Shown: positions 1-64,000 of the stretch, piece after piece
How positions within the stretch are numbered: the first letter of the stretch is position 1
How the letters are laid out: each line of letters starts with the position of its first letter
Assembly (NCBI GenBank): GCA_963774015.1
Contig: CAVZDH010000001.1
Span: 451,064-515,063, forward strand
DNA: 64,000 nt
Origin: an uncultured delta proteobacterium
GTDB taxonomy: Bacteria; Desulfobacterota; Binatia; UTPRO1
Direction: 5' to 3'
Translations under genes and position numbers: made by a program
Notes under the pieces: generated by a model
Database searches by the model: none
Told to the model about the DNA's origin: nothing
The model's input: only the letters and a program-made list of their open reading frames with translations

Positions 1-16
1 GGCTAGTCGGTCGGAC

Positions 17-1030
17 ATGACCGTGCTCGCCAGCGATCTCCCCGACGTCTTCGATGCGCTCACCAGCTACCAACGCACCGCCGCCTTGAAGGCGGCGATC
101 GAGCTCGACGTGTTCACCGCGATCGGCGAAGGCGCGGCGACGCTTCCGGCGCTCGCGGAGCGCGTCGGCGCGGCGGCGCGGGGTGTACGGGCGCTCTGCA
201 GCCGTCTCGTCGTCGACGGCTTTCTCGGCTTCGAAGCCGGCCGTTACTCGCTGTCACCGGCGGCCGAGATGTTTCTCGACCGCCGCTCGCCGGCGTTCGC
301 GGGCTCGGCCGTCACGTTTCTCACCTCGCCGCACATCGTGCACGGGTTCGATCTCCTGACGGAGGCGGTGCGTCGCGGCGGGACGGCGCTCGGCGCGGAG
401 AATACGCTCGCGCCCGAGCATCCGGTGTGGGTCGAGTTCGCGCGCGCCATGGCCCCCTTCGCGCGCTTCACTGGCAAGCTCCTCGCCAACGTGTTGGACG
501 CGCGCGCGGGGGCGCCGTGGAAGGTCCTCGACGTCGCCGCGGGCCACGGCATGTACGGCATCACGCTCCTCGAGGAAAACCCGCACGCCGAGGTAGTCGC
601 GCTCGACTGGGCGAACGTGCTCGTGGTGGCGCGCGAGCACGCCGAGCAGGCGGGCATCGCGGCTCGCCTGCGGACGCTCGCGGGCAGCGCCTTCGAGGTC
701 GACTGGGGCGCGGGATACGACCTCGTGCTCCTGCCGAACTTTCTCCATCACTTCGACGAGCCCGGGTGCGTCGAGCTGCTCGGGAGAGCGCGCCGCGCGC
801 TCGCGCCCGGTGGGCGGGTCGTGATCGTCGAGTTCGTGCCGAACGACGATCGCGTCGCGCCGCCCGAGGCGGCGAGCTTCGCGCTCACGATGCTGGCGTC
901 GACGCCGGCCGGCGACGCCTACACGTTCGCCGAGTACGCGGCGATGCTGCGTAGCGCCGGGTTCGGGCCGCCGACGCTTCACGACCTCACGCCCGCGCCG
1001 AATCGCGCCATCGTCGCGTCGAACCCGTAA
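17..1030 (+). CDS. Class I SAM-dependent O-methyltransferase (dimerisation domain plus methyltransferase fold)
   Basis: 337-aa ORF; SAM-binding motif region LDVAAGHGMYGI and overall plant/bacterial O-methyltransferase-like layout (CrtF/hydroxyneurosporene-OMT-like). Confidence 0.8.
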   Translation: MTVLASDLPDVFDALTSYQRTAALKAAIELDVFTAIGEGAATLPALAERVGAAARGVRALCSRLVVDGFLGFEAGRYSLSPAAEMFLDRRSPAFAGSAVTFLTSPHIVHGFDLLTEAVRRGGTALGAENTLAPEHPVWVEFARAMAPFARFTGKLLANVLDARAGAPWKVLDVAAGHGMYGITLLEENPHAEVVALDWANVLVVAREHAEQAGIAARLRTLAGSAFEVDWGAGYDLVLLPNFLHHFDEPGCVELLGRARRALAPGGRVVIVEFVPNDDRVAPPEAASFALTMLASTPAGDAYTFAEYAAMLRSAGFGPPTLHDLTPAPNRAIVASNP

Positions 1031-1124
1031 CGACGCGGGTCTCGTCCGAGCTCGGCACGTCGGACGGCATCGGCACCCGCCATCGCTCGACAGCCCGGGC
1101 GGCGCGGTGTAGTCGCCGCGCGCC

Positions 1125-1447
1125 ATGCGTTGGTTGCGCCGGCTCGTGCCCGTCGCGCTCCTGCTCGCGTCGACGCTCCTCGCCTGGGGCGTGCTCGAGG
1201 CGGGTCTCCGCCTCGGCGGGTGGCGCATCGATCTCCAAAGCGAATGGATGCTCGGGGGACGTTTCGGACGCCACATCCCGACGCCTTCTTCGACGCGGGA
1301 CGCGATCCCGCCGAACGCGGCTTTCGCCACCTGAACGAGCGCGGCTACGCGCGGCTCGCCGTGCTGGTTGCGCGGCGACTGACGCACGACGGGACGCTCG
1401 TCGCCGCGGCGCGCATGCCCTGGACCATCACCCGACGGGACCGATAA
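1125..1447 (+). pseudogene. Possible SGNH/GDSL-hydrolase remnant (signal peptide in one frame, C-terminal block in another)
   Basis: Frame A gives signal-peptide-like MRWLRRLVPVALLLASTLLAWG; overlapping frame B gives GFRHLNERGYARLAVLVARRL, resembling the C-terminal His block of SGNH hydrolases; no intact ORF of normal length. Confidence 0.3.
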
Positions 1448-1458
1448 GAGACCGCGCG

Positions 1459-2679
1459 ATGCCGACGGATGCCGAGACCGTTCCCGCGGACGCCGGCGCG
1501 CAATCCGACTACGTGAGCGCGCTCGTCGCCACGTTTCTCGGCTGGACGCTCGATGCGTTCGACTTCTTCATCCTGGTCTTCGTCCTGCCGAGCGTCGCGC
1601 AGGACTTCGGCGTCGACGTGCCGGCGATCGCGCTCTCCATCACGGTCACGCTCGCGTTCCGTCCGATCGGCGCCTTCATCTTCGGGCTCATGGCCGATCG
1701 CTACGGTCGCCGCCTGCCGTTGATGATCGACCTCGTCTTCTATTCGGTCGTGGAGGTGCTGTCGGGGCTCGCCCCGAGCTACGCCTGGTTTCTCGTGCTG
1801 CGCGCGCTCTTCGGCATCGGCATGGGCGGCGAGTGGGGAGTGGGGGCCTCGCTCGCGATGGAGAAGGTGCCGCCGCGTTGGCGGGGCCTGCTCTCGGGTG
1901 TGCTCCAGGAGGGCTATGCCGTCGGCTACCTGCTCGCGGCGTGCTGCTACTTCCTCGTGTTTCCACGCTGGGGGTGGCGCCCCATGTTCTTCATCGGCGG
2001 CCTGCCGGCGCTCCTCGCGCTCTTCGTGCGCATGCGCGTGAAGGAGTCGACGGTCTGGGAGCAGACGCGGCATGCGAGCTGGTCGGCGCTCGGCCGCGCG
2101 ATCGTCGCCGAGTGGCGGCTCTTTCTCTACCTCACGGCGCTCATGACGATGATGGACTTCATCTCGCACGGCACGCAGGACATGTACCCGACCTTCCTCA
2201 AGATCGAGCGCGGCTTCGGCCCGCGGGACGTGGCGCTGATCGCGATCGTCTACAACGTCGGCGCGCTCATCGGCGGCATCGCCTTCGGGCATTTCTCGGA
2301 CCGCATCGGCCGCCGCCGCAGCATCGTGCTCGCCCTCGCGCTCGCGATGCTGGTGATCCCGCTCTGGGCCTACGCGCCGACCACCGCCGGCCTGGTCGCC
2401 GGTGCGTTCGTGATGCAGTTCATGGTGCAGGGCGCGTGGGGCGTGATTCCGGCGCACATCACCGAGCTCTCCCCCGATTCGGTGCGCGGCTTCCTTCCCG
2501 GATTCGCCTACCAATGCGGCGTGCTGCTCGCGAGCAGCGTCGCCTACGTCGAAGCGGTGTTCGCGACCCACACTTCGTACGCGAACGCGATGGCGCTCAC
2601 GGCCTTCACCGTCTTCACGCTCGGCGCGGCGGTCGTCGCGCTCGGGCGAGAGCGGCGGGGCGCGCGCTTCGGCGGGTGA
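1459..2679 (+). CDS. MFS transporter
   Basis: 406 aa, multiple hydrophobic helices, MFS signature GLMADRYGRRLPLM (loop 2-3 motif) and a second FGHFSDRIGRRRS repeat. Confidence 0.85.
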   Translation: MPTDAETVPADAGAQSDYVSALVATFLGWTLDAFDFFILVFVLPSVAQDFGVDVPAIALSITVTLAFRPIGAFIFGLMADRYGRRLPLMIDLVFYSVVEVLSGLAPSYAWFLVLRALFGIGMGGEWGVGASLAMEKVPPRWRGLLSGVLQEGYAVGYLLAACCYFLVFPRWGWRPMFFIGGLPALLALFVRMRVKESTVWEQTRHASWSALGRAIVAEWRLFLYLTALMTMMDFISHGTQDMYPTFLKIERGFGPRDVALIAIVYNVGALIGGIAFGHFSDRIGRRRSIVLALALAMLVIPLWAYAPTTAGLVAGAFVMQFMVQGAWGVIPAHITELSPDSVRGFLPGFAYQCGVLLASSVAYVEAVFATHTSYANAMALTAFTVFTLGAAVVALGRERRGARFGG

Positions 2680-2722
2680 GGTGCAGGATGGTCGAATGCT
2701 CGGGAATCGTCGCAATGAGCCT

Positions 2723-3697
2723 TCATTCCCCCTCGGGAGGCGGCGCCAGCGGATCGAGGACGACGGCGCTTCGCGACGTCGGCGGCAGCACCTCGGCGAG
2801 TCCGGCGCGGATCGCGGTGACGAGGGCGTCGGTCACCCGGCGGCGGAGATGGCTGCGAGCGGTGACGAGCCCGATCTCCCGCACGGGAGCGGGGGCTACC
2901 AGCGGTCGGACCTGGCGCTTGCGCCGGGCGGCGGGCAGGGCGCGCACCACGAGCTCGGGCAGGACGGTCGCGCCGAGCCCCTCGTCCACGAGTCGCACCA
3001 GGGTCTCGAAGCTGCCGCTCTCGAACTGGATGCGTGCCGGGCGTGGACGGGGCTCGGCGCCGCAGTACGAGAGGACTTGGCTTCGAAAGCAGTGTCCCTC
3101 GGGCATGATCCAGAGCTCGCGCTCGCTGAGCGCGGTCTGGCTCACGGTCTTCCTGCGCAGCAGCGGGTCGCCGAGCGGGAGATAGGCGAGCAAGCGCTCG
3201 AGCCCCAACACCTCCTCGCGGAGGCCGGCGACCCGGAGCGGTGTCGCGACGAGCCCGGCGTCGAGCGTGTCGGAACGAAGCCGTGCGATCGCCTCTTCGG
3301 TCTTGAGCTCCTCGATCGCGAGCTCGACGCGCGGATGGGCGGCGGCGAATCCGCCGACGAAGAGCGGCAGGACCGTCGGCGCGAGCGTCGGGATGACCCC
3401 GAGCCGAAAACGGCCCGCGGGCTCGTCGCCCTCGGCCACGACCTGTCCGAGGCGCTCGGTCTCGCGCAGCACCGTCCGCATCTGCGCGAGCGCCGGGACG
3501 CCTTCCGGCGTGACGAGGAGGGGCTTCTTGCTGCGGTCGAAGAGCACCAAGCCGAGCAGACCCTCGAGCTTGCCGATCTGCATGCTGAGGCCGGGCTGGG
3601 AGACGTGGCAGCGCTCGGCGGCCTGACGAAAGCTGTGGGCGTCGTCGACGGCGATCGCATACCGCATCTGGGCGAGGGTGACCTGGCTCAGATCCAT
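2723..3697 (-). CDS. oxyR: LysR-family transcriptional regulator, OxyR-like
   Basis: N-terminal LysR HTH (LAQMRYAIAVDDAHSFRQAAERCHVSQPGLSMQIGKLE); divergently adjacent to ahpC, the canonical oxyR context. Confidence 0.75.
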   Translation of the reverse strand: MDLSQVTLAQMRYAIAVDDAHSFRQAAERCHVSQPGLSMQIGKLEGLLGLVLFDRSKKPLLVTPEGVPALAQMRTVLRETERLGQVVAEGDEPAGRFRLGVIPTLAPTVLPLFVGGFAAAHPRVELAIEELKTEEAIARLRSDTLDAGLVATPLRVAGLREEVLGLERLLAYLPLGDPLLRRKTVSQTALSERELWIMPEGHCFRSQVLSYCGAEPRPRPARIQFESGSFETLVRLVDEGLGATVLPELVVRALPAARRKRQVRPLVAPAPVREIGLVTARSHLRRRVTDALVTAIRAGLAEVLPPTSRSAVVLDPLAPPPEGE

Positions 3698-3828
3698 GCC
3701 GTGAGCCTGACATAAGTTATACTTAAGTCAAATTAGAAACGTTCGATTCGACTTCTGGCGGTTCGGGTCGCATACAGCAGGGGCGGGCGCGGTGCCCGAC
3801 ATCGTCAACGACAGCCAAGGAGGAGCGC
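3698..3828. promoter_or_regulatory. Divergent oxyR/ahpC promoter region with AT-rich near-palindromic element and ahpC RBS
   Basis: AT-rich island ATAAGTTATACTTAAGTCAAATTAGAAA in an otherwise 70% GC context; AAGGAGGA 6 nt upstream of the ahpC ATG. Confidence 0.4.
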
Positions 3829-4392
3829 ATGTCTCTCATCAACACGACCATCAAACCGTTCAACGCCACGGCCTTCCACGACGGCAAGTTCGTCGAGGTC
3901 TCCGACGAGTCCATTCGCGGTCGCTGGAGCGTCTTCGTGTTCTACCCGGCCGATTTCACGTTCGTATGTCCCACCGAGCTCGAGGACCTGGCCGACCACT
4001 ACGCCGAGTTCACGAAGCTCGGCGTCGAGGTCTACGGCGTCTCGACCGACACGCACTTCGCGCACAAGGCCTGGCACGACACGTCGGAGGCCATCAAGAA
4101 GGTGCGCTATCCGCTGGTCGGCGACCCGACCGCCACCCTCGCCCGCAACTTCGACGTGCTGATCGAGGAGGAGGGGCTCGCGCTTCGCGGCAGCTTCGTC
4201 GTCGATCCCGACGGCAAGATCAAGCTTTGCGAGATCCACGACAACGGCATCGGCCGCGACGCGAAAGAGCTGCTCCGCAAGGTCAAGGCCGCCCAGTACG
4301 TGGCCTCGCATCCCGGCGAGGTCTGCCCCGCGAAGTGGCAAGAGGGCGCGAAGACGCTGAAACCGTCGCTCGACCTCGTCGGCAAGATCTAA
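3829..4392 (+). CDS. ahpC: Alkyl hydroperoxide reductase subunit C (2-Cys peroxiredoxin)
   Basis: 187 aa; peroxidatic Cys motif FTFVCPTEL and resolving Cys near C-terminus (EVCPAKW); near full-length similarity to AhpC. Confidence 0.95.
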
Positions 4393-4410
4393 GGGGAGGA
4401 CGCGACCGCC

Positions 4411-5043
4411 ATGCTCGACGACGCGATGAAGGCGCAGTTGACGCAGTACCTCACGCACCTGCGACGACCGATCCGGATCACGGCCGCGCTCGACGACGGC
4501 CCCGACTCCACGGCGCTGCGCGAGCTCCTCCGGGACGTCGCCGCGGCGTCGAGCATGGTGGAGGTCGTCGACGACGACGGCACGCCGGACGACGGGGCCG
4601 GCATCCGCCGTCCCTCGTTCGCGATCCATCTGCCGGGCGAGGCGGCGCGCGTGCGCTTCGCCGGCGTGCCGCTCGGGCACGAGCTCACGTCGCTCGTGCT
4701 CGCGCTGCTGCACGTCGGCGGACACCCGCCGAAGGTCGGCGCCGAGGTGCTGGCGCAAGTGGACGGCCTCGGCGGGACCTATCATTTCGAGACGTACTTC
4801 TCGCAGTCCTGTCAGAACTGTCCCGACGTGGTGCAGGCCTTGAACCTGATGGCCGTCCGCAATCCGAACGTCACGCACGTCGCGATCGACGGCGCGACCT
4901 TCCAGGCCGAGGTCGACGACGCGTCAGGTGATGGCGCCGGCGAGATCATCGTCGACGACCACGGGCGCACGAACGTCCCGGGCGTCTTTGCGGCCGGCGA
5001 CGTGACCACCGTGCACGACGAGTCCGCCGTAGCCTCGCAACCG
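4411..5043 (+). pseudogene. ahpF: ahpF remnant: AhpF N-terminal thioredoxin-like domain joined to the last ~30 residues, FAD/NAD domain deleted
   Basis: N-terminus matches AhpF (MLDDAMKAQLTQYL...RFAGVPLGHELTSLVLALL...SQSCQNCPDVVQALNLMAV...HVAIDGATFQAEVDD) then jumps to the AhpF C-terminal block GEIIVDDHGRTNVPGVFAAGDVTTV; ~300 aa of reductase core absent and downstream frame is nonsense. Confidence 0.7.
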
Positions 5044-5128
5044 GTCTGCGACGTCGCATGTGCTCCCCGGATTGACTGCGTGTGGGCCCTCGGCGAGAAC
5101 TCTCGGCGACGCAACGCCGAGAGGAATC

Positions 5129-6851
5129 ATGGGACGCGACATACTGCTTCGGGTGCTTGCCGTGGCGATGGCCTTCGGCGTGATGGTCGCTGGCGAATCC
5201 AAGGCGATCGCCTCGCCGATCTCGCTGTTGATCCCGCAGTCGACGGCGTTCACGGTGCTCGGTCACTCGTGCGGGGGGATCCAGGAGCAGGCCTTCGCGA
5301 CCGGCTTCGATGTGATGAGCGGCGATCCGACCGGTGACGTCTATCTGCAGACGCGTTGCGGTGGCAGCGGCAGGGGCGGCGGGTACCACACCACGACGTA
5401 CTCCGCCTGGGTCGCGGTGACCTGGGACTTCACGGGGGCGCCGGTGTCGCATGCGGTCCTCCCGTCCCCCCCGGCGGACGTCGACCCGAGCTTTTCGGCG
5501 TTCGATGGGTCCGGGAACGAGCTGTACGACGTGCTCAACGCGGTGAACGTGGCGCCGGCGAGCTGCGCGGTCGGCAACACGACCTATTGCACCTATCGAG
5601 CGTATCTCGTCCTGGCCTCCGGGTTCGTCGCCGCGCCGCGAGTGACGAGCGTGTCGGTGACCTCCGGGCCGGCCGCCGGTGGCACGAGCGTCGCCATCGC
5701 CGGAACCGGATTCACCGGCGCGACGGCGGTGACCTTCGGCGACGTCCCCGCGGCGGGCTTCACCGTGAACGCCGACACCTCCATCACGGCGGTCTCGCCG
5801 GCCGCGAGCGCAGGTACCGTCGACGTCGCGGTCATGACGGACGGTGGCACGAGCGCGGCGAGCGCGAGCGATCGGTTCACCTTCGTTGCCGCGCCCACCG
5901 TGTCGGGGATCGATCCCGACGGCGGTCCGGTCGACGGCGGGACTCTGGTGGCGATCAGCGGCGCGAGCTTCATCGACGTGATCGCGGTCTACTTCGGGGA
6001 GACGCCGGCGGGGTTCACCGTGAACGACGACGGGTCGATCACCGCGGTCTCACCGCCGGCCGAGGCTCCCGACACGGTCGAGGTCAGGGTCGTGACGGTC
6101 GGCGGAACGAGCGCCGATTCGGCGGCCTTCGCGTACACGACCTCCGCCCCGGGCTCGGTCTGCGGCGACGCGATCGTCGATCCCGGGGAGCAATGCGACG
6201 ACGGCGCCGCCGACGGTACGCCCGGCGATTGCTGCACCGCTACATGCACGTTCCGGACGGCGGGCACGGCCTGCGTCGACGACGGCAGCCTCTGTACCTC
6301 GGACGTCTGCGAGGGCGGTGCGTGCACGCACGTCGGCCGCGCCGGCGCTCGCGTGCACGCCGCCGGACGTCGCGGGGGGCGCATCCTTGCTCGTGCGTCG
6401 GCTGCGGTCGGGTCGGAACCAGGTGCAGCTCCTGTGGGGCAAGGGACCGACCGTTCCGCTCACGGCTTTCGGCGATCCCAGCGCCGGTGCGACGTTCCAG
6501 CTCTGCGTCTACGACGAGACGGGCTCCGGCACGCCGGCGCTCGCCGTGACGGGCTCGCCCTCGGAGAGCGGCGGCGGGCACTGGACGCGGACACGCACGC
6601 AATGGAGGTTCCGCAGTGCAACCGGGGCGCCCGACGGCATCACCGCGGTGACGCTCACGGGTGCGACGGTCCCGCTGAAGGCGAAGGTCCAGGTGAAAGC
6701 GACGACCGGACCACTGCCGGTGCCGCTTCCCTGGCGGCACGATCCGAGCGTCGTCGCGCAGCTGAGGACGTCGTCCGGTGCATGCTGGGGCGCCACCTTC
6801 TCGGCTCCGACGGTCGACTCGGCGACCGAGCTCAAGACGAAGTCGGATTGA
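5129..6851 (+). CDS. Secreted IPT/TIG-repeat protein with myxo-type cysteine-rich repeat and conserved C-terminal domain (frameshift near 6320-6350)
   Basis: Signal peptide MGRDILLRVLAVAMAFGVMVAG; three IPT/TIG-like repeats (VTSVSVTSGPAAGGTSVAIAGTGFTGA...); Cys-rich CGDAIVDPGEQCDDGAADGTPGDCCTATC; C-terminal block continues in a second frame (ORF 6318-6851) and is homologous to the C-terminus of the 53759-59008 protein. Confidence 0.6.
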
Positions 6852-7074
6852 GTGAAGCCCCTCGACGACTCGGATCGACGGTGTCCGATCCCGTCCTCCG
6901 CTCCCGCAAGTTCTTGCACGTCGCCCTTCCGGCGGGCGCAAACTCTGGCACGGTCGACCCACGATCGCGCCCGAGCGGCGACGCGCGGCACGGCCGTTTT
7001 CTGGCACTTCGCGTGCAACGGCCGCTTCGCATGAGCGCAACTCCCGTCTCCTGCTCGTTCCTCCGTACGCTCGC

Positions 7075-8178
7075 TTGACGACGCTCATGCTCACGGTGCT
7101 GGCGTTGTGGTTGCTGGCGGCCCTCGTCTATCGCTGGCTCGCCCTCGATGCCGTCGGCCGTCTTTGCACGCCGTCCGCTCCCGCCGTCGCCACGGCGGCG
7201 GCGCCGGCTCCATTCCAGGTGGTGGCGATTCGTCCGTTGCATGGGGCGGCGTCTTGGCTCGAGCCCTGTCTCGAGAGCCTCTGGCGCGAGGCCGCCGCGA
7301 CGCGTACGCCGCTCGTGATCGGTTGGACCGACAGCAACGATCCCGCGGGAGCGGTGGTCGCGTCGCTACAGGCGCGCGCCTCCTGGCCGGCCCTCGTGCG
7401 GGTCGGACCGGGCCCGTCCGGCGCCAATCCAAAGGTCGCGAACATGATCCAGATGACCTCGGGTGTCGCGGCCGACGTGTTGTTGCAGTCGGATGCCGAC
7501 GTGCGCGTCCCTTCGGGATACGTCGCGGCCATGACCGCGCCGTTCGCCGACCCGTCGGTCGGTCTCGCGACCTGCCCCTATCGCAGCGTTCCCGGGTCGG
7601 GAATCGCAAGCCGTCTCGACGCCTTGATGACCAACACGCACTTCCTGCCGAGTGCCTGCCTGGCGGTGCGCCTGGAAGGCCTCCATTTCGGCCTCGGCGC
7701 GACCATCGCCGTCCGTGCCTCGGCGCTGGAGCGCGCGGGGGGCCTCGCGGCCTTGCTCGGGACGCCCGCTGACGACTACATGCTTGCCCGCAACGTCGAG
7801 GCGGCGGGATCGCGGCTCGCGTGGGTGCCGATGGTGGTCGAGCATGCGGTCGACGAGCGGTCCTGGCGCGCCGTGCTGCGCCGTCACCTGCGATGGGCGC
7901 GGGTCACCCGAACCGTCCGGTTCTGGGGCTATCTCGGGCAGATGTTCACGCACGGCAGCGTGCCGATGCTGCTGGTGTCCGTGTACGTCGCGGCGACCGC
8001 GCGGCTCGCCGCCGTGTTCCTGCCGGTCGGCTGGTGGACGTTGCAGATGACGGCGCTCTGGCGTCAACGGTCGGCGCTCGGCTTGCGTGCCCGCGATCTC
8101 CCGCTCGTGCCACTCGCCGATCTCGGCGCGTTCCTCGTCTTCCTGGGGGGCATCGTCGGTCGCGCCGAGCCGAGCTGA
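7075..8178 (+). CDS. hpnI: Glycosyltransferase family 2, hopanoid-associated HpnI-like
   Basis: 367 aa membrane-anchored GT2-like protein (DADVRVPSGYV, ceramide-glucosyltransferase-like) immediately upstream of hpnJ/hpnK homologues. Confidence 0.65.
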   Translation: MTTLMLTVLALWLLAALVYRWLALDAVGRLCTPSAPAVATAAAPAPFQVVAIRPLHGAASWLEPCLESLWREAAATRTPLVIGWTDSNDPAGAVVASLQARASWPALVRVGPGPSGANPKVANMIQMTSGVAADVLLQSDADVRVPSGYVAAMTAPFADPSVGLATCPYRSVPGSGIASRLDALMTNTHFLPSACLAVRLEGLHFGLGATIAVRASALERAGGLAALLGTPADDYMLARNVEAAGSRLAWVPMVVEHAVDERSWRAVLRRHLRWARVTRTVRFWGYLGQMFTHGSVPMLLVSVYVAATARLAAVFLPVGWWTLQMTALWRQRSALGLRARDLPLVPLADLGAFLVFLGGIVGRAEPS

Positions 8179-8189
8179 CCGCGGTGACG

Positions 8190-9284
8190 ATGCCGGCCTT
8201 CGCCGTGGTGCTCTCGGCGCCGTACGGCACGCAACCGTCGGTGGCGGGCCTGACGCCGGCGGAGCGTACGCGCCGCGCGCTCGCGATGCAGCGGCACGAG
8301 GACATGCCGTCGGGCGACGATGCCCCGACGCTCTTCATCGCTGCCGATGCGCTCGTCGAACCCGATGCCATCGCGGCCCTGCTCGCAGCGGCGGCGCGAA
8401 AGGGGGCGGCGATCGCGGCGGGCGACGATCCCGAGCGTCCCGCGGTGATCGCGATGTCGGTGCGCGAGGCGCGGGCGCGTCGGTTGACGGCGACCGATCA
8501 GCTGGCCGGCTGCGCCGCGGCGCTTCGACGCGACGGCGGCGTCCAGATCGTCGACGTCGGCGAGGCGCTGTGTCTGCGGGTCGACCAACCCGCGACCGCG
8601 GCACGGGTGACCCGAATCCTCCTCGCGCGCCTCATCCGTCCCACCGACGGATTCCTCGCCCGCCACTTCGATCGCTACGTGTCGCGCCGTCTCTCCGTGC
8701 ATCTGGTCGCCCGCGGCGTTTCCCCCAACGTGGTGACCGTCGGGGCGACCTTGGTCGGGCTCGCGGGCGCCGGACTGCTTGCCGATGCCCATCGGCTGGG
8801 GCGCGTTCTCGGTGCGGCGCTCTTCGTGATCTCGACCATCTTGGACGGTTGCGACGGCGAGGTCGCCCGTCTCGCGCTCCGCTGTTCCGACTTCGGGCGA
8901 CGATTGGATCTCGTCGGCGACAACGTGGTCAACGCCGCGGTGTTCGCGGCGCTCGCCTACGCGCTCGCGCACGGCGCCGACGGCGGCATCTCGTCGGCGG
9001 TGGTGTGGGTCACGGCGGCGGGATTCGTGGTCGCGACCCTTACGGGATTCGTGTTCTCGAGCTGGCTCGCGCGCACTCGACGCGTCATCGAGCGCGATTG
9101 GTACGAGCGTCTCACGGGCCGCGACTTCGCGTACGTCATCCTCGTGCTCGCGATCGTCGGCCGCCTCGACTGGTTCGTGGGGCTGGCCGGCATCGGCTGT
9201 TTCGTCTTCGCCGCGGCCGTCCTGGCGTATTGGGCATGGCTGTCTCGGCAGCCGATGCCTCCCAGCGACCGCGGCGGTCAGTGA
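8190..9284 (+). CDS. CDP-alcohol phosphatidyltransferase family protein with N-terminal extension
   Basis: C-terminal half carries the CDP-OH transferase motif DGCDGEVARLALRCSDFGRRLDLVGD; N-terminal ~150 aa of unclear fold; ATG at 8190 just after the hpnI stop. Confidence 0.7.
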   Translation: MPAFAVVLSAPYGTQPSVAGLTPAERTRRALAMQRHEDMPSGDDAPTLFIAADALVEPDAIAALLAAAARKGAAIAAGDDPERPAVIAMSVREARARRLTATDQLAGCAAALRRDGGVQIVDVGEALCLRVDQPATAARVTRILLARLIRPTDGFLARHFDRYVSRRLSVHLVARGVSPNVVTVGATLVGLAGAGLLADAHRLGRVLGAALFVISTILDGCDGEVARLALRCSDFGRRLDLVGDNVVNAAVFAALAYALAHGADGGISSAVVWVTAAGFVVATLTGFVFSSWLARTRRVIERDWYERLTGRDFAYVILVLAIVGRLDWFVGLAGIGCFVFAAAVLAYWAWLSRQPMPPSDRGGQ

Positions 9285-10749
9285 AGGGAGGCGGCGGCGT
9301 CGGGGAGGGGCGTGTGCTCGGCGGTGCGCGGTTGGCGCCGTTGCGCCATGAAGGCGAAGAACTCCCGCGCCTCGCGCAACCGTCGGCGCATCACCTCGCG
9401 GTCGCGCAGCATGTCGCGCATGATGCGAAGGATCGGGCGCGGACGCAGATAGTAGGCGCGGTAGAAGCGCTCCAGCGCCTCGTGAATCTCGCCGCTCGGC
9501 AGGTCGCCGTAGGAGAGCACGGCCTCCTGAATGCCGCCGCCCTGGACGAGATCGGCCGACGCCGACCCCGCAGCCAACCCCGCTCGCGGGCCTGACGGTA
9601 GAGCTCCGTTCCCGGGTAGGGTGCGGCGAGCGAGACCTGCAGGCTGTAGGGATCGATCGTTTTCGCGAAGTCGATCGTCTGCTCGATCGTCTGTCGCGTC
9701 TCTCCCGGCAGGCCGAGAATGAAGGTCCCGTGGATCAGGATGCCGAGCTTCCGGCAGTCCCGCGCGAATTGATGCGCGCGATCGATCCGGGTCCCCTTCT
9801 TGATGTTGTTCAGGATCTCCTGACTCCCGGTCTCGAAGCCCACGAGCAGCAGGCGGAGTCCGTTCTCACGCATCACGCGCAGCGTCTCGAACGGCACGTT
9901 CGCCTTGGCGTTGCACGACCACGTCATGCCGAGCTTGCCGAGACCTCGGGCGATCGCCTCGGCGCGCGGGCGATCGTCGGTGAACGTGTCGTCGTCGAAG
10001 AAGAACTCACGTACCTGCGGGAAGAGACGTCGTGCGTGCGCCATCTCGGCGACGACGTGCTCGACGCTCCGGGTCCGGTAGGTGTGCCCGGCGATGGTCT
10101 GCGGCCAGAGGCAGAAGCTGCACCGGCTGCGGCATCCCCGGCCGGTATAGAGCGACACGTAGGGATGCAGGAGGTAGCCGATGTCGTAGTGGTCGACGGT
10201 GAGATGGCGTGCGTAGACGTCGGTAACGAAGGGAAAGGCGTCGAGGTCGTGAATGGGCGGCGCCGCCGGCGTCCGCCGCACGCGGCCGTCGGGCGTCCGG
10301 TGGGCGACCCCCGCGACCTCGGACGCCGGCCGCCCCGCTGCCACGTCGCGAATCGCGTAGTCGAACTCGCCGGTGGTCACGAAATCCACGGCGGGCGCCA
10401 GGGCCAACGTCTCCTCCGGAAGCACCATCGTGTGCGCGCCGACGAACGCGATCTGCACGTCGGGATAGGTCTCCTTCAAGCGCGCCGCGAAGCGACTGTC
10501 GGGTACGACCGAGGGTGTGGAGGTGTGGATCACGACCAGGTCGTGGCCGGCGGCGCGCGCGATCACCTGCTCGACGGTGAGGTCGTCGGGAGGCGCGTCG
10601 ATCAGCGTGGAGTCGGGTACCAATGCGGCGGCTTGCGCGAGCCACGTCGGGTACCAGAAGGAGCGCACCTCGCGCCGCGCCTGGTAGCGCGCGCCGGCGC
10701 CGCCGTCGAAGCCTTCGAACGAAGGAGGATTCAGGTAGAGCGTCCGCAC
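9278..10749 (-). CDS. hpnJ: Hopanoid biosynthesis-associated radical SAM protein HpnJ (frameshift near C-terminus, about 9560-9600)
   Basis: N-terminus MRTLYLNPPSFEGFDGGAGARYQARREV and radical-SAM region GRGCRSRCSFCLWPQ typical of HpnJ; conserved C-terminal block (GGIQEAVLSYGDLPSGEIHEALERFYRAYYLRPR) lies in a different frame (ORF 9278-9577). Confidence 0.8.
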
Positions 10750-10773
10750 CGCGACATCCCGTCCGGGACGGGA

Positions 10774-11814
10774 CTAGTGAACGCCCCCCAGGCTGTCAAT
10801 CGGGGGTACGACATCCGTGAGCGCGCGCTCCGGCGCCGTGCCGGCGAGCGGGCGGGTGGGGGCGAGGGCGAGATACGCCACGAGTCCGACCAGCGCCCAC
10901 GTGAGTTGCTCGACCCGCAGCACGAGCGAGAGCAGCAAGCCGAGTCGAGCGGGCAGGCCCACCAGCGCGACGGCCACCATGCGCGCGCCCTCTTGGGCCC
11001 CGAGCCGTGCCGGGACGAAAAAGGAGAAGAGGTCGAGACCGATGCTCACCAGGAAAATTTCGACGACCGTACGAGCCACGACCGGCACGCCGGCGCCGGC
11101 GAGAAACGCACCCACTTGCACGGCGGCGATGGTCGTCGCGGCGAGGTGGAGGCCGAACGCGCGCCAGAGAGCGCCCGGGTATTCGGCGTGGAAGGCGTGG
11201 AGCCGTCGGTCGAGCGCGCGCGCGCCATTCGCAAGCCGTGCGCCGTACCCGACGCGGGTGAATCGCCGCGTGAGCGAGTGGCCGGTGACGAAGGCTCCGA
11301 GGCGTCCGCGCCGCTGCAGCACGAAGAAGGCACCGACGCCGATCGCCAGCAGGGCAGCCGCCGCCACGAGGGCGAGCCGCGCCGTGGTAGGAAAGCCGGC
11401 GTGGGCGAGGATCACGACCAGTCCGCAGACGCCGAACGCGCAATCCGACAGCGTGTCGGCGAGGCGATCGACGGAGATGGCCGTCACGTTTTCGAGCGCG
11501 GAGACGTGCCCGGCGAAGCTCGCGCGCACCACCTCGCCGCCGATCGTACCCGAGGGGGTCACGGTGTTGACCGCGTAGCTCGCCAGGCGGGCCCAGAACA
11601 TGCGTGCGAACGGCGGGCGCACGCCGGGGCGATAGCACCATCGCCAGGCGACGGTACGGACCGCATGCTCGACGCCGAACAGCGCCACGATCACCGGAAC
11701 GGTCCAGCCGAGCGCGAGCGCTTCGCGCCAGAGCTCCGAGACTCCGCTACGGGCGACCAGCAGCCCGAGCCCGAGACCGGAGAGCGCGAGCAGCATGCCG
11801 TGGATCCAGCGCAT
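10774..11814 (-). CDS. UPF0104/flippase-like integral membrane protein (HpnL-like)
   Basis: 346 aa, 8+ hydrophobic segments, lysylphosphatidylglycerol-synthase-like TM architecture; sits between hpnJ and hpnK. Confidence 0.5.
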   Translation of the reverse strand: MRWIHGMLLALSGLGLGLLVARSGVSELWREALALGWTVPVIVALFGVEHAVRTVAWRWCYRPGVRPPFARMFWARLASYAVNTVTPSGTIGGEVVRASFAGHVSALENVTAISVDRLADTLSDCAFGVCGLVVILAHAGFPTTARLALVAAAALLAIGVGAFFVLQRRGRLGAFVTGHSLTRRFTRVGYGARLANGARALDRRLHAFHAEYPGALWRAFGLHLAATTIAAVQVGAFLAGAGVPVVARTVVEIFLVSIGLDLFSFFVPARLGAQEGARMVAVALVGLPARLGLLLSLVLRVEQLTWALVGLVAYLALAPTRPLAGTAPERALTDVVPPIDSLGGVH

Positions 11815-11895
11815 TCCAGGCAGAGTTCACGGCGTGCGGGTCGGCGTCAACCCGGCATGGGGGCAGGTGCCGATCGCCCGTCTCTCGTGGCCCGC

Positions 11896-12753
11896 TCAGG
11901 ACGGCGGGCGGGTGGACGCCAGTTTTCCGTAGCTCGTGAGCACGACGCCGCGCGCCGCCACGATCGCGCGGGCGTCCGCATCCACCAACGCCTCAAGCTC
12001 GGCCCGTGGCGCCCGCCGCGGATCGTCGTCGGCGGCCGTGGAGGGGTGCAGGTAGATCTCGGTCACGCCGGCAGGAAGGGCGGCGAGCAGCGCCCGCAAG
12101 TGATCTCGCGTCATTCGTCCATCCTGGTAGAGACCCCACACCCGGTCGGCCGTCGCGAGCCCGGCCGCCCGCACCTTTCGGGCCGCATGCCGCCCGAGCC
12201 AGCGAAACATCAGCCAATGACTGAGCTTGTACCCGAGCCGCCCGTGATCCAGCCGCAGATTCAGACGCAGGTCGTCACGGACGACGCGCAACGCCGGGAT
12301 CCGATACTCCGCCGCGCACTCCAGCAGGATCGTCAAGACCTGCGGGTGCATGTGGATGTGCTGATGACCGGTGACGTGATCGAGCCGGAGGCCCGTCGCG
12401 TGGAAGCGCGCGAGCTGCGCCCGGATCTCGTCGACGAGCTCCCGACGAGCACTGCGCGAGAACTGGTAGCGAAATCCCGCCCAGGGCGAGCTCGCCGGCA
12501 GGCGTCCGTCGGCGTCCACGAGGTGGGGGATCCGCGCGGCAGGCAATGCCGAACGTGCGAGCGAGAGCGCGAGGTGGAGCCCCACGGCGAGGCTCGGGGT
12601 GGCATGCGCCGCCGCCACCGCCGGCTCCCACGCGGCGCCGGTCACCATCATGCTCGCCGTCGTGAGGATGCCGCGGCGATGAGCGTCGACGACCGCCGCG
12701 TTGACCGCGTCCGACGCGCCGAAGTCGTCGGCGGTCACGATGAGCTGGCGCAT
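11896..12753 (-). CDS. hpnK: Hopanoid biosynthesis-associated YdjC-like deacetylase HpnK
   Basis: MRQLIVTADDFGASDAVNAAV N-terminus and HxH motif GHQHIHMHP typical of YdjC/HpnK carbohydrate deacetylases. Confidence 0.75.
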   Translation of the reverse strand: MRQLIVTADDFGASDAVNAAVVDAHRRGILTTASMMVTGAAWEPAVAAAHATPSLAVGLHLALSLARSALPAARIPHLVDADGRLPASSPWAGFRYQFSRSARRELVDEIRAQLARFHATGLRLDHVTGHQHIHMHPQVLTILLECAAEYRIPALRVVRDDLRLNLRLDHGRLGYKLSHWLMFRWLGRHAARKVRAAGLATADRVWGLYQDGRMTRDHLRALLAALPAGVTEIYLHPSTAADDDPRRAPRAELEALVDADARAIVAARGVVLTSYGKLASTRPPS

Positions 12754-12935
12754 GAGGCGCGAGGTTATCGACCGCCGACGTGGGCGCCGCAAGCACGTGG
12801 CTCCGTATTGTCACTCGGCTGGCGCGCGGGATAAACGGGGACGCTTCATCCATGGGTCGTCGGCGAAGGTCACTCATACGCGCACGCGGGCGCGGTTTGC
12901 GCGTCGGTCGAGGCGACGGCCGGGGTCCGACGTGG

Positions 12936-14282
12936 ATGGCTGTGCTCGCGGCGGCATGGGTGGCCTGTGTGCCGACGGCCGCGCGCGGCTCGGGACCGCC
13001 GTTGACGTTGTCCGCTGCGATCGCCATGGCGCTGCACCAGAGCGGCGGTGCGCGGATCGCCGCCCTCGAGTCCGGGCAGGCGCAGGACGCGCTCGGCGTG
13101 GCACGCAGCTCCTATCTCCCCCATCTCGTCGTCTCGAGCGGCATCGGCTATTCCAATCGTCAGAACGAAAAGCTCCGCGCCGTCGACGCCGAGGGACACG
13201 AGAGGGTGTACGGCCTGCAGTCGATCGGCGCGCGCGACGGGTGGTTCAACGTGGAGGTGGAGCAGCTGATCGTCGACCTCGAGCGCTGGCGGCGCATCGA
13301 TCAACGCGCGCTCGGCGCGGCGGCGGCCGCCGCCGCGGCGGACGAGCAGCGCGGCGCCGCCGTACGCGACGTGACCGTGGCGTTTGCGAACGTGCTGCGC
13401 TCCGACGAGCTGCGTGCGCTCGCGCTCGAGCGCGCCCGCCAGGCGTCGTGGCTCGACGAGCAGGCCGCGTTCTTGCTGCGTGCCGGTCGCGTCCTTTCCG
13501 CCGAACGCGAGCACGCCGCGATTGCAGCGGAGGAGGCCACGCTCGAGACCCGGACGCGCGACGACCAGCTCGTGCAGGCGCGCACGACGCTTCAGCGCGC
13601 GATCGGTGATCCGGCCCTCGACGTGTCGCGGCTCGATCCCTCGAGCCTTCCAGATCCCGAGCTGCCTTCCGACGATCTCGCGTCCGATCGGATCCTGGCG
13701 GCGACGCCCGCGCTGCGCGTCCTGGATCTCCGCAGGCGCGTCGAGGAGAGCGGCGTCGGTGCGGCGCGTGCGGAGCGCTACCCGACGGTGGGTCTCCGCG
13801 CGGGGTATTCCGACTACGGCCCGAACCGCTACGACAACTATCCGGACCAGGTGGGCGTGCACGTGGCCGTGCAGGTGCCGATCTTCGACGGCAACCGAGC
13901 GACCTACGACATCGCGAGCGCGAGCAAAGCCGCCGAGATCGCGCGTCTCCGCTATCGCAACGAGCTCGAGGACACCCGCGCGCGGGTGCGGGATCTCGCC
14001 AATCGTCTCGTCGCGGCGCGCGAGCGCGCGACGCTCGCGGAGCGGCGTGCGGCGCTCAGCCGCGAGCAAGTGCGGCTGGTGGATCTCCGACTGCGGGAGC
14101 AGCGCGGGACATTGGCGGAGGCGGAGGCCGCGCGCGACGCCTTCGGTCGCGATGCGAGCGCCGCCGTCGACGCCCGCTACGACCGGATCGAGATCTGGGC
14201 GACCGTGATGGCGGAGAGCGGACGGCTGCTGTCGGCGCTCGGAGGCGGGTCCGTGCGCTCCGACGGGAGCGTGACGCCATGA
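12936..14282 (+). CDS. TolC-family outer membrane efflux protein
   Basis: Signal peptide MAVLAAAWVACVPTAARG; duplicated OEP repeats with SYLPHLVVSSGIGYS and RYPTVGLRAGYSDYG motifs; first gene of efflux operon. Confidence 0.75.
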   Translation: MAVLAAAWVACVPTAARGSGPPLTLSAAIAMALHQSGGARIAALESGQAQDALGVARSSYLPHLVVSSGIGYSNRQNEKLRAVDAEGHERVYGLQSIGARDGWFNVEVEQLIVDLERWRRIDQRALGAAAAAAAADEQRGAAVRDVTVAFANVLRSDELRALALERARQASWLDEQAAFLLRAGRVLSAEREHAAIAAEEATLETRTRDDQLVQARTTLQRAIGDPALDVSRLDPSSLPDPELPSDDLASDRILAATPALRVLDLRRRVEESGVGAARAERYPTVGLRAGYSDYGPNRYDNYPDQVGVHVAVQVPIFDGNRATYDIASASKAAEIARLRYRNELEDTRARVRDLANRLVAARERATLAERRAALSREQVRLVDLRLREQRGTLAEAEAARDAFGRDASAAVDARYDRIEIWATVMAESGRLLSALGGGSVRSDGSVTP

Positions 14283-14292
14283 GGAGCGCCGC

Positions 14293-15426
14293 GTGATCGC
14301 GGGGGCCTGGCTGCTTCGCCACCGTCGGCTGGTCACCGCCGCGCTGCTGATCGCGGCGCTCGTCGTGATCTGGTCGAGCCGGCGGCCCGTGCTGGCGGTC
14401 CAGAGTGACGAGGTCAGGCGCGGTCGACTCTTGGTGACGGTCACCACCAACGGGAAGGTCGAGCCGATCGACGACGTCGAGGTGCGGGCGCGACTCGAGG
14501 GGCGCGTGCTCGAGATCGTCGACCCGGGCGTCCGGGTCGCGGCCGGGGAGGTGTTGGCGCGGCTCGACGGTGGGCTCGCCGCCGCCGCGCTCGCGGCCGC
14601 GCAGTCCGAGGAGCGCGGGGCCGAGGAGGAGCTTCGGGCGGCACGCGCCGCGACGGCGCTCGCCAAGGATCGCCTGGCGGTCGACCGGCGCCTCCAGTCG
14701 GAAGGAGCACTCACGCGCGAGCGCGTGACGGAGAGCCTCGGGGAGATGCGCGCCGCCGAAGCCCGGCTCGCCTTTTTGGAGCACGACGTGCCCCTGCGGG
14801 TGGCGGCGCTCGACCTCCGCATCCGGGAGCTCGCGGCCGAGCGCGACGCCGCCACCGTGAGCGCGCCCATTGCCGGCACGGTGTATCGAACCCAGGCCAA
14901 GATGGGAGAGCTGGTCCGCCTCGGGGATCCGCTGGTGTGGATCGCGGACCTCGAGCGCTTGCGGGTGCGGGCCAACGTCGATCAGGTCGACCTCGGCCGC
15001 GTCCAAGCCGGACAGTCGGTGCGCATCGCCTCGAACGCGTTCCCGACGCGGGGCTGGACCGGTCGCATCACCGAGGTCACCCCGCACGTCGTCACGCGGG
15101 AGAATCGCTCCATCGCGGAAGGCCTCGCGGACATCGACCCGCCGCCGGACGGGCTCGTGCCGGGCATGACGGTCGACGTGGAGATCGCCGTGGCGGACGA
15201 TCACGACGTCCTGCAGGCATCCGCGGACGCGATCGTCGGCGATCAGCGACAACCGTTCGTGTATCGGATCGACGGCGGCCGCATTCGACGCACGCCGGTC
15301 AAGATCGGGCGCACGACCGTGGCGGCCGTGGAGGTCCTGGAGGGACTCGCGGCCGGCGATCGCGTCGTCGTGAGCCCGCGGCCGGACCTGGTCGACGGCG
15401 CGCGCGTCGAAGTGGCGAGCGAGTGA
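14293..15426 (+). CDS. Efflux periplasmic adaptor subunit (HlyD/MacA family)
   Basis: N-terminal TM anchor, long coiled-coil region, lipoyl/beta-barrel motifs (APIAGTVYRTQAKMGELV). Confidence 0.8.
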   Translation: MIAGAWLLRHRRLVTAALLIAALVVIWSSRRPVLAVQSDEVRRGRLLVTVTTNGKVEPIDDVEVRARLEGRVLEIVDPGVRVAAGEVLARLDGGLAAAALAAAQSEERGAEEELRAARAATALAKDRLAVDRRLQSEGALTRERVTESLGEMRAAEARLAFLEHDVPLRVAALDLRIRELAAERDAATVSAPIAGTVYRTQAKMGELVRLGDPLVWIADLERLRVRANVDQVDLGRVQAGQSVRIASNAFPTRGWTGRITEVTPHVVTRENRSIAEGLADIDPPPDGLVPGMTVDVEIAVADDHDVLQASADAIVGDQRQPFVYRIDGGRIRRTPVKIGRTTVAAVEVLEGLAAGDRVVVSPRPDLVDGARVEVASE

Positions 15427-16133
15427 CCGTGCCGGCCGCGCATACCGCGCCGGCGACGGTCATCCGCCTGTCGAACGTGGTGAAGAGCTACGGTCGCAAC
15501 GGCGCCAACGTCGCCGCCCTGCGCGGCGTGGACCTCGCCATCCGCGACGGCGAGCTCACGGCCATCATGGGTCGTTCCGGATCGGGAAAGTCGACGTTGC
15601 TGCACATCATCGGACTGATCGACGCGGAGTACGACGGACAATATTGGCTCGACGGCACGCTGGTCTCCGGGCACACGCCCGAGGAGCTGGCCGCGCTCCG
15701 CAATCGCACCATCGGGTTCGTCTTTCAGTCGTTCTTCTTGCTCCCGCAGTTGTCGATCCTGGAGAACGTCGCGTTGCCTGCGCTCTATGCCCGCGATCGT
15801 CCCGCCGACGAGTGCCGGGAGATGGCGCGCGCTCGGCTCGAGGAGATGGGACTCGCGCCCCGTCTCGACCACAAGCCGGGCGAGCTCTCGATCGGGCAGC
15901 GCCAGCGCGCGGCGATCGCCCGCGCCCTGGTGAACCGCCCGCGGGTGCTCCTCGCCGACGAGCCGACCGGCGCGCTCGACAGCCGAACCGCCGACGAGAT
16001 CCTCGACATCTTTCATCGACTCCATGCAGACGGTGCGACGATCGTCATGGTCACCCACGATCCCGACGTCGCCGCGGCGGCGGAGCGCGTCATCCACGTA
16101 CGCGATGGCCAAACGAGCGACGGGCTGGCTTAG
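15423..16133 (+). CDS. ABC transporter ATP-binding protein (MacB/LolD-type ATPase)
   Basis: Walker A GRSGSGKST, ABC signature LSIGQRQR, Walker B LLADEPTGALD, H-loop; GTG start overlaps upstream stop (GTGA). Confidence 0.9.
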   Translation: MTVPAAHTAPATVIRLSNVVKSYGRNGANVAALRGVDLAIRDGELTAIMGRSGSGKSTLLHIIGLIDAEYDGQYWLDGTLVSGHTPEELAALRNRTIGFVFQSFFLLPQLSILENVALPALYARDRPADECREMARARLEEMGLAPRLDHKPGELSIGQRQRAAIARALVNRPRVLLADEPTGALDSRTADEILDIFHRLHADGATIVMVTHDPDVAAAAERVIHVRDGQTSDGLA

Positions 16134-17307
16134 GCTGCTGCTGCGGTTCGCGCTCGACGGTCTCGCCGGACAGCGGGGTCGTTCGGGGCTCACGATCCTC
16201 GGCATGGCGATCGGGACGGCGAGCGTCGTCGGCGTCGTCTCGATCGGGCTCCTCGGTCGCGAGTACGTCGTCGGCTTGATCGAAGGGGTCGGGTCGAACT
16301 TGGTGTTCACCTACAGCCACAATCAAGGCGTCGATCCCGAAGAGATCGGCTTCGAGGACGTCGACGCCTTCCGGCAGATGCCGCGCGTGCGCGACGTCGC
16401 ACCGGTGCTCATCGACAGCCAGGTCCTCTCCGTCCGCGGGCAACCGCAAAACGTCGACGTGCTGGGCACCACTCCGTCGTACGCTCGCGTCCGCAACATG
16501 CTCGTGGTCGCCGGACGATTCCTCACCGACCAGGAGGAACGGAGCGGCGAGAAAGTCGCAGTCCTGTCGCAGGAGCTCGCCCAACGGACCGCGGGCACGT
16601 CGGGCCTGGGCGGCTGGATCCGGCTCTATGACCTCCGCTTCCGCGTCGTCGGCATCTACAAGGAGGGCGTCGAGAGCGCTGCGGCCGTGCAAAAGAGCGA
16701 GGCCGCCGGCATCACCGCGATCATTCCGTTTTCGACGCTGCGCAGTCTCTCGCAAAAGCGCGCGGTCGACGTCGTCTACATGCAGGCCAGTAGCGCCGAT
16801 ACGGTGGCGCGTGTGGTGCGGAGCGTGACCGACGTGCTCCGCGCGCGCCACCGCGACGTGGGAAACTTCGCGGTCCAGTCGCTCGACCAGTACCTCGCGC
16901 TCGCAAAAACCGTCTCCGATACCCTGACGCTGGTGCTCATCGCGATCGCGGCCATCTCGCTGCTGGTCGGCGGCATCGGGATCATGAACATCATGCTGGT
17001 GACGGTCACCGAGCGGACGCGCGACATCGGCATTCGCTTGGCCTTGGGCGCCCACCGCCGCGACATCCTGCTGCAGTTTCTCTTCGAGGCCGGCATCCTG
17101 AGCTTCGCAGGCGGCGTCATCGGCGTGGCGCTCGGCGCCGGCGTTCCGCTGTACCTCGGGGCGATCTACGAGGTCGACGTGCCGGTCTCGCTGGCGAGCG
17201 TCCTGATCGCCTTTCTGGTGTCGGTCGCGGTCGGCATCTTCTTCGGCCTCTATCCGGCTCGCCGGGCCGCGGCGATGAACATCGTCGACGCGCTCGGGTA
17301 CGAGTGA
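16105..17307 (+). CDS. ABC transporter permease (FtsX/MacB-like)
   Basis: N-terminal TM, large periplasmic domain, C-terminal FtsX-like 3-TM bundle (GIGIMNIMLVTVTERTRDIGIRLALGA). Confidence 0.85.
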   Translation: MAKRATGWLRLLLRFALDGLAGQRGRSGLTILGMAIGTASVVGVVSIGLLGREYVVGLIEGVGSNLVFTYSHNQGVDPEEIGFEDVDAFRQMPRVRDVAPVLIDSQVLSVRGQPQNVDVLGTTPSYARVRNMLVVAGRFLTDQEERSGEKVAVLSQELAQRTAGTSGLGGWIRLYDLRFRVVGIYKEGVESAAAVQKSEAAGITAIIPFSTLRSLSQKRAVDVVYMQASSADTVARVVRSVTDVLRARHRDVGNFAVQSLDQYLALAKTVSDTLTLVLIAIAAISLLVGGIGIMNIMLVTVTERTRDIGIRLALGAHRRDILLQFLFEAGILSFAGGVIGVALGAGVPLYLGAIYEVDVPVSLASVLIAFLVSVAVGIFFGLYPARRAAAMNIVDALGYE

Positions 17308-17334
17308 CGCGCGGGGGCCGTCCCGAGGACGCCC

Positions 17335-18102
17335 TCAACGCGCGGCGCGGCCGACGAGCAGGCCCAGGAAGAAGATCCCGGCGGCGACGGCGATCACGAG
17401 AGGGCCCGTCTCCACGTGGAGAAGCGGGGCGGCGAGCGCACCGACCACCGTCGCCGTCACCGCGATCCCGATCGAGAGCGCGCGCATCTGGTGGAAGTCG
17501 CGCGCGAGGTGCTTGGCGGTCGCCGCTGGGATGATGATGAGCGAGCCCATGAGCAACACGCCGAGATAGCGCAGGCCGAGCGCGACGGTCGTCGCGAAGG
17601 CGAGCAGGAAGCCGAGATGGAGCCGGGCGACGTCGATTCCCGCCGTACGGGCGAGATCGGCCGACACGAGCGCGATCACGAGGCGGTGCTGGGCACGCCA
17701 GACGAAGCCGATGACGGCGAGCGCGGCCACGACCCCGAGCACGGTCTCGCGCACCCCCGGCGATGCGGGGGCGCCGAAGAGCGCGTCGATCAGCTCCTCG
17801 CCGGAGGCGAGCATGCTGCCGAGCGCGAGCGCCGCCGAGAAGAGCACGCCGATGATCGTCTCGGTCGGGATGCGCGTCGTCGCCTCGAGCGCCCACACCA
17901 GCACCGCGCCGAGCAGGAGCGCGGCAAACCCGCCCAGGACGGGATCCGCGTGCAACAAGACCGCGATGCCGATGCCGGGGAGCGCCATGTGCGAGAGCGC
18001 GTCGGATGCGAGCGCCATGCGCCGCATGACCGCGATCGCGCCGACCAGCCCGGCCGCCGCCGCCATGGCGACCGGCAGGACGAGATCAGCGATCGCGGGC
18101 AT
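17335..18102 (-). CDS. Metal ABC transporter permease (ZnuB/MntB/TroCD family)
   Basis: 255 aa polytopic membrane protein with ABC-3 family signature layout (GSLIIIPAATA). Confidence 0.8.
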   Translation of the reverse strand: MPAIADLVLPVAMAAAAGLVGAIAVMRRMALASDALSHMALPGIGIAVLLHADPVLGGFAALLLGAVLVWALEATTRIPTETIIGVLFSAALALGSMLASGEELIDALFGAPASPGVRETVLGVVAALAVIGFVWRAQHRLVIALVSADLARTAGIDVARLHLGFLLAFATTVALGLRYLGVLLMGSLIIIPAATAKHLARDFHQMRALSIGIAVTATVVGALAAPLLHVETGPLVIAVAAGIFFLGLLVGRAAR

Positions 18103-18811
18103 CGTGGGGCTCGTGATGGTGGAACTTCATCGGCGTTCCGTAGATCTCCTGCAGCCGCTCGGGGGTCAGGATCTCGACCGGCGGACCGAGGAAGCTCTGG
18201 CGGCGCGAGAGACAGAGCACCGTGTCGGCATGACGGTAGACGACGCTCAGCTCGTGCGAGATCAGCAGAAGCGTGAGGCCCTGATCGTGCTGCAACCGTT
18301 CCAGCAGCGCGTAGATGCTCGCTTCGCCCGGCTCGTCGACACCCGCGGTCGGCTCGTCGAACAAGAGCACGGTCGGACGACCCATGAGCGCGAACGCGAG
18401 CAGGAGGCGCTGGAATTGCCCGCCCGAGAGCGTCCCGATCGTCTGGCGAGCGATGGCCTCGGGAAGCTCCACCCGGGCGAGCACGCGGGGAATCTCGCCG
18501 GGGTCGGTGCGGCCGACGGCGGCTTTGGCCGCGAGCAAGTCGAGCGTCGTGAGCGGCAGGTCGCGCTCGATGTCGAGCTTCTGCGGCACGTAGCCGATGC
18601 GCGTCCCGGGCGCCCACTGGATCGTCCCCCGGGACGGGATGGCGCCGATCAGGGCGCGAAAGAGCATCGTCTTGCCCGAGCCGTTCGGTCCGATCACGGC
18701 GAGCGTCGTGCCCGCCGGGACGCGGAAGTCGAGCCCGTCGAGGATGACGGTATCGGCGATCGCCACGGTGAGATGCTCGACCGCGAGCGCCGTGGCGCCT
18801 CGATCGGGCAT
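18086..18811 (-). CDS. Metal ABC transporter ATP-binding protein (ZnuC-like)
   Basis: Walker A GPNGSGKT, signature LSGGQFQR, Walker B LLLFDEPTAGVD; ATG overlaps stop of upstream rhomboid gene. Confidence 0.85.
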   Translation of the reverse strand: MPDRGATALAVEHLTVAIADTVILDGLDFRVPAGTTLAVIGPNGSGKTMLFRALIGAIPSRGTIQWAPGTRIGYVPQKLDIERDLPLTTLDLLAAKAAVGRTDPGEIPRVLARVELPEAIARQTIGTLSGGQFQRLLLAFALMGRPTVLLFDEPTAGVDEPGEASIYALLERLQHDQGLTLLLISHELSVVYRHADTVLCLSRRQSFLGPPVEILTPERLQEIYGTPMKFHHHEPHDARDR

Positions 18812-19506
18812 CACCGCTGCGTGTCCACGACGCGGCGCCGCCAGCGCTGCAGGAGGATCCACGCGCCGATCATCCCCCCGACGTGCGCGAAGTGCGCGAC
18901 GCCGGCCTGCGTCCCGACCACGCCCTGTACCAGCTCGAGCGCGCCGTACAGGATCACGAACAGCCACGCCGGCATGGGGATCGGCGGGAAGATCAACGTC
19001 ACGATGCGACGCGGATAGAGCATGCCGAACGCCAGCAGGATGCCGAACACGCCGCCCGAGGCGCCGATCGTCGGATGGGGGGTGCCGCCGACGGCTGCGA
19101 GCACCGCGAGCTGCGTCAACGCGGCGGAGACCACAGCGGCGAGGTAGAGCCCCAGGTACCGTGCCGCGCCGAGCGCGGCCTCGACGTCGCGACCGAAGAT
19201 GCGGAGCGCGAACATGTTGAGGAAGATGTGCATGAGCCCGGCATGCAGGAAGGCGTAGGTCACGAGCTGCCACGGGTGAAAGCCGACGACCGCGTCGAGC
19301 CCGGGCACGAAGAAGCGCCCGGGCGGCCAGAGCGCGAAGCGGGCGAGCATCGCGTCGCCGTTGGCGGACTCCACCACGAACACGATGACGTTCAGCGTGA
19401 TGAGCCGCGACGTCACCGTTCCCCGCGGCCGCGCGGGCAGGCGCCAGGCCGCGTCGGGGCGGTCGTCGTCGCGTGAGAGGATGAGAGGGTCCTCAGAGAA
19501 CGTCAT
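18811..19506 (-). CDS. Rhomboid-family intramembrane serine protease
   Basis: HxxxN motif (FLHAGLMHIFLNMFAL), catalytic GASGG (TIGASGGVFGIL) and downstream AHFAHVGG His. Confidence 0.8.
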   Translation of the reverse strand: MTFSEDPLILSRDDDRPDAAWRLPARPRGTVTSRLITLNVIVFVVESANGDAMLARFALWPPGRFFVPGLDAVVGFHPWQLVTYAFLHAGLMHIFLNMFALRIFGRDVEAALGAARYLGLYLAAVVSAALTQLAVLAAVGGTPHPTIGASGGVFGILLAFGMLYPRRIVTLIFPPIPMPAWLFVILYGALELVQGVVGTQAGVAHFAHVGGMIGAWILLQRWRRRVVDTQR

Positions 19507-19751
19507 GCGTGCTCCCGGCAGATACGGCATCGCGCGCGCGAGCACCATCGGCGGCGATGGCGGGGAGCTTTCGCGGGCCGCAAGGCGCGCAGCGTGATCG
19601 GGGTTTCTCGACGTTCGGATGAATCGAGGGCGAGCTTCCCGATCCCGCGAGAGCGGAGCGCCGCCGTCATCGGCCGGGGCCGGCAAACCGATACCGAACC
19701 TCCGTGCCGGCTGGCATGCGCGTTGCTGCCTTCGCTCCTGAAGAGGAGGAG

Positions 19752-21797
19752 ATGATCATGTCTCTTGGAGTGCAGACGAGGCGGCGAGCCTCCGTGCGTC
19801 TTGCGCTGCTGCTCGCCATCGCGCTCGAAGCCATGAGTGTGGGCGCTGCGTCGGCCGGCAATCTCTACGTGTCGCCCGCCGGCGTCGGGGTCGGATCGAT
19901 CGCCGATCCGAGCAGCCTGCCGGCCGCCTTGAGCGCCGCCGCGACCCGGAGCGACGACACCATGATCTTTCTCCAGCAAGGCGTCTACGATGCCCAGGGC
20001 GTGATGGGCTTCGAGCTCGGCGTCGTCGGTAACGCCGTCGCCAGGTCGATCACGCTGTCGGGCGGCTGGAACGCGTCCTACGTCGAGCAGCTCGTCGATC
20101 CCGAGAGCACCATGCTCGACGGCAAGACGACGACGCAGATCCTGAACGTCCTGGTGGACGGGGGGACGGCGCCGCTCGACGTGCATCTCGAGCGCCTGGC
20201 CTTCGAGAACGGGTACGTGTCCGGTGACAGCGGGGCCGGCATCAAGGCGGCCATGTCGGCCGTCGACGGCGGGCTGCTTCGTCTGCACGTCCGGCATTGC
20301 GTCCTGAAGAACGACCATGCGCGCCGGCTGCCGACGCCGCCCAATACGGGCGGCCATGGCGGCGGGATCTATACCGTCGTGCCGACCGACATCGCCGACA
20401 CGCGCTTCGAGTCGAACAGCTCCGACTATCACGGCGGGGCGCTCATGGCCCACTATCTTCCGCCGTTCTCGTCGGCGGCGACCCCCGTGAGCGTCGATGC
20501 CTCGACGTTCGTCGGCAACTACAACGTCGGGTGTTGTCCCAACGGCTCGGCGATCGCGAGCTACGTGAACCTGACCGTCACCGGCAGCCATTTCGAGGGT
20601 CAGAGCGGTGCGGGGAGCCCGATCAACACCAATGGTCCGGATGCCCATCTCGACGTGGTCGGCAGCAGCTTCGTCGGCAACCTGATCACGTACTGGGGAA
20701 GCGCCATCCAATTCTGGAACACCGGCGGGACGATCGCGAGCTGCCTGTTTCTGAACAACCGCGCCGGCCACGGCTCGGACGGCTACGGTGCGATCACGTA
20801 TTACAACGCCGCCGGCGATCCGGAGGACGTCACCGTCACCAACTGCACGTTCGCCGGCAACCGTTCGCTCACCTCCGAGGACGGCATCGGTGGTGCGATT
20901 CACAGCCGCGGTGCCAATCTCACGCTGGCGAACGACATTGTCTGGGACAACGGACCGCTCGGACTCTACAGTCAGGGGGGCGACGCGACCATCAGCGACA
21001 GCGACGTGCAAAACGGCCTCGGCTCCACGGGCTTCGCCGACGGCGGCGGCAATCTCTCGTACGATCCGCAGTTCGTCGGCGGCGGCGACTACCGGCTGAG
21101 CGCGGGCTCCCTGTGCGTCGACGGCGGCGACAACGAGGCACCCGGGCTGCCGTCGACGGATCTCGACGGCAACGCGCGCATCCTGAATGGTCACGGCGGC
21201 GGCGATCTCGTGGTCGACATGGGCGCGTACGAGCTGGCGACGTACGCCATGACGCCGAGCGCGGGGACGATCGGTACGCGCCTGGCCATCGTCGGCGAGG
21301 GCTACGGGCAGAAGAAACCGGCGGTCTATCTGCGCTACGAGTCGAAACCCGGCGTCTTCAAGAAGGTCGCCGTGAAGATCGATCGAGCCGCGAGCTACGA
21401 CACCGCCATTCCCGGACTGTGGACGAAGAAGATGCCCGGGGGCACCTACGAGCTCTGGGTGCAGCCGAAGGTCAAGGGTGCCGCGCCGATCATTCTCGGC
21501 CATTTCACCGTCATGCCGCCGGTCGTCGGTGACGCGCCGGGCACGGGCGCGATCGGTGACGCGATCGCGGTCACGGGTGCCTACTTCACGTCCAAGAAAC
21601 CGAAGGTGGTCCTGGTCCATTCCGTCACGATGAAGAAGAAGAGCTGCAAGGTCACGACGTGGACGATGGACCCGACGTCGGGCGAGAGCTCGCTGCACTT
21701 CGTCGTACCGAAGGTCGCCGCGGGGACGTACATCCTCACCGTGTCGACCCGCATCGGGACGTCGACGCCGGAGTCGTTCGAGGTGGTTCAGAACTGA
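19752..21797 (+). CDS. Secreted right-handed parallel beta-helix repeat protein with C-terminal beta-sandwich-like domain
   Basis: Signal peptide MIMSLGVQTRRRASVRLALLLAIALEAMSVGAASA; AGGAGG RBS 5 nt upstream; repeated NxxG/beta-helix strands (GGAIHSRGANLTLANDIVWDN); lysine-rich C-terminal domain. Confidence 0.65.
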   Translation: MIMSLGVQTRRRASVRLALLLAIALEAMSVGAASAGNLYVSPAGVGVGSIADPSSLPAALSAAATRSDDTMIFLQQGVYDAQGVMGFELGVVGNAVARSITLSGGWNASYVEQLVDPESTMLDGKTTTQILNVLVDGGTAPLDVHLERLAFENGYVSGDSGAGIKAAMSAVDGGLLRLHVRHCVLKNDHARRLPTPPNTGGHGGGIYTVVPTDIADTRFESNSSDYHGGALMAHYLPPFSSAATPVSVDASTFVGNYNVGCCPNGSAIASYVNLTVTGSHFEGQSGAGSPINTNGPDAHLDVVGSSFVGNLITYWGSAIQFWNTGGTIASCLFLNNRAGHGSDGYGAITYYNAAGDPEDVTVTNCTFAGNRSLTSEDGIGGAIHSRGANLTLANDIVWDNGPLGLYSQGGDATISDSDVQNGLGSTGFADGGGNLSYDPQFVGGGDYRLSAGSLCVDGGDNEAPGLPSTDLDGNARILNGHGGGDLVVDMGAYELATYAMTPSAGTIGTRLAIVGEGYGQKKPAVYLRYESKPGVFKKVAVKIDRAASYDTAIPGLWTKKMPGGTYELWVQPKVKGAAPIILGHFTVMPPVVGDAPGTGAIGDAIAVTGAYFTSKKPKVVLVHSVTMKKKSCKVTTWTMDPTSGESSLHFVVPKVAAGTYILTVSTRIGTSTPESFEVVQN

Positions 21798-21815
21798 CGG
21801 GGGCGGCCGCGCGGC

Positions 21816-23060
21816 TCATTCCCGCTTCTCGACGCGCGGCATCGACCCGCTGAGCCGCATGGGTCGCGTCTCGGCGACGCTCCACCCGCTCGCCATCGTC
21901 ATGTAGGCGGTGTCGATGGCGTCGTGCGGCAGGCAGCCGGCGCGGGCGCGGACGATCGGCTCCATCGCGCCGACCGTCTGGGTGCGGACGGGCGGGACCG
22001 CGATCGGCGCCGAGGCCGTGCCCGTGAGGGGCGGCAACGCGAGGCCGCGGGAGGTGTTGCCCGCGGTGTAGACGTCGCCGGCGTCTTTGAAACGGAGCGC
22101 GGCGTGCGGCTTGCCGCCGATGCTTTCCGCGTACGGCGACAGGGCGAAGAGGGAGCTCACCACGTTGCCGGATGCGCCGTCCTCGAAGCGGCTGCCCCAC
22201 TCGCCCCAGTCCTCGACGATCACGTTGCGCATGTCGGCGACGAGGTGCCCGGAGAAGAGCGGGCTTCGGATCGCGCCCTTCGCGATCCACGTATGGTGCA
22301 GCGAGATGTGGTCCGTGCCCGGATACTTGCAGTAGACCGAGCGCGTATCGCCGGCGAAGAAGCCGTACTGCACGGTCACGTCGTGCGCGCCGTACCCGAT
22401 CGAGATGCCGTCGTCGTTCGAGCCGGTCGAGGAGACGTGCGTGACGGCGATGTGGTGAGCGTCCGGGCCCTGGAGACGCAGGTTGTCGTCGCCGTTCCGC
22501 AGGCGGAGATCGCGTACGATCACGTCGTGGGTGCGGATGTCGACGATCGCCGAGCCTTCCTTCATGTCGGAGCCGTCGAGCGTGGCACCGTTGCCCTCGA
22601 GCGTGAGGTTCGGCGCGGTGAGGATCGGCAGCTTCTTCGCGATCGGGATCGTGTCGCGCACCGCGAAGCGGATGATGGCGTTGCCGGTGCCGTTGGCGTC
22701 GAGAAACGCGGCGCGCACGGCGTCTTCGGTCGGCCCGTCGACGACGATCACGCGGCCGCCGGCGCCGCCGCTCGTCGTCGCTCCGAAACCCTCGATCGGC
22801 TCTTCGGCGGCGGCCGGTCGTCCCCGGCCGGCCGCGGGTGCGGTCCCGCGGCCGCTCGGCGTCGCGGCCTTTCGCGCCGTCGTCGGCATCGGCGTCGGCG
22901 ACGGCTCGCTCGGTCGGGCCGCCGCACGCGCGGACGGCGGAGTCACCGGCTGCACGGCCGGCCGGGCACCCGAGGGTGGACCGGCGGGTGTCCGGCTCGC
23001 CGCGCAGCCTGCGAGGCCGGTGACGATCACGATCACGAGGACGGCATCGGAGGTCTTCAT
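21816..23060 (-). CDS. Pectate lyase-like (polysaccharide lyase family 1-like) lipoprotein
   Basis: Lipoprotein signal MKTSDAVLVIVIVTGLAGC; Pro/Ala-rich linker; beta-helix core with pectate-lyase-like motifs (DGISIGYGAHDVTVQY, WIAKGAIRSP). Confidence 0.7.
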   Translation of the reverse strand: MKTSDAVLVIVIVTGLAGCAASRTPAGPPSGARPAVQPVTPPSARAAARPSEPSPTPMPTTARKAATPSGRGTAPAAGRGRPAAAEEPIEGFGATTSGGAGGRVIVVDGPTEDAVRAAFLDANGTGNAIIRFAVRDTIPIAKKLPILTAPNLTLEGNGATLDGSDMKEGSAIVDIRTHDVIVRDLRLRNGDDNLRLQGPDAHHIAVTHVSSTGSNDDGISIGYGAHDVTVQYGFFAGDTRSVYCKYPGTDHISLHHTWIAKGAIRSPLFSGHLVADMRNVIVEDWGEWGSRFEDGASGNVVSSLFALSPYAESIGGKPHAALRFKDAGDVYTAGNTSRGLALPPLTGTASAPIAVPPVRTQTVGAMEPIVRARAGCLPHDAIDTAYMTMASGWSVAETRPMRLSGSMPRVEKRE

Positions 23061-23198
23061 GGCGGGCCCCAGGGTAGCCGCATCGTCCGCGGCCGCACAC
23101 TCCCCCACCCGGTCGTGCCCGCGCTCGCGCGTCCGCCGCCCGGCTGCTACGTGGAGCTCCGAGCCGCGATCCCCCATCCCGCGAGGAGCCTACACGCC

Positions 23199-24380
23199 AT
23201 GCCGTCCCACGCCGTCATCGACTTCGATTCGTCCAAACCGACCTCGCCTTTCTACACCGACAGTCACCGCGAATGGCGCGACACGCTGCGCCGCTGGCTC
23301 GCAAAGGAAGTGGCGCCGCACGTCGACGTCTGGGAGGAGGCGGGGGAGTTTCCCGTGTCGCTTTACGCCAAAGCGGCGGAGCTCGGGCTGCTCGGGCTCG
23401 GGTACCCCGAGCAATACGGCGGCATCTCGGCCGGCATCGATCACTTCCACCACATCATCACGTCGGAAGAGACGGCGCAGATCGGCGCGGGGGGGATCTT
23501 CGCGTCGTTGATGGTGCACTCGATCGGGCTGCCGCCGGTGCTGGCGCTCGGCTCCGCGGAGCTCAAGGCGCGCGTCGCGCCGGCCGTGCTGTCGGGTGAG
23601 AAGCACATCTGTCTCGGCATCACCGAGCCCGACGCGGGCAGCGACGTCGCGAACATCCAGACCCGCGCCGAGCGCGCCGGCGACGACTACGTGGTGCGCG
23701 GCAGCAAGATGTTCATCACCGGCGGGCTCCGTGCCGACTACGTGACGGCCGCGGTGCGCACCGGCGGTTCCGGTCTCGGCGGCATCTCCCTCCTGTTGAT
23801 CGAGCTCGATCGTCCCGGCGTGTCGCGGACGTCGCTCAAGAAGATGGGCTGGTGGTCGTCCGACACCGCGGCGCTCTATTTCGACGACGTGCGCGTCCCC
23901 GCGTCGAACCTGATCGGTGCGGAGAATCAAGGCTTCCTCGGCATCGTGCTCAACTTCAACGGCGAGCGTCTCGGCATGGCGTCGAGCGCGAACGCCTATG
24001 CGCGTACCTGCCTCGTCGAGGCCGCCCGGTACGCGCAGGAGCGCCGGACGTTCGGGAAGCGCCTCGCCGACCACCAGGTGATCCGCCACAAGATCGCCGA
24101 GATGCTCCGCCAGGTGAACGCCACGCAGGCCTATCTCGAGAACTGCGCCTGGCGCGTCCAGCAGGGCGAGACGCCGGTCGCCGATCTCGCGCTCTTGAAG
24201 GTGCAGGCCACGCTCACGATGGAGTTCTGCGCGCGCGAGGCGATGCAGGTGCTCGGCGGCGCCGGGTATCTCCGCGGCAACAAGGTGGAGCGCATCTACC
24301 GCGAGGTCCGCGTCAACGCGATCGGCGGCGGCAGCGAGGAGATCATGCGCGACCTCGCGGCGCGACAGATCGGGCTCTGA
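23199..24380 (+). CDS. Acyl-CoA dehydrogenase
   Basis: 393 aa; ACAD N-terminal, middle (CLGITEPDAGSDVANIQTRAE) and C-terminal (QVLGGAGYLRGNKVERIYREVRVNAIGGGSEEI) domains. Confidence 0.9.
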   Translation: MPSHAVIDFDSSKPTSPFYTDSHREWRDTLRRWLAKEVAPHVDVWEEAGEFPVSLYAKAAELGLLGLGYPEQYGGISAGIDHFHHIITSEETAQIGAGGIFASLMVHSIGLPPVLALGSAELKARVAPAVLSGEKHICLGITEPDAGSDVANIQTRAERAGDDYVVRGSKMFITGGLRADYVTAAVRTGGSGLGGISLLLIELDRPGVSRTSLKKMGWWSSDTAALYFDDVRVPASNLIGAENQGFLGIVLNFNGERLGMASSANAYARTCLVEAARYAQERRTFGKRLADHQVIRHKIAEMLRQVNATQAYLENCAWRVQQGETPVADLALLKVQATLTMEFCAREAMQVLGGAGYLRGNKVERIYREVRVNAIGGGSEEIMRDLAARQIGL

Positions 24381-24438
24381 TCGGCGGATGCCTCGGCCGG
24401 CTTGAGCCGACGCGGGGAAACCGCGAGGATGGTGCGTC

Positions 24439-25068
24439 ATGGCATCCATCCGGGCGATCCTCTTCGATTTCGGCGGCGTCTTCATGGAGTCGCCGTTCGC
24501 GGCGGTGCGCGCCTTCGGTGCGCGCCAAGGGATCGCACCCGAGCGTGTCCTCGAGCTGGTCTTCGGCGCGTACGACAGCGATACCGACCACCCGTGGCAC
24601 CGCCTCGAGCGCGGGGAGCTGTCGTTGCTCGACGCCCGCCAAGCCATCCTCGACCTCGGCGCGCCCGAGCACCGCATCGACCTGTTCGAGGCGCTCGGTT
24701 CGCTCCGCGACACGAGCGTCCGCCCCGACGTGGTCCAGATCGCGCGCGACGCGCGCGCCCGCGGCGTCAAGACGGCGATCGTCACCAACAACGTGCGCGA
24801 GTTCGGCGACGGGTGGCGCGCCATGCTGCCCGTCGACGAGCTCTTCGACGCGGTGGTGGATTCCGCGCACGTCGGTGTGCGCAAGCCGGATCCGCGCATC
24901 TTCCGCCTGGCGCTCGCGCGGCTCGGCGACACGCTGCCAGAGCAGGCCGTGTTCCTCGACGATTTCCACGGGAACGTCGCCGCGGCCGAGCGTCTCGGCA
25001 TGCGCGGCATCCTGGTCGGGGAGGACCATCGCTCCGCGTTGCAGATGCTGCGTACGCTGCTGGAATAG
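24439..25068 (+). CDS. HAD-superfamily hydrolase
   Basis: Motif I ILFDFGGV, motif III K (GVRKPDPRIF), motif IV FLDDFHGNV. Confidence 0.8.
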   Translation: MASIRAILFDFGGVFMESPFAAVRAFGARQGIAPERVLELVFGAYDSDTDHPWHRLERGELSLLDARQAILDLGAPEHRIDLFEALGSLRDTSVRPDVVQIARDARARGVKTAIVTNNVREFGDGWRAMLPVDELFDAVVDSAHVGVRKPDPRIFRLALARLGDTLPEQAVFLDDFHGNVAAAERLGMRGILVGEDHRSALQMLRTLLE

Positions 25069-25100
25069 ATCGCCCGGCTCACGACCCGAGGAGGACACCC

Positions 25101-25460
25101 ATGTTCGTCGTCACCAATCGCATTCCCGTCACCAAGGCCTTCGAGGCCGAGTTCGAGGAGCGCTTCAAGAAGCGCGCTCACCTCATCGATCGCTCGCCGG
25201 GGTTCGTGAAGAACCTCGTGCTGCGGCCGGTCAACCGGCGCTTCAATCATCAGACCGGTCAGATCGAGGAGCGCGAAGAGCAGGGGTACTACCTGGTGCA
25301 GACCTACTGGGAGACCGAGCAGGCGTTCTGGGATTGGACGAACAGCGAGTCGTTCCGGATCGCGCACGGGAACCGCCCGCCGGCGGAGATGTTCGCCGGG
25401 CCGAGCGTGCTCGAGATCCACGAGGTCATCCAGACGACCGAGCCCGCCGGCGCGCGCTGA
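25101..25460 (+). CDS. ABM-domain (antibiotic biosynthesis monooxygenase-like) protein
   Basis: 119 aa; ferredoxin-like ABM pattern (YYLVQTYWETEQAFWDWTNSESFRIAH); GAGGAGG RBS upstream. Confidence 0.65.
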   Translation: MFVVTNRIPVTKAFEAEFEERFKKRAHLIDRSPGFVKNLVLRPVNRRFNHQTGQIEEREEQGYYLVQTYWETEQAFWDWTNSESFRIAHGNRPPAEMFAGPSVLEIHEVIQTTEPAGAR

Positions 25461-25545
25461 TCGGCCCGGCGACCCGGGCGACGGTCGGGTTGACTCCCGG
25501 CAGGCGCCGGGGCGATGCTCGGCCGCGTTCCTCGACCGATCGCGG

Positions 25546-26505
25546 ATGAGCCGACTCCCACGCACCCCGATCACGCTCGCGCCCGCCGTCGCCGACGCGG
25601 CGACGGTCGAGCGTCTGATCGAAGCCCACGCGCCCTACTGGCCGGTGCAGCGCTATTTCGCGAACAGCGCCGAGTACGCCGCCCTGGCGGGAGCGGACGG
25701 CGCGGCGCCGATGATCGTCGCGCCGGTGTTCCGCGGCAACTGGGCGACCGAGGGCCAGGCGGCGCCCGACGTCGAGCCGCTGCTGCATCACGAGCCGTTC
25801 ATCGCGGCGGCGAAGCGCATCTTCGACGCCGCGATCGTGCGGCCGCAGAACGTCTACGTGAACCTCACCTGGCAGCTGCCGTTCCCCCAAGGCGCGGGGC
25901 ACACGGACGTGCCGGCGTTCCGCGGCTTCGATCGCACGCGCTACCCGATCACCTTCCTCAGCATCATGGGCCTGTCGCAGCTCTTCGAGGACGTGCGCGT
26001 ACGCATCGCCACCGCCGTCGCCTGGTTCTATGCCGGCGGCGACGGCGGCTTCGAGTACTGGCCGGAGGGTCCCGAGCGGCCGTCGCGCCTGCACGAGGGC
26101 GCGATCGACAACACGGCGATCGTCGGCGACAACGACTTCATGTGGCACCGCGTGCGGCCGACCGGCCGCCTCGAGGACGGCATGGTGTCGCTCGGCCTCG
26201 ACAGCGAGCTGGTGTGCGCCGGGGGCGAGTGGGCCATCACCGATGGCGGCCGTACCCTGGCGGCGTTCCCGCGCGAGCGGCTGCGGGTCAGCGTCTCGTG
26301 GAAGGCGATCGTCTTCGACTCCGACGCCGATCAGCGTCGCTACGACGACCACGGCGACGACATCGATCTCGACGAGGTCCTGCGTCGCTTCACCGCGGAT
26401 CTGCGCGCGCGCGGCATCGACCACGACCCACCCGCGGATCCGCTGACCGATCCGAGCTTCATCCGCCTGCTGCAGCAGACCTACGTCCGCCCCCCGGCGA
26501 CCTGA
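25546..26505 (+). CDS. Hypothetical protein (no family recognised)
   Basis: 319-aa ORF with normal amino-acid composition (aromatic-rich, unlike the Arg-rich alternative frames); co-oriented with upstream ACAD/HAD/ABM genes. Confidence 0.5.
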   Translation: MSRLPRTPITLAPAVADAATVERLIEAHAPYWPVQRYFANSAEYAALAGADGAAPMIVAPVFRGNWATEGQAAPDVEPLLHHEPFIAAAKRIFDAAIVRPQNVYVNLTWQLPFPQGAGHTDVPAFRGFDRTRYPITFLSIMGLSQLFEDVRVRIATAVAWFYAGGDGGFEYWPEGPERPSRLHEGAIDNTAIVGDNDFMWHRVRPTGRLEDGMVSLGLDSELVCAGGEWAITDGGRTLAAFPRERLRVSVSWKAIVFDSDADQRRYDDHGDDIDLDEVLRRFTADLRARGIDHDPPADPLTDPSFIRLLQQTYVRPPAT

Positions 26506-26682
26506 ATCAGCCGACGACGACGTCCGCCCACGACGCGAGATCGCGCGCCGCTGCGAGCATCGCGCCCTCGATCGGATCCATGAGGTCGCGCAGGATGAGC
26601 TCGAACTGCTTGCGGGGGCCGCCGAGGCGGAAGCTGTCGCGGGTCTTCTCCGCGAGCTCCTCGCGGTGGGCGACGAAACGGC

Positions 26683-27129
26683 GTCCACATCGCCACGACC
26701 TACGGCTTCTTCTTTCCGTGCGAGGCGCCGAAGGCGGAGCGCGGCCGGCTCCGTGACGCGATGGCCGAGCGGATTCTCGATCGCCTGAGCGAGTTTCTCC
26801 CCGACCTCCGCGACTGCATCGTCGAGCGGGCCGTCTTCTCCTCGGAGCATTTCGCGGCGATGCAGGGCGCGACCAACGGCGACTTCACGCACGGGCTGAT
26901 CCATCCCGAGCAGATGATCGGAGGACGCCTCCTCGTGCCGGGGTCCGCGCACGCGACGCCGATCGCGGGGCTCTACCTGTGCGGCGCCTCCTGCCATCCG
27001 GGCCCGGGCGTGACGTTCCTGCCGGGATACGGTGCGGCCTACGAGGTGGCGGAAGCCCTGGAGCGCCGGGCGGACGCAGCGTGGGCTCCGGCGGGACGAA
27101 CGGTGGAGGCCCGCGTCGCGGAGGCGTGA
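26683..27129 (+). pseudogene. C-terminal fragment of a CrtI/phytoene-desaturase-family FAD-dependent oxidoreductase
   Basis: Only ~150 aa; ends with the family-typical C-terminal motif GLYLCGASCHPGPGVTFLPGYGAAYEVAEAL; no N-terminal FAD-binding domain upstream. Confidence 0.5.
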
Positions 27130-27148
27130 CGCGCGCCCGCGATCCGGA

Positions 27149-27553
27149 CTACTCGGTCTTGAGCGGGACTCCGAGCCCCGCGAGGGGCGAAGCGGCCGTG
27201 CGTCCCGCCGCTCTCGTCGAGTAGGCCACGTGGACGCACAGCCCGAGGAGGACGAGGGGCGGTAGCGCGTGGACGAGCGGGTCGTGCAGGACGTGCTCCG
27301 TGATCGCTCCGATCATGACCAGTGCGAGCCCGGCCGCGGCGAGCGGCGTGACGCGCGGCACGAGCATTCCCACCGCGCCCGCCACCTCCGCGACACCGAT
27401 CAGGCGCATGAACCCGACGCCGAGGTCGAAGTGCGCGAAGAGCTCCGCCATCGGTGCCGCCCCGAGGAGCTTGCCGCTACCCGCGAGGGCGAAGACGATC
27501 GCGAGGATCGTGCGATGGACGCTGACGGCACGTTCGTTCGTCGGAAAATCCAT
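27149..27553 (-). CDS. DoxX-family membrane protein
   Basis: 134 aa, four hydrophobic helices, DoxX-like layout. Confidence 0.7.
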   Translation of the reverse strand: MDFPTNERAVSVHRTILAIVFALAGSGKLLGAAPMAELFAHFDLGVGFMRLIGVAEVAGAVGMLVPRVTPLAAAGLALVMIGAITEHVLHDPLVHALPPLVLLGLCVHVAYSTRAAGRTAASPLAGLGVPLKTE

Positions 27554-27604
27554 TGGGTGGGCCTCCTTGTGATTTCTGGTCGTCGTCGCCGCAGCTATTC
27601 GCCG

Positions 27605-28405
27605 TCACCCGAGCCGCGCCGCGATCGCCGCGATGCGAGGCCAGAGGGTGGTCCCGCCCCAACGGAGCACCGCGAGCGCCGGCTCGGGAATCCAGGCGGC
27701 GACCGCGGTTTCGAAGGCCGGGCGCGCCCGCGCGCGCGCGTACCACGCGGCGACGGCGGGACGCGCCGGCGCGGCGACGAACGCCGTCATCTCGAGGTGA
27801 TCGAGGCGCAGCACGTAGGGGAGCGCTGCCGCGTCGGCGAGGCCGAACGACGCGCCGCCGAGCCAGTCCGCCGTGGACAGGGCCGTCTCCATGCGGTCGA
27901 GGAACGCGAGCATCTTCCGGATCGCCGCGGCGAACTCGGGAGCCTCGATGCCGTGCGCGATCACGCTTCGTCGCGCGGCGCGCTCGGCCGGGTCGGGAAT
28001 GGCCGCGATGTTGGCTTCGCGGAGCTCTTCCGGTTGCGACAGCACCAGGTTGCGTGGGCCGACCGCGAACGTGACGACGGCGGTGGCGGGATGGACCGTT
28101 TCGTCGAGCCGCTTGGTCCAGAGCCTCGCGTGGTGACGCTCGCGGGGATCGGCCGGCATCATCGGGGGGTGGGGGAAGACCTCGTCCAGGTACTGATTGA
28201 TCAAGGTCGACTCGATCAGCGGCACGCCGGCGTGCACGAGCGTCGGCACGACGTGATTCGGGTTCAGCCGGACGTAGGCGGGGTCGTGCTGGGCGCCCGC
28301 CATCAGGTCGACTTCGCGGGACACGAACTCGAGCCCTTTCTCGGCGAGGACGAGCCGCACCTTCTGCGAGCAGGTCGAGAACGGGTAGTGGTAGAGCTCG
28401 AGCAT
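27605..28405 (-). CDS. Glutathione S-transferase family protein
   Basis: N-terminal thioredoxin-like GST fold (MLELYHYPFSTCSQKVRLVLAEKG...VVPTLV...PLIESTLINQYL). Confidence 0.8.
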   Translation of the reverse strand: MLELYHYPFSTCSQKVRLVLAEKGLEFVSREVDLMAGAQHDPAYVRLNPNHVVPTLVHAGVPLIESTLINQYLDEVFPHPPMMPADPRERHHARLWTKRLDETVHPATAVVTFAVGPRNLVLSQPEELREANIAAIPDPAERAARRSVIAHGIEAPEFAAAIRKMLAFLDRMETALSTADWLGGASFGLADAAALPYVLRLDHLEMTAFVAAPARPAVAAWYARARARPAFETAVAAWIPEPALAVLRWGGTTLWPRIAAIAARLG

Positions 28406-28407
28406 CG

Positions 28408-30159
28408 TCAGGCCTCCATGTCTCGGGACTGCCGTGCGAGGATGCGGCGCATGACCGCGCCGAGCTCGCGCTGCGGTTCATCCACGCCTCCGGCGCGCCG
28501 CCACGCGACCACGCGGTCCGGACGGACGAGCAGGCAGCCGTCGTCGGCGACCGCGCGTAGACGCGTCCATCCGCCGAGGACGTCGTTGACGGGCTGCCCC
28601 ATGCCGATCCGGACGGTCTCGATCGCGACCCCGAGCTCGGCGCTCACGACGTCGGCCGCGCTGCTCCACGCGTCCCCGTCGACGTCGACGAGAAGCGTGA
28701 AGCGGTCGTAGCCGCAGACGTCGAGGGTCGAGACCTCGGCGCGTTCGCGCTCGAGCCATACGTGGGGCAGAGGCGCACCGGGATGCGTGCTCGGCTGGTA
28801 ATACAGGTCGGCGTCGCGCCCGCGCTCCGGCAACGGCTCGCCGTCGTCGACGACCGCGCCCGACACGCAGTGCTGTCCCATCTCGACCCCGTGGGCATTG
28901 AACTGCCCGTTCATGAGCTCGAGCGCCGACAGGAGCGACCGGCGGCGCCGGGATTCCCCGGGAGCGACGAGCCGATCGATCGCGAGGCGCGCCTCCTCCT
29001 TGGACTGCCCGGGGTGGAGCCCGAGGGCCATGAAGAACGCGCCCATCTCCGTGACGCTCTGGTTCGCGCGGTCGACGACGCGTTTGCCGACCGGCTGGCG
29101 TTCGGCGTCGTAGCTGTCGAGCAGCGCGTCCCCCGCCTTCCCCGACGTGACGAGGGCGAGCTTCCAGGCGAGATTGTAGGCGTCTTGGATCGACGTGTTG
29201 CTCCCGAGGCCGTTCGCCGGCGGATGGCGATGCGCCGCGTCTCCGGCGAGGAAGAGGCGGCCGCTGCGGTAGCTGCGGGCGACCACGTGGTGGATCTGCC
29301 AGGGACTGATCTTGCGGATCCGGACGGGGACCTCCGGATCGCCGATGGCGTCACGAACCCGTTGCAGCACCGCCGCTTCGGAGAGATCGTCCATGGTGAG
29401 GTCCCGGCGCGCGAAGATCGTGCTCCATTCGGTCCACGGCTCGACGCAGGTCCAGATGCTCAGCAGCTCCTCGTTGCCGGCTCCGATCACGAAGAAGAGC
29501 GCGCCGGAGCGGTGCTTGGCGTGGCGGGTCAGGTCGGCCTCGATCCACACCGTCACCGCGTCACCGAGGCCGGCGCGACCGTCGAAGGAGAAGCCGCCCT
29601 GCTCGCCGACGATCGTACGCGCGCCGTCGCAGCCGACGACGTAGCGCGCGCGGATCGTGTACTCGTCGGCGCCGCCGCGCGGCCGTACGCGTACGTCCGC
29701 GTGGCTCGAGCATTGCTGGACCGCCACGACCTCGCAGTCGAAGCGGATCTCCGCACCCAGGTGGCGCGCGGCGTCGAGCAGAATCGGCTCGAGGACGTGC
29801 TGAGGAGCGTTGCACATCGCGCACGGGCTCGCGGCGAGGTAGTCGGCGATGCGGTCCACGCCCGTCCCCCAGGTCATCATGCGGGCGAGCTCTTGGCCGG
29901 CGAAGGAGGTCGCGAACACTTGCTTGCCCATCAGGTGATGGGGCAGCGCGCGGCGCATGACGCGGTCTTCGATGCCGAGGTCGCGAAAGATCTCGACGGC
30001 GCGCTGATTGGTGATGTGGGCGCGGGGAGAGTCGGCCGTGGTGCCGTACTTGGTGACCGTCAGGGAGGCGACGCCGGCGCGAGCGAGCAAGGCGGCGGCG
30101 GTGAGGCCGGCGGGGCCTGCGCCGACGACCAAAACGTCCGTTTCCATGCGTGGTGTCAT
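28408..30159 (-). CDS. FAD-dependent aromatic-ring monooxygenase (PheA/TfdB-type hydroxylase)
   Basis: GxGxxG (DVLVVGAGPAGLTAAALL), DG motif (VVGCDGARTIV), GD motif (RLFLAGDAAHRHPPANGLGSNTSIQDAYNLAWKL) and C-terminal thioredoxin-like domain. Confidence 0.85.
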   Translation of the reverse strand: MTPRMETDVLVVGAGPAGLTAAALLARAGVASLTVTKYGTTADSPRAHITNQRAVEIFRDLGIEDRVMRRALPHHLMGKQVFATSFAGQELARMMTWGTGVDRIADYLAASPCAMCNAPQHVLEPILLDAARHLGAEIRFDCEVVAVQQCSSHADVRVRPRGGADEYTIRARYVVGCDGARTIVGEQGGFSFDGRAGLGDAVTVWIEADLTRHAKHRSGALFFVIGAGNEELLSIWTCVEPWTEWSTIFARRDLTMDDLSEAAVLQRVRDAIGDPEVPVRIRKISPWQIHHVVARSYRSGRLFLAGDAAHRHPPANGLGSNTSIQDAYNLAWKLALVTSGKAGDALLDSYDAERQPVGKRVVDRANQSVTEMGAFFMALGLHPGQSKEEARLAIDRLVAPGESRRRRSLLSALELMNGQFNAHGVEMGQHCVSGAVVDDGEPLPERGRDADLYYQPSTHPGAPLPHVWLERERAEVSTLDVCGYDRFTLLVDVDGDAWSSAADVVSAELGVAIETVRIGMGQPVNDVLGGWTRLRAVADDGCLLVRPDRVVAWRRAGGVDEPQRELGAVMRRILARQSRDMEA

Positions 30160-30256
30160 AGCGTCGAGCCGCGATGCCGGTGCGGCGCCGGCTTTGGCTG
30201 TTCAACCGAATAGTGACGTATTGATTTTCGCTTGTCAAGCGAGTAGTGAAAATTCC

Positions 30257-30856
30257 GTGCACGACCGGGACCGGCAACGCGAGAAGACCCGCCAGCGGAT
30301 CGTGACGATCGCCGTCGACGTGTTTGCCGCCAAGGGGTTTCGCGCCGCGAGCACCCGCGACATCGCGGCCCGGGCCAAGATCAGCCAGGGACTGATCACC
30401 TATCACTTCGGCAGCAAGAACGAGCTCTGGAAGGCGGCGATGGACCGCATCTTCGGCGAGCTTCGGAGCGGGTTCCGCGCCGCGCTCGCGGCCGACGCCG
30501 CGGCCGATCCCGCTACCCGCGTGCGGGGCGTGATCGCGCATTACGTGCGCTTCGTGGCGGCACATCCGGAGCTGTTTCGCGTAATGGTGGAGGAGGGGAA
30601 GCGGCCCGACGCCCGCATGCGGTGGCTGGTGGATACCCACCTGGCGCCGATCTACCGGGGCTTCGAGACGCTCGTGGCCGGGTTGGAGTCGGGGATTCGG
30701 GCGCGTCCCGCGCACGCGTACTACGCGCTTGCCGGTGCCGCGTCGCTGATGTTTGCCGTCGCGCCGGAGTGCAGCCGCTTGACGGGGCTCGACCCCATGG
30801 ATCCGCACGTCGTCGACACCCACGCGGAGATGTTGGCGCGACTGTTCGTCCGCTGA
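30257..30856 (+). CDS. TetR-family transcriptional regulator
   Basis: N-terminal TetR HTH ([44 protein letters not shown]); divergent from the monooxygenase gene; GTG start. Confidence 0.8.
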
Positions 30857-30859
30857 AAC

Positions 30860-31156
30860 GGACACGTCGAAGCGTTCGGATCTGCTCGAGGGTCATCTTC
30901 GCGACCACGCCATGCCCGTCGGTGCAGCGGTCGACCGTGGGATCGTGATTGAGCACGAGTGCACCGTCGGCCGTCGTGCGGACGTCCACCTCGACGTAGT
31001 CCGCACCGTGCCCCACGCATCGATCGCCGGAAGAGCATTCTCGGGGTGGTGCAGATGCTCGCCGCGATGCGCGATCACCATGACGTGCCGTCCCTGCGGC
31101 TCGGCAGCGACGAGGGCGAGCGAGACGAGCGCCGGAATCGCGGCACGGAAGCGCAC
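30860..31156 (-). pseudogene. Glycerophosphodiester phosphodiesterase (GDPD) N-terminal remnant, frameshifted and truncated
   Basis: [45 protein letters not shown] in one frame continues in another as [46 protein letters not shown]; remainder of the GDPD barrel is absent. Confidence 0.5.
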
Positions 31157-31310
31157 GTGGTCCTCTTACCAGCGGCGGACCCGTACCTGCGACGGCCGGA
31201 GGGCGGGCCGGTGGTGGCGCATCAGGCACCGGACGCGCTCGGCGTGGTGCGGAACTTCACGCTGCGGCCGAAGGCGCCGGAGCGGACCGCGAACTGAGCT
31301 CGGGGCGGGC

Positions 31311-32564
31311 CTATCGCGCCGTCGGGCCGATCGGAAGAGACACGGCCGGTCCGCGTGGCAGCCGCACGCGAATCCGCTGCTCGCGCAGCAGAAGGAACGG
31401 CTTCTCGACGACGTAGTGGAGCAGGGCGGCCGCGGCGAACGAGAGGCCGAGATAGAACGGCAGGAAGACGGCAAGCCGCGCGAGGGGCGGCGATGCCGCC
31501 GAGTCGGCGGCGGCTCCGGACAGGACCATGGCGGCGGGAATCAAGGCGTAGTGCAGTAGATAGAGCGTGTACGACAGCCGTGAGACGACGAACAGGCTCC
31601 GGCCCTCGAACCACCGTCGTGGGCCGCCGCCGAGCGCGAGGCCGAGCAGCATGCCGCTCATGCCGAGGGCGAGGACGGCACCGAGATGGACTTCGTCGAA
31701 CACGCCGATGTGGTCGTAGAGCGGTCTTGCGCCGAGGAGCCACGCGACGATCGCGGCGCCGATCCAGAACAGCGCGTGCGCGACCCGTGGATTGCGGGCC
31801 CATCGCAAATGCTCCCGGTCGCGATGCACGAGGGCGCACAGCATCCCCATCGCCAGGCCGTCGAAACTGAGATGGAACGCGCTTCGGAAGAGGGGAAAGT
31901 ACAGCTGGTAGTCGAGACCGGCCGGGGCGCTTCGCGCCACCTGCCAGCGAAAGAAGGTCGGGAGCAGCGCCACCACGCCGACGATCGCGTACTGGATCCA
32001 CCGGCGCCGGGCGCGCAACGCGCCGGCCAAGAGCAGCGGCGCGAGGAGGTAGAACTTTTCCTCCACCCCGAGCGACCAGAACACGACGAGGATGTCGGGG
32101 ACGAGATAATCCTGCATGAAGAGCATGTGGTACAACACGCGCCGCCCGAGATCGTCGGGCGCGACCGTGTAGTACGGCACGCCGCCGGCGGCGACGAGAA
32201 ACAGCACGGCGTAGTACGCCGGGACGATGCGCAGCGCGCGCCGCATCAGATAGTCGCCCGCGCTCCGTCGGTCGAGGATGCCTCCGTAGCGCCGACAGAC
32301 GTGGTGCGTGATGAGGAAGCCGCTCAGCACGAAGAAGAGGTCGACGCCCATCCAGCCGTTGACCAACGGCGTCACGGCGTCCCAGCCCGCGACGGGCAGC
32401 AACGGAACGTGCACCGTTCGGAATGGAACGACGGCGTGACGGAGGAGGACCAGGATGATGGCGAGCGCACGCAGGCCGTCGAGCGCGGCGACCGAGCCCG
32501 CGGGTCTGGTCATGTGCAGGTAGCGTCTCACGGCGCCCAGGCGCGTGGGGCGCGGCGCCGTCAT
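31311..32564 (-). CDS. Acyltransferase family 3 membrane protein
   Basis: 417 aa polytopic protein with family-3 acyltransferase N-terminal motif (LDGLRALAIILVLLRHAV...GVDLFFVLSGFLI); ATG overlaps upstream stop (ATGA). Confidence 0.8.
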   Translation of the reverse strand: MTAPRPTRLGAVRRYLHMTRPAGSVAALDGLRALAIILVLLRHAVVPFRTVHVPLLPVAGWDAVTPLVNGWMGVDLFFVLSGFLITHHVCRRYGGILDRRSAGDYLMRRALRIVPAYYAVLFLVAAGGVPYYTVAPDDLGRRVLYHMLFMQDYLVPDILVVFWSLGVEEKFYLLAPLLLAGALRARRRWIQYAIVGVVALLPTFFRWQVARSAPAGLDYQLYFPLFRSAFHLSFDGLAMGMLCALVHRDREHLRWARNPRVAHALFWIGAAIVAWLLGARPLYDHIGVFDEVHLGAVLALGMSGMLLGLALGGGPRRWFEGRSLFVVSRLSYTLYLLHYALIPAAMVLSGAAADSAASPPLARLAVFLPFYLGLSFAAAALLHYVVEKPFLLLREQRIRVRLPRGPAVSLPIGPTAR

Positions 32565-33697
32565 GCCACCTGGCTCGCGAGCCCGAGTGTTTCCTGCAGC
32601 GGACGCCGGCGCACCTTCCAGATCACCGCGTCGACGACGTAGTGGTGGAAGTTGATCGTCTGCGAGATCGCGAGCGCGGCCAGCGGTCCGACGAATTGGA
32701 TGCCGCCGTACGCCACGGTGGAAAGTGCCAGGCAGACGAGCGCGAAGCGTCCGACGTTCTCGGGCTGGCTGAGCATCGAGAGCAAGGGCGCGCTCGGCTG
32801 GACGCCGCCCGCGAAGCGCTTGTTGTCGTAGTGCCAGACGAAAAGCAGGTACTGCGCGTTGTGCCACACGTTGACGGCGAGCCAGCCGCCCGTGACGCCG
32901 GGAATGAGCAGGTAGCCGACGGTGAAGACGGCGACGTGCGAGGCGAGGTACAGAGTGTGCGCCAGCGGCAGCTCGCCGCGGAACCAAGCGGCGACGCGGG
33001 TCGCGGCGAACGCGACCAGGGTCACGATGGACGCCGCGGCGACGACCGTGACGACGGGCTCCGCGACCGGGATCACGTGGAACTCGACTCCGATGAACGA
33101 CGGCGGCGCTTGCTGGGAGCGGTGGAGAACGCCCCACAAGGGAAGCAAGAAGAACGCAGCCTGGTAGAGCCGCTCGGCGCCGATCGGGTCGGCGCCGGCC
33201 TTGCGGCGATAGACCTGGGCGATGCCCCAGCTCTGCCGCGTGTAGTGCCACCACTGCCAGTAGAAATAGATGCTGGTGAGGATCCACGGGCCGATCGCGG
33301 TCGCGAATCCCAGCGTGCCTGCCAGGAGCACCATCGGCAGCCAGGTGACGAGCCCGCGGTAGGTTTGGAAGCTCTCACGATCGAAGCACAGCCGCGTGTA
33401 GGTGGCGACGACGTGGGGATAGGCCATGAGCCACAGGTCGGCGAGGAAGATGGCCGCGATGAGCGAGCGGTTCACCATGCCGAGACAGCCCGCCACGATG
33501 CCGAGCGCCGCCGTACCGCCGATGAACCAGAGATCGAAGCGTCGGCTCCGCAGCCAGCGAGCGGGCGCGGCCGTCATCGCCATCGGGACCGATGCCGTGA
33601 TCGCTTGCATGGAGGGGCCGGTGCGCTCGACGCACCGCGAGCGCAGGGCAGCAAGAAGCGCACCGGCGTACGCTGCGCATGCGACTCGGCGTGGCAT
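32561..33697 (-). CDS. Integral membrane protein of unknown function (start uncertain)
   Basis: Multiple hydrophobic helices, Trp/Tyr-rich loops (YFYWQWWHYTRQSWG); translationally coupled to the downstream acyltransferase. Confidence 0.5.
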   Translation of the reverse strand: MPRRVACAAYAGALLAALRSRCVERTGPSMQAITASVPMAMTAAPARWLRSRRFDLWFIGGTAALGIVAGCLGMVNRSLIAAIFLADLWLMAYPHVVATYTRLCFDRESFQTYRGLVTWLPMVLLAGTLGFATAIGPWILTSIYFYWQWWHYTRQSWGIAQVYRRKAGADPIGAERLYQAAFFLLPLWGVLHRSQQAPPSFIGVEFHVIPVAEPVVTVVAAASIVTLVAFAATRVAAWFRGELPLAHTLYLASHVAVFTVGYLLIPGVTGGWLAVNVWHNAQYLLFVWHYDNKRFAGGVQPSAPLLSMLSQPENVGRFALVCLALSTVAYGGIQFVGPLAALAISQTINFHHYVVDAVIWKVRRRPLQETLGLASQVA

Positions 33698-33906
33698 CGT
33701 GGCGCCGCGCGCGCCGAAGAGCGCACGACGCTCCGCCGGCGCTGGTTGGTCGGTCGGAACGCGGTGGATGCCGCGGGGCGCGGACGGGCACGCGCACACG
33801 CCGGCGCCGTGACGGGCGTTACGGAATCGACGCTCCCGGACCCGTCGCCGGCGCGGGCAGCAACGGATCCCCCACACCGCAACGGCGCAATATCGGCGTC
33901 AACTGA

Positions 33907-34326
33907 TCACGGTTGCGTCGGATCGGACATGCCCATGTGCGGAGTCGACATCGGCGGCGCCATGAAGAACCCGCCCGGGAGCATGACGTTGTCGATGAAG
34001 CGCCAGTCTTGCGAGTTGCAGGGCTCGGCCGGACACGGGTCGGCGCCATAGCAGGCGAAAGCCATCTGCGCGTTCCGTGGATCGGGGTTTCCGTCGTCGC
34101 CGGTCTCCATGCACCAGACGAAGGCCGGTGGCGCGCCTGACGGGAAGAAGACGTTTCCCATCGCGGTGTGGTCATCCGTGTCGTAGATGATCGCCCAGCG
34201 CTCACCGCCGACATCCTTGTTGATCATCACCCGATGCCCGTCGCGCCCCATTTGCATTCCTGACATCGCCTGCGCGTACAGCGGGAACATCAGGATCAGG
34301 ACCAAACCAATCGCCAATCTCAGCAT
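33907..34326 (-). CDS. Small secreted hypothetical protein
   Basis: 139 aa with signal peptide MLRLAIGLVLILMFPLYAQA; Met/Pro/Cys-rich. Confidence 0.45.
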   Translation of the reverse strand: MLRLAIGLVLILMFPLYAQAMSGMQMGRDGHRVMINKDVGGERWAIIYDTDDHTAMGNVFFPSGAPPAFVWCMETGDDGNPDPRNAQMAFACYGADPCPAEPCNSQDWRFIDNVMLPGGFFMAPPMSTPHMGMSDPTQP

Positions 34327-34530
34327 GACTCACGCACCCCGCTTCACCGCCTCGATCCAAGAGCCGTGCCATGGCCGTCGATGAGGAGATGCCGTGAAAA
34401 ACTTCGGGCGATTTGCCGATCTTGCGAAACCGATGCCTTGCGATTCCCGTCGACGGCAAGGGCCGCGCGTGGGGCCTGGAGGGCCGCCCGATCGCCGACT
34501 GCATCACGTGCATCGCGAGCGAGCGGACGC

Positions 34531-35043
34531 TCAGGGGCAGGTCGTCGGCACCACCGGTGCGCTCGTGGATGTGCGCTTGAGCTTCCACTTGCAGGTGTAG
34601 GCTTGGGGCGGCGAGGTGCTCGAGTAATAGGACGCGCCGCTGATCGATCCGGAGCCCTTCGTCGGCTTGGTCGTGACCTTGAAGCGCCCGAGCTCGTCGT
34701 ACTGCCCCGAGCCGAGGTCGTCGTCGGTCCCGCAGATCGTGAGCATGAGGTCTCCCTTGTCGGGCTTCTTGGAGTCGGCAACGGCGAGGCCGTTGTACGA
34801 GTACGGCGTGCCGGAGAAGCTGATGTTGGCGCCCACCGCCGTACCGGCTTGCGTGATGTCGGCTTCCAGGGCGTCCGTGTAGGAATCCTTGTCGCCCCCG
34901 AAGCTTCCCTTGCATTTGTAGACGCCGGACCAGTGCCCGCCGAGGTCGTAGGCGTACGCAGGTGGCGCGGCAAGAGCGGCGACGAGCACGGCAGCTGGAA
35001 TACACGCGGCGAATCGGATCGATGGGATCATCGGAGCCTCCAT
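34531..35043 (-). CDS. Secreted hypothetical protein
   Basis: Signal peptide (MIPSIRFAACIPAAVLVAALAAPPAYA); Gly/Ser/Thr-rich mature region with 4 Cys. Confidence 0.45.
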   Translation of the reverse strand: MEAPMIPSIRFAACIPAAVLVAALAAPPAYAYDLGGHWSGVYKCKGSFGGDKDSYTDALEADITQAGTAVGANISFSGTPYSYNGLAVADSKKPDKGDLMLTICGTDDDLGSGQYDELGRFKVTTKPTKGSGSISGASYYSSTSPPQAYTCKWKLKRTSTSAPVVPTTCP

Positions 35044-35144
35044 TTCGGTATCGGGTTGGTGAGGTTCTCTACCGCGACGCTCGGGGGAATGAAAAGAACC
35101 GCAGCCGCATGGCGCCGCCGCGCCGACGCGGAGTCAGAGGTTCC

Positions 35145-37178
35145 CTAGAGGTAGGTCAGCGCGTCGGCCGCATCTTTCCGCCCGGCGACGATCATGGCGT
35201 CGCTGTGGCCGATGCGATCGTCGGGCGTCGGCACCCGCAAATGCGAGCCACCACCGTCCTCGGTGCGGAGGAGAAAGACGACCTGGACGCCGTAGCGCGC
35301 CCGGAGATCGATTTCCCGCAGCGTCTTGCCGACGAAGGCGCGGGGCGCCGCGATCTGCTGGACGACGTATCCGTCGCCCATGGCGACCTGCCTGACGCGA
35401 CCCACGATGCTGATGGCGCTCGTCATGCTGCCCGCGAGATCGCGCCGGATGAGCTCCTGCGTGCGGGCGTTCACGAGGTCTTGGAAGTGAAGCGTGCCGA
35501 TCAGCTTCGACGTGTCGGCGCCGTCGACGACGGGCAGCTCCTGGACGTCCGCCTCGCTGAACATCTGCATCGCGACGTCGAGGTCGTCGTCCTCGAGCAG
35601 GCGCCAGCGCGCGGGCACCACCAGATCCGCCGCCACCACGACGTTCTTGAGCGAGTCCTGATCGAAGAGCACGTGCCGCAACTCGAAGAGCCCGACGCTG
35701 CCGAGCAGCTCGCCGTCCTCCTTCTGGACGAAGAACTCGTCGTGGCGGCTCTGCACCACGTGCTCGAGCACGCGCATGAACGGGAGCGACGCCGGCACCA
35801 CCTCGGGCGCGCGGTCGATCAGGTCGCGCACGTAGAAGCTCTTCAAGACGTTCGGGTCCTCCTCCTTGAACGGATCGATGCCGCGCTGGCGGAGCTTCAA
35901 GGTGTAGATCGAGTCGCCTCGCAGCAGGGTCGCGACCAGCGTGCTGATGACGCACGAGGCCATCAGCGGCGCGATCAGGCGGTAGTCGCCCGTCAGCTCG
36001 AAGATGATGATGATCGCGGTGATCGGCGCATGCGTCGCCGCCGCCACCACCGCCCCCATCGTCACCAGCGCGTAGGCCCCCGACGAGCCGGTCAGATCGG
36101 GGAGCCACTGATGGATGAACGTTCCGAGGAAGCCCCCGGTCATGGCGCCGAGAAACAGCGAGGGCGCGAAGACGCCGCCCGAGCCTCCCGACGCGAGCGT
36201 GATCGAGGTCGCCGCCATCTTCGCCACCACCAGCAGACCGAGCAGCGCGGCGGGGAGGGTGCCCGCCAATGCCCCGTTGATGGTGTCGTACCCGACCCCG
36301 TAGACGTTCGGCAGCCAGATGCCCATCGCGCCGACCATGAGGCCGCCGACGGCCGGCTTCAGGTACTCCGGCATCGGCAAGCGCTCGAAGGCGTCCTCGG
36401 CCGCATAGAGCACGGCGATGAACGCGAGCGCCACCAGGCCCGCGATCAGTCCGACCAGCATGTACGGCAGGAGCTCGAAGGGGCCGGCCAGATGATAGGG
36501 CGGAACGTTGAATGCCGGGAAGTCGCCGAGGAAGTGCCGCGAGACCACCGTCGCCACGACGGACGAGATCACGATCGGACTGAACTGCGGCACTCCGAAA
36601 TCCCCGAGCAGGATCTCGACCGCGAACAGCGCTCCGGCGATGGGGGCGTTGAACGCGGCCGCGATGCCGGCGGCGGCACCGCACCCGACCAGTGTCCGAA
36701 TCTGGCGGGTCGAAACCCCGAGCAGCTGCCCGATCGTCGAGCCGAGCGCCGATCCGATCTGCACGATCGGCCCCTCGCGACCGACCGAGCCGCCCGAACC
36801 GATCGTGATCGCCGAGGCCAGCGCCTTCACGACCACGACGCGGGGGCGGATCACGCCGCCGCGCACCAACATCGCTTCCATCACCTCGGGAACGCCGTGC
36901 CCTTTGGCCTCTCGGGCGACGAAGTGCACCATGGGCCCGACGAACAGGCCTCCGATCGCCGGTACCACCAGCCGCCACGTCCACGGGAGGCCCTCGACCA
37001 GCTCGAGGAGATGCGGGCCCGGTCCGAAAAAGAGGCGCTGGAACGCTCCGATGAGCCAGCGGAGCGCGACCGCGCCGAAGCCCCCGCCGAGCCCGCACAC
37101 GATGGCGACGGTCACCATGAAGAGATGACTCCGTCCGATCGTGGTGCGCGCGGTGCTCTCTGCGGGATGTACGATCAT
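35145..37178 (-). CDS. ClC-family chloride channel / H+-Cl- antiporter with C-terminal CBS domains
   Basis: ClC selectivity motifs GSGIP-like (IGSGGSVGREGP), GREGP, GxFxP (GGVFAPSLFLG) and Y-containing helix; C-terminal CBS pair. Confidence 0.85.
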   Translation of the reverse strand: MIVHPAESTARTTIGRSHLFMVTVAIVCGLGGGFGAVALRWLIGAFQRLFFGPGPHLLELVEGLPWTWRLVVPAIGGLFVGPMVHFVAREAKGHGVPEVMEAMLVRGGVIRPRVVVVKALASAITIGSGGSVGREGPIVQIGSALGSTIGQLLGVSTRQIRTLVGCGAAAGIAAAFNAPIAGALFAVEILLGDFGVPQFSPIVISSVVATVVSRHFLGDFPAFNVPPYHLAGPFELLPYMLVGLIAGLVALAFIAVLYAAEDAFERLPMPEYLKPAVGGLMVGAMGIWLPNVYGVGYDTINGALAGTLPAALLGLLVVAKMAATSITLASGGSGGVFAPSLFLGAMTGGFLGTFIHQWLPDLTGSSGAYALVTMGAVVAAATHAPITAIIIIFELTGDYRLIAPLMASCVISTLVATLLRGDSIYTLKLRQRGIDPFKEEDPNVLKSFYVRDLIDRAPEVVPASLPFMRVLEHVVQSRHDEFFVQKEDGELLGSVGLFELRHVLFDQDSLKNVVVAADLVVPARWRLLEDDDLDVAMQMFSEADVQELPVVDGADTSKLIGTLHFQDLVNARTQELIRRDLAGSMTSAISIVGRVRQVAMGDGYVVQQIAAPRAFVGKTLREIDLRARYGVQVVFLLRTEDGGGSHLRVPTPDDRIGHSDAMIVAGRKDAADALTYL

Positions 37179-37406
37179 GGGCACCTCGACGTGCCGGTGT
37201 AACTCGGTCCGGCATAGCAAGCCAACCGACCACCGAGCACGGAGCTGGTGCTTTTCGCCACCCCCATTCGCCAAGCCCTGAGCTTCGGGAGCGATGCGGC
37301 TCGGGAATCATCCCCCGAGGCGGAAAGCTCCGTCCGCCCGGACGCGAGGGTCAGGCGGGATCGTACGAGCTCACGGACGCGTGATGCGCGCTCGCCCGCT
37401 TGCGTG

Positions 37407-38879
37407 CGTCAGGGGCAGCTCGGCGTGAGCGTGACGTCGGCGCTCGCGCGCGAGAGGTCGAGGGCGCCGGCGGCGGAGACGCCGACGCATCCCCCCGGGC
37501 CGGTGCGGAACTTGCCGCGCGCGGTCAGGCTCCCCGCCGGGGCGAGCGCCTCGATGGTGCCGTCGCTGCGCGCCTCGCAGGTGGCGTCGAGGCGTGAAGA
37601 GCCCGGCGCCGCTCTGCGCGAAGCGGATCTCGCCTGCGCCGACTCCGTGCGAGTCGACGTCGAAGCCCGACTTCGGCCCGACGGTGAGCCCGACGCCGTT
37701 CACCAAGATCACGCCCGCTGATCCCGTCTTGGTGGTCGCGACGGCCTTGACGCGGGCATTCACCGAACCGGCGGGTGCCGAGATGGTGACCGCGCCGCCC
37801 GCCGTCCGGCCGCCGGCCTTGAGGCCGACGCCGTCCAACGTGAGATCTCCGCTGGCCGCGTCGCCGAGCACCAGGATCTGTCCACCGTCGCCCTTGCCCG
37901 ACGACGCGTCGAGATCGTGATCGAGCGTCACGGCCGTCGACCCGAGCAACTGAATGAGGCCGCCGTTGCCGTGGTTGCCTTTGGCGGCGACGTTCGACTC
38001 GAACGCGACGGTGGCGGCGCTGACGTCGATGATGCCGCCGTCGATCTTGCCCCTGGCATCGACGCCGCGCGGTCCCACGGTGCCGAGCGGCGCTTGCACG
38101 ACGATCGTGCCGCCGCTCGTTCCCGCCGTGCTCACCTTGCCGTCGAGAACCACGTCGCCGCCGCTGCTCGCGAGCATCACGCTGCTGCCGGGCTCGCCCT
38201 TCTTCGCGTTGATCGATCCGTTCACGACGACGCCGGTCGCGCCGGCGATCGTGACGCTGCTTTGGCCCGGGCCGTCGACGCGGACGTCCTGATCGAGCGT
38301 CACCACGCCGCCGCTGCTGTCGATCTGCACCGAGCCGCTCTGCTCACCGCCGGCGAAGACGCGGCCTCCGATCGTCACGCCGAGGTCGCCGCTGAGCGCG
38401 ATGCTGCCGCCGTCCTCGACCTCGATGACCGCCGAGACTCCGGTCGTCAGCGTGCCGCCGGCGGCGACCGTCACGCTGCCGCCCGGCTTCGCTTTCAGGC
38501 GGTTCTTGACGTCGATGTCGCCGGTCGCGCTCACCGCGATGCTGCCCGTTCCGACGTCGATTTCGGTGTTCAGGTCGGCCGGCCCCGCGGCAGCCGTGAG
38601 CGTCACCGCCGCGCCCGGTCCTTCGATGCGACCGTGCACCTGGATCTCGCCGGCGGTGAGGTCGAGCGTACCCCCTGCCGGCACGGTGAGCGCGCCGCCG
38701 ATCACGAGCGTGCGGCCACCGAAGTCGACCACGCAGGGCGTCTGCACAGTGATGTTGCTGGTCTCGCAGGGGTCGCCCGTGCAGAGGTTGTTGGGGTCGG
38801 CGCACGAGACCTGCGCCGCCGCCCGCGTGGCGAGGGCCACGACGAAACACACCACGGCAATTGATCGAACCTGACGCAT
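37407..38879 (-). CDS. Secreted glycine-rich beta-solenoid repeat protein (frameshift near 37600)
   Basis: Signal peptide MRQVRSIAVVCFVVALATRAAAQ; Cys-rich N-terminal cap; long run of Gly/Thr/Val-rich solenoid repeats; a Cys-containing C-terminal block (ATCEARSDGTIEAL...GGCVGVSAAG...PSCP) continues in another frame to a stop at about 37407. Confidence 0.5.
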
Positions 38880-39035
38880 GCGACGCCTCCTGGGGCAGAG
38901 GGCCCGAAACGTGTCGGCAACCGGATGCCGTGGATGGATGATTCGGACCTACCGTCGACGGCGAGCGCGGGTCAAGAAAATTCCCGACCCGCGTCGAGGA
39001 AGCGCGCGCCATTTTGGCGCAGCCGTACGTGTCCC

Positions 39036-39302
39036 CTATGGCTGCTCATCGCCCCTTTCCCTCAAGGCCGCGACGATCCGCGCCACGGTCGGGGCATCGA
39101 AGTCGCGGCCGTAGGTGCGGTGGAAGAGCCGGATCCGCATTGCGGTCGATTGGTCCGTTCCGGCGGCATCGCCGAGCCCAGCGCGTATCAGGGCGCGCGC
39201 GGCATCGAACATGGCGCAGCCCATCCGCAAGCGTTCGGCCCCGCTTCGCTCCATGACGAGGCGCCGCTGCAGCTCGCGTATGGCCGGAGTGGTGTCGTTC
39301 AT
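39036..39302 (-). CDS. Small hypothetical protein (88 aa) translationally coupled to upstream nucleotidyltransferase-fold gene
   Basis: ATG overlaps stop of upstream gene (ATGA); contains an R-x4-H spacing (RIRLFH) that could be HEPN-like, unverified. Confidence 0.45.
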   Translation of the reverse strand: MNDTTPAIRELQRRLVMERSGAERLRMGCAMFDAARALIRAGLGDAAGTDQSTAMRIRLFHRTYGRDFDAPTVARIVAALRERGDEQP

Positions 39303-39848
39303 GGCCTGACCTCGGCAAGGAGGTCCCGGACGTCCAGCTCTGGGTCTACCGCCCACCGCGCGATGTAGCTCCAGTCGAGCGTCTCGACGCACGCGATGAG
39401 GTTGCGGACGTCCCGCAGCTGGATTTCCGAATGGCTGGGCTTCGCCCACGCGAGCTTCGAAAGGATGAGGTCCTCCGGCGCGACGAGGTCGACGGCCCGG
39501 CCCTCGACGGTGATGGTACGCCGGCGCGCGAACTCCGTTCGACGATACCTCGAGTCCTTGCGCACGATGCAATCGACCTTGATGACGGTCGGGGTGTGAA
39601 TCACGGTGAAGCTCCCGCGGTGCTCAACCCTGGCGGATCATGTCGCGGTCGCAATAGAAGTCGGGCGCGAAGGCGGCCGCGATCGTGTCGATGGTCGCCG
39701 GCCCGATCTCCACCACCAGGTCGATGTCACGCGTCATGCGCGGCTCGGCGTAGACGTTCATGGCCGTCGAGCCGCTCAGCATGTAGGCGATGCCCGCTCG
39801 GTTCAGTCGCTCGACGACGAGCAGCAGGAGATCCAACTCTTCGCTCAT
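39299..39848 (-). CDS. Nucleotidyltransferase-fold protein (pol-beta superfamily-like), apparently frameshifted near 39604-39626
   Basis: N-terminal ORF (39624-39848) has hG[GS]...DhDh-type motif LSGSTAMNVYAEPRMTRDIDLVV; C-terminal part (39299-39604) reads in a different frame. Confidence 0.45.
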
Positions 39849-39918
39849 GGCTCCGCCGGCTGAATAGCCCGTGGCCGGCTCGCACTTCTCGCTCGGAACC
39901 TACCTGTGCAGAGGTTCC

Positions 39919-42522
39919 CTAGGGCATCGTCACCGTCGACGGCACGCAGAAGTCGCGCGGGCCGAAGAAGTCGTAGGCGTCCGCCCCGAACTGGTTCAGC
40001 GTGAACAGCTCCGGACGGAAGGCCGCCGGCCGACCGTTCACCTTGTAACACATCAGGGCCGCGCCCGGATCGACGAGCGGGCCCTCGTCGTTCTTGATGG
40101 CCGGTAGGCAGAGGTGCAGCGGCTGCTTGACGTCGACCACGATCGTTCCGAACTGGTCGGTCACCACGAGCCCCGGCACCTTCGTCTTCGCGCCCGTGAC
40201 CTTGTAGCACTTGTAGTGATCGATCGGACGGGTGAGCGGTGACGCCGGGTCCGTCAGGCTCTTCGCCGTCGGCACCAGCATCCGATCCGGCTTCGCGAGC
40301 GACATCGTTCGCGAGCCGAACTGGTTGTCGACCGTCACGCCCTTCACCTTGGTGAAGCGCGAGGTCTGCTTGATCGTGTAGTAGGTGAAGTGCTCCGGAT
40401 CGAGCGGTGCAGTCGGGTCCTCCCCGTTCTTGTCCGCCGGCGCGCAGATCCGCTTGGGGCGTTTGATCGTGACGGTGCTCGGGCCGAGCGCGTCCGCGAG
40501 CGACACACCGGCGCGGTTCAAGGCCGGGCGGTGGATCTCGTAGCACTGGAAATGCCCGAGGCCGTCGAACCAGTTGCCGAAATCGTTGCCGGGATTCGCG
40601 CTGCCGCTCGCGAGCGTCTCCTCGTGGTAGCAACCGAAGGCGTCGGCGGTCAGCGGGAACGAGCACGTCCAGCCGGATTGCGGCACCTCGCGCACCTGCC
40701 ACGTCCCGGGGACGATACCAGTGATCACATAGGCGCCGGTCGCGTCGGTGACACCGAACGGCTCGTCGGGATCGAGCGCGCCGTTGCCGTCGTAGTCGAC
40801 ATAGATCGTCCAGCCGGCGAGACCGGGCTCGCCGGGATCCCGCCCGCCGTCGCGATCGACGTCGGAGAACTTGGTTCCCGACGTGGTCGCCTCGCGCCAG
40901 TTGCCGAAATCGTTGTCGCCGTACGCCGTCCCGGGGACGAACGTCTCCTCGTGATGGCAGCCGTATGCATCGGCGGTCGACGGGAACGAGCACGTCCATC
41001 CGGGCTGGCCGACCTCGCGCACCTTCCACGTTCCGGCCGCAATGTTCACGATCGCGTAGGCGCCGCTGGCGTCGGTCACGCCGAACGGCTCGCCGGGATC
41101 GAGCACGCCGTCGTCGTCGTAGTCGACGTAGATCGTCCACCCCGGAAGGCCCGGCTCGCCGGGCTCGCGAGGACTGCCGTCGGCGTCGAGGTCCTCGAAC
41201 TTGATGCCGGTCTTGCTGATACCGGTCCAGTTCGCGAAGTCGAAGCCCGTCTGGACCTCGCCGTCTCCGATGGTAAGCGCGTAGGAGCAGCTCGCGGGAA
41301 AGGAGCAGACGAAGCCCGGGTCGCCGAGCTCGCGGAGCGTCCACGTGCCCGGGGCGACGTCGTCGATCACGTACTGGCCGCTGGCGTCGCTCGTGCCGCT
41401 CGGCTCGCCGGGGTCGAGCACGCCGTCGTCGTCGTAGTCGACGTAGAAGGCCACGCCCGCGAGCCCGCTCTCGCCGGGATCGATCACGCCGTCGGCGTTC
41501 GCGTCGAGGTACTTCGTGCCGCGGAGCGAGGCCCCCGCCCGATAGGTGACGTTGATGTTCGTGTCGTTGCGGATGACGTCGGCCCAGACGCGGCCGAAGA
41601 TGTTGGTGCAGTCGCCGAGATTGATGCGGCCGTTCGGGATGAAGAACTGCCCGTGCACGGCGATCGTGTCGGAACAGCTCGGGTCGGTGTTGTACCCGAG
41701 CGTGAACGAGAACGTGGACGGACCGAGGCCGTCGGAGCGGATGTAGAAGCGTGCCAGATCGGATCCCTGGATGGTGAGGTCGTTGTTGCTGCGGAAGTCG
41801 ACGGCGATCCGGACGTCGGTGCCGGCCGTCGTGTTGATGGTCACGTTCCGGCCGATCTGGAGCGAGTGCAGGTCGTAGACGCCCGCACCGAGGTTCAGGA
41901 TGCCGCCGTCGTTGATGTCGACGTCGCCGTAGTCGCCCGGTGGCAGCGTCAACATGAACCCGGGAGGCAGGGTCACGTCGGCGAGCGCGTTCAGCGCGGC
42001 CTCCGAAGGGAAGCCCGGCAGGACCGGTTGGTACGGGCCGCCCGGATGCGTGAACGCGACGAAGCTCGGCAGCCCCGTATCGATGATGGGCGGCGTGAAA
42101 CAGATCGGCCCCGCGTTCCGCACGGAGGATGGCGTGAAGTCGTTGTTGTCGATGACGTTGGTGAAGAGGTCCCACACGCTCGTCGGCAACAGCGGATGCC
42201 CGGGTCCGAGCGTGATGCGGTCGGCGACGGCCGCGTAGCCGTCCGAGAGATGGACGCCGTAGTTCGTCCCGAGCGTGGCGTTCGGATCGCCGACCGTCGC
42301 GATGCCGTTCGATCCGAGATGGCCGCCGCTGAAGAGCCCGCGCCCGGGGATCGCGGCCGTCCCACCCTTCACGTAGAGATCCGTGTAGGCGAAGAGCATG
42401 TAGCCGTTGATGTCGCGCGGTGGCTCCGGCCCCGCGACGCACGGCGGTGGCGCGGCACTGGTACTCCCCGCTGCTCCGAGCAGCACGACTGCCGCAATCG
42501 TCACGGCACACCGGCGCCGCAT
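39919..42522 (-). CDS. Large secreted protein with three SdrD-B-like calcium-binding repeats and C-terminal Cys/Tyr/Lys-containing repeats
   Basis: Signal peptide MRRRCAVTIAAVVLLGAAGSTSA; three ~110-aa tandem repeats (GWTIYVDYDDDGVLDPGEPFGVTDASGAYAI...GTWKVREV...GWTCSFP); C-terminal HYKCYKV / LMCYKV modules. Confidence 0.7.
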   Translation of the reverse strand: MRRRCAVTIAAVVLLGAAGSTSAAPPPCVAGPEPPRDINGYMLFAYTDLYVKGGTAAIPGRGLFSGGHLGSNGIATVGDPNATLGTNYGVHLSDGYAAVADRITLGPGHPLLPTSVWDLFTNVIDNNDFTPSSVRNAGPICFTPPIIDTGLPSFVAFTHPGGPYQPVLPGFPSEAALNALADVTLPPGFMLTLPPGDYGDVDINDGGILNLGAGVYDLHSLQIGRNVTINTTAGTDVRIAVDFRSNNDLTIQGSDLARFYIRSDGLGPSTFSFTLGYNTDPSCSDTIAVHGQFFIPNGRINLGDCTNIFGRVWADVIRNDTNINVTYRAGASLRGTKYLDANADGVIDPGESGLAGVAFYVDYDDDGVLDPGEPSGTSDASGQYVIDDVAPGTWTLRELGDPGFVCSFPASCSYALTIGDGEVQTGFDFANWTGISKTGIKFEDLDADGSPREPGEPGLPGWTIYVDYDDDGVLDPGEPFGVTDASGAYAIVNIAAGTWKVREVGQPGWTCSFPSTADAYGCHHEETFVPGTAYGDNDFGNWREATTSGTKFSDVDRDGGRDPGEPGLAGWTIYVDYDGNGALDPDEPFGVTDATGAYVITGIVPGTWQVREVPQSGWTCSFPLTADAFGCYHEETLASGSANPGNDFGNWFDGLGHFQCYEIHRPALNRAGVSLADALGPSTVTIKRPKRICAPADKNGEDPTAPLDPEHFTYYTIKQTSRFTKVKGVTVDNQFGSRTMSLAKPDRMLVPTAKSLTDPASPLTRPIDHYKCYKVTGAKTKVPGLVVTDQFGTIVVDVKQPLHLCLPAIKNDEGPLVDPGAALMCYKVNGRPAAFRPELFTLNQFGADAYDFFGPRDFCVPSTVTMP

Positions 42523-43110
42523 CCCGATCGCCAGATGATGACGACTGGTGATTCGCATCGTCGACTCCAGTCGCGCGAGGTTTCGCGCCGCTACGAAGAC
42601 CGCATGCGGTCCGTTGAGGGGGCCCGGTGGATCGCTACACTCATTGCGCGATCAGCGGAGGTGTCAAAGGAATTCGTCCACCACACTCACGAAAACGTGA
42701 TCCATTTCGGCATACGGATACCCGAGGATCGTGTCGTCATGGCGACGATCCGTGACGAGCTCCAGCTGCATCGCGCATGCCAACGCGTGACGCTGCCATC
42801 GCCCAGGGATTGTGTCGCCGTGATGTCGCTGCCGTTCTCGAATCGGGAAATTCTCCGCCGCCTTTTCTCAGCGCATGGACGGCGCGCCGCGGCCGCGGCG
42901 GCGCGCGATCACGTGGCCTTGCTACGACGGGGCGAATTGGGGAGTGCGACGACCAGGGAGGTTCCGCGGCAGTGGCGGTGATTTCGGGAACCGCGACAGA
43001 GGCGAGCGGTAGGCAGCGACGCGTGGTTCTTGCAGGCCGCAGTGCTGGCAGGCGGACGCCGCCCGCCATTGCGGCGAGCGGCGTCCCGTCCGTCCGAACG
43101 ACTACTTCTT

Positions 43111-45533
<2,423 letters not shown>

Positions 45534-45757
45534 GCGGGTGCCTCCTCCAAAAACTCGAGGCGGGAAGGGAGGACAGCCCGACCAGCCTCTAAGGTTTCGA
45601 GTGGTTGGCCGCCCGGACGAGAAGGCAAGGACGCCGTGACGTCTGCTTCCCGCGAGCGCTTCTGCGCACTCCCGACGAACTTGCCGGCCGCCCGAGGACG
45701 GGCCGGCATGAAAACCGGCGTTGTCTAGCATCGGACGGGGGGAATTGCGAGAGCGCG

Positions 45758-45767
45758 GCCGCGTGGG
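45758..45767. repeat. Left copy of 10-bp flanking direct repeat GCCGCGTGGG (candidate target-site duplication)
   Basis: Identical 10-mer at 51086-51095; left copy abuts the outer end of the left inverted repeat. Confidence 0.55.
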
Positions 45768-45779
45768 TAGTGTCTCAGT

Positions 45780-46377
45780 GTCTCATTCTGGGAGGGTGGA
45801 ACCCCTCACCTTCAGGTGACGCCTTCAGGAGGCTTGCGGTACGGTGGGCGGCATGCGGACCTACCGGCGCGCGTCGCACAGTGTGTATGAGCTGCACTAC
45901 CATTTCGTGTTCACCACGAAGTACCGCAAGCCGGCGTTGACGGGCGATGTGGCCCTCGAAGTGCGCGGGATGGTGCGACAGATTTGTCGGGCGAACGACA
46001 TTGAGATTCTGGCGGGGCACGTACGTCCCGATCACGTGCACCTGTTGTTGAGCGTGCCGCCGCATCTGGCTCCGAGTCGGGTGATGCAAGCGATCAAAGG
46101 GAAGACCTCGCACCGGCTGCTCATGGACCACCGGAAGTTGAGGGCGGCGTTCTGGGGCCGGCATCTGTGGAGCCGGGGGTACTTCGTGTGCAGCAGCGGC
46201 AATGTGACTGATGAGATGATCGCGGAGTACATCCGGACGCAAGATGCCGAGCCCCAGGACGACGACCGGTTCAAGGTGAGTGAGTGACATGGTCATGAGC
46301 TTGCAGCGCACGGCGAGGGTCTTCAGGCGCCTTTAGGCGCCCGCGAACCCGCCGCCTTTAGGCGGCGGAGGGCTCAG
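45780..46377 (+). mobile_element. IS200/IS605-family insertion sequence (tnpA only), inserted within the left inverted repeat of the IS1-family element
   Basis: Encodes Y1 HUH transposase; subterminal hairpins (left: TCACC-TTCA-GGTGA about 45806-45820; right: GGCGCC-TTTA-GGCGCC 46326-46341 and GCCGCC-TTTA-GGCGGC 46351-46366); boundaries +/- 5 bp. Confidence 0.7.
45853..46287 (+). CDS. tnpA: IS200/IS605-family transposase TnpA (Y1 HUH)
   Basis: HUH motif in YELHYHFVFTTKYRKP, conserved DHVHLLLSVPP and catalytic Tyr region (RGYFVCSSGNVTDEMIAEYI). Confidence 0.9.
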   Translation: MRTYRRASHSVYELHYHFVFTTKYRKPALTGDVALEVRGMVRQICRANDIEILAGHVRPDHVHLLLSVPPHLAPSRVMQAIKGKTSHRLLMDHRKLRAAFWGRHLWSRGYFVCSSGNVTDEMIAEYIRTQDAEPQDDDRFKVSE

Positions 46378-46482
46378 TTTGATTCCGGGCGCCCGATTCC
46401 GACCCGCGCAACCGCCGACGACGTGTGCTAGCTTCCGCGACGATGCCGAAGGGCCCCCCGAGGCGAGAAGCGCCCCGCTGAC

Positions 46483-46671
46483 GTGATCGGCAACGCCGTG
46501 CATGTCATGCGCATCGCGACCGGCGAGGTGGAGGATCAGGTGCGCGACCCGGCGAAGGAGCACATGCGCCAGGGCGGGCTCAAGGGCGGCGTGGCGCGGA
46601 AGAAGGCGTTTTCACCTGAGAAGCGGAAGGCGATCGCGAAGAAGGCTGCGCGTGCGCGCTGGGGGAGTTAG
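46483..46671 (+). CDS. Small hypothetical protein with basic Lys/Ala-rich C-terminus
   Basis: 62-aa ORF; C-terminus GGLKGGVARKKAFSPEKRKAIAKKAARARWG; converges on the PIN-like gene; coding status uncertain. Confidence 0.3.
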   Translation: MIGNAVHVMRIATGEVEDQVRDPAKEHMRQGGLKGGVARKKAFSPEKRKAIAKKAARARWGS

Positions 46672-47108
46672 TCCCCTCTTCGACGGCTTCGACGATGCAG
46701 GGTCAGTAGGTCTGTTTCCGTGTAAACCTTCACTATTTCCCCATCAGCCGAAATCTTGGTGAAGAACGGGGCCGGGTAGCGGTTGATCACGCGGGCCATG
46801 CCTCGCAACCCGTCGTCAAACGCTTGCGCCATTCGGTCGGCAGTCATGTCCGCCCTGGTGAACCCAAACAGGCGAGCCCGTGATTGTAGGATCTCGAGCC
46901 GTTCACTGACGTCGCTGACTATGCCGTCGTTCTTGGTGAGGCCGATCCAACCGCTTCGACCCACAAGACGAATCCAGGGTTCGTCGCCGCCCTCTGGCTG
47001 CTGATCCAGGTTGTTGCCCGCGAACAGAAGGGCGTGTTCGCGAATAGGCCAACCGCGTTCGCGTAACAGAGTCGGGAGTCTCCGACCGAGGGATCGATCG
47101 GTGAACAC
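46668..47108 (-). CDS. DUF5615-like PIN-type protein (putative toxin)
   Basis: 146 aa; N-terminus FTDRSLGRRLPTLLRERGW resembles the DUF5615 (Mut7-C/PIN-like) start; immediately downstream of and co-oriented with a DUF433 gene, the usual partner. Confidence 0.5.
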   Translation of the reverse strand: MFTDRSLGRRLPTLLRERGWPIREHALLFAGNNLDQQPEGGDEPWIRLVGRSGWIGLTKNDGIVSDVSERLEILQSRARLFGFTRADMTADRMAQAFDDGLRGMARVINRYPAPFFTKISADGEIVKVYTETDLLTLHRRSRRRGD

Positions 47109-47128
47109 TCCGGTCTGTGCAACGATCG

Positions 47129-47896
47129 CTAGGCTGCGTTCTCGTAGAGCAACGCGTCCGTGATGTCCGCCAGCGGCCGGCAGTAGTCCTCGGCGAGCGC
47201 CTCGATCGATTCACCGGCGCGTTTTCGTTCAGCCACGATTCGGGTACGGATATCGGTTCCGGCGATCACGGGTCGCCCATAGGCGTAGCGTGGGTGAATC
47301 AGGATGCGTCGGGCACTCGGAGCGGGGCCATCGATCTGGGCTTCTGTAGCGAAGGGAAACACGCCGATAGCGCCTGCCGGGTCGAATTGAATGCGTTCCA
47401 AGTAGCGGATTAGGACGTCACGCATGCCAACCTGGGCAACCGATGGGCTATCGGAGATATTCAACACAACCGCATCTTCGAGCGAATCCAGAAACAGACT
47501 GTACCCGTCCGTCAGCATCCGCGACGTTGCTAACGGATGTTCGGATTTGAATTCCCTGCGCAGATGCACTATTGCGTTGCGTACTTTCGGTAGCTTGATC
47601 CCGTAACGACGCCGTACCGAATCGAGTACAAAAACTTCCACGAGATTCGTAAACGACAGCAAACCGCGTTCGCGGTCAGCTATCTTGATCAGCGGATGCC
47701 ACGTCCGGTGACCGTCAGATACCGGATAGTCTCGACCGTACACCCAGGTGCGAACGGTGCTCGCCGGAACCTTCAAGTAGCTCGCGGCGCTAGCGACTGG
47801 GTAGTTCGGGACATGTCGCGGATCGACATCGCGGTAGCTCAGTATCGTGTCCGCTTTTGGCATCTTGACGTACCTGCACCAAGCATACACGGGCAC
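47129..47896 (-). CDS. HTH plus DUF433 domain protein (putative antitoxin/regulator)
   Basis: C-terminal DUF433 signature RILIHPRYAYGRPVIAGTDIRTRIVAERKRAGESIEALAEDYCRPLADITDALLYE; N-terminal HTH-like segment (AASYLKVPASTVRTWVYGRDYP); central region unassigned. Confidence 0.65.
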   Translation of the reverse strand: MPVYAWCRYVKMPKADTILSYRDVDPRHVPNYPVASAASYLKVPASTVRTWVYGRDYPVSDGHRTWHPLIKIADRERGLLSFTNLVEVFVLDSVRRRYGIKLPKVRNAIVHLRREFKSEHPLATSRMLTDGYSLFLDSLEDAVVLNISDSPSVAQVGMRDVLIRYLERIQFDPAGAIGVFPFATEAQIDGPAPSARRILIHPRYAYGRPVIAGTDIRTRIVAERKRAGESIEALAEDYCRPLADITDALLYENAA

Positions 47897-48060
47897 GGCA
47901 GTTCAAGGGAGAGCCGTTTGCATTCGCTAAGTTAGCGGACTGCCGAGAACATCAAGGGGCTGGTCGTTCTCCGGTCGTGCGTCGAGACGGTAGATTACCG
48001 GGCGACAATCAGGTGAAACTTTTGCTTGACACTCAAGTATTATTGTCATATCATTGCGGC

Positions 48061-48969
48061 ATGAACAAGTTGCCGGTTGCCACGCGGGTCCAGATCCTCT
48101 CGATGCTCTGCGAAGGCTCCTCGATGCGCTCGATCAGCCGGGTCGCTGACGTCTCGATCAACACCGTCGCCCGCTACCTCGTGATCGCCGGCAAAGCGTG
48201 CAGCGCGTTCCACGACGTCACCGTTCGCAACGTCGCTGCGAAGCGCGTGCAGTGCGACGAAATCTGGTCGTTCGTCGGGATGAAGGAGAAGGCCGCGAAG
48301 GCGAAGGCGTCGAAGGACGAGCGACCCGCGAACGTCGGCGACGTGTGGACGTGGACAGCGATCGACGCCGACTCGAAGCTGATCGTGTCGTGGCTCCTCG
48401 GCGGTCGCGATGCAGGGTGCGCGTGGGAGTTCATGACCGACGTCGCGTCGCGGCTTGCGAACCGCGTGCAGCTCACGACCGACGCGCACAAGGCGTATCT
48501 CACGGTCGTGCCCGAGGCATTCGGCTTCAACGTCGACTACGCGCAGATCGTCAAGGTCTACGGCGCCGATCCGAAGGAGGATCAGCGCCGCTACTCCCCG
48601 GCGCAGTGCCTCGGCGCCGAGAAGCTGCACATTCACGGCTACCCGAAAGACGAACACATCTCGACGTCGTATATCGAGCGCAGCAACTTAACGCTCAGAA
48701 TGGCGAACCGCCGCTTCACGCGGTTGACCAATGCGTTCTCGAAGAAGCTGGAGAACCACGCGCACATGGTCGCGCTCTACACGTGCTGGTACAACTTCGT
48801 GAAGATGCACAAGACGATTGGCTGCACCCCCGCGATGGCGGCCGGCGTGATCGACACGCTCTGGTCGATGACCGATCTCGTGGCGCTCGTCGACAAGTAC
48901 GACGACGCGCAGCCGCGCAAGAAGGCGGGGCGTAAGCCGAAGGCGACCGATCCGGGTTCTCAGTCATGA
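48061..48969 (+). CDS. IS1-family transposase (fused InsA-like HTH and InsB-like DDE domain)
   Basis: InsB-like blocks VQCDEIWSFVGMKEK, WTWTAIDADSKLIVSW, LTTDAHKAYL, IERSNLTLRMANRRFTRLTNAFSKKLENHAHMVALYTCWYNFVKMH match E. coli IS1 InsB pattern (VQSDELWTFVG...IERHNLNLRQ...); N-terminal HTH VATRVQILSMLCEGSSMRSISRVADVSINTVARYL. Confidence 0.85.
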   Translation: MNKLPVATRVQILSMLCEGSSMRSISRVADVSINTVARYLVIAGKACSAFHDVTVRNVAAKRVQCDEIWSFVGMKEKAAKAKASKDERPANVGDVWTWTAIDADSKLIVSWLLGGRDAGCAWEFMTDVASRLANRVQLTTDAHKAYLTVVPEAFGFNVDYAQIVKVYGADPKEDQRRYSPAQCLGAEKLHIHGYPKDEHISTSYIERSNLTLRMANRRFTRLTNAFSKKLENHAHMVALYTCWYNFVKMHKTIGCTPAMAAGVIDTLWSMTDLVALVDKYDDAQPRKKAGRKPKATDPGSQS

Positions 48970-49154
48970 GCCCGAAGGTCCGACGAGTGCTCGTCGGCTT
49001 CATTATCAGCTTCCTGATTCTTACTGGCTGCGAGGTCGCTGCGCGACTCTATCTCGACTGGGTTAAGACGAGCGGGGCATCCCGAGCCTGCACTGCACTC
49101 GGCGGCACGTGGGATGCGCCGGCCCGGCATTGCGCGAGCCCGGAATCAAACTGA
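48966..49154 (+). CDS. Small hydrophobic peptide ORF translationally coupled to the IS1-type transposase
   Basis: ATG overlaps transposase stop (ATGA); predicted TM or lipoprotein-like segment VLVGFIISFLILTGC; 3' end overlaps right inverted repeat; coding status uncertain. Confidence 0.3.
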   Translation: MSPKVRRVLVGFIISFLILTGCEVAARLYLDWVKTSGASRACTALGGTWDAPARHCASPESN

Positions 49155-49162
49155 GACACTAG
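49139..49162. repeat. Right terminal inverted repeat of IS1-family element
   Basis: GCCCGGAATCAAACTGAGACACTA is the exact reverse complement of the reconstructed left repeat. Confidence 0.6.
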
Positions 49163-51085
49163 TGCGCCGGTCAAAACCGGCAAGGTGTTGTGGATGAAAG
49201 AGCCACACGATGAAGGAGTAGCGACCCACATCGGCCCCGAGTCATGCGTCGCTGTCCGTGAGGGCAGAGGCGAAGCGTTGACAGGGGTACGTGCAGGCCA
49301 GCCATGGAGCCGCGAAAATCAATTATAGCCTCGGGTGCCGACGCTCTTAGTGTAAGCGGAAGGCAACATCGCAGTGCGTCGATATCGCGAGAGGCGGCGG
49401 ACCCGGCGCGGTCGAAGACCCTGCGCATGCACGGAAACACTTTGCACGGGAACCGGGAGATCCCGCCACCGTCTGGGAGCCGGAGTGGCCCAGACCGCAT
49501 CGGGAAGTCGAGAGACGCAATCCGATGACGCACGGTGACGGGAAGTCGGACACCGCCGTAGTACCGAGAGAAGCTGCCGAACAAAGCTGCGGAACCAGCG
49601 GCGGAGGCGGTGGAGGGAAGGGCGGTGGCCAAGGGGAAGACGCTCGAGCGTAACACGCTCCGGACGCAGAGCCGGGAAGGTGTGCCCAGCGCGCTCGAGC
49701 GGATACGAGAGGCCGCAAGGCAACAGAAGCAGCTGCGTTTCACCGCGCTCCTGCACCACGTCTACGACGTCGAACGGCTGCGGCGGGCCTACTACGCACT
49801 GAAGCGAGAGGCGGCGGCGGGAATCGACGGGGAGACGTGGAAGCACTACGGCGAGCAGTTGGGAGAAAATCTGCAAGACCTGTCCCAGCGGCTCAAACGG
49901 GGAGCGTACCGAGCCAAGCCTGTACGGCGGGCGTACATCGAGAAGGCGGACGGGCGGCAGAGGCCGCTCGGCGTTCCCGTGCTGGAGGACAAGATCGTCC
50001 AGCGCGCCGTCGTCGAGGTGCTCAACGCCATTTACGAACAGGACTTTGCGAGGTTCTCGTATGGATTCCGCCCGGGGCGCGGACCGCATGATGCCCTGAA
50101 CGCGCTGACGGTGGCGATCCAGACCAGAAAGGTGAGCTGGGTGCTCGACGCGGACATCAGAAGCTTCTTCGACACGCTGGAACACAGCTGGTTGGTGAAG
50201 TTCGTCGAGCATCGGGTGGCAGACCGGCGCATCGTGCGCCTCATCCAGAAGTGGTTGAGGGCCGGGGTGCTGGAAGAAGGTCGGCGGACACGTAGCGAGG
50301 TAGGGACGGTACAGGGCGGAAGCATCAGCCCGCTGCTGGCCAATATCTACCTGCACTACGTGTTCGATCTGTGGACCCAGCGATGGAGAAAGAAGCAGGC
50401 GCGCGGACAGGTCATCGTCGTGCGCTACGCCGACGACTTCGTCCTTGGGTTCGAGCATCGCCACGAGGCCGAGCAGTTCCTCGTGGATCTCAAGCAGCGG
50501 TTTTCCCAGTTTGGCTTGGAGCTGCACCCGGAGAAGACCAGACTGATCGAGTTCGGGCGGTTCGCCGCCAGCAATCGCGATCGGCGAGGACAGGGAAAGC
50601 CCGAGACCTTCGACTTCCTTGGCTTCACGCACAGCTGCGGGAAGACGCGGAAGACGGGGAGCTTTGTGGTGCTGCGGCGAACGATGCGCAAGCGGATGGC
50701 GGCGAAGCTGCAGGAAGTGAAAGCCGAACTGCGACGACGTCGGCACACGACCCTTGGCGAGCAGGCGGAGTATCTGCGAGCGGTGGTGCAAGGGCACATG
50801 CGGTACTATGGCGTGCCCCGCAACTTTCCAGCGCTCAACGCGTTCCGCTGGGCGCTCGGCCGACTGTGGTGGCGGTCGTTAGGCCGCCGCAGTCAACGCG
50901 GCCGCATCCCCTGGCAGCGCATGACGCGTATCCTACGTCTGGCACTGCCGCGTGTTCGCATCTGTCATCCCTATCCGTCCTTGGACGCATCTCGTCAGAA
51001 CCTGAGGCAGGAGCCGGATGCGGTAATGCCGCACGTCCGGATCTGTGCGGGGGGCGCCGAGCGATCGGCGTCCCTACCGCGACCC
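49163..51085 (+). mobile_element. Bacterial group II intron (ribozyme plus intron-encoded protein)
   Basis: 5' end GTGCGCC at 49163 (consensus GUGYG); RT/maturase ORF; domain V-like hairpin at 51011-51043; GNRA-capped hairpin at 51050-51073; 3' end near 51083-51085 (CGAC/CC), boundary +/- 3 nt. Confidence 0.8.
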
Positions 51086-51130
51086 GCCGCGTGGGAGGCC
51101 CTCATGGCCGCTGCCGGGGCGGAGAGATAA
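49610..51130 (+). CDS. Group II intron-encoded reverse transcriptase/maturase
   Basis: RT domains 0-7 (RPLGVPVLEDKIVQRAVVEVLNAIYEQDFARFSYGFRPGRGPHDAL; DADIRSFFDTLEH; YADDFVLGF) and maturase X domain; no HNH endonuclease domain seen; computed ORF runs through domain V, so true C-terminus is uncertain. Confidence 0.9.
   Translation: MEGRAVAKGKTLERNTLRTQSREGVPSALERIREAARQQKQLRFTALLHHVYDVERLRRAYYALKREAAAGIDGETWKHYGEQLGENLQDLSQRLKRGAYRAKPVRRAYIEKADGRQRPLGVPVLEDKIVQRAVVEVLNAIYEQDFARFSYGFRPGRGPHDALNALTVAIQTRKVSWVLDADIRSFFDTLEHSWLVKFVEHRVADRRIVRLIQKWLRAGVLEEGRRTRSEVGTVQGGSISPLLANIYLHYVFDLWTQRWRKKQARGQVIVVRYADDFVLGFEHRHEAEQFLVDLKQRFSQFGLELHPEKTRLIEFGRFAASNRDRRGQGKPETFDFLGFTHSCGKTRKTGSFVVLRRTMRKRMAAKLQEVKAELRRRRHTTLGEQAEYLRAVVQGHMRYYGVPRNFPALNAFRWALGRLWWRSLGRRSQRGRIPWQRMTRILRLALPRVRICHPYPSLDASRQNLRQEPDAVMPHVRICAGGAERSASLPRPAAWEALMAAAGAER
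51011..51043 (+). ncRNA. Group II intron catalytic domain V
   Basis: GAGCCGGAUGCGG-UAAU-GCCGCACGUCCGGAUC closely matches the domain V consensus GAGCCGUAUGCGAU-GAAA-GUCGCACGUACGGUUC, including the AGC triad. Confidence 0.6.
51086..51095. repeat. Right copy of 10-bp flanking direct repeat GCCGCGTGGG
   Basis: Identical to 45758-45767; lies just 3' of the group II intron. Confidence 0.55.
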
Positions 51131-51143
51131 GAAGGCGCCACCC

Positions 51144-51644
51144 GTGGACTTCGAGCTCCGCATCATCGGACGCGCCCGCACCCCGTGGACGCGCCGCGAG
51201 GACGCCCCGCACCAGCCCCCGGCGTCGCCGGAGACGCGGGGCATCGTGGAGATCGACCCGCCGTATCGCGAGGCGCTCGCCGATCTCGGGGGCTTCGGCC
51301 GTATTTGGTTAATTTTTCATTTCAACCGCAGCGGCGGCTGGGGTCCGAAGGTCCGACCCCCGCGCGGCGGACCGAAACGCGGCCTCTTCGCGACCCGCGC
51401 TCCGGACCGGCCGTCGCCGCTCGGCCTCACCAACGTGGCGCTCGAGTCGGTCGACCTCGAGCGCGGCACGGTCCACGTCCTCGGCCTCGACCTTCTCGAC
51501 GAGACGCCGATCCTCGACATCAAGCCGTATCTGCCGATGTTCGACGCCTGGCCCGATGCCGGGCACGGTTGGATCGAGCCGTATCTCGAGGCGGGCATCG
51601 AGCCGCGGCTCAAGCGGCCGAAGCGCGTGCTGCCGCGGGGGTGA
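51144..51644 (+). CDS. trmO: tRNA (N6-threonylcarbamoyladenosine) methyltransferase TrmO/TsaA family protein
   Basis: YaeB/TsaA-like motifs (RIWLIFHFNRSGGWGPKVRPPRGGPKRGLFATRAPDRPSPLGLTNV; DETPILDIKPYLPMFDA); GTG start. Confidence 0.8.
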   Translation: MDFELRIIGRARTPWTRREDAPHQPPASPETRGIVEIDPPYREALADLGGFGRIWLIFHFNRSGGWGPKVRPPRGGPKRGLFATRAPDRPSPLGLTNVALESVDLERGTVHVLGLDLLDETPILDIKPYLPMFDAWPDAGHGWIEPYLEAGIEPRLKRPKRVLPRG

Positions 51645-51678
51645 GCGCGTGGCGCCACGGCGATGCCCGTGCGAACGG

Positions 51679-52320
51679 TCAGCGCCACGCCGGGAGGAGG
51701 GCCGGGGTCCGCGCTCGATAGCGAGCGTACTCCTCGCCGAGACCGGCGAGCATCGTCCGCTCCTCGACCCGGATCCGGTAGAGGTAGGCGGGCACGACCG
51801 CGGCGCCGACGAGGCCGAGGCCGAGGACGCTCCCGAGCGCGATCGCCGTCCCGGTCACGGTGAGGATGCTTCCCGTGTAGGAAGGATGGCGCATCCATCG
51901 GTACGGGCCGTGCGAGAGGACGCGCTGATCGTCCTGCACCACGACCGCCGACGTGAAGAACCGCCCGAGCGTGCGGATCGCCACGAGCCTGAGCCCCATC
52001 CCGAGGGCCGCGATTGCGATGCCGCCGGCGACGGTCGCCGAGGCCGGCGCCGGCGTCACGACGTCGCGCGCCGCGAACTGCAGGACGGACGCGAGGTTCG
52101 CGATCACCACCGCCAGGAAGATCAGCAAGGCCGAGCGGCGGTCGTTCGGGTCCGTGACGAGGTCCGCGGGCGACAGCGGCGGTTGCGACGACAGCGTGAG
52201 GAAGGCGCAGACGAAGCCCGCCCACGGCCCCGGATGCCGAAGGTAGGAAGCACCCGCCAGCGCCGGAGCGAGCAGGAACACGGCGGCGGGTATCGCGAGA
52301 TACGTGAGCAGGCGCTTCAC
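51679..52320 (-). CDS. Isoprenylcysteine carboxyl methyltransferase (ICMT/PEMT) family membrane methyltransferase
   Basis: 213 aa, 4-5 TM helices and C-terminal ICMT-type block (LSHGPYRWMRHPSYTGSIL...VEERTMLAGLGEEYARYRARTP); GTG start overlaps upstream stop. Confidence 0.7.
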   Translation of the reverse strand: MKRLLTYLAIPAAVFLLAPALAGASYLRHPGPWAGFVCAFLTLSSQPPLSPADLVTDPNDRRSALLIFLAVVIANLASVLQFAARDVVTPAPASATVAGGIAIAALGMGLRLVAIRTLGRFFTSAVVVQDDQRVLSHGPYRWMRHPSYTGSILTVTGTAIALGSVLGLGLVGAAVVPAYLYRIRVEERTMLAGLGEEYARYRARTPALLPAWR

Positions 52321-53756
52321 GGCTCGCTTCGCTTGTGCGCGCGCAGCGTGTCCTGCATCCGGGCGAGCGCGGTCTTGGTGAGGTCGTGCTCCACCTCGAC
52401 GAGGCTCGCGAGGTAGCGCTCGTAGCCGTCGCGCGACAACTTGAGCACGGTGAGCGGCGTCGACGCAATCACATCGGCGGTGCGCTCTCCACCCGCGATG
52501 AGCGCGATCTCGCCGAAGTAGTCGCGCGGCCCGAGCTCGCGCACCTTCACGTGACGACCGTCCGGCGTCGTGAGCTTCACCTCCGCGGTGCCTTCCTCGA
52601 TCAGGAACAGGTCCTCGCCGGCGTCGCCCTGGCGGACCACGTGCGTTCCCGCGTCGTACGACCAGCGTTCGAGGCACGTCGCCAGCACGGCGGCCTCGGC
52701 GACCGAGAGCTCGCGAAACAGCGTCGTCGTGCGCAGCCATTCCCCGACGTCGAGCAACTGCCGGCGCACCGCCATGTGACCGCCTTGCTCGGGCACTGGC
52801 GTATCGGAGAGCGCGGGCAGACCCTCGGGAGGGCAAAGACTGCTCGGCAGCGGCTTGGCGCCGCCCTTCAACTCGAGGAGCGCGATAAGTCCTTCCTCCC
52901 TCGGTGCCGCGAGCGCAGCCTCGATCGCCGCAAAACGCGTGCTGGAAAGCTCCGACGAGAGGAACGCGTACGGGTAGCGCGTCCGGTTTTGATAGTTGAA
53001 GAACCCGAAGGAGCCTTCCGTGGCGTACGGGATGACGCCGTGAAGTACGACGGTCGGCATGTGAAAGAAGTCCTGACTCTTCTTGGCGACGGCGAGCTCG
53101 AGGTCTCCGACGCACGCCTCGATCTCGTGGTGGAGCGATTCGCTCAGGATACGACACGCCGCCAACAGCAACTCCACCGGGCCTCGCGCCGAGAGCTCGT
53201 CCAGAGGAGGCCGGAAGTGGGTTTTCATCAGGCGACCCGCCTCGCGAACGCGTTGCGCCGGAAGGTCGGGCAAGATGCGCAGACGATCGAAGATTCCGCG
53301 GCCGAAGACCTCCTCGACGGGAAACAGCGGCCGACGCGCATCACGCATGATCGCGGCCGGCGGGACGTCGGCCAGCGCCTTGAACGTCCCATACGCGAGG
53401 ATCTCACCCGTTTCGGCGGCCCCGGAGAGGACATGCACGTCGGCCGGCGTCACACCCGAGAGCGGCTCGTGCCGCAGGCGCTCCGCGTGGATCAACCGCG
53501 GGTCCAGCTGGTGCGCCATCAGGTACTGCGCGAGCCGGAACGTCATGATCGCGACCAGCTGCTCCTCGGTGAGGCTCGGCGTGCGGAGCGCGACCGTGCT
53601 GACGCCGTGGCGGTCCTCGACCCAATACAACGCCTCGGGGTGGCGCCTCTGGAAGAGCTCCGGCAGGCGGATCGCGGCGGCGCGGTCGAGGAGCTCGCGG
53701 ATGAACGCGTCGACCTCCGGCTCGAGACCGACCAGGATGTCGTCGACGGCGGCCAT
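52317..53756 (-). CDS. Cyclic nucleotide-binding domain protein with uncharacterised ~320-aa N-terminal domain
   Basis: C-terminal cNMP-binding fold (ERWSYDAGTHVVRQGDAGEDLFLIEEGTAEVK...YFGEIALIAGGERTADVIA); N-terminal two-thirds matched nothing I recognise; start is 2 nt after the giant upstream gene's stop. Confidence 0.7.
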   Translation of the reverse strand: MAAVDDILVGLEPEVDAFIRELLDRAAAIRLPELFQRRHPEALYWVEDRHGVSTVALRTPSLTEEQLVAIMTFRLAQYLMAHQLDPRLIHAERLRHEPLSGVTPADVHVLSGAAETGEILAYGTFKALADVPPAAIMRDARRPLFPVEEVFGRGIFDRLRILPDLPAQRVREAGRLMKTHFRPPLDELSARGPVELLLAACRILSESLHHEIEACVGDLELAVAKKSQDFFHMPTVVLHGVIPYATEGSFGFFNYQNRTRYPYAFLSSELSSTRFAAIEAALAAPREEGLIALLELKGGAKPLPSSLCPPEGLPALSDTPVPEQGGHMAVRRQLLDVGEWLRTTTLFRELSVAEAAVLATCLERWSYDAGTHVVRQGDAGEDLFLIEEGTAEVKLTTPDGRHVKVRELGPRDYFGEIALIAGGERTADVIASTPLTVLKLSRDGYERYLASLVEVEHDLTKTALARMQDTLRAHKRSEP

Positions 53757-53758
53757 CG

Positions 53759-56700
53759 TCAGTCGGCCTTGGCGGCGAACGTCGTCGCGTCCTGCTTCTT
53801 GAAAGGCGCGCTGAAGACGGACTCCCAGCACGTGCCGGTCGCGTGGTTCACGAGCTGCACGCGCACGGGCGAGAGCAAGGCGGCGAGGCTCGGCGGCATG
53901 TCGAGCCGGTCCCCCTTGCCCTTCACCTGGATCTTGGCCTTGCCGGCGACGAGACCTTCGCGGAGCTGGAGCTGCGCGACGCCGTCCGGCGTGAGGTCGC
54001 CGTCCTTGTAGTCGAAACCCGTCTTCTTCTCGCGCCAGCACGCCTTGCCCTTGGCGCAGAAGCCGCCGGGCGGCACGATCGCCGTCGTGACGAGCCCGGT
54101 CGCGTCGTAGAGGCAGAGCTCGTAGCGGTCGGTGGTGAGCGGCTGCCCGAAATCGGCCTTCGTCGTGACGGCGCCCCTCGCCCACTTCCAGGCGAGCTGG
54201 TCCTTGGCGTCGGGGCTCTTGTCCTTGAGGAGCAGGCTCGCCTTGCCGGCGACGGCCGGCAAGCGGCAGCCGGCGAGCGGCGCCGGCGCGCACTCGCGGA
54301 GACAATCGGAGGAGCAGCCGTCGCCGCTCGCGGTGTTACCGTCGTCGCATTCCTCGGCGAGCTCGAGCACGCCGTCGCCGCAGGTCTGCACGTCGCAGGC
54401 GTCGCCCGTGCCGTCGCCGTCGGTGTCGCTTTGCGAGGGGTCGAAGGCCTCGGGACAATCGTCCTGCGCGTCCGGGACGCCGTCGTCGTCGGCATCGGCG
54501 GGCGTCGTCACGGCGGTCACGAGGGTCGGGAGGCAGCTCGCCCCGCTCGGGCAGTCGGGCGGCGTCGTCACCTCGGGACGACACGTCGCCGGCTGCCGCA
54601 GGATGCAGCGCCGGCAGTCGACGTCGGTCGCGCAGGCGAGCCCGGTGTAGCGCGTGCAGGTTCCGGTCGCGGTCGCGCAGGTGTCGAGGTCGCAGAAGGA
54701 GCCCGCGCCGCAGTCGGCGTCGACACCGCAGGGGATCGCGAGGTCGCAACGCCCGGCGGGGGCGAGGAAGACGCGCGTGTCCTCGGGCACGCGGAGCGGA
54801 TCCTGCCCGCCCGGGTCGACACGGCCGATCACCGTCACCGTCTCGGTGCAGAAGTCGTAGACCTGAATCACGAGGTCGCCGGGAAAGCCCTCGACGCTCA
54901 GGTCCTGGCCGCCCTGCTCGGCCTCGAGCGTCAGGAACGTCACCTTACTGCCGTCGATCTTGTAGGGTTCGCGCGGATCGCAGGCAGCGAGCCGGCACGG
55001 CGTCACCGCCTGGCGCACGTTCTTGAGCTCGCCGCTCACGGCGTCGTAGACCTGCAGCACGTCGTCGAGCGTATCGACGTCGGCCGGCACGCCGACGCCG
55101 CCGTTCAGGTTGGTGGCGTTCTCGGCCGCTTCGTTGGCGCTGAACGCCACGAGCTGCCGCGCGCCGCAGGTGGTCACCGCGGGCGCACCCAGCACGAAGT
55201 CGTCGGCCGCGACCCGGACGCCGGCCGTGCAGCTCGGCGCTCCGGGGCCGGTCGGCGTGCAGGCGAGCGGCGTGCCGGCGAGCGAGTACACCTGCAGCAC
55301 GCGGTCGGTCGCGTCGACGTCGGCGTTCAGCAGCGCGCCGCCCTGCACCGCCTCCGACGTGAGGAAGCCGACGACGTCACCGTTGATCGCGAGCGCCTCG
55401 CCGGCTTGCCCGGTGCTGATCCACGACCCCGCCGTCGCACCCGGGAGGGCATTCACCGCGACGACGTCGTCGCCGGCGTCGCCGTCGCCGTTCAGATCCG
55501 TTCCGCCGTCCGGGCATCCCGTGGTCACGGCGCCCGCCGTTCCGCACTCCGAGACGAGCGCCGCGAGCCCGCTCGTCGACGCCGCGACCGCCGTCGCCGC
55601 GCGCGCGAGGTTCACGACTGATCCGCCCTCCCAGAGCTGCACCACGTCGTCCGTCGTGTCGGCGTCCGGCGGGTTCAACGACCCGCCCGGACACGCGCCG
55701 GTCCCGACCGCCGACTCGGGCCGCAGGAACACCGCCGTCCCGTCGCTCGCCACCGCGACGTCGTCGGCGGGACAGAGCGTCGTCGTCGTCGCGCTCGCGG
55801 AATCGAGCACCTCGAGGACGGTGTCGTCGAGCGCGCCGTCGGCGAAGAGCGCATCGGCGCCGAGGGGGTCGGCGGGGTCAGTGCCGTGGACGAAGACGTC
55901 CCGGAAGCCGTTGGTGTCGTTGCCGACCCCGACGAGATTCGTCGCGTCGCTCAGGAACGCCACCTCGCGGGCGTCGCGCGACAGCCCGAGGAAGCCGTTC
56001 ACCGTACCACCTCCGCCGGTGGCCTCCTCGCCGGCGAGGCCGACGTTCACGCGCGTGGTCACGCCGCTCTCGCGGTCGGAGAGGAAGATGTCGCCGGCCC
56101 CGTTCGTGTCGAGCCCGGCGCCGAGGAGATTCGTCGCGCTGCTGTAGAACGCGACGTACCGCCCGTCCGGCGAGATCGTGACGTCGGTCGGCGGAGCGTC
56201 CGGGCTCGTCCCGCCGGGACCGCGTCCGACGAGCGTCGTCACCCCCGTCAAACGATCGTGGACGAAAGCATCGGTCGCGCCGTTGACGTCTGCTTCTGCT
56301 GTGAGATTGCTCGCGCCGCTCTCGAACGCGACGAAGCGACCGTCGGCGGACATCGTGACGCGAGAGAAGCCGGATGCGCCATTGCTCTCGATGCCGCCGG
56401 GTCCGATGCTGACCCGCTCGTTCGCACCGGTCTGCCGGTCACGCACGAAGACGTCCGAGACGCCGTTGGTGTCGAGACCCGGGTCGAGGAGGTTCGAAGC
56501 GGTGCTCGTGAAGGCGACGTAGCGCCCGTCGGCGGAGATGGCGGGCCACTCACCGGATCCGCTCGGCGGCTCCGCGCCGCCTGGACCGACGTCGACCCGC
56601 TCCGTCGTGCCGAGCAAGCGGTCGCGCACGAAGACGTCGCGGTTGCCGTTGGTGTCGCCACCCGGCCCGAGCAGATTGGTCGCATCGGACGCGAAGACCA

Positions 56701-59008
56701 CGAAGCGACCGTCGGCAGAGAGCGCCGGAATTACCGAGTGGCCGTCGCCTTCGAGGCCGCCGGGCCCGACGCTCACGCGCTCGGTCACGCCCGTCCCGAG
56801 ATCGTGCACGAAGACGTCGATGAAGCCGTTGGTGTCGCCCCCCGGCCCGAGCAGGTTGGTCGCATCGCTTGCGAAGGCGACGTGCTGCCCGTCGGCCGAG
56901 ATGGCGACGAACCCCGAACCTACGAACGGTGTGCCGTTGGCCTCGAGGCCGCCCGGGCCCACGCTCACGCGTGTCGTCGTGCCCGCCACGCGATCCCGGA
57001 CGAAGACGTCCTCGGCTCCGTTCGTATCGCCGCCCGGTCCGAGGAGATTCGCCGACGTGCTGGAGAAGGCGACGTACCGACCGTCTGCCGAAATGCCGAG
57101 GCCTGCGTTCGTCGAGCCGCCGCCCGCGCTCGCCTCGACGCCGCCCGGACCGAGGTTCGCGCGCCCGGTCGTCTGCTGCGCCGCTCCCGTCTCCGGCCGC
57201 CGGTAGAATACCTCGCCGCTCGCCACCATCAGGCCCTGCCCGTTGATCCGCGGCGCCGGGTCGACGACGCGCGGCGGGCTCAGGCTCGCGGTCACCTCGC
57301 CGGCGCCGAGCTTGAAGACGCGCAGGATCGCGTCCGCGCGGTCGTAGTCGCCGTTCTCGTCGCAGTAGTTCTGCGCTGCCTCCGACTCGAGGAAGGCGAG
57401 GACGTCGTTCTCGACCGCGACGGCGGGGAACGAGAACACGCCGTCCTGCACGCGCACGGCGGCGCGGCCCTCGGGCGTACCGGCGAGGCCGCACGCGGGG
57501 AGCGGCGCACCGCCGACCGCGAAGCCGTCGGGTGCGCCGAGCGGCTGCACGACGCCGGTCGCGCGGTCGCGGAGGATCGCGACTGCATCCAGCAGATCCG
57601 TGTCGCCGTTCCGCTGCACGCCGTCGATCGCCTCCTCGACGACGAACGAGCGAAGGTCCGGGCTCGCGGCGAGGCCGTCGAGCGGGACCGGCGTGTTGGC
57701 CTGGATGCTGTAGCCGACGCAGGCGTTGAAAGCCCCCGGGCAGTCGCCCGGGCCGCTGCACGCTTGATAGGGCGTGAGCTGGCAACGACGCGGGGCCGCG
57801 CGGTCGAGGTAGAGGCCGCCGGCCGTGCTCGCGCCGGCAAGGTCGTAGAGCGCGCCGCAGGGCGCGGCACCGCCGCAGTCGCCGTCGGTCGCGCAGGGGA
57901 GCGCCGGGTTGCCGACGCAGCTCGTCGCGCACGTTCCGCCCGGACAATCGAGGATGGTCGCGCAGCGCGCGCCCGCGTTCGCGCCGGCGCTGCACGTACC
58001 GTGGTGGCGCGCGACGCGGAGGATCGTGTAGGGCGCGTCGGTCGAGCCGAAGAAGCGCACGAAGTCGGAGGTGCTCGCCGATTGATCGAGCTGGGGCTCG
58101 AAGATCGGTCCGAGACGCTTCCCTTCGGGCGTGAAGCTCGTGAGGAACACTTGCGCCGGGATCTGCACCGGGAAGCCCACCGGCGCGCTGATCGCGGTGC
58201 TGAGGAGGCGCGGCACCGGTACGCGCGCTTGCGGCACGAGGATGCCTTGCCAGGCGATCGGCATCAGCACGTTGCCGCTCGCGTCGAGCGCGGCGCGGAG
58301 TTCCGGCGCCGTCGGGTTGCAGGGCGGGTCGAGGAAGCAGTCGCGCTGGTAGTCGTTCGGCGGCGGCAGCGCGGTGAAGCTCGCGAACTCGGGGTTCGGG
58401 ATCCCCGTGCCGCAGCTGCCGTCGTTCACGAAGAAGTCGTCGATGCAGGCGACCAGCCCGCTCTGCGCGGCGCACGGCACCGCCGCCAGGTTGCAGGGGA
58501 GCGGATCGGTGCGGCGCGTGACGGCGATCCGCGCCGGACCCGCGAGTGTGCGGTCGTCGCTCGGGGTGCCGACCGCGTCGTCGGTGTCGGGGAAGCGGAA
58601 GCCGAGCTCCACGTGCCCTTCGCGCTCGACCGTCGCGAGCCCCGCGGTCGCGTCGGCGACGCACGCGAGCATCGCGGGCGGGAGGTCGCAGGCCGCGAGC
58701 TGGTGTGCGAGCGCGTCGCAGTCCGCGTCGGGCGAGAGCACGCGGAGCGCGTTCGTGCCCGATCCCGGGAACGCCACCGTCACGACGTAGTCGCCGGTCG
58801 TGAGCGAGAGGCCGGGCGACCCGGCGGCGTCACAGGAGCGGAGCGCCACCGCGACGCGCTCGCCGGGCGCCGCGTAGGGCCGGTCGGTCGTCCCGAGGAC
58901 GCCGTTGAAGGAGGCAGTGGTGCCAGGGATCAAGTTGCACCCGGCCTGCACGATGCGCGGCAGGGCGAGCAGCAGCAGGATCGTCAAGAGCGAACGGGCG
59001 GCCCGCAT
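53759..59008 (-). CDS. Giant secreted protein (1749 aa): TolB-like beta-propeller repeats, thrombospondin type-3 calcium-binding repeats, myxo-type cysteine-rich repeat and conserved C-terminal domain
   Basis: Signal peptide MRAARSLLTILLLLALPRIVQAG; 9 or more tandem ~53-aa repeats (ISADGRYVAFSSTSANLLGPGGDTNGAEDVFVRDRVAGTTTRVSVGPGG); TSP3-like DADDDGVPDAQDDCPEAFDPSQSDTDGDGTGDACD; Cys-rich CGDGVLELAEECDDGNTASGDGCSSDC; C-terminal domain shared with the 5129-6851 protein. Confidence 0.85.
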   Translation of the reverse strand: MRAARSLLTILLLLALPRIVQAGCNLIPGTTASFNGVLGTTDRPYAAPGERVAVALRSCDAAGSPGLSLTTGDYVVTVAFPGSGTNALRVLSPDADCDALAHQLAACDLPPAMLACVADATAGLATVEREGHVELGFRFPDTDDAVGTPSDDRTLAGPARIAVTRRTDPLPCNLAAVPCAAQSGLVACIDDFFVNDGSCGTGIPNPEFASFTALPPPNDYQRDCFLDPPCNPTAPELRAALDASGNVLMPIAWQGILVPQARVPVPRLLSTAISAPVGFPVQIPAQVFLTSFTPEGKRLGPIFEPQLDQSASTSDFVRFFGSTDAPYTILRVARHHGTCSAGANAGARCATILDCPGGTCATSCVGNPALPCATDGDCGGAAPCGALYDLAGASTAGGLYLDRAAPRRCQLTPYQACSGPGDCPGAFNACVGYSIQANTPVPLDGLAASPDLRSFVVEEAIDGVQRNGDTDLLDAVAILRDRATGVVQPLGAPDGFAVGGAPLPACGLAGTPEGRAAVRVQDGVFSFPAVAVENDVLAFLESEAAQNYCDENGDYDRADAILRVFKLGAGEVTASLSPPRVVDPAPRINGQGLMVASGEVFYRRPETGAAQQTTGRANLGPGGVEASAGGGSTNAGLGISADGRYVAFSSTSANLLGPGGDTNGAEDVFVRDRVAGTTTRVSVGPGGLEANGTPFVGSGFVAISADGQHVAFASDATNLLGPGGDTNGFIDVFVHDLGTGVTERVSVGPGGLEGDGHSVIPALSADGRFVVFASDATNLLGPGGDTNGNRDVFVRDRLLGTTERVDVGPGGAEPPSGSGEWPAISADGRYVAFTSTASNLLDPGLDTNGVSDVFVRDRQTGANERVSIGPGGIESNGASGFSRVTMSADGRFVAFESGASNLTAEADVNGATDAFVHDRLTGVTTLVGRGPGGTSPDAPPTDVTISPDGRYVAFYSSATNLLGAGLDTNGAGDIFLSDRESGVTTRVNVGLAGEEATGGGGTVNGFLGLSRDAREVAFLSDATNLVGVGNDTNGFRDVFVHGTDPADPLGADALFADGALDDTVLEVLDSASATTTTLCPADDVAVASDGTAVFLRPESAVGTGACPGGSLNPPDADTTDDVVQLWEGGSVVNLARAATAVAASTSGLAALVSECGTAGAVTTGCPDGGTDLNGDGDAGDDVVAVNALPGATAGSWISTGQAGEALAINGDVVGFLTSEAVQGGALLNADVDATDRVLQVYSLAGTPLACTPTGPGAPSCTAGVRVAADDFVLGAPAVTTCGARQLVAFSANEAAENATNLNGGVGVPADVDTLDDVLQVYDAVSGELKNVRQAVTPCRLAACDPREPYKIDGSKVTFLTLEAEQGGQDLSVEGFPGDLVIQVYDFCTETVTVIGRVDPGGQDPLRVPEDTRVFLAPAGRCDLAIPCGVDADCGAGSFCDLDTCATATGTCTRYTGLACATDVDCRRCILRQPATCRPEVTTPPDCPSGASCLPTLVTAVTTPADADDDGVPDAQDDCPEAFDPSQSDTDGDGTGDACDVQTCGDGVLELAEECDDGNTASGDGCSSDCLRECAPAPLAGCRLPAVAGKASLLLKDKSPDAKDQLAWKWARGAVTTKADFGQPLTTDRYELCLYDATGLVTTAIVPPGGFCAKGKACWREKKTGFDYKDGDLTPDGVAQLQLREGLVAGKAKIQVKGKGDRLDMPPSLAALLSPVRVQLVNHATGTCWESVFSAPFKKQDATTFAAKAD

Positions 59009-59058
59009 CGGGATGTCCTCCAGAGTGCACGAGCGACGAAGCGGAGCCCGAGCACGAA

Positions 59059-59108
59059 GCAGATCGAACCTATCGAGGTGAAAACGTCGGTTCACGCACA
59101 AAGACTGC
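59059..59108. repeat. Left copy of ~50-bp imperfect direct repeat flanking a lower-GC cassette
   Basis: AGCAGATCGAACCTATCGAGGTGAAAACGTCGGTTCACGCACAAAGACTG vs 60071-60120 AGCAGATCGAATGACATCGAAGATTCGAACGTCAGTTCACGCAGAGATTG (~80% identity with small indels); on the minus strand the stop TGA of the right copy corresponds to CGA in this copy. Confidence 0.6.
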
Positions 59109-59383
59109 TCGAACCTTTGCACAGCCTTGGCTCCCTGCCAAAGAAAACGGCGACCAAGAACCTGCGCCAATTTAGTGCAACGAGAATCGCGGTCAGAGTT
59201 CTCGCGAAAAGCTTCGACGGACGTCTCCCCGCCGCTGCCGTCATCATCGTGTCCCGCGGCGTCGGCACCGGTTTGGCGAGGCGAAAGTGTCATCAGTCGG
59301 CCAGCGGTCTCACGGCGAGGTGCAGTGAGTTCTCCGAGCAGGTCGCGGAAGCCCCCGAGCGGTGGTCACGCCACTACCAAAGC

Positions 59384-59767
59384 TTACTTGACGACTTCAT
59401 TTATCTGATAGGACAAGGTCGTATAGCCGGCCCCAGAACCGGTAATCGCGGTAGCTGTGCAAAGGTTCGGGACACACCAAATTTCGCTTTCCTCGTAACC
59501 CACAGTACTGGAAGATAGTTCTTGAAGATTGCAGTCATAAAGCTTCACCGTGACTTGGCAACTCGTTCCCCCCGCGATGGTGACGCACGTGACGGGCTTC
59601 ATCGGCTTCACGGTACGGAACAAATATTTGCTTGTCCCACCGCATGCTATGGTTGCGTCGGCGCCTCCAATGGTTAGCCCTCCAGGAGAAAGGGCCCAAG
59701 CCGCGCGGAAGCTCGTCGCGATGGTCAGCGTGATTGCTACGCACAACATGATCGATCCATGCCTCAT
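59384..59767 (-). CDS. Small secreted hypothetical protein encoded in lower-GC cassette
   Basis: Signal peptide MRHGSIMLCVAITLTIATSFRAAWA; GAGGGAG RBS 7 nt upstream; 6 Cys in mature part; local GC ~55-58% vs ~70% surroundings. Confidence 0.5.
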   Translation of the reverse strand: MRHGSIMLCVAITLTIATSFRAAWALSPGGLTIGGADATIACGGTSKYLFRTVKPMKPVTCVTIAGGTSCQVTVKLYDCNLQELSSSTVGYEESEIWCVPNLCTATAITGSGAGYTTLSYQINEVVK

Positions 59768-60070
59768 TGTGATCTCCCTCTCGGCAAAACGTGTCCGGGC
59801 CAAATACAATAAGCGAGTCGCGACGAACCTCTTCGAACGCCAGGGCATTACGACCTCCTTTTGATTGGGCTGGTGTGTCGCGCTGAGGCGCGTGGTCGGT
59901 GGTTCCATGCTCGATCAAGGGGTGTAGAGTCGACATGAGAATTCTCCGCGGGAACCCGCTGGAAGCGGCTTTGGGCCCCTTGTCCGTCGACGAGGTAGTG
60001 AGGGATCGAGCGCGCATGCGGATGTCTTCCCCAGCGGCGTTCCGCGCAACGCACCAATGCGCAGACGCCG

Positions 60071-60120
60071 AGCAGATCGAATGACATCGAAGATTCGAAC
60101 GTCAGTTCACGCAGAGATTG
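60071..60120. repeat. Right copy of ~50-bp imperfect direct repeat (overlaps the 3' end of the 60102-62771 gene)
   Basis: See 59059-59108; this copy includes the terminal codons (NLCVN-stop) of the adjacent secreted protein gene. Confidence 0.6.
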
Positions 60121-62771
60121 GATTTCTGGATCGTCAACTTTCCGTAGCCGCGGTCCGCGAAGAAGCCGTCGACCACGAAGAAGTACTTGTGTCCGGAGAG
60201 CAACGAGATCTCGGTCTCCTCTCCTTTGCCGCCGTCGGGACAGTCGAAGTTGTCGTTGAAACAGCGCAGCTCCGAGCCCGTGCAGGTGTGGAATTGGGGA
60301 TCCTCGTCGCGGGCATACAGCTCGGTGTCGAAGTCGCTACGGCACGTCGTGAACTCGTAGCACCCGTCGCTTGACGGCGTGAAGCTGAAGACCTTTTCCG
60401 GGCCGGTGGTGCCGGTGACGTCGCACGAGCCGTTCTGCGTCGAGGCTCCCGAAGTTTGGGCTCCGACGATGACGACCGGGTATGGGTCGGCTTGCGACCC
60501 GGGGACCGCGCTCGGGATCGCGTAGGCGTTGCCGCACGTGCCGCCGCCTCCGCAGCCGCCACCGCAGTCGACGCAAAAATAGTCGTACTCGTCGACGACG
60601 TCGCCGCCGCGGGTGTCGCCGTTGTTGCAGCCCGCGTTCGGGAAGGTGCCGCAGTGCGCCTTCACACGTGTCGTTCCATCGACGCGGAGCTCCGCGCCGT
60701 AGATGTAGCCGTTGGCGCCGTTTTGGACCTTGACGTTGAGCACGTTCTCGCCGCAGAGGAGGGCGCTCGAAACATCGGCGAATCCGGTATCCTGTCCGTA
60801 GCTCGTTGCGGACAGGACCGGCTGCCCGTTGAGAAATGCGTCGATGCGATCGTCGGTGTCGTAGAGCCGAAGCGTCGCGACGTGGGGGGTGGCCGTGACG
60901 GTGGGTGTCGGCGTGCGGGTGGCGGTGGCGCTCGGCGTGAGTGTCGGCGTCGGCGTGCGCGTCGCCGTTCGAGTCGGAGTCGACGTCGAGACCGCAGTGG
61001 CGGTTGCGGTCGTGCTCGGAGTCGCAGTGCGCGTAGCGGTGACAACCGGCGTGGCCGTGATCGTCGGTGTTGCCGTCGGAGTCGAGACGGTGGTCGTCGT
61101 GGCCGTCGGCGGCGCGGTCGGCGTGGCGACGGGTGTCGTGCTAGGCGTCGGCGTGCTCGTCGGCGTCGTCGGCGGAGCGTCCGGATCCATCACGACCAGG
61201 AGCGGCGTGTACGCGCTCACCTCGCCGTCGACGCGGGTCGCGAGGCCGAGGGTGAAGGCGCAGGTCGGGAGCGGATCGAAGAACTCGACGTCGAGCTCGT
61301 CCTCCACTTCGGCATCGGGCGTCGGCGGCGGCTCGAGCTCCACCTCGAAGTGATCGGGATCACCTTGACCGTCGAGCAAGGTCACGATCAGCTGCGGCGG
61401 TTCGGTGAGCACGCCGGCAGCGGCTCGCGTCTTCGAGCCTCCGAGCGTGTAGCGGAAGGGGATCTTTGTGAGTGGACCGAAGGCTGGTCGGGAGACGAAG
61501 CTCACGGATCTCGGTGCACCGGGCCTCGCGAGCGGCGCGCCCGAAAGTCGGAGGCCGATCGTGGTCGAGCGCCGGATCGAGCGGATGATCTTCAACAAGC
61601 TGCCGAAGACCGAGTGCGGCGCCGCAATCGCCGGCGCCGCTTCGGTCAGTGCGGGACAAGTGGCAACGAGGTCCGGGGCGATCGCGCCGAGGCCGACCGT
61701 GTCGTCGAGGTCGGCGACGCGCGGTAACGCCTGCTGCGCGCCTTCGGCAGCCGAGCAGCGGGCCCGACGCGCGAGGCAGTCGGCGAGCGTTCCCGGACCC
61801 GTGACCGCCGGGACGCCGAGCGCGGTGCATGCCGGTTCGAGCGCTGTGAGGTTGAGGCCGTTGTCGGCCAGGAGCCGCGTGAAATCGACCACATCGGCCG
61901 CGCACTTGCCGTTTGTGAAGGTTTTCGTGAACCGCGTCAGGAGGCCGGCGATCTTCGCCGGCTGCTGGTTGCACGTCGTCGTGGTTTTCCGCTGGCAGAT
62001 CGTCGCGTCCTTGCTCGTCTGGGCGCACTCGAATGCCTTGGTCGCGCAACGAAGCAGGCTCTTCTGTACGCCGACGAGCAGCGTCTCGAGCGCATGGCTC
62101 GCCGCCTTGGCGCACGCGTTCACGGGCGTATCGTCGGGAGGCACGACGAAACAATCGCCGCAGCCCGGATATCGCGGCAGGCCATCGACCGTCGGCAGCG
62201 GCAAAGGCGCGTCGGGGAGAAGGTCGAGCAACTCGGCGCTGCGGGGCGCGCCGCGACCGTAGAGATCCGCGGCGGCGCGATCGGGGAGGCGTACCAAACA
62301 GGCTGCGAGCGGTGCGATGCCCTGGCAGACGTCGAGGCCGAGATCGCTCCGGCATCGGCTGGCGAGACGCCCGAGGCCGAGGCCTTCCTCTTTCAAAAGG
62401 TCCACGAGGTGCAGCTTCTCGTGACAGCTGGCGTTCGTGACGATCTTCGCCGCGAGCGCCGTCAGCGTCTTGTCGGTGCTCGCGAGCTTCTTCGCACAAC
62501 GCGCCGCCACCTTTCCGAGACACGTCGCATCGTCCCCTTTGGTCTGTATGCATGCCAGCGCGCCTCCGATGCACGTGTCGAGCACGTGCCCACGCTGCTG
62601 CTCTATTTTGGTGCTGGTTTTTGCGATCAACTTTTGACACGCGATCGCGGCTTTGCGTGCGAGCACGGTGGAGAGACCAGCGCTCGCGGTCACTCCGGCG
62701 GCTGGCGTCGTGAGGACGACGACTGCTGCCGCGAGGACGAGGCCGACGACCCAGTTCCTGCTCATTCTCAT
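60102..62771 (-). CDS. Secreted protein with Cys-rich helical N-terminal region, Thr/Pro-rich linker and C-terminal pre-peptidase-C-terminal-like domain
   Basis: Signal peptide MRMSRNWVVGLVLAAAVVVLTTPAAG; ~95-aa TP-rich low-complexity linker (TPTSTPTPSTTPVATPTAPPTATTTTV...); C-terminal Cys-containing beta-sandwich-like region. Confidence 0.7.
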   Translation of the reverse strand: MRMSRNWVVGLVLAAAVVVLTTPAAGVTASAGLSTVLARKAAIACQKLIAKTSTKIEQQRGHVLDTCIGGALACIQTKGDDATCLGKVAARCAKKLASTDKTLTALAAKIVTNASCHEKLHLVDLLKEEGLGLGRLASRCRSDLGLDVCQGIAPLAACLVRLPDRAAADLYGRGAPRSAELLDLLPDAPLPLPTVDGLPRYPGCGDCFVVPPDDTPVNACAKAASHALETLLVGVQKSLLRCATKAFECAQTSKDATICQRKTTTTCNQQPAKIAGLLTRFTKTFTNGKCAADVVDFTRLLADNGLNLTALEPACTALGVPAVTGPGTLADCLARRARCSAAEGAQQALPRVADLDDTVGLGAIAPDLVATCPALTEAAPAIAAPHSVFGSLLKIIRSIRRSTTIGLRLSGAPLARPGAPRSVSFVSRPAFGPLTKIPFRYTLGGSKTRAAAGVLTEPPQLIVTLLDGQGDPDHFEVELEPPPTPDAEVEDELDVEFFDPLPTCAFTLGLATRVDGEVSAYTPLLVVMDPDAPPTTPTSTPTPSTTPVATPTAPPTATTTTVSTPTATPTITATPVVTATRTATPSTTATATAVSTSTPTRTATRTPTPTLTPSATATRTPTPTVTATPHVATLRLYDTDDRIDAFLNGQPVLSATSYGQDTGFADVSSALLCGENVLNVKVQNGANGYIYGAELRVDGTTRVKAHCGTFPNAGCNNGDTRGGDVVDEYDYFCVDCGGGCGGGGTCGNAYAIPSAVPGSQADPYPVVIVGAQTSGASTQNGSCDVTGTTGPEKVFSFTPSSDGCYEFTTCRSDFDTELYARDEDPQFHTCTGSELRCFNDNFDCPDGGKGEETEISLLSGHKYFFVVDGFFADRGYGKLTIQKSNLCVN

Positions 62772-62925
62772 TCGCGATCCGGATGACGGCGCGTCGCTGT
62801 CGCGACGCAGAAGAAACTCTCCTCCTCTCACGAGGTGTGAAAATCGTGGGAACAGATGTTCCACGAGCTTTCACACCACTCTCGTCAGAACGCTCTCGCG
62901 CGGATGCGGGAAGGAGCCGAGACGT

Positions 62926-64000
62926 ATGACGACAACGAAGGTGGCTTCCGGAGCCGTGGGCCTCGCGATGCTGCCGGCGCCAATCGTGAGCGCGGCCATC
63001 GAACGCGGGATGCGAGGTGCGCGCGCTCGGAGCCGGGGCAGCGCCGGATCCGGACGGTTCCTGGCGGTCGCCTGCCTCGCGGTGGCGCTGCTCGTGGGTC
63101 GTCCGGCGGCAGGCGACGCAGCCACCTTCGTGGTGGACAGCACGCTCGACGTCGCCGACCTGACGCCGGCGGACGCGCTCTGCAAAACCCCGGCCGGCGC
63201 CTGCACGCTGCGGGCGGCGATCCAGCAGGCGAATACGCTGGCCGGCGTCGACACGATCGAAGTGCCCGCCGGCTACTATCAGCTGACGATCGCCGGTACG
63301 GGTGAGGATCTCGCCGCGACCGGGGACCTGGACGTCACCCAGAGCGTCGTCATCCGCGGCACCGGAGCCCCCGGAACCGTCACCATCGACGGAGGCTTCA
63401 TCGACCGCATCTTCCACGTTACGAGCGCCGGCGCGACGGTCACGATCGATGGGCTCTGGATGTACTACGGCGACGCGGGCGTGGACGTGGGCGGCGGCGT
63501 CTACAATGCAGGCACTCTCACGCTCACGAACTGCGTGGTCGTGGCGAGCCGGGCAGGCGCGGGTGGAGGCATCGAGAATGCCGGCGTGCTCATCGTCGTC
63601 GACAGCCTCGTAGGCGGGAACACGGTCACGGCGGGTTCGGGCGGCGGTCTCGAGAACGAGTCGGGCGCAACCATGACGCTGCGCCGATCCACCGTGGTGG
63701 ACAACGAAGCTTCCCCTTACGGCGGCGGCGGCATCGCCAATTTCGGATCCATCGAGGTGGCCGAGAGTCTTCTGACGGACAATCGGGTGCCGAGCGGCGC
63801 CGGTGGCGGTGGCTTCGCTACCGCGACGACCAATCCGTCCGTCCTCACGAACACCACCATCAGCGGCAACACGATCGACGGATCGGGGAGCGCCGGCGCG
63901 GGAATTCTCCTGGTGGGCAATGCACCGGCGACGCTCAACAACGTAACGATCGCCGACAACCATGGTGCTTTTGGATCGACGGGCGGTGGCATCGGGGCGA
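62926..64000 (+). CDS. Secreted CSLREA-type N-terminus / parallel beta-helix repeat protein (3' end beyond window)
   Basis: Read directly from sequence (not in ORF track because no stop in window): MTTTKVASGAVGLAML..., signal-like AVACLAVALLVGRPAAG, then ALCKTPAGACTLRAAIQQAN followed by repeated beta-helix strands (GGGIENAGVLIVVDSLVGGNTVTAGSGGG). Confidence 0.7.
   Translation, partial: MTTTKVASGAVGLAMLPAPIVSAAIERGMRGARARSRGSAGSGRFLAVACLAVALLVGRPAAGDAATFVVDSTLDVADLTPADALCKTPAGACTLRAAIQQANTLAGVDTIEVPAGYYQLTIAGTGEDLAATGDLDVTQSVVIRGTGAPGTVTIDGGFIDRIFHVTSAGATVTIDGLWMYYGDAGVDVGGGVYNAGTLTLTNCVVVASRAGAGGGIENAGVLIVVDSLVGGNTVTAGSGGGLENESGATMTLRRSTVVDNEASPYGGGGIANFGSIEVAESLLTDNRVPSGAGGGGFATATTNPSVLTNTTISGNTIDGSGSAGAGILLVGNAPATLNNVTIADNHGAFGSTGGGIGA

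What the first reader, a model, noticed from the sequence alone, without database searches (positions are those of the whole stretch)
7075..12792. Hopanoid side-chain modification cluster with an embedded CDP-alcohol phosphatidyltransferase gene
hpnI-like GT2, hpnJ (radical SAM) and hpnK (YdjC deacetylase), which together are associated with bacteriohopanepolyol glucosamine/cyclitol-ether formation, are clustered with an HpnL-like UPF0104 membrane protein. Between hpnI and hpnJ sits a gene with a clear CDP-alcohol phosphatidyltransferase motif (DGCDGEVARLALRCSDFGRRLDLVGD) and a ~150-aa N-terminal extension. A CDP-alcohol transferase here suggests a phospho-alcohol head-group transfer step linked to hopanoid or lipid modification that is not part of the textbook hpn pathway.
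Basis: partly seen in the sequence, partly recalled or inferred. Interest (0 to 1): 0.45.

Follow-up and report, generated by a model that had tools for sequence, protein, structure and literature searches.

The report
Hopanoid-cluster CDP-alcohol head-group transferase
A membrane enzyme of the kind that attaches phosphate-linked head groups sits inside a hopanoid side-chain gene cluster, and in other bacteria it is conserved beside, and even fused to, those hopanoid genes, which points to an undescribed step in making these membrane lipids.

Summary
Window 7075-12792 carries two convergent operons: hpnI-like GT2 then a CDP-alcohol phosphotransferase (CDP-AP), and hpnK, hpnL-like, hpnJ.

The CDP-AP (8190-9284, 364 aa) has the complete catalytic signature. 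Its model matches Archaeoglobus AF2299 over its full length. The ~150-aa N-terminal extension is an AF2299-type cytidylyltransferase-like domain that lacks the nucleotide-binding motif. It is not PgsA, PssA, PIP synthase or a true IPCT/DIPPS.

The linkage is not coincidental:
- Of 80 related loci from species-representative genomes, 36 have an adjacent hpnL-like gene and 28 have hpnI, hpnJ or hpnK within 10 kb.
- These linked proteins form one clade spanning about eight lineages.
- Single polypeptides fuse HpnJ to the CDP-AP (28 protein clusters). Others fuse the CDP-AP to an HpnL-like domain or to a nucleotidyltransferase.
- In Rokubacteria/NC10-type loci the operon continues into an HpnN-like transporter gene.
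- Twenty-six loci add a HAD, nucleotidyltransferase, ATP-grasp, aminotransferase and dehydrogenase module. This window lacks it.

Best reading: a dedicated head-group phosphotransferase working with HpnI/K/J, with HpnL as the likely flippase. Substrates are untested, no shc gene was seen near any locus, and hpnJ here has a frameshift. I found no paper describing this.

The parts
7075..8178 (+). hpnI-like family-2 (GT21-type) membrane glycosyltransferase, 367 aa. It is the first gene of the plus-strand pair.
   Evidence: PF13506 142 bits. TIGR03472 HpnI 232 bits, below the 310 cut-off. 75% identical to the GT directly upstream of the CDP-AP orthologue in L081.
8190..9284 (+). AF2299/DIPPS-type CDP-alcohol phosphotransferase, 364 aa. 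It starts 11 nt after the hpnI stop codon.
   Evidence: PF01066 45 bits. Best NCBIfam hit is IPCT/DIPPS NF041135 at 79.5 bits, far below the 580 cut-off. Profile against PDB: 4mnd E=6e-22, 4o6m E=3e-21. AlphaFold model pLDDT 93; Foldseek top hit AF2299 4o6n over 363 columns, TM 0.70/0.76. About 73 near-full-length homologues at 43-71% identity.
8190..8639 (+). N-terminal cytosolic cytidylyltransferase-like domain (residues ~1-150), probably non-catalytic.
   Evidence: Alpha/beta fold in the model, superposing on the AF2299 N-domain. The profile aligns VAGLxxxERTRRAL with AF2299 LLGLTLRERIEKTL. The GxGxR...PKP motif is absent here and in the hpn-linked clade, but present in unlinked outgroup proteins.
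8844..8921 (+). CDP-alcohol phosphotransferase signature D219 G220 x2 D222 G223 x2 A226 R227 x8 G236 x3 D240 x3 D244.
   Evidence: Read directly from the sequence. All signature positions are invariant or nearly invariant in the 45-sequence alignment A1.
9278..10749 (-). hpnJ, a B12-binding radical-SAM enzyme, with a frameshift between 9571 and 9550. Once the frame is corrected, its 3' end overlaps the 3' end of the CDP-AP gene.
   Evidence: TIGR03471 649 bits over residues 1-395. tblastn with a full-length HpnJ: residues 12-403 in frame -2 (10749-9571), residues 408-485 in frame -1 (9550-9317), stop at 9278-9280.
10774..11814 (-). hpnL-like flippase-type membrane protein (LPG_synthase_TM / UPF0104), 346 aa.
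   Evidence: PF03706 73 bits. TIGR03476 96 bits, below the 196 cut-off. Homologues lie directly beside the CDP-AP in 36 of 80 loci and are fused to it in L073 and in P0247, P0283, P0346 and P0347.
11896..12792 (-). hpnK, a YdjC-family deacetylase. It is the first gene of the minus-strand operon. The likely start is ATG 12753.
   Evidence: TIGR03473 277 bits (cut-off 233) and PF04794 228 bits. The profile match begins at residue 14.

Best explanation
The gene at 8190-9284 encodes a dedicated, non-housekeeping CDP-alcohol phosphotransferase of the AF2299/DIPPS branch. It works in the same pathway as HpnI, HpnK, HpnJ and HpnL.

Proposed mechanism:
1. At the cytoplasmic face of the inner membrane, the six-helix catalytic domain takes a CDP-activated alcohol. 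This is most likely a soluble CDP-polyol or CDP-aminopolyol, made by a separate nucleotidyltransferase. That enzyme is encoded beside the gene in many relatives but not in this window.
2. It transfers the phospho-alcohol onto a hydroxyl of the extended hopanoid head group that HpnI (adds GlcNAc), HpnK (deacetylates) and HpnJ (ring contraction to the cyclitol) build on bacteriohopanetetrol.
3. The product would be a phosphodiester-linked composite hopanoid.
4. The HpnL-like protein, which resembles the flippase domain of MprF, then moves the product to the outer leaflet. In some lineages an HpnN-like RND pump exports it.

The N-terminal domain is a degenerate cytidylyltransferase fold, probably structural or regulatory.

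Shown here by computation: gene identities, an intact catalytic signature, the fold, clade-wide synteny and the gene fusions. Inferred: the donor, the acceptor, the order of steps, the flippase role of HpnL, and that the lipid is a hopanoid.
For: 1. The enzyme looks competent and specialised.
- The signature is complete and conserved.
- The model is confident and matches AF2299 over its full length.
- The nearest profiles are IPCT/DIPPS and AF2299, not phospholipid synthases.

2. Synteny.
- 36 of 80 loci have an hpnL-like gene adjacent on the same strand.
- 28 of 80 have hpnI, hpnJ or hpnK within 10 kb.
- The lineages are Myxococcota, Binatia, Elusimicrobia, Methylomirabilota/Rokubacteria, Gemmatimonadota, Planctomycetia, a gammaproteobacterium and Acidobacteriaceae.
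- Linked proteins form one clade in a neighbour-joining tree. Outgroup proteins with an intact nucleotidyltransferase motif show no hpnI, hpnJ or hpnK genes nearby.

3. Gene fusions.
- HpnJ::CDP-AP is a single ORF in L020, L041, L067 and L069. In L020, HpnJ scores 787 bits over residues 13-479 and the DIPPS-like domain covers 657-869.
- 28 protein clusters (294 member sequences) carry this fusion. Independent gene calls confirm it.
- HpnL-like::CDP-AP occurs in L073, and CDP-AP::HpnL-like in four family representatives. One representative is CDP-AP::nucleotidyltransferase.
- HpnI::HpnJ fusions occur in the same lineage.

4. The operon hpnI, hpnJ::cdp, hpnL, hpnN-like has 4-nt gene overlaps.

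5. The closest relatives keep the hpnI then CDP-AP order.

6. Support from the literature.
- HpnI and HpnJ domains were found only in genomes with SHC and HpnH (bioRxiv 10.1101/2025.07.29.667474).
- SHC occurs in Rokubacteria, NC10, Elusimicrobia, Acidobacteria and Planctomycetes (PMC7306690).
- AF2299 binds CDP-glycerol in a small hydrophilic donor pocket (PMC4634129).
Against: - No shc, hpnH or hpnG gene lies in the 64-kb window or within 10 kb of any of the 80 loci. Hopanoid production by these uncultured organisms is therefore inferred, not seen.
- The HpnI-like and HpnL-like proteins score below the curated cut-offs of their families.
- PMC4634129 states that AF2299 and DIPPS do not process lipids. 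It also states that six-helix CDP-APs use soluble acceptors. This argues against a lipid acceptor.
- I found no report of a phosphodiester-linked bacteriohopanepolyol in the papers I read.
- This window lacks the nucleotidyltransferase module, so the donor's source here is unknown.
- hpnJ carries a frameshift in this window.
Confidence: 0.55

Rival explanations
1. A GPI-like glycolipid that does not involve hopanoids. The CDP-AP would make a phosphatidyl-polyol, such as a phosphatidylinositol-phosphate-like lipid, from CDP-diacylglycerol and a soluble polyol phosphate. The divergent HpnI-like glycosyltransferase would then add GlcNAc to that lipid. HpnK would deacetylate it, HpnJ would contract the ring and HpnL would flip the product.
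For: - Six-helix CDP-APs are reported to take soluble acceptors (PMC4634129).
- The next-best family matches are archaetidylinositol-phosphate and PIP synthases.
- HpnI-like, the enzyme that would recognise the lipid, is the least conserved member (33-37% identity between phyla) and scores below its cut-off. HpnJ stays 54-80% identical.
- A HAD phosphatase is co-clustered in 26 loci, as would be needed to remove the acceptor's phosphate.
- No shc gene lies near any locus.
Against: - HpnJ and HpnK pass their equivalog cut-offs.
- HpnI and HpnJ domains were reported only in genomes with SHC and HpnH.
- An HpnN-like triterpenoid RND transporter follows hpnL in the fusion-type operons.
- The donor-side relatives AF2299 and DIPPS use soluble CDP-alcohols. 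A CDP-AP::nucleotidyltransferase fusion points to a CDP-alcohol made on site rather than CDP-diacylglycerol.
Confidence: 0.2
2. The CDP-AP makes a soluble phosphodiester solute, of the di-myo-inositol-phosphate or diglycerol-phosphate type, as AF2299 and DIPPS relatives do. It would merely be co-regulated with hopanoid head-group genes as part of a stress response.
For: The closest characterised relatives make or are thought to make solutes and do not process lipids. Nucleotidyltransferase and HAD partners match the IPCT/DIPPS/phosphatase logic.
Against: - Translational fusion to a flippase-like membrane domain and to HpnJ is hard to explain for a solute synthase.
- The gene sits inside operons, with 4-nt overlaps, between a lipid glycosyltransferase and membrane transport proteins.
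- No inositol-phosphate synthase family was among the conserved neighbours.
Confidence: 0.07
3. It is an ordinary housekeeping phospholipid synthase (PgsA, PssA or Pcs) that happens to lie between hpnI and hpnJ in this genome.
For: Source annotations of homologues call them 'phosphatidylglycerophosphate synthase'. A supplementary table of the Belin-lab hopanoid preprint (bioRxiv 10.1101/2025.07.29.667474) lists a generic IPR000462 family among the genes within 20 ORFs of shc.
Against: - Scores are far below every phospholipid-synthase cut-off.
- It has the two-domain AF2299 architecture.
- Synteny is conserved across many phyla and the protein is fused to pathway partners.
Confidence: 0.03

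Closest known systems
AF2299 of Archaeoglobus fulgidus (PDB 4O6M/4O6N/4Q7C)
   Same: Same two-domain architecture: an N-terminal cytidylyltransferase-like cytosolic domain, a juxtamembrane helix and six transmembrane helices, with the full CDP-AP signature. Foldseek TM 0.70/0.76 over 363 columns. Profile E=3e-21.
   Different: Only about 21% identical. AF2299 is archaeal, has no known lipid partner genes and is reported not to process lipids. The present clade is bacterial and is linked or fused to HpnJ, HpnL and HpnI. It has DNxVN after the fourth aspartate where AF2299 and DIPPS have DRxxD.
Bifunctional IPCT/DIPPS (A. fulgidus AF0263, PDB 4MND; NCBIfam NF041135)
   Same: Best sequence-family match (79.5 bits; PDB profile E=6e-22). 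Shares domain order and the RD motif between TM4 and TM5.
   Different: The score is far below the 580-bit cut-off. The N-domain lacks the GxGxR...PKP CTP-binding motif, so it cannot make its own CDP-alcohol. The genomic context is lipid genes, not solute genes.
Putative 'alternative' inositol-lipid cluster of Bacteroidetes (Heaver et al. 2022, PMC9246714)
   Same: [quoted passage not shown] The proposed logic is Kennedy-like: a CDP-alcohol is transferred to a lipid alcohol. This matches the nucleotidyltransferase, CDP-AP, HAD and HpnL-like set of the extended loci.
   Different: That cluster is tied to inositol-phosphate synthase and sphingolipid or diacylglycerol acceptors. It has no hpnI, hpnJ or hpnK genes and is itself functionally unconfirmed. 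The present window has no nucleotidyltransferase or HAD gene next to the CDP-AP.
HpnI, HpnK, HpnJ pathway to BHT-glucosamine and BHT-cyclitol ether (Burkholderia cenocepacia genetics, as reviewed in PMC13459092 and PMC9092360)
   Same: hpnJ and hpnK pass their equivalog cut-offs, and hpnI-like and hpnL-like genes accompany them.
   Different: The published pathway has no CDP-alcohol phosphotransferase, and HpnL's function is stated to be unknown. Here a CDP-AP is embedded in the cluster, and elsewhere it is fused to pathway members.
MprF (lysyl-phosphatidylglycerol synthase plus flippase)
   Same: A head-group-modifying catalytic domain is joined to an LPG_synthase_TM flippase-type domain in one protein. 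The CDP-AP::HpnL-like fusions have the same layout.
   Different: The catalytic chemistry is unrelated: tRNA-dependent aminoacylation versus CDP-alcohol phosphotransfer. This is an analogy of layout, not homology of the synthase part. The description of MprF comes from my own knowledge of the family.
Pactamycin aminocyclopentitol genes (GT PtmJ, radical-SAM PtmC/PctE, dehydrogenase PctP, aminotransferase PctC; PMC9092360)
   Same: The extended loci combine a glycosyltransferase, a deacetylase, an HpnJ-type radical-SAM enzyme, a Gfo/Idh/MocA dehydrogenase and an aminotransferase. That toolkit would convert a GlcNAc glycoside into an extra-aminated cyclitol.
   Different: I did not compare sequences with the Ptm/Pct proteins. 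This module is absent from the window.

Membership tests
Class I CDP-alcohol phosphotransferase (PF01066) | Signature D-x2-D-G-x2-A-R-x7-8-G-x3-D-x3-D | tested here: met
   D219, D222, G223, A226, R227, G236, D240, D244 are present and invariant or nearly invariant in alignment A1.
Class I CDP-alcohol phosphotransferase (PF01066) | Pfam score above the gathering threshold | tested here: met
   45.1 bits against 22.
Class I CDP-alcohol phosphotransferase (PF01066) | Integral membrane protein with at least six transmembrane helices around the signature | tested here: met
   The AlphaFold model (pLDDT 93) has a juxtamembrane helix at 155-174 and long helices from 179 to 352. It superposes on the transmembrane domains of AF2299, DIPPS and PIPS.
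Class I CDP-alcohol phosphotransferase (PF01066) | Catalytic transfer of a phospho-alcohol from a CDP-alcohol with release of CMP | not testable with these tools
   Requires an enzyme assay.
Bifunctional IPCT/DIPPS (NF041135) | Score above the curated cut-off of 580 bits | tested here: not met
   79.5 bits, matching only profile positions 191-336.
Bifunctional IPCT/DIPPS (NF041135) | Catalytic N-terminal cytidylyltransferase with the GxGxR...PKP motif | tested here: not met
   The N-terminus reads MPAFAVVLSAPYGTQPSVAGL..., with no Gly-rich loop or PKP. The motif is present in outgroup proteins such as L011 and L064-L074.
AF2299-type two-domain CDP-AP | Cytidylyltransferase-like N-domain packed on a six-helix CDP-AP domain | tested here: met
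   Foldseek hit to 4o6n_A: 363 aligned columns, TM 0.70/0.76, E=3.6e-11.
Housekeeping phospholipid synthases (PgsA, PssA, PIP synthase) | Score above the curated cut-offs | tested here: not met
   pgsA 18.8 vs 109; pssA 31.1 vs 107; PIP synthase 42.7 vs 170; archaetidylinositol-phosphate synthase 43.7 vs 180.
HpnJ (TIGR03471) | Score above the 577.6-bit cut-off; B12-binding plus radical-SAM domains | tested here: met
   648.7 bits; PF02310 and PF04055 both present. The reading frame is broken near 9550-9571.
HpnK (TIGR03473) | Score above the 232.6-bit cut-off; YdjC fold | tested here: met
   277.2 bits; PF04794 228 bits.
HpnI (TIGR03472) | Score above the 310-bit cut-off | tested here: not met
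   232.4 bits over nearly the full length; GT21 domain 142 bits. It is best called HpnI-like.
HpnL (TIGR03476) | Score above the 195.65-bit cut-off | tested here: not met
   95.8 bits over the full length; PF03706 72.9 bits against 33.4. It is best called HpnL-like.
Hopanoid (hpn) biosynthesis cluster | Presence of squalene-hopene cyclase and HpnH in the same genome | tested here: inconclusive
   None in the 64-kb window (DxDDTA motif scan and Pfam of neighbouring genes) or within 10 kb of the 80 loci. The rest of the genome could not be searched.

The most novel reading that the evidence does not exclude
These clusters make a class of hopanoid that has not been described: a bacteriohopanepolyol whose glucosamine or cyclitol head group, or whose tetrol itself, carries a phosphodiester-linked polyol or aminopolyol. 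The CDP-AP would install this group from a CDP-alcohol. HpnL would be the dedicated flippase, which would give the long-orphan HpnL family its first function. The producers would be abundant uncultured soil and groundwater lineages: Rokubacteria, NC10, Binatia, Elusimicrobia and Myxococcota.
Probability: 0.35. Interest if true: 0.8.

Novelty: new variant of a known kind. Interest (0 to 1): 0.6.

Why it matters
Hopanoid side-chain chemistry is used as a biomarker in geochemistry and shapes bacterial membrane robustness. Yet HpnL has no known function, and the enzymes behind many composite bacteriohopanepolyols are unknown.

A conserved CDP-alcohol phosphotransferase that is fused to HpnJ or to an HpnL-like domain gives a concrete hypothesis to test: a phosphodiester-linked head group, made at the inner leaflet and then flipped. 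It also gives defined operons for heterologous expression, and mass shifts to look for in soil and groundwater lipidomes.

If the lipid turns out not to be a hopanoid, the same genes would define a bacterial GPI-like glucosamine/cyclitol phospholipid pathway. That would also be new.

Tried and rejected
- Looking up the window's own contig by exact protein failed, so the rest of the genome could not be read. Cluster look-ups gave no names or accessions.
- Squalene-hopene cyclase motif scans of the window and of the 80 loci found nothing real. The single hit, in L052, lies in a non-coding-looking frame.
- Radical-SAM genes next to some loci (L023, L027, L010) are not HpnH: 39-84 bits against a cut-off of 225.
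- The promoter and terminator scan of 6400-13200 was uninformative: 0 promoter-like sites, and the 4 terminator-like sites all lie inside genes.
- The MacAB-TolC-like efflux operon beside hpnK was considered as part of the system. I rejected it because it is not conserved in relatives.
- The five-gene module (HAD, nucleotidyltransferase, ATP-grasp, aminotransferase, Gfo/Idh/MocA) was searched for in the window and is absent. I first guessed its ATP-grasp member was an inositol-type kinase. Its model instead matches LysX, ArgX, Ddl and RimK amide ligases.
- P0343 (radical SAM plus CDP-AP) gave no BLAST hit to the window's HpnJ, so I did not count it as an HpnJ fusion.
- The Belin-lab preprint's supplementary table lists an IPR000462 family near shc, with frequency 1409. 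Its labels look partly misaligned, and I could not see which genomes carry it. I treated it as a caveat on novelty only.
- The AlphaFold-database fold library was unavailable.

Full report
**The sequence.** The window is about 70% G+C. Third-position G+C and homology pick out five real genes in 7075-12792.
- On the plus strand, an hpnI-like GT2/GT21 glycosyltransferase (7075-8178) is followed after 11 nt by a 364-aa CDP-alcohol phosphotransferase, CDP-AP (8190-9284).
- On the minus strand lie hpnK (12792 or 12753 to 11896), an hpnL-like membrane protein (11814-10774) and hpnJ (10749 to about 9278).
- The two operons converge.

NCBIfam and Pfam give these scores:
- HpnJ 649 bits (cut-off 578) and HpnK 277 bits (cut-off 233) pass.
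- HpnI 232 bits (cut-off 310) and HpnL 96 bits (cut-off 196) fall short, but both match their profiles over the full length and carry clear GT21 and LPG_synthase_TM domains.

hpnJ has a frameshift between 9571 and 9550. Its last 78 residues continue in another frame to a stop at 9278-9280. Other genes in the window also look frame-broken. Several related assemblies carry 'MFD' long-read-style bin and contig names, which I take as a hint of long-read sequencing. An assembly indel is therefore as likely as a true pseudogene.

**The CDP-AP itself.** The quoted motif is residues 219-244, and all eight signature residues are present. They are invariant or nearly invariant among 45 homologues.
- The best family hit is bifunctional IPCT/DIPPS, at only 79.5 bits against a 580 cut-off. 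It covers the linker and the first transmembrane helices.
- pgsA, pssA and PIP-synthase models score far below their cut-offs.
- A profile of the family finds A. fulgidus IPCT/DIPPS (4MND, E=6e-22) and AF2299 (4O6M, E=3e-21) in the PDB. It also weakly aligns (2.1 bits, not significant on its own) the N-terminal VAGLxxxERTRRAL stretch with the N-domain of AF2299.
- An AlphaFold model (pLDDT 93, pTM 0.88) matches AF2299 over 363 columns, TM 0.70/0.76, including the N-terminal domain.
- So the '150-aa extension' is the AF2299-type cytidylyltransferase-like domain.
- The GxGxR...PKP nucleotide-binding motif of real IPCT domains is missing here and in all hpn-linked relatives. It is intact in unlinked outgroup proteins.

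PMC4634129 describes AF2299 and DIPPS as enzymes that do not process lipids. It reports a small hydrophilic donor pocket that holds CDP-glycerol in AF2299, and notes that six-helix CDP-APs use soluble acceptors.

**Is the linkage conserved?** A search of 5.8 billion proteins found about 73 near-full-length homologues at 43-71% identity, all from metagenomes or MAGs. A full HMMER scan of 1.84 billion cluster representatives gave 607 hits at E<=1e-30.

Eighty loci were fetched from species-representative genomes. I scanned them with the window's five proteins:
- 41 have an hpnL-like gene within the flank, and in 36 it is adjacent on the same strand.
- 19 have hpnJ, 23 have hpnK and 17 have hpnI. 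In all, 28 have at least one of the three.
- The taxa are Myxococcota and 'delta proteobacterium' MAGs, Candidatus Binatia, Elusimicrobia, Methylomirabilia/Rokubacteria, Gemmatimonadetes, Planctomycetia, an Ectothiorhodospiraceae MAG and an Acidobacteriaceae MAG.
- In a neighbour-joining tree of the catalytic core, the linked proteins, including the window's, form one clade. The outgroup, which has intact nucleotidyltransferase domains, has no hpn neighbours.
- The closest relative with context (L081; CDP-AP 57% and HpnI 75% identical) keeps the hpnI then CDP-AP order.

**Gene fusions.**
- In L020, L041, L067 and L069, HpnJ and the CDP-AP are one ORF of about 885 aa.
- NCBIfam confirms a full-length HpnJ (787 bits, residues 13-479) followed by the DIPPS-like domain (residues 657-869) in L020.
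- Searching with that protein found 28 clusters at 90% identity, holding 294 member sequences of 842-886 aa. Each carries both Pfam domains at about 99% query coverage.
- Independent JGI and ENA gene calls show the operon GT21, then radical-SAM+CDP-AP (883 aa), then LPG_synthase_TM, then a further gene, with 4-nt overlaps.
- In L067 and L069 that further gene is an HpnN-like RND transporter (about 530 bits against a cut-off of 752; the sterol transporter BstA is a lower-scoring hit, after both HpnN models).
- L073 encodes HpnL-like::CDP-AP in one 816-aa ORF.
- Among the top 150 family representatives, four are CDP-AP::LPG_synthase_TM and one is CDP-AP::NTP_transferase.
- HpnI::HpnJ fusions also exist in the same lineage.

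These fusions tie the CDP-AP to HpnJ, HpnL and a nucleotidyltransferase much more firmly than adjacency alone.

**An extended module in relatives.** Twenty-six loci carry at least three genes of a five-gene set next to the CDP-AP and hpnL pair. Seventeen of those also have hpnI, hpnJ or hpnK. The set comprises:
- a HAD hydrolase;
- an NTP_transferase;
- an orphan ATP-grasp protein;
- a class-III aminotransferase;
- a Gfo/Idh/MocA dehydrogenase.

The ATP-grasp protein has no Pfam hit. Its model (pLDDT 94) matches LysX, ArgX, Ddl and RimK amide ligases. The dehydrogenase is nearest to sugar and scyllo-inositol dehydrogenases, and the aminotransferase to omega-transaminases.

This module is not in the window. 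It suggests two things:
- A separate nucleotidyltransferase supplies the CDP-alcohol. This replaces the dead N-domain and agrees with the CDP-AP::nucleotidyltransferase fusion.
- The head group is further aminated and amidated. A precedent is the pactamycin dehydrogenase/aminotransferase pair acting on a GlcNAc glycoside, upstream of an HpnJ-like radical-SAM enzyme (PMC9092360).

The same four families appear in the unconfirmed 'alternative' inositol-lipid cluster of Bacteroidetes: nucleotidyltransferase, CDP-AP, HAD and a lysyl-PG-synthase-like protein (PMC9246714). That is the closest published analogue.

**Mechanism.** The best-supported reading is that the CDP-AP is an accessory head-group phosphotransferase of the HpnI/K/J pathway. 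It would act at the cytoplasmic face, and the HpnL-like protein would move the product across the membrane, laid out like MprF. I put 0.55 on this.

The main rival (0.2) is that the CDP-AP first builds a phosphatidyl-polyol, which the divergent HpnI-like enzyme then glycosylates. That would be a GPI-like lipid without hopanoids. It fits the 'soluble acceptor' rule and the absence of shc near any locus.

Against the rival:
- HpnI and HpnJ domains were reported only in genomes with SHC and HpnH.
- An HpnN-like transporter is in the operon.
- SHC is known from the same phyla.

A soluble-solute role (0.07) and a coincidental housekeeping synthase (0.03) are poorly compatible with the fusions.

**Novelty.** Two recent hopanoid surveys state that HpnL's function is unknown, and their main texts do not mention a CDP-alcohol transferase. 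No paper in the library combines CDP-alcohol transferases with hopanoid clusters in a relevant way.

One caveat: a supplementary table of the Belin-lab hopanoid preprint (bioRxiv 10.1101/2025.07.29.667474) lists a generic IPR000462 family among genes within 20 ORFs of shc. The text does not discuss it, and I could not resolve which genomes carry it.

The enzyme family and the hpn genes are both known. The clade, its fusions and the implied step are not. I rate this a new variant of a known kind, with interest 0.6.

Noticed in passing
window 49197-51130 (+): A group II intron. Rfam D1-D4 domain at 49197-49421 (180 bits) and the intron 3' domain at 51009-51083, enclosing a reverse-transcriptase ORF at 49562-51130. 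It lies in a lower-GC stretch (42-51 kb, GC 0.61-0.66) together with an IS1-like transposase fragment at 47869-48969.
   Followed up: partly
window 9550-9571 (-), 4411-5337 (+), 5060-7078 (+): hpnJ is frame-shifted. The AhpF-like ORF keeps only a 32-residue Pyr_redox_2 match. The TIG/Cys-rich ORF decays into Arg-rich sequence after about 400 residues. Several broken genes within 6 kb suggest assembly indels rather than selective decay.
   Followed up: partly
window 12780-17307 (+): A TolC-like, HlyD-like and MacB-type ABC efflux operon runs divergently from hpnK. It is not conserved next to the cluster in relatives, so it is probably unrelated.
   Followed up: yes
L011-L013, L015, L017, L022, L023, L029, L031, L035, L038, L050, L056: A different conserved cluster around outgroup CDP-APs that have an intact nucleotidyltransferase domain. 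It comprises NTase-CDP-AP, a methyltransferase, a Polysacc_synt flippase, a second CDP-AP, an outer-membrane efflux protein, an HpnM-like MlaC protein (80 bits against a cut-off of 160) and a radical-SAM protein. It occurs in unclassified 'bacterium' MAGs with about 3.7-3.9 Mb chromosomes, and in Gemmatimonadota and Latescibacterota.
   Followed up: partly
P0401, P0404, P0406: HpnI::HpnJ fusion proteins (GT21 plus radical SAM, 711-914 aa) in Rokubacteria-type metagenome sequences. This is a second fusion within the same pathway.
   Followed up: no
L025 4509-6350 (+): In an Elusimicrobia MAG, the HpnI-like and CDP-AP reading frames are in phase and separated by a single stop codon, with no obvious start codon for the CDP-AP part. 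This could be a fusion broken by a sequencing error, or read-through.
   Followed up: no
L019, L045, L047, L049, L054, L055: Elusimicrobia members of the clade are short (222-284 aa). They lack the N-terminal domain altogether and start just before the TDGFFARHFDR juxtamembrane helix. The N-domain is therefore dispensable in some lineages.
   Followed up: no
window 53759-59365 (-) and 39919-42651 (-): An 1868-aa ORF with PD40 and Cys-rich DUF4215 repeats, and a 910-aa SdrD_B/DUF7450 repeat protein. These, and the Cys-rich TIG protein at 5060-7078, are surface proteins. I recall such Cys-rich repeat proteins as typical of Myxococcota, but did not test this here.
   Followed up: no

What the first reader, a model, noticed from the sequence alone, without database searches (positions are those of the whole stretch)
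39036..39848. Translationally coupled nucleotidyltransferase-fold gene plus small R-x4-H protein: possible MNT/HEPN-like toxin-antitoxin pair, with the first gene frameshifted
A pol-beta-type nucleotidyltransferase motif (GSTAMNVYAEPRMTRDIDLVV) protein is followed by an 88-aa ORF whose ATG overlaps the upstream stop (ATGA). The small protein has an R-x4-H spacing (RIRLFH). Two-gene nucleotidyltransferase/HEPN modules are known TA or abortive-infection systems, but here the order and sizes are atypical and the nucleotidyltransferase gene shows a frame switch near 39604-39626, so it may be inactivated.
Basis: inference. Interest (0 to 1): 0.45.

Follow-up and report, generated by a model that had tools for sequence, protein, structure and literature searches.

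The report
Decayed MenT1/MenA1-like toxin–antitoxin pair
This is a two-gene toxin–antitoxin module related to the MenT1/MenA1 system of the tuberculosis bacterium, in reversed gene order and with the toxin gene broken by a 2-base deletion; it is not an MNT/HEPN pair and is biologically fairly ordinary.

Summary
On the minus strand, a nucleotidyltransferase (NTase) gene is split into 74-aa and 101-aa pieces. An 88-aa gene follows, and its ATG overlaps the upstream stop (ATGA). Against more than 100 homologues, nearly all 181 aa, the split is a 2-nt deletion in the codon of near-invariant Ala74.

The HEPN/MNT reading fails:
- The His of "RIRLFH" is not conserved.
- No HEPN or NTP_transf_2 profile matches.
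- The confident four-helix model has no HEPN-like fold match.

The NTase instead resembles the M. tuberculosis tRNA-modifying toxin MenT1:
- Foldseek TM-score 0.70–0.76.
- hhalign probability 93%.
- The four MenT1 catalytic residues align to invariant T39, D41, K132 and D147.

The small protein belongs at the edge of Pfam Rv0078B, the MenA1 antitoxin family.

The pairing is conserved: 79 of 79 testable NTase loci from many phyla carry the small gene immediately downstream. Only 43 of 60 loci found through the small gene keep an intact NTase. That asymmetry fits NTase as toxin and small protein as antitoxin.

The gene order is opposite to MenAT1. The clade is large and I found no paper describing it. 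I could not tell whether the deletion is real or an assembly error. Interest is modest.

The parts
39630..39848 (-). NTase toxin gene, N-terminal part (M1..Q73). It holds the pol-beta motifs G26-S27 and T39-R-D41-I-D43. The reading frame then runs into TGA at 39626..39624.
   Evidence: ORF list and translation. Alignment to 18 and 86 homologues. T39 and D41 align to MenT1 T39 and D41.
39628..39629 (-). Site of the 2-nt deletion inside the Ala74 codon (G|--|). It shifts the frame. The exact position is ambiguous within 39627..39630.
   Evidence: DNA alignment with L001 and L005: CAG--GGT versus CAGGCGGT. Ala is found at this position in 111 of 112 homologues.
39299..39628 (-). NTase toxin gene, C-terminal part (V75..P183 plus stop) in the shifted frame. 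It holds invariant K132 and D147, the unusual N82T, and a unique 2-aa insertion (D169-P170).
   Evidence: An annotation of the source genome called a 101-aa GTG-started fragment of this part (P0077).
39036..39302 (-). Intact 88-aa gene for a small four-helix protein, the putative MenA1-like antitoxin. Its ATG overlaps the NTase stop (ATGA).
   Evidence: Pfam Rv0078B similarity. Family HMM against MenA1. The same gene is found immediately downstream of the NTase in 79 of 79 testable loci.
39310..39313 (-). Shine-Dalgarno-like GAGG, 7 nt upstream of the small gene's ATG and inside the end of the NTase gene.
   Evidence: Read directly from the sequence. Its function is inferred.
38966..38998 (-). 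Terminator-like GC-rich hairpin followed by a T-rich tail, about 40 nt after the small gene's stop. It is the likely end of the operon.
   Evidence: Consensus scan and inverted-repeat search. This is a pattern match only.

Best explanation
The locus is a two-gene toxin-antitoxin module of the MenAT1 type (M. tuberculosis Rv0078B/Rv0078A).

The first gene encodes a compact 181-aa pol-beta-superfamily NTase whose closest solved relative is the toxin MenT1. By analogy, the intact enzyme would add nucleotides to the 3'-CCA ends of tRNAs, block aminoacylation and stop translation.

The second gene is translationally coupled to the first. It encodes a small helical protein related to the antitoxin MenA1. 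By analogy, it would bind over the NTase active-site face, sequester the enzyme, and possibly trigger inhibitory auto-phosphorylation of Thr39.

Gene order here is toxin then antitoxin, the opposite of MenAT1.

In this genome the toxin gene is interrupted after codon 73 by a 2-nt deletion. The only in-frame product is a 74-aa stub that has the metal-binding motif but lacks the essential Lys132 and Asp147. The antitoxin gene is intact. The locus is therefore most likely a disarmed module, a toxin pseudogene with a surviving antitoxin.

Shown here: the anatomy, the homology, the fold, the conserved residues, the co-occurrence and the decay asymmetry. Inferred: the tRNA target, the binding mode, Thr39 phosphorylation, and that the deletion is biological.
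For: NTase identity
- The model of the close homologue P0002 has pLDDT 95.
- Its best PDB matches are MenT1 entries 8an5, 8an4 and 8rr5: E 2e-9, TM 0.70-0.76, full length.
- hhalign of the 86-sequence family against MenT1 gives probability 92.7% and E 4e-7 over residues 6-157.
- MenT1 T39, D41, K137 and D152 are required for toxicity or activity (PMC10435456). They align to family-invariant T39, D41, K132 and D147.

Small protein
- Pfam Rv0078B is the only family hit repeatedly: 16 of 20 members, and 45 of 128. The best E-value, 2.5e-8, is by my estimate above the curated cut-off.
- A family HMM scores real MenA1 at E 8.5e-6 as a single target. The match covers the alpha1 helix, which alone suffices for antitoxicity.

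Coupling and co-occurrence
- The small gene lies immediately downstream on the same strand in 79 of 79 testable genome loci from many phyla.
- The two genes overlap by 4 or 8 nt in 68 of those 79.
- The flanking genes differ between relatives, as expected for a mobile module.

Role assignment
- An intact NTase always has the small gene (79/79). An intact small gene has an intact NTase in only 43 of 60 loci.
- Fisher p is 1.4e-7, or 4e-4 after collapsing obvious shared lineages.
- The other loci show independent NTase deletions, frameshifts and a stop codon beside an intact small gene (L079, L103, L105/L113, L108, L131, L165).

Decay in the window
- Besides the deletion, the window copy has N82T, where Asn is found in 112 of 112 homologues.
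- It also has a 2-aa insertion seen in none of the 112.
- A heavily frameshifted H+-PPase pseudogene lies 3 kb away.
Against: - Neither protein reaches a Pfam gathering score. The reconstructed NTase scores 21.6 against 22.5 for AbiEii, and the window's small protein scores 16.1 against 27.1 for Rv0078B.
- Direct profile comparisons with MenA1 are weak: hhalign probability 2-17%, P 0.0014-0.019. Profile and single-sequence searches of PDB did not retrieve the MenA1 chain.
- The predicted antitoxin is a compact four-helix domain, not MenA1's two-helix V. It carries extra conserved residues (L59, R62, Y64) that MenA1 lacks.
- Gene order is reversed relative to MenAT1 (PMC10435456).
- No toxicity, tRNA modification or protein interaction was tested. 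A complex could not be modelled.
- dN/dS of the window NTase against relatives (0.11-0.15) is no higher than between intact copies (0.11-0.21). The deletion is therefore very recent or an assembly error, and reads were not available.
Confidence: 0.75

Rival explanations
1. The identity is the same (a MenAT1-like module), but the 2-nt deletion is a sequencing or assembly error. The module would then be intact and functional in the organism.
For: - It is a single small indel in a GC-rich GGCGG context.
- dN/dS of the NTase is as low as in intact copies.
- All four catalytic residues are preserved.
- The source is one 1.47-Mb contig with no independent copy found.
Against: - The copy also has N82T at a position invariant in 112 of 112 homologues, plus a unique 2-aa insertion.
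- Other long ORFs in the window (1868, 922, 910, 724 and 720 aa) are uninterrupted, so indel errors are not common here.
- Decayed NTase genes beside intact small genes recur in unrelated assemblies.
- A true multi-frameshift pseudogene lies nearby.
Confidence: 0.4
2. One reading: an MNT/HEPN-type pair. The NTase would be the antitoxin that nucleotidylates a small HEPN RNase toxin carrying an R-x4-H active site.
For: - It is a two-gene NTase-plus-small-protein operon.
- The window protein contains R56-x4-H61.
Against: - H61 is E, L, Q or D in homologues, and R56 also varies.
- There are no HEPN or NTP_transf_2 Pfam hits.
- The NTase is closest to the toxin MenT1.
- In decayed loci it is the NTase that is lost and the small gene that is kept. 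That is the wrong way round if the small protein were the toxin.
Confidence: 0.03
3. The NTase is a small-molecule nucleotidyltransferase, for example for antibiotic resistance like LnuA or ANT(2'')-Ia. The small protein would be an accessory or regulatory factor, and the pair would not be a toxin-antitoxin system.
For: - Foldseek hits to LnuA, ANT(2'')-Ia and TM1012 at E 1e-5 to 1e-4.
- A weak Pfam Aminoglyc_resit hit at E 0.07.
Against: - MenT1 matches are 3-4 orders of magnitude better and cover the full length.
- The Thr39 phospho-acceptor and the K/D pair typical of DUF1814 toxins are invariant.
- The overlapping small partner is obligatory and resembles MenA1.
- The one-sided decay pattern has no rationale for a resistance enzyme.
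Confidence: 0.05
4. The split is functional. Either a programmed +1 frameshift at GGT-TGA gives ...DMIRQG-EHRGSF..., or the two fragments reassemble into an active or regulated toxin.
For: - A stop codon in the A site next to the shift site resembles the prfB layout.
- A GGAG lies 7 nt before the GTG at 39604.
Against: - None of the homologues examined has the split at this site. Nearly all of the 120 listed are single 181-aa ORFs, and 79 of the 80 genome loci carry one full-length ORF.
- The shifted product would lack near-invariant Ala74.
- GGU to GUU re-pairing is poor.
- The GGAG...GTG is dictated by the conserved coding sequence GSF(N/T)VIH.
Confidence: 0.02

Closest known systems
MenAT1 (MenA1/Rv0078B - MenT1/Rv0078A) of Mycobacterium tuberculosis; PDB 8an4, 8an5, 8rr5; PMC10435456, PMC11375011
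   Same: - A compact bi-lobed NTase of similar size (181 versus 197 aa) and fold, TM 0.70-0.76.
- The catalytic set T39, D41, K and D is conserved.
- A small non-DNA-binding helical partner lies at the edge of the same Pfam family, and its N-terminal helix region aligns to MenA1 alpha1.
- The two genes overlap by 4 nt in both systems.
   Different: - Gene order is reversed: here NTase then small gene, in M. tuberculosis menA1 then menT1.
- The NTases are only 18-20% identical.
- The partner is longer (about 83-90 versus 68 aa). It is predicted as four helices with an extra conserved L59/R62/Y64 motif.
- Both proteins fall below the Pfam gathering scores.
- The clade is far larger and taxonomically broader than the 21 menA1 homologues reported in the paper.
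- The window's toxin is frameshifted.
AbiE (AbiEi/AbiEii) and MenAT3/MenAT4: DUF1814 NTase toxins with wHTH-kinase-like antitoxins (type IV/VII TA, abortive infection)
   Same: The same NTase superfamily with the same four-motif logic. There are weak AbiEii profile hits in Pfam (2e-4) and PADLOC (5e-3).
   Different: - AbiEii, MenT3 and MenT4 are much larger.
- Their antitoxins are COG5340/AbiEi-type wHTH proteins encoded upstream, unrelated to the small helical protein here.
- No phage-defence context was seen in the window.
HEPN-MNT toxin-antitoxin modules (minimal NTase antitoxin plus R-x4-6-H HEPN RNase toxin)
   Same: A two-gene operon that pairs a pol-beta-fold NTase with a smaller alpha-helical protein.
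   Different: - There is no HEPN fold and no conserved R-x4-H.
- There is no NTP_transf_2 signature.
- The roles are inverted: here the NTase is the likely toxin.
Stand-alone small NTases TM1012, JHP933, LnuA, ANT(2'')-Ia and Paracoccidioides 5uvd
   Same: They share the minimal NTase fold. Foldseek E-values are 4e-7 to 1e-4, and the PDB profile hit to 5uvd is 1.4e-5.
   Different: These are not known to be paired with a MenA1-like partner. The matches are weaker than to MenT1, and the substrates are small molecules or unknown.

Membership tests
MenT / DUF1814 (AbiEii-type) NTase toxins | N-terminal pol-beta motifs I and II (h-G-[GS] ... [ST]-x-D-x-D) | tested here: met
   G26-S27 and T39-R-D41-I-D43 are present in the window. 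G26, S27, T39 and D41 are invariant and D43 is nearly invariant (>=90%) in 86 homologues. They align to MenT1 G27-F28 and T39/D41/D43.
MenT / DUF1814 (AbiEii-type) NTase toxins | C-terminal motif III Lys and motif IV Asp (MenT1 K137, D152) | tested here: met
   hhalign places invariant K132 (LSKL) on K137 and invariant D147 (QLxDVRN) on D152. Both are present in the window's C-terminal fragment.
MenT / DUF1814 (AbiEii-type) NTase toxins | Passes the Pfam PF08843 (AbiEii) gathering score | tested here: not met
   The reconstructed protein scores 21.6 bits against a cut-off of 22.5. DUF6036 and DUF2204 are also sub-threshold. Homologues carry a mixture of weak PF08843, PF14907, PF19502 and PF09970 hits. 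NCBIfam gave no hit.
MenT / DUF1814 (AbiEii-type) NTase toxins | Bi-lobed MenT fold | tested here: met
   The model of the 81%-identical homologue P0002 has MenT1 chains as its top five of six PDB hits: E 2e-9 to 5e-7, TM 0.70-0.76, about 190 aligned columns. The window's own reconstructed sequence could not be submitted.
MenT / DUF1814 (AbiEii-type) NTase toxins | Growth inhibition through nucleotide addition to tRNA 3' ends | not testable with these tools
   Needs expression and tRNA-sequencing experiments.
MenA1 / Rv0078B-related antitoxin (Pfam PF18993) | Sequence match to the family profile | tested here: inconclusive
   The window protein scores E 0.011 and 16.1 bits against a cut-off of 27.1. 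Of its family, 16 of 20 members match at E<=0.1 and 45 of 128 at E<=0.01. The best is 2.5e-8, which by my estimate is above the cut-off, and no competing family appears. A family HMM against MenA1 itself gives E 8.5e-6 as a single target, but hhalign probability is only 2-17%.
MenA1 / Rv0078B-related antitoxin (Pfam PF18993) | Encoded next to, and overlapping, a MenT-like NTase gene | tested here: met
   79 of 79 testable genome loci. The overlap is 4 or 8 nt in 68 of those 79. The window has an ATGA overlap.
MenA1 / Rv0078B-related antitoxin (Pfam PF18993) | Located upstream of the toxin gene, as in M. tuberculosis and 15 of the 21 reported homologues | tested here: not met
   The gene is downstream of the NTase gene in every locus examined. 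The M. tuberculosis order was confirmed in L096 and in PMC10435456.
MenA1 / Rv0078B-related antitoxin (Pfam PF18993) | Long alpha1 helix plus short alpha2 in a V shape; binds two toxin protomers asymmetrically | tested here: inconclusive
   The monomer model has four helices (6-17, 21-42, 53-63, 70-86). Helix 21-42 is the part that aligns to MenA1 alpha1. The complex could not be modelled.
HEPN toxins (of HEPN-MNT modules) | Conserved R-x4-6-H catalytic motif | tested here: not met
   H61 is unique to the window protein, with E, L, Q or D elsewhere, and R56 is variable.
HEPN toxins (of HEPN-MNT modules) | HEPN fold or profile match | tested here: not met
MNT minimal NTase antitoxins (Pfam NTP_transf_2, PF01909) | Profile match to NTP_transf_2 | tested here: not met
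   NTP_transf_2 is not among the hits even at E<=10.

The most novel reading that the evidence does not exclude
The pair would represent a very large, uncharacterised, reversed-order sister clade of MenAT1.

- Size: more than 6,000 NTase clusters at 90% identity, and about 1,640 small-protein clusters at 50% identity.
- Range: Nitrospirota, Binatia, Acidobacteriota, Verrucomicrobiota, Desulfobacterota, Planctomycetota and others.
- Antitoxin: a folded four-helix domain with an extra conserved L59/R62/Y64 motif.

Such an antitoxin could neutralise the NTase differently from MenA1's asymmetric two-protomer clamp, for example as a 1:1 cap, with or without Thr39 auto-phosphorylation. Its frequent survival as an orphan could reflect a second role, such as anti-addiction or cross-neutralisation.
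Probability: 0.3. Interest if true: 0.45.

Novelty: new variant of a known kind. Interest (0 to 1): 0.3.

Why it matters
MenT-type NTase toxins have so far been studied mainly in M. tuberculosis and Streptococcus. This locus points to an abundant environmental clade of minimal MenT1-like toxins. Their MenA1-related partner is encoded after the toxin, not before it.

That widens the known range of the MenAT1 architecture. It also offers many compact toxin-antitoxin pairs for asking two questions: is antitoxin-induced Thr auto-phosphorylation general, and which tRNAs are targeted?

For annotating this genome, the practical result is simpler. The locus should be labelled a MenT1-like toxin pseudogene (or possible assembly error) plus a MenA1-like antitoxin, not MNT/HEPN.

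The recurrent one-sided decay, with the toxin lost and the antitoxin kept, is a clean comparative signature. It could be used to assign roles in other uncharacterised two-gene modules.

Tried and rejected
- NCBIfam gave nothing for either protein. PADLOC gave only a weak AbiEii hit.
- Profile and single-sequence searches of PDB with the small protein did not find MenA1. I therefore recovered MenA1 and MenT1 from an M. tuberculosis contig and compared them directly.
A close homologue was used instead.
- Looking up the source contig failed. The exact small protein is not in the gene-position index, and its cluster has no names or accessions.
- A search of metagenome contigs for either allele of the frameshift site found nothing, so the deletion could not be confirmed independently.
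The closer alignment A4 was used.
- dN/dS showed no relaxation of constraint in the window's NTase. It therefore does not help decide between a recent mutation and an error.
- No sigma-70-like promoter was found upstream.
- A literature search for PF18993, DUF6036 and PF19502 returned no papers.
- Programmed frameshifting and a functional split toxin were considered and judged unlikely, because the split is not conserved and near-invariant Ala74 is lost.

Full report
**1. What is in the sequence**

The feature lies on the minus strand of a 68.7% GC window.
- ORF 39624..39848 (74 aa) reads MSEELDLL...GSTAMNVYAEPRMTRDIDLVVEIG...FYCDRDMIRQG*.
- ORF 39299..39604 (101 aa from a GTG) is in another frame and continues with ...VEHRGSFTVIHTPTVIKVDCIVRK...LSKLAWAKPSHSEIQLRDVRNL....
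- ORF 39036..39302 (88 aa) starts with an ATG that overlaps the preceding TGA (ATGA). A GAGG lies 7 nt upstream.
- A terminator-like hairpin with a T-rich tail follows about 40 nt after its stop.
- Both NTase pieces have coding-type composition, with GC3 of 0.88.

**2. The frameshift**

- A reconstructed protein joining the two pieces found more than 6,000 homologues, and nearly all of the 120 listed are exactly 181 aa.
- It aligns end to end with them. The junction falls on ...DRDMIRQ-A-VEH.GSF....
- At the DNA level the window reads CAG--GGT where two close relatives read CAGGCGGT. Two bases of the Ala74 codon are missing, between positions 39629 and 39628.
- Ala is found at this position in 111 of 112 homologues.
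- The only in-frame product is therefore a 74-aa stub.

The same copy has two further peculiarities:
- N82T, at a position where Asn is found in 112 of 112 homologues.
- A two-residue insertion (D169-P170) seen in none of the 112.

Against real decay, dN/dS against four relatives (0.11-0.15) is the same as between intact copies (0.11-0.21). If the lesion is real, it is recent.

I could not find reads or an independent assembly:
- The exact small protein is not in the gene-position index.
- Its cluster has no accession.
- A metagenome scan for either allele found nothing.

Indirect evidence leans towards a real lesion:
- Other long ORFs in the window (up to 1868 aa) are unbroken.
- An H+-pyrophosphatase gene 3 kb away is a genuine multi-frameshift pseudogene.

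I put about 0.55-0.6 on a real mutation and about 0.4 on an assembly error.

**3. What the NTase is**

- Pfam gives only sub-threshold hits: AbiEii 2e-4, DUF6036 2e-3, DUF2204 3e-3. There is no NTP_transf_2 hit.
- NCBIfam gives nothing. PADLOC gives a weak AbiEii hit.
- A family profile hits two solved structures: a fungal NTase-like protein (5uvd, 1.4e-5) and MenT1/Rv0078A (8an4, 3.8e-5).
- The AlphaFold model of P0002, which is 81% identical to the window protein, has pLDDT 95.
- Its best PDB matches are MenT1 chains: E 2e-9, TM 0.70-0.76, about 190 aligned columns. They rank ahead of TM1012, LnuA, ANT(2'')-Ia and the CCA-adding enzymes.

I recovered the MenT1 sequence from an M. tuberculosis contig. 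hhalign of the 86-sequence family against it gives probability 92.7% and E 4e-7.

In that alignment the four MenT1 residues shown experimentally to matter are T39, D41, K137 and D152 (PMC10435456; PMC11375011). They fall on family-invariant T39, D41, K132 and D147. All four are still encoded in the window's two fragments.

**4. What the small protein is**

- It has 26 close homologues in the word-indexed search.
- An exhaustive profile search finds 1,642 clusters at 50% identity.
- The R-x4-H is not a motif. H61 is E, L, Q or D elsewhere, and R56 varies. The conserved positions are R24, M27, M31, F32, D33, A35, L59, R62 and Y64.
- The model is confident (pLDDT 91) and has four helices.

The only profile family that recurs is Pfam PF18993, "Rv0078B-related antitoxin" (MenA1):
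- Window protein: E 0.011, below threshold.
- 16 of 20 family members match at E<=0.1.
- 45 of 128 match at E<=0.01. The best is 2.5e-8, and no other family is hit more than once.

Comparison with the real MenA1 sequence:
- A 137-sequence family HMM scores 12 bits, E 8.5e-6 for a single target.
- The match runs over family residues 21-58 and MenA1 residues 6-43. This is the alpha1 helix that alone neutralises MenT1.
- hhalign gives the same register but low probability, P 0.0014-0.019.

I read this as distant but real relatedness of the N-terminal helix. The C-terminal half has no counterpart in MenA1.

**5. Co-occurrence and role assignment**

- In close relatives an intact 181-aa NTase gene overlaps an 83-aa gene by 4 nt. 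The flanking genes are completely different in each case.
- In distant relatives (Nitrospira, Binatia, Vicinamibacterales) the downstream gene is again this family. Some copies carry a precomputed Rv0078B Pfam hit.
- I fetched 80 genome loci through the NTase. All 79 with enough downstream sequence encode the small protein immediately downstream on the same strand, at HMM E 1e-15 to 1e-38.
- The overlap is 4 nt in 47 of them and 8 nt in 21.

I also fetched 80 metagenome loci through the small protein. Sixty have at least 540 nt of upstream sequence:

| Upstream NTase | Loci |
|---|---|
| Intact | 43 |
| Remnants only (N-terminal truncation, the same in-frame internal deletion in two samples, a frameshift, short C-terminal stubs) | 6 |
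| None | 11 (9 appear to be one soil lineage) |

Further lesions are seen in loci cut by a contig end: a frameshift in L131 and an in-frame stop in L165. A Binatia MAG (L079) has lost the catalytic N-terminus of the NTase while keeping the small gene.

So an intact NTase always has the small gene, but an intact small gene often lacks the NTase. Fisher p is 1.4e-7, or 4e-4 after collapsing obvious shared lineages. The loci are still not fully independent.

This is the pattern expected if the NTase is the toxin and the small protein its antitoxin. It is the opposite of the MNT/HEPN role assignment.

**6. Mechanism**

By homology with MenAT1, the intact NTase would add nucleotides to tRNA 3'-CCA ends and arrest translation. 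MenT1 prefers CTP. The small protein's helix 21-42 would lie across the active-site face, sequester the enzyme, and possibly induce inhibitory auto-phosphorylation of invariant Thr39 (PMC10435456; PMC11375011).

These steps are inferred. Only the fold, the residues, the coupling and the co-occurrence are shown here.

In the window, ribosomes terminate at TGA 39626..39624, about 320 nt before the small gene. Coupling is therefore lost, and any expression of the antitoxin would depend on its own Shine-Dalgarno sequence.

**7. Comparison with what is known, and novelty**

The closest system is MenAT1. Differences:
- Reversed gene order. It was confirmed directly in M. tuberculosis locus L096, where menA1 at 657-863 overlaps menT1 starting at 860. 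The paper reports the same, with 15 of 21 menA1 homologues upstream of a menT-like gene.
- A longer, four-helix partner with an extra conserved motif.
- Only 18-20% identity between the NTases.
- Sub-threshold Pfam scores for both proteins.
- A far larger and broader distribution.

A literature search for the relevant Pfam names found nothing. I found no description of this reversed-order clade in the MenT papers I read.

I rate it a new variant of a known kind. The window's copy is a disarmed, or mis-assembled, example.

**8. Verdict**

| Item | Result |
|---|---|
| Observation | Confirmed |
| Best explanation | MenAT1-like toxin-antitoxin module with inactivated toxin, confidence 0.75 |
| Interest | 0.3 |

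Noticed in passing
window 42737-45731 (-): An H+-translocating pyrophosphatase gene is broken into at least four colinear pieces in different ORFs and frames. They match Pfam H_PPase positions 3-98, 115-231, 371-420 and 556-644. This is a heavily frameshifted pseudogene or a locally poor stretch of assembly.
   Followed up: partly
window 45820-46287 (+), 47869-48969 (+), 49562-51130 (+): A cluster of mobile-element genes lies next to the PPase pseudogene and about 6 kb from the toxin-antitoxin pair: an IS200-type Y1 transposase, an IS1-like DDE transposase with an HTH, and a group II-intron-type reverse transcriptase.
   Followed up: partly
window 39919-42558 (-) and 37371-38879 (-): The pair is flanked by two large genes. 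One encodes an 879-aa protein with SdrD-B-like/prealbumin-fold repeats and two DUF7450 repeats. The other encodes a 502-aa Gly/Val/Thr-rich protein with no Pfam hit. Both N-termini look like signal peptides (my reading, not tested). Neither gene is found next to the pair in relatives.
   Followed up: partly
L079:900-1900 (Candidatus Binatia MAG JBDSJB010000377.1): This is an independent case of toxin decay. The NTase gene starts MSEE, then lacks roughly residues 5-48, including the catalytic motif, and changes frame. The downstream small gene is intact.
   Followed up: yes
L105:1405-1608 and L113:1798-1998: Two metagenome samples share the same in-frame internal deletion of the NTase. Profile positions 1-43 are joined to 154-180, leaving a mini-ORF of about 70 aa upstream of an intact small gene.
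   Followed up: partly
L126, L127, L141, L150, L153 and similar soil contigs (e.g. L126:306-850): In one soil lineage the small gene has no NTase at all. It is preceded by a conserved 91-aa ORF without a Pfam hit that ends exactly at its start codon. It is followed by a large adenylate/guanylate-cyclase plus AAA/STAND ATPase protein. This could be an orphan antitoxin or a new partnership.
   Followed up: partly
L175:2001-2937: Another orphan small gene sits directly upstream of a Phd/YefM-ParE toxin-antitoxin pair and next to a ChrB-like gene. This looks like clustering of toxin-antitoxin genes.
   Followed up: partly
L009:375-1061 (-) and 4613-6648 (+): In a Nitrospira-like contig the NTase/small pair lies beside CRISPR-associated genes (Cas_GSU0053, Cas_GSU0054). 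A second, divergent NTase homologue is encoded on the opposite strand.
   Followed up: no
L010:1479-1951: In a Binatia MAG a HicA-family toxin pair (DUF7387 plus HicA_toxin) lies about 1 kb upstream of the NTase/small pair.
   Followed up: no
L096 (M. tuberculosis assembly FQOG01000001.1): The menA1-menT1 region of this assembly contains a run of unknown bases inside one menT1 copy. It also has repeated TetR_C and menT1 fragments, which is probably an assembly artefact. The full 197-aa menT1 and 68-aa menA1 could still be read.
   Followed up: partly
protein P0194: A 131-aa predicted protein carries precomputed hits to both AbiEii (PF08843) and Rv0078B (PF18993). It could be a fusion or a gene call running across a menA1-menT1 junction.
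   Followed up: no

What the first reader, a model, noticed from the sequence alone, without database searches (positions are those of the whole stretch)
45758..51095. Nested mobile-element hotspot: IS1-family element with 24-bp inverted repeats and a 10-bp flanking direct repeat, with an IS200 element and a group II intron inserted at its two ends
Directly visible: the 24-mer TAGTGTCTCAGTTTGATTCCGGGC occurs as a perfect inverted copy at 49139-49162, while the left copy is split into TAGTGTCTCAG (45768-45778) and TTTGATTCCGGGC (46378-46390) by a ~600-bp segment encoding an IS200-type TnpA. The 10-mer GCCGCGTGGG abuts the left repeat (45758-45767) and recurs at 51086-51095, but the ~1.9 kb between the right repeat and that second copy is exactly filled by a group II intron (GTGCG at 49163, domain V at 51011-51043). 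The simplest history is: IS1-type insertion between hppA and trmO generating a 9-10 bp target duplication (the IS1 family typically makes 8-9 bp duplications), followed by IS200 insertion into the left repeat and intron insertion precisely at the right-repeat/target junction. Three different mobile elements stacked on one site, with passenger genes inside, is uncommon.
Basis: partly seen in the sequence, partly recalled or inferred. Interest (0 to 1): 0.75.

Follow-up and report, generated by a model that had tools for sequence, protein, structure and literature searches.

The report
Intron that targets a transposon's end
A cargo-carrying IS1-family transposon sits between hppA and trmO, and both of its ends are split by other mobile elements: an IS200-type element by ordinary short-motif targeting, and a group II intron whose close relatives all sit at this same transposon-end sequence. 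It is a clear but not unprecedented case of one mobile element parasitising another.

Summary

- **IS1-family element.** It spans 45766-51085 and is 2,799 bp without its two inserts. It has perfect 26-bp inverted repeats (GGTAGTG...), not 24-bp ones. Its target duplication is 8 bp (GCCGCGTG), not 10 bp.
- **Independent support.** Two relatives (L001, L124) show the same GG...CC tips and 8-bp duplications.
- **Group II intron (49162-51083).** It lies 2 bp inside the right repeat, not at the IS/target junction.
- **Not a coincidence.** Copies at 88-93% DNA identity have 8 distinct 5' flanks and 9 distinct 3' flanks. Every observed flank fits ...CTGA(G/C)NC(A/G)CTA | intron | CC. Most 5' flanks are IS1-type ends or 127-188-bp miniature elements (MITEs) carrying those ends.
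- **RNA-guided targeting.** The intron's EBS1 and EBS2 pair with the outermost repeat bases. Relatives with other targets show matching EBS1 changes.
- **IS200/IS605 element (45779-46377).** It follows a CTCAG pentamer, as its closest relatives do in unrelated DNA. This is ordinary targeting.
- **Empty site.** Related genomes have hppA and trmO adjacent and colinear. That supports an empty site at the level of gene order only.

A direct precedent exists: RmInt2 in the ISRm17 inverted repeats. I rate this a new member of a known kind, of moderate interest.

The parts
45758..45765 (.). Left copy of the 8-bp target-site duplication, GCCGCGTG
   Evidence: It abuts the GG tip of the IS and is identical to 51086-51093. 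Related elements also have 8-bp duplications: TGACCGTG in L001 and CGCGGCGA in L124.
45766..45778 (+). Outer 13 bp of the left inverted repeat of the IS1-family element (GGTAGTGTCTCAG)
   Evidence: Joined to 46378-46390, it gives a 26-mer that is the perfect reverse complement of 49138-49161 plus 51084-51085. The tip fits the IS1-family end motif GGnnnTG (PMC6807381).
45779..46377 (+). IS200/IS605-family element, 599 bp, carrying tnpA only (about 45856-46287). It is inserted 3' of CTCAG and its own right end is ...GGGCTCAG.
   Evidence: PF01797 E=1e-40 and NF033573 152.6 bits. Homology with L040 and L041 stops exactly at these two coordinates. The closest relatives also lie 3' of CTCAG in unrelated flanks. 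Subterminal hairpins are present.
46378..46390 (+). Inner 13 bp of the left inverted repeat (TTTGATTCCGGGC)
46443..46671 (+). Small basic ORF ('orfA') that is conserved in this IS group. In the window its first 13 codons are out of frame because of a private +1 base in the C-run at 46454-46459. The open frame runs 46483-46671.
   Evidence: About 80% amino-acid identity to the equivalent ORFs of L001 and L124, whose cargo differs. DNA homology is limited to this module, the tnp gene and the repeats. The frameshift is shown. No Pfam match.
46668..47108 (-). Passenger gene: PIN-like nuclease (PIN_10), a presumed toxin
   Evidence: PF18478, 33.6 bits against a cutoff of 26.2. No PADLOC hit.
47129..47896 (-). 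Passenger gene: HTH_66 + DUF433 protein, the presumed antitoxin or regulator partner
   Evidence: PF04255 36.3 bits and PF21321 26.6 bits
48061..48969 (+). IS1-family DDE transposase, a single 302-aa ORF
   Evidence: PF03400, 29.3 bits (cutoff 24.1). NF033558, 69 bits (below its cutoff of 100).
48966..49154 (+). Small 62-aa ORF whose start overlaps the tnp stop. It has a lipoprotein-like N-terminus (…LILTGC…) and ends inside the right repeat.
   Evidence: ORF list. No family match. The lipobox reading is my own inspection of the sequence.
49138..49161 (-). Inner 24 bp of the right inverted repeat. On the + strand its last 14 nt are the intron's IBS2 (AAACTGA), a G, and IBS1 (ACACTA).
49162..51083 (+). 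Group II intron, 1,922 bp. It starts with GTGCG. EBS2 is at about 49321-49327 and EBS1 (TAGTGT) at 49349-49354. The intron-encoded RT/maturase runs about 49526/49610-51002, with no endonuclease-domain match among the Pfam and NCBIfam hits. D5/D6 lie at 51009-51083.
   Evidence: Rfam RF02005, 180 bits, and RF00029, 41.3 bits. TIGR04416, 362 bits. Twelve further copies are homologous end to end, from base 1 to base 1922. Two private +1 insertions at 49567 and 50983 disturb the reading frame.
51084..51085 (+). Terminal CC of the right inverted repeat, cut off from the rest of the repeat by the intron
   Evidence: CC follows the intron in all 14 IR-targeted copies in the fetched loci (L030-L039, L120-L123) whose 3' end is present (13) and in the window, while everything after it varies. 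Uninterrupted elements end ...CACTACC.
51086..51093 (.). Right copy of the 8-bp target-site duplication, GCCGCGTG

Best explanation
**What is there.** A 2.8-kb IS1-family 'transporter IS' inserted into the divergent hppA-trmO intergenic region and made an 8-bp duplication. Its layout is:
- left 26-bp repeat;
- a small conserved orfA;
- a PIN_10 / DUF433-HTH cargo pair on the opposite strand;
- the transposase gene (tnp);
- a small lipoprotein-like ORF;
- right 26-bp repeat.

**First invader: the group II intron.**
- Its protein gave no endonuclease-domain match in the Pfam or NCBIfam scans.
- Its EBS1 (UAGUGU) pairs with ACACUA.
- Its EBS2 (UCAGUUU in relatives, UCAAUUA here) pairs with AAACUGA.
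- Those are the outermost bases of the IS1-type repeat, so the intron retrohomed into the right repeat.
- It lies in the same orientation as tnp and splits off the terminal CC.

**Second invader: the IS200/IS605 element.** It integrated 3' of the CTCAG pentamer that happens to lie in the left repeat. That also splits the mirror-image intron target at that end.

**Consequence (inferred).** With both tips separated from their transposase-binding parts, the IS is probably immobile. Private +1 frameshifts in orfA and in the intron's protein suggest the nest is decaying.

**Shown:** the boundaries, repeats and duplication; the recurrent intron target; the EBS/IBS complementarity and covariation; the IS200 target motif; and colinearity of the flanks with related genomes.

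**Inferred:** the order of the two secondary insertions, immobilisation of the IS, retrohoming at replication forks, and toxin-antitoxin function of the cargo.
For: **IS ends and duplication**
- The window, L001 (3479-7562) and L124 (3461-6473) all have GGTAGTG...CACTACC tips flanked by 8-bp duplications.
- GGnnnTG is the IS1-family end motif (PMC6807381).

**Intron boundaries**
- The Rfam D5/D6 model ends at 51083.
- Homology covers bases 1-1922 in 12 further copies.

**Intron target**
- Copies at 88-93% DNA identity have 8 distinct 5' flanks and 9 distinct 3' flanks.
- Every observed 5' flank reads ...CTGA(G/C)NC(A/G)CTA before the intron.
- Every observed 3' flank starts with CC followed by variable sequence.
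- Five of these loci carry a 127-188-bp MITE with an IS1-like left repeat upstream.

**RNA guidance**
- EBS2 (UCAGUUU) is a perfect complement of AAACUGA.
- EBS1 covaries with its target: UAGUGU/ACACUA, UAGUGG/CCACUA in L123, and GGAGAG/CUCUCC in L129 and L130.

**IS200**
- Its ends are defined by homology.
- The CTCAG target recurs in seven closest relatives, in unrelated contexts.

**Insertion into the hppA-trmO spacer**
- L015, L009 and L012 align across the junction once 45766-51093 is removed.

**Foreign origin**
- G+C is 0.59-0.64 in the elements against 0.687 for the window.

**Precedent**
- RmInt2 lies in the inverted repeats of ISRm17 (PMC4615759).
Against: - No nucleotide-exact empty site was found. 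The 8-bp target lies in a stretch that varies between species.
- The window is the only locus where the intron is seen in a full-length IS. The other fetched loci hold MITEs, solo or degenerate repeat-like sites, or 5' flanks too short to classify. tblastn found no transposase in any of them.
- L120's 5' exon matches only the last 11 nt of the repeat.
- In the short-read metagenome contigs, left and right flanks do not form matching duplications. Different contigs also share one flank but not the other. They are probably chimeric across the repeated intron.
- Ten of the intron copies carry the identical protein and come from sample series with near-consecutive accession numbers, so they are not fully independent.
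- The window's EBS2 has two mismatches to the target (5 of 7 pairs).
- The IS1 assignment of the transposase is weak at profile level (NF033558, 69 bits against a cutoff of 100).
- No reads were available to verify the junctions.
Confidence: 0.85

Rival explanations
1. The IS has 24-bp repeats (TAGTG...), it made a 10-bp duplication (GCCGCGTGGG), and the intron later landed by chance exactly at the junction between the right repeat and the target.
For: The 10-mer does occur at 45758-45767 and 51086-51095. Read that way, it abuts the 24-mer on the left.
Against: - The intron ends at 51083, not 51085.
- In L001 and L124, TAGTG...CACTA ends would leave no abutting duplication, whereas GG...CC ends give clean 8-bp duplications.
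- CC follows the intron in every related copy, whatever the flank beyond it.
Confidence: 0.03
2. The IS arrived at this site already carrying the intron, the IS200 element, or both, and the whole composite transposed as a unit.
For: - Nothing in the window dates the insertions relative to the IS's arrival.
- Intron-bearing MITEs occur with several different flanks. DNA-level spread of the composite could in principle produce that.
Against: - The intron separates the terminal CC from the rest of the repeat by 1.9 kb, and the IS200 element splits the left repeat 13 bp from its tip.
- The intron's last bases (…CCGCGAC) do not resemble the repeat, so they offer no substitute end.
- Terminal GG is essential in the related GGnnnTG-ended IS26 (PMC6807381).
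- Efficient retrohoming into each repeat copy explains the multiple flanks more simply.
Confidence: 0.07
3. Assembly artefact. Repeated mobile elements were joined wrongly, so the nesting is not real.
For: - Related metagenome contigs do look chimeric across this intron.
- The window shows an odd excess of private +1 insertions in hppA, orfA and the intron's protein gene.
- Reads could not be examined.
Against: - Removing the two inserts restores a perfect 26/26 inverted repeat.
- Removing the whole element and one duplication copy restores colinearity with three related genomes.
- A random misjoin would not give base-exact reconstitution at four junctions.
- A GC3 phase scan shows normal long coding frames elsewhere in the window.
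Confidence: 0.05

Closest known systems
RmInt2 group II intron in the terminal inverted repeats of ISRm17 (Sinorhizobium meliloti; PMC4615759)
   Same: - The intron's protein shows no endonuclease domain (no such match in the Pfam/NCBIfam scans here).
- The natural homing site lies inside the terminal repeat of an insertion sequence.
- Because the site is a repeat, each IS offers two potential targets on opposite strands.
- EBS2/IBS2 pairing is relaxed.
   Different: - The host IS family differs: IS1-type here.
- The host bacteria differ: high-G+C relatives labelled Polyangiaceae, Deltaproteobacteria or Binatia.
- The intron lineage differs. It matches Rfam D1D4-6, and by my reading its protein's C-terminus lacks the class D motif LX3AX3PXLF[V/A]HW.
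- The insertion point is only 2 bp from the IS tip.
- MITE derivatives are used as targets too.
- No mobility assay exists for this intron.
RmInt1 in ISRm2011-2 (IS630 family; PMC5894124)
   Same: The intron lineage uses a multicopy IS as its natural target. Insertion is thought to block spread of the IS.
   Different: RmInt1 inserts inside the transposase gene, not in the terminal repeat.
IS1 family: single-ORF and passenger-carrying members ('transporter IS'; PMC3129680; IS1 end motif in PMC6807381)
   Same: - GGnnnTG tips.
- Inverted repeats of about 25 bp.
- 8-bp duplication.
- DDE transposase matching PF03400.
- Passenger genes between the repeats.
   Different: - The transposase is one 302-aa ORF without the classical InsA/InsB' frameshift.
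- It scores below NCBI's IS1 cutoff.
- It carries a conserved small orfA next to the left repeat.
- The cargo slot differs between elements whose transposases are 79-90% identical to the window's.
IS200/IS605 family (for example IS200 and IS608)
   Same: - Y1 HUH transposase.
- No inverted repeats and no duplication.
- Subterminal hairpins.
- Insertion 3' of a short conserved target (CTCAG here), which is echoed at the element's right end.
   Different: Nothing notable. It is a tnpA-only member, and its position inside another element's repeat looks incidental.
IStrons (group I intron + IS200/IS605 chimeras; PMC4227781)
   Same: A ribozyme and a DNA transposon are physically associated.
   Different: An IStron is one fused element that moves by the IS machinery. 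Here the intron is a separate retroelement parasitising the IS end, and the IS200 element is unrelated to the intron.

Membership tests
IS1 family insertion sequence | DDE transposase of the IS1 type | tested here: inconclusive
   PF03400 scores 29.3 bits (cutoff 24.1) but covers only residues 200-240. NF033558 scores 69 bits, below its cutoff of 100. Many close homologues are named IS1 family transposase by their sources.
IS1 family insertion sequence | Terminal inverted repeats beginning GGnnnTG | tested here: met
   GGTAGTG at both tips once the split halves are rejoined. The same holds in L001 and L124. Motif as given in PMC6807381.
IS1 family insertion sequence | Target-site duplication of 8-9 bp | tested here: met
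   8 bp in three independent elements: GCCGCGTG, TGACCGTG and CGCGGCGA.
IS1 family insertion sequence | InsA/InsB' organisation with a programmed -1 frameshift (classical IS1) | tested here: not met
   A single 302-aa ORF. This fits the single-ORF or passenger-carrying subgroups that I recall from ISfinder, not classical IS1.
IS200/IS605 family | Y1 (HUH) transposase TnpA | tested here: met
   PF01797, E=1.1e-40. NF033573, 152.6 bits against a cutoff of 55.
IS200/IS605 family | No terminal inverted repeats and no duplication; insertion 3' of a conserved 4-5-nt target | tested here: met
   Excising 45779-46377 restores the 26-bp repeat exactly. CTCAG precedes the element in the window and in L040, L041, L049, L043, L047, L090 and L091.
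IS200/IS605 family | Subterminal hairpins at both ends | tested here: inconclusive
   Hairpins are predicted: TCACC-TTCA-GGTGA on the left, and GGCGCC-TTTA-GGCGCC plus CCGCCGCC-TTTA-GGCGGCGG on the right. The right one is conserved in relatives. The folding z-scores are not significant (0.43 and -0.97).
Mobile group II intron | Ribozyme domains: 5' GUGYG, D1-D4, and D5/D6 ending in AY | tested here: met
   GTGCG at 49162. RF02005, 180 bits. RF00029, 41.3 bits against a cutoff of 40. The intron ends ...CGAC.
Mobile group II intron | Intron-encoded RT/maturase in domain IV | tested here: met
   TIGR04416, 362.5 bits against a cutoff of 300. In this copy the frame is disturbed by private +1 insertions at 49567 and 50983.
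Mobile group II intron | EBS1/IBS1 and EBS2/IBS2 pairing with the 5' exon | tested here: met
   EBS1 UAGUGU pairs with ACACUA (6 of 6). EBS2 pairs 7 of 7 in relatives and 5 of 7 here. EBS1 covaries with the target in L123, L129 and L130.
Mobile group II intron | Splicing and retrohoming activity | not testable with these tools
   This needs RT-PCR and a homing assay.
IS-end-homing introns (RmInt2 type) | Multiple copies of the intron at the same position inside IS terminal repeats | tested here: met
   All 14 copies in the fetched loci (L030-L039, L120-L123), plus the window, show the repeat-tip context wherever a flank is present. A full-length IS is seen only in the window. MITEs with matching left repeats are seen in five loci.
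IS-end-homing introns (RmInt2 type) | Both the left and right repeats are used as targets | not tested
   In the window the left-end target is destroyed by the IS200 insertion. MITE left repeats differ from the target at two positions. No left-end insertion was observed.
Type II toxin-antitoxin pair (DUF433 + PIN) | Adjacent small genes for a PIN-like nuclease and a DNA-binding partner | tested here: met
   PIN_10 (46668-47108) and HTH_66 + DUF433 (47129-47896) lie on the same strand, 20 bp apart. Toxicity and neutralisation were not tested. No PADLOC hit.

The most novel reading that the evidence does not exclude
A sublineage of group II introns lacking a recognisable endonuclease domain has retargeted, through changes in EBS1 and EBS2, from a ...CCTCTCC|C site (still used by relatives at about 80% identity) to the outermost 14-15 nt of IS1-family terminal repeats. 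It now lives as a dedicated parasite of these transposons and their MITEs in high-G+C soil bacteria, separating the essential terminal GG/CC from the rest of the repeat and so disabling each end it enters. Its host IS family is itself a modular shuttle. It keeps a conserved orfA and transposase, but its middle slot swaps toxin-antitoxin or defence-like cargo: PIN/DUF433 here, a P63C protein, HEPN_AbiU2, and an HTH_3/M78-like protein in others.
Probability: 0.55. Interest if true: 0.5.

Novelty: new member of a known kind. Interest (0 to 1): 0.4.

Why it matters
- **It explains the oddity.** The nest looked like an unlikely pile-up. Most of it follows from target specificity: the intron is there because the IS end is its homing site.
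- **It adds a natural example.** The only precedent I found in the literature searched is RmInt2 in the ISRm17 repeats. This case comes from a different intron lineage, a different IS family, and MAGs labelled Polyangiaceae, Deltaproteobacteria or Binatia.
- **It has unusual features.** MITEs serve as extra targets, and the insertion point is only 2 bp from the tip. That position should disable the transposon end.
- **It is a traceable retargeting case.** EBS1 covaries with the target between sublineages, so target switching in this intron family can be followed.
- **Practical lesson for annotation.** Ends of IS1-type elements must include the GG/CC tips. Short-read contigs that cross such introns can be chimeric.

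Tried and rejected
- **Exact empty site.** A scan of genome contigs for the predicted junction (GAGCGCGGCCGCGTGGGAGGCCCTC) gave no match. Only synteny-level support was obtained, through TrmO relatives.
- **Exact-protein look-ups.** The window's transposase, its TrmO and P0001 are not on record. No conspecific contig with or without the insertion could be fetched.
- **Duplications around intron-bearing MITEs.** I looked for matching flanks in L030-L038. Left and right flanks do not match, and contigs share one flank but not the other. I judged these contigs chimeric across the repeat and did not use them for duplication length.
- **IS200 specificity for the repeat.** Rejected. The closest relatives lie 3' of CTCAG in unrelated DNA. 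The window has 41 CTCAG sites on both strands.
- **Intron mimicry of the IS end.** I considered whether the intron's 3' end resembles the IS end, which would let a composite transpose. There is no resemblance.
- **General assembly indel error.** I tested whether the window's frameshifts reflect assembly-wide error. A GC3 phase scan shows them concentrated in hppA.
- **Cargo as a known defence system.** PADLOC gave no hits on the cargo or small ORFs. Pfam found nothing on the small ORFs of related elements.
- **Conserved hppA leader.** Rfam gave no hit even at E<=1.
- **Transposase next to other intron copies.** tblastn found none in the 14 intron loci searched.

Full report
**1. Checking the observation**

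- The 24-mer TAGTGTCTCAGTTTGATTCCGGGC has one perfect inverted copy in the window. It lies at 49138-49161, one base left of the stated position. No shuffle of the window produced a match.
- Its left copy is split into 45768-45778 and 46378-46390.
- GCCGCGTGGG occurs at 45758-45767 and 51086-51095. It also occurs at 12627 on the minus strand, and 0.92 copies per window are expected by chance. Its weight therefore comes only from its position.
- The segment that splits the left repeat encodes an IS200-type Y1 transposase (PF01797, E=1e-40; NF033573, 152.6 bits).
- The large ORF at 48061-48969 is an IS1-type transposase at modest profile scores. PF03400 gives 29.3 bits, above its cutoff. NF033558 gives 69 bits, below its cutoff of 100.
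- The 1.9-kb right-hand segment is a group II intron. RF02005 (D1-D4) scores 180 bits, RF00029 (D5/D6) scores 41.3 bits, and the RT/maturase model TIGR04416 scores 362 bits.

**2. Correct boundaries**

The Rfam D5/D6 match ends at 51083. That leaves CC (51084-51085) before the 10-mer.

Independent evidence for the intron ends comes from homology.
- Ten loci encode an intron protein 91% identical to the window's (P0127). Eight hold the whole intron and align to window 49162-51083 from base 1 to base 1922; two are cut at their 5' end but reach base 1922.
- Four full-length copies at 80-93% DNA identity (L120, L121, L123, L130, L129 less L122, which is cut at its 3' end) do the same. In total 12 further copies span bases 1-1922.
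- The intron is therefore 49162-51083, and GTGCG starts at 49162.

The two leftover bases belong to the IS.
- With them, the repeat is a perfect 26-mer, GGTAGTGTCTCAGTTTGATTCCGGGC, at both ends.
- Two related elements have transposases 90% and 79% identical to the window's. They are L001 (3479-7562, 4,084 bp) and L124 (3461-6473, 3,013 bp).
- Both have the same GGTAGTG...CACTACC tips, flanked by clean 8-bp direct repeats: TGACCGTG and CGCGGCGA. With TAGTG...CACTA ends those elements would have no abutting duplication.
- GGnnnTG is the end motif reported for the IS1 family (PMC6807381).

In the window, therefore:
- the IS occupies 45766-51085;
- the duplication is GCCGCGTG (45758-45765 and 51086-51093);
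- the apparent 10-bp repeat is this 8-mer plus the IS's own GG on the left and a chance GG in the right flank.

**3. The intron is at its homing site, not at a random spot**

The 14 copies in the fetched loci L030-L039 and L120-L123 show 88-93% DNA identity to the window's intron.
- They have 8 distinct 5' flanks and 9 distinct 3' flanks.
- Every observed 5' flank reads ...(A)CTGA(G/C)NC(A/G)CTA before the intron.
- Every observed 3' flank starts with CC, and everything after CC differs.
- In L030, L033, L036, L037 and L038 the 5' exon is a 127-188-bp MITE. Its left end (GGTGGTGCCTCACTTTGAT...) is the inverted counterpart of the intron-bearing right end.

The targeting is RNA-guided.
- The loop TAGTGT at 49349-49354 (EBS1) is complementary to ACACTA, the last six bases of the 5' exon.
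- The internal-loop sequence UCAGUUU in the P0127-type copies (EBS2) is a perfect complement of AAACUGA at -14 to -8.
- The window, L120 and L121 carry UCAAUU(A/C) instead. This keeps 5 of 7 pairs in the window.
- EBS1 covaries with the target. L123 has UAGUGG opposite CCACUA.
- More distant relatives, L129 and L130 (80-82% DNA identity), have GGAGAG opposite CUCUCC. They sit in a quite different site...CCTCTCC|C.
- The repeat-targeting habit is thus a derived retargeting within this intron clade.

Three further points bear on how the intron moves.
- Pfam matched only RVT_1 in the intron protein, and NCBIfam matched only RT-type families. No endonuclease-domain match was returned by either.
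- From published work on RmInt1 and RmInt2, I infer that such introns integrate at replication forks. This was not tested here.
- The intron lies in the same orientation as tnp and the small downstream ORF, so read-through transcripts could supply intron RNA.

**4. The IS200 layer is ordinary**

- Eighty metagenomic relatives of the TnpA were fetched.
- Homology with the closest two, L040 and L041, stops exactly at 45779 and 46377.
- Seven close relatives (L040, L041, L049, L043, L047, L090, L091) lie immediately 3' of CTCAG in unrelated flanks.
- The right ends of L040 and L041 also finish in ...GCTCAG. More distant relatives use TTAG, TTAA or TTAC.
- This is the usual behaviour of the IS200/IS605 family: insertion 3' of a short target, with no duplication.
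- The left repeat simply contains a CTCAG. The window has 41 such sites on both strands.
- A side effect is that the insertion splits the mirror-image intron target at the left end, between AAA and CTGA.

**5. The host IS and its cargo**

Without its two guests the IS is 2,799 bp.

Only four modules are shared with L001 at the DNA level:
- the repeats;
- a 230-bp block containing a small basic ORF;
- the tnp gene;
- about 50 bp upstream of tnp.

The small ORF ('orfA') is about 80% identical across the window, L001 and L124.

The cargo between orfA and tnp differs from element to element:

| Element | Cargo |
|---|---|
| Window | PIN_10 nuclease plus an HTH_66/DUF433 protein, a toxin-antitoxin-like pair |
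| L001-L006 | An HTH_3/M78-like protein and unknown ORFs |
| L124 | A P63C-domain protein |
| L007 | A HEPN_AbiU2 gene, downstream of tnp |

IS copies carrying passenger genes are known as 'transporter IS' (PMC3129680). PADLOC recognised none of the window's cargo.

**6. The insertion site**

- No exact empty site exists in the species-level genome collection.
- TrmO relatives come from MAGs labelled Polyangiaceae, Deltaproteobacteria or Binatia, and are at most 87% identical.
- In L015, L009 and L012, hppA and trmO are adjacent. They align continuously with the window once 45766-51093 is removed.
- L010 and L013 carry an unrelated 877-aa ORF at that spot, and L011 has about 400 bp of unrelated DNA. 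The spacer is therefore variable in this lineage.
- Conservation of the hppA leader stops exactly where the duplication begins.
- The mobile elements have lower G+C (0.59-0.64) than the window (0.687).

**7. State of the nest**

- Both IS tips are cut off from the inner parts of their repeats. I infer the IS is immobile. Terminal GG is essential in IS26, which shares the GGnnnTG end (PMC6807381).
- orfA has a private +1 base in a C-run.
- The intron's protein gene has two private +1 bases, at 49567 and 50983. They put the first 28 codons out of frame and remove the normal stop codon.
- The IS transposase and the IS200 tnpA are intact ORFs.

**8. Comparison with what is known**

- The closest precedent is RmInt2. 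All of its copies lie in the inverted repeats of ISRm17, giving two targets per IS on opposite strands (PMC4615759).
- RmInt1 similarly lives in ISRm2011-2, and its insertion is thought to block spread of that IS (PMC5894124).
- The present case has the same logic with different players. The intron is a different lineage, the host is an IS1-type element, and MITEs serve as extra targets.
- Its insertion point is only 2 bp from the tip.
- It is a new member of a known kind, not a new mechanism.

**9. Limits**

- No reads were available, so the junctions rest on base-exact reconstitution of the repeat and the flanks.
- Ten intron copies carry the identical protein and come from sample series with near-consecutive accession numbers. 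Those contigs appear chimeric across the intron.
- A full-length IS with the intron is seen only in the window.
- The order of the IS200 and intron insertions is unknown.
- Function of the cargo and of orfA is inferred from domain matches only.

Noticed in passing
window 43100-45540 (minus strand): hppA (H+-pyrophosphatase) is broken into many frames. It has about 16 private indels, 13 of them single-base insertions that are mostly not in homopolymer runs. The orthologues in L010, L013 and L015 are single intact ORFs of about 800 aa. A GC3 phase scan shows that frame switching is concentrated in this gene. It is probably a pseudogene next to the mobile-element nest, but the strong bias towards insertions is odd and a local sequence-quality problem cannot be excluded.
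   Followed up: partly
window 45534-45757 (minus strand); L009-L013 and L015 equivalents: The roughly 220-nt 5' leader of hppA has long invariant blocks across seven genomes, for example GGGAGUGCGCAGAAGCGCUCGCG and GCCUUCUCGUCCGGGCGGCCAACCACUCGAAACCUUAGAGG. It has no Rfam match even at E<=1. RNAalifold gives -67 kcal/mol but little covariation (6 compensated pairs). It may be an undescribed cis-regulatory RNA. The IS is inserted exactly where this conservation ends.
   Followed up: partly
window 46454-46459, 49567, 50983: There are private single-base insertions in orfA of the IS and at two places in the intron's protein gene, relative to all relatives. Together with hppA, 16 of 19 private frame-disrupting indels in this region are +1 insertions.
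   Followed up: partly
L001 3479-7562; L124 3461-6473; L007 1-1900: Closely related IS1-type elements keep the repeats, orfA and tnp but carry different cargo. L001 has an HTH_3/M78-like protein plus unknown ORFs, L124 has a P63C-domain protein, and L007 has HEPN_AbiU2. This suggests a modular cargo slot for toxin-antitoxin or defence-like genes.
   Followed up: partly
L030, L033, L036, L037, L038: These loci carry 127-188-bp MITEs with IS1-type ends, each with the intron in its right end. Contigs share a left flank but differ in the right flank, and the reverse also occurs. This indicates chimeric short-read assembly across the 1.9-kb repeated intron.
   Followed up: partly
L129 4638-6554; L130 162-2079: Relatives of the intron at 80-82% DNA identity sit in a different target (...CCTCACC..CCTCTCC|C) and have a matching EBS1 (GGAGAG). 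This documents a target switch within the clade.
   Followed up: yes
L010 5555-7946; L013 equivalent; L011 1880-2270: The hppA-trmO spacer holds unrelated sequence in other species: an 877-aa ORF in L010 and L013, and about 400 bp of unrelated DNA in L011. This spot is variable even without recognisable mobile elements.
   Followed up: no
window 48966-49154: A 62-aa ORF starts by overlapping the transposase stop codon (ATGA). It has a lipoprotein-like signal sequence (…FLILTGC…) and ends 7 nt before the intron insertion point. No family match.
   Followed up: no
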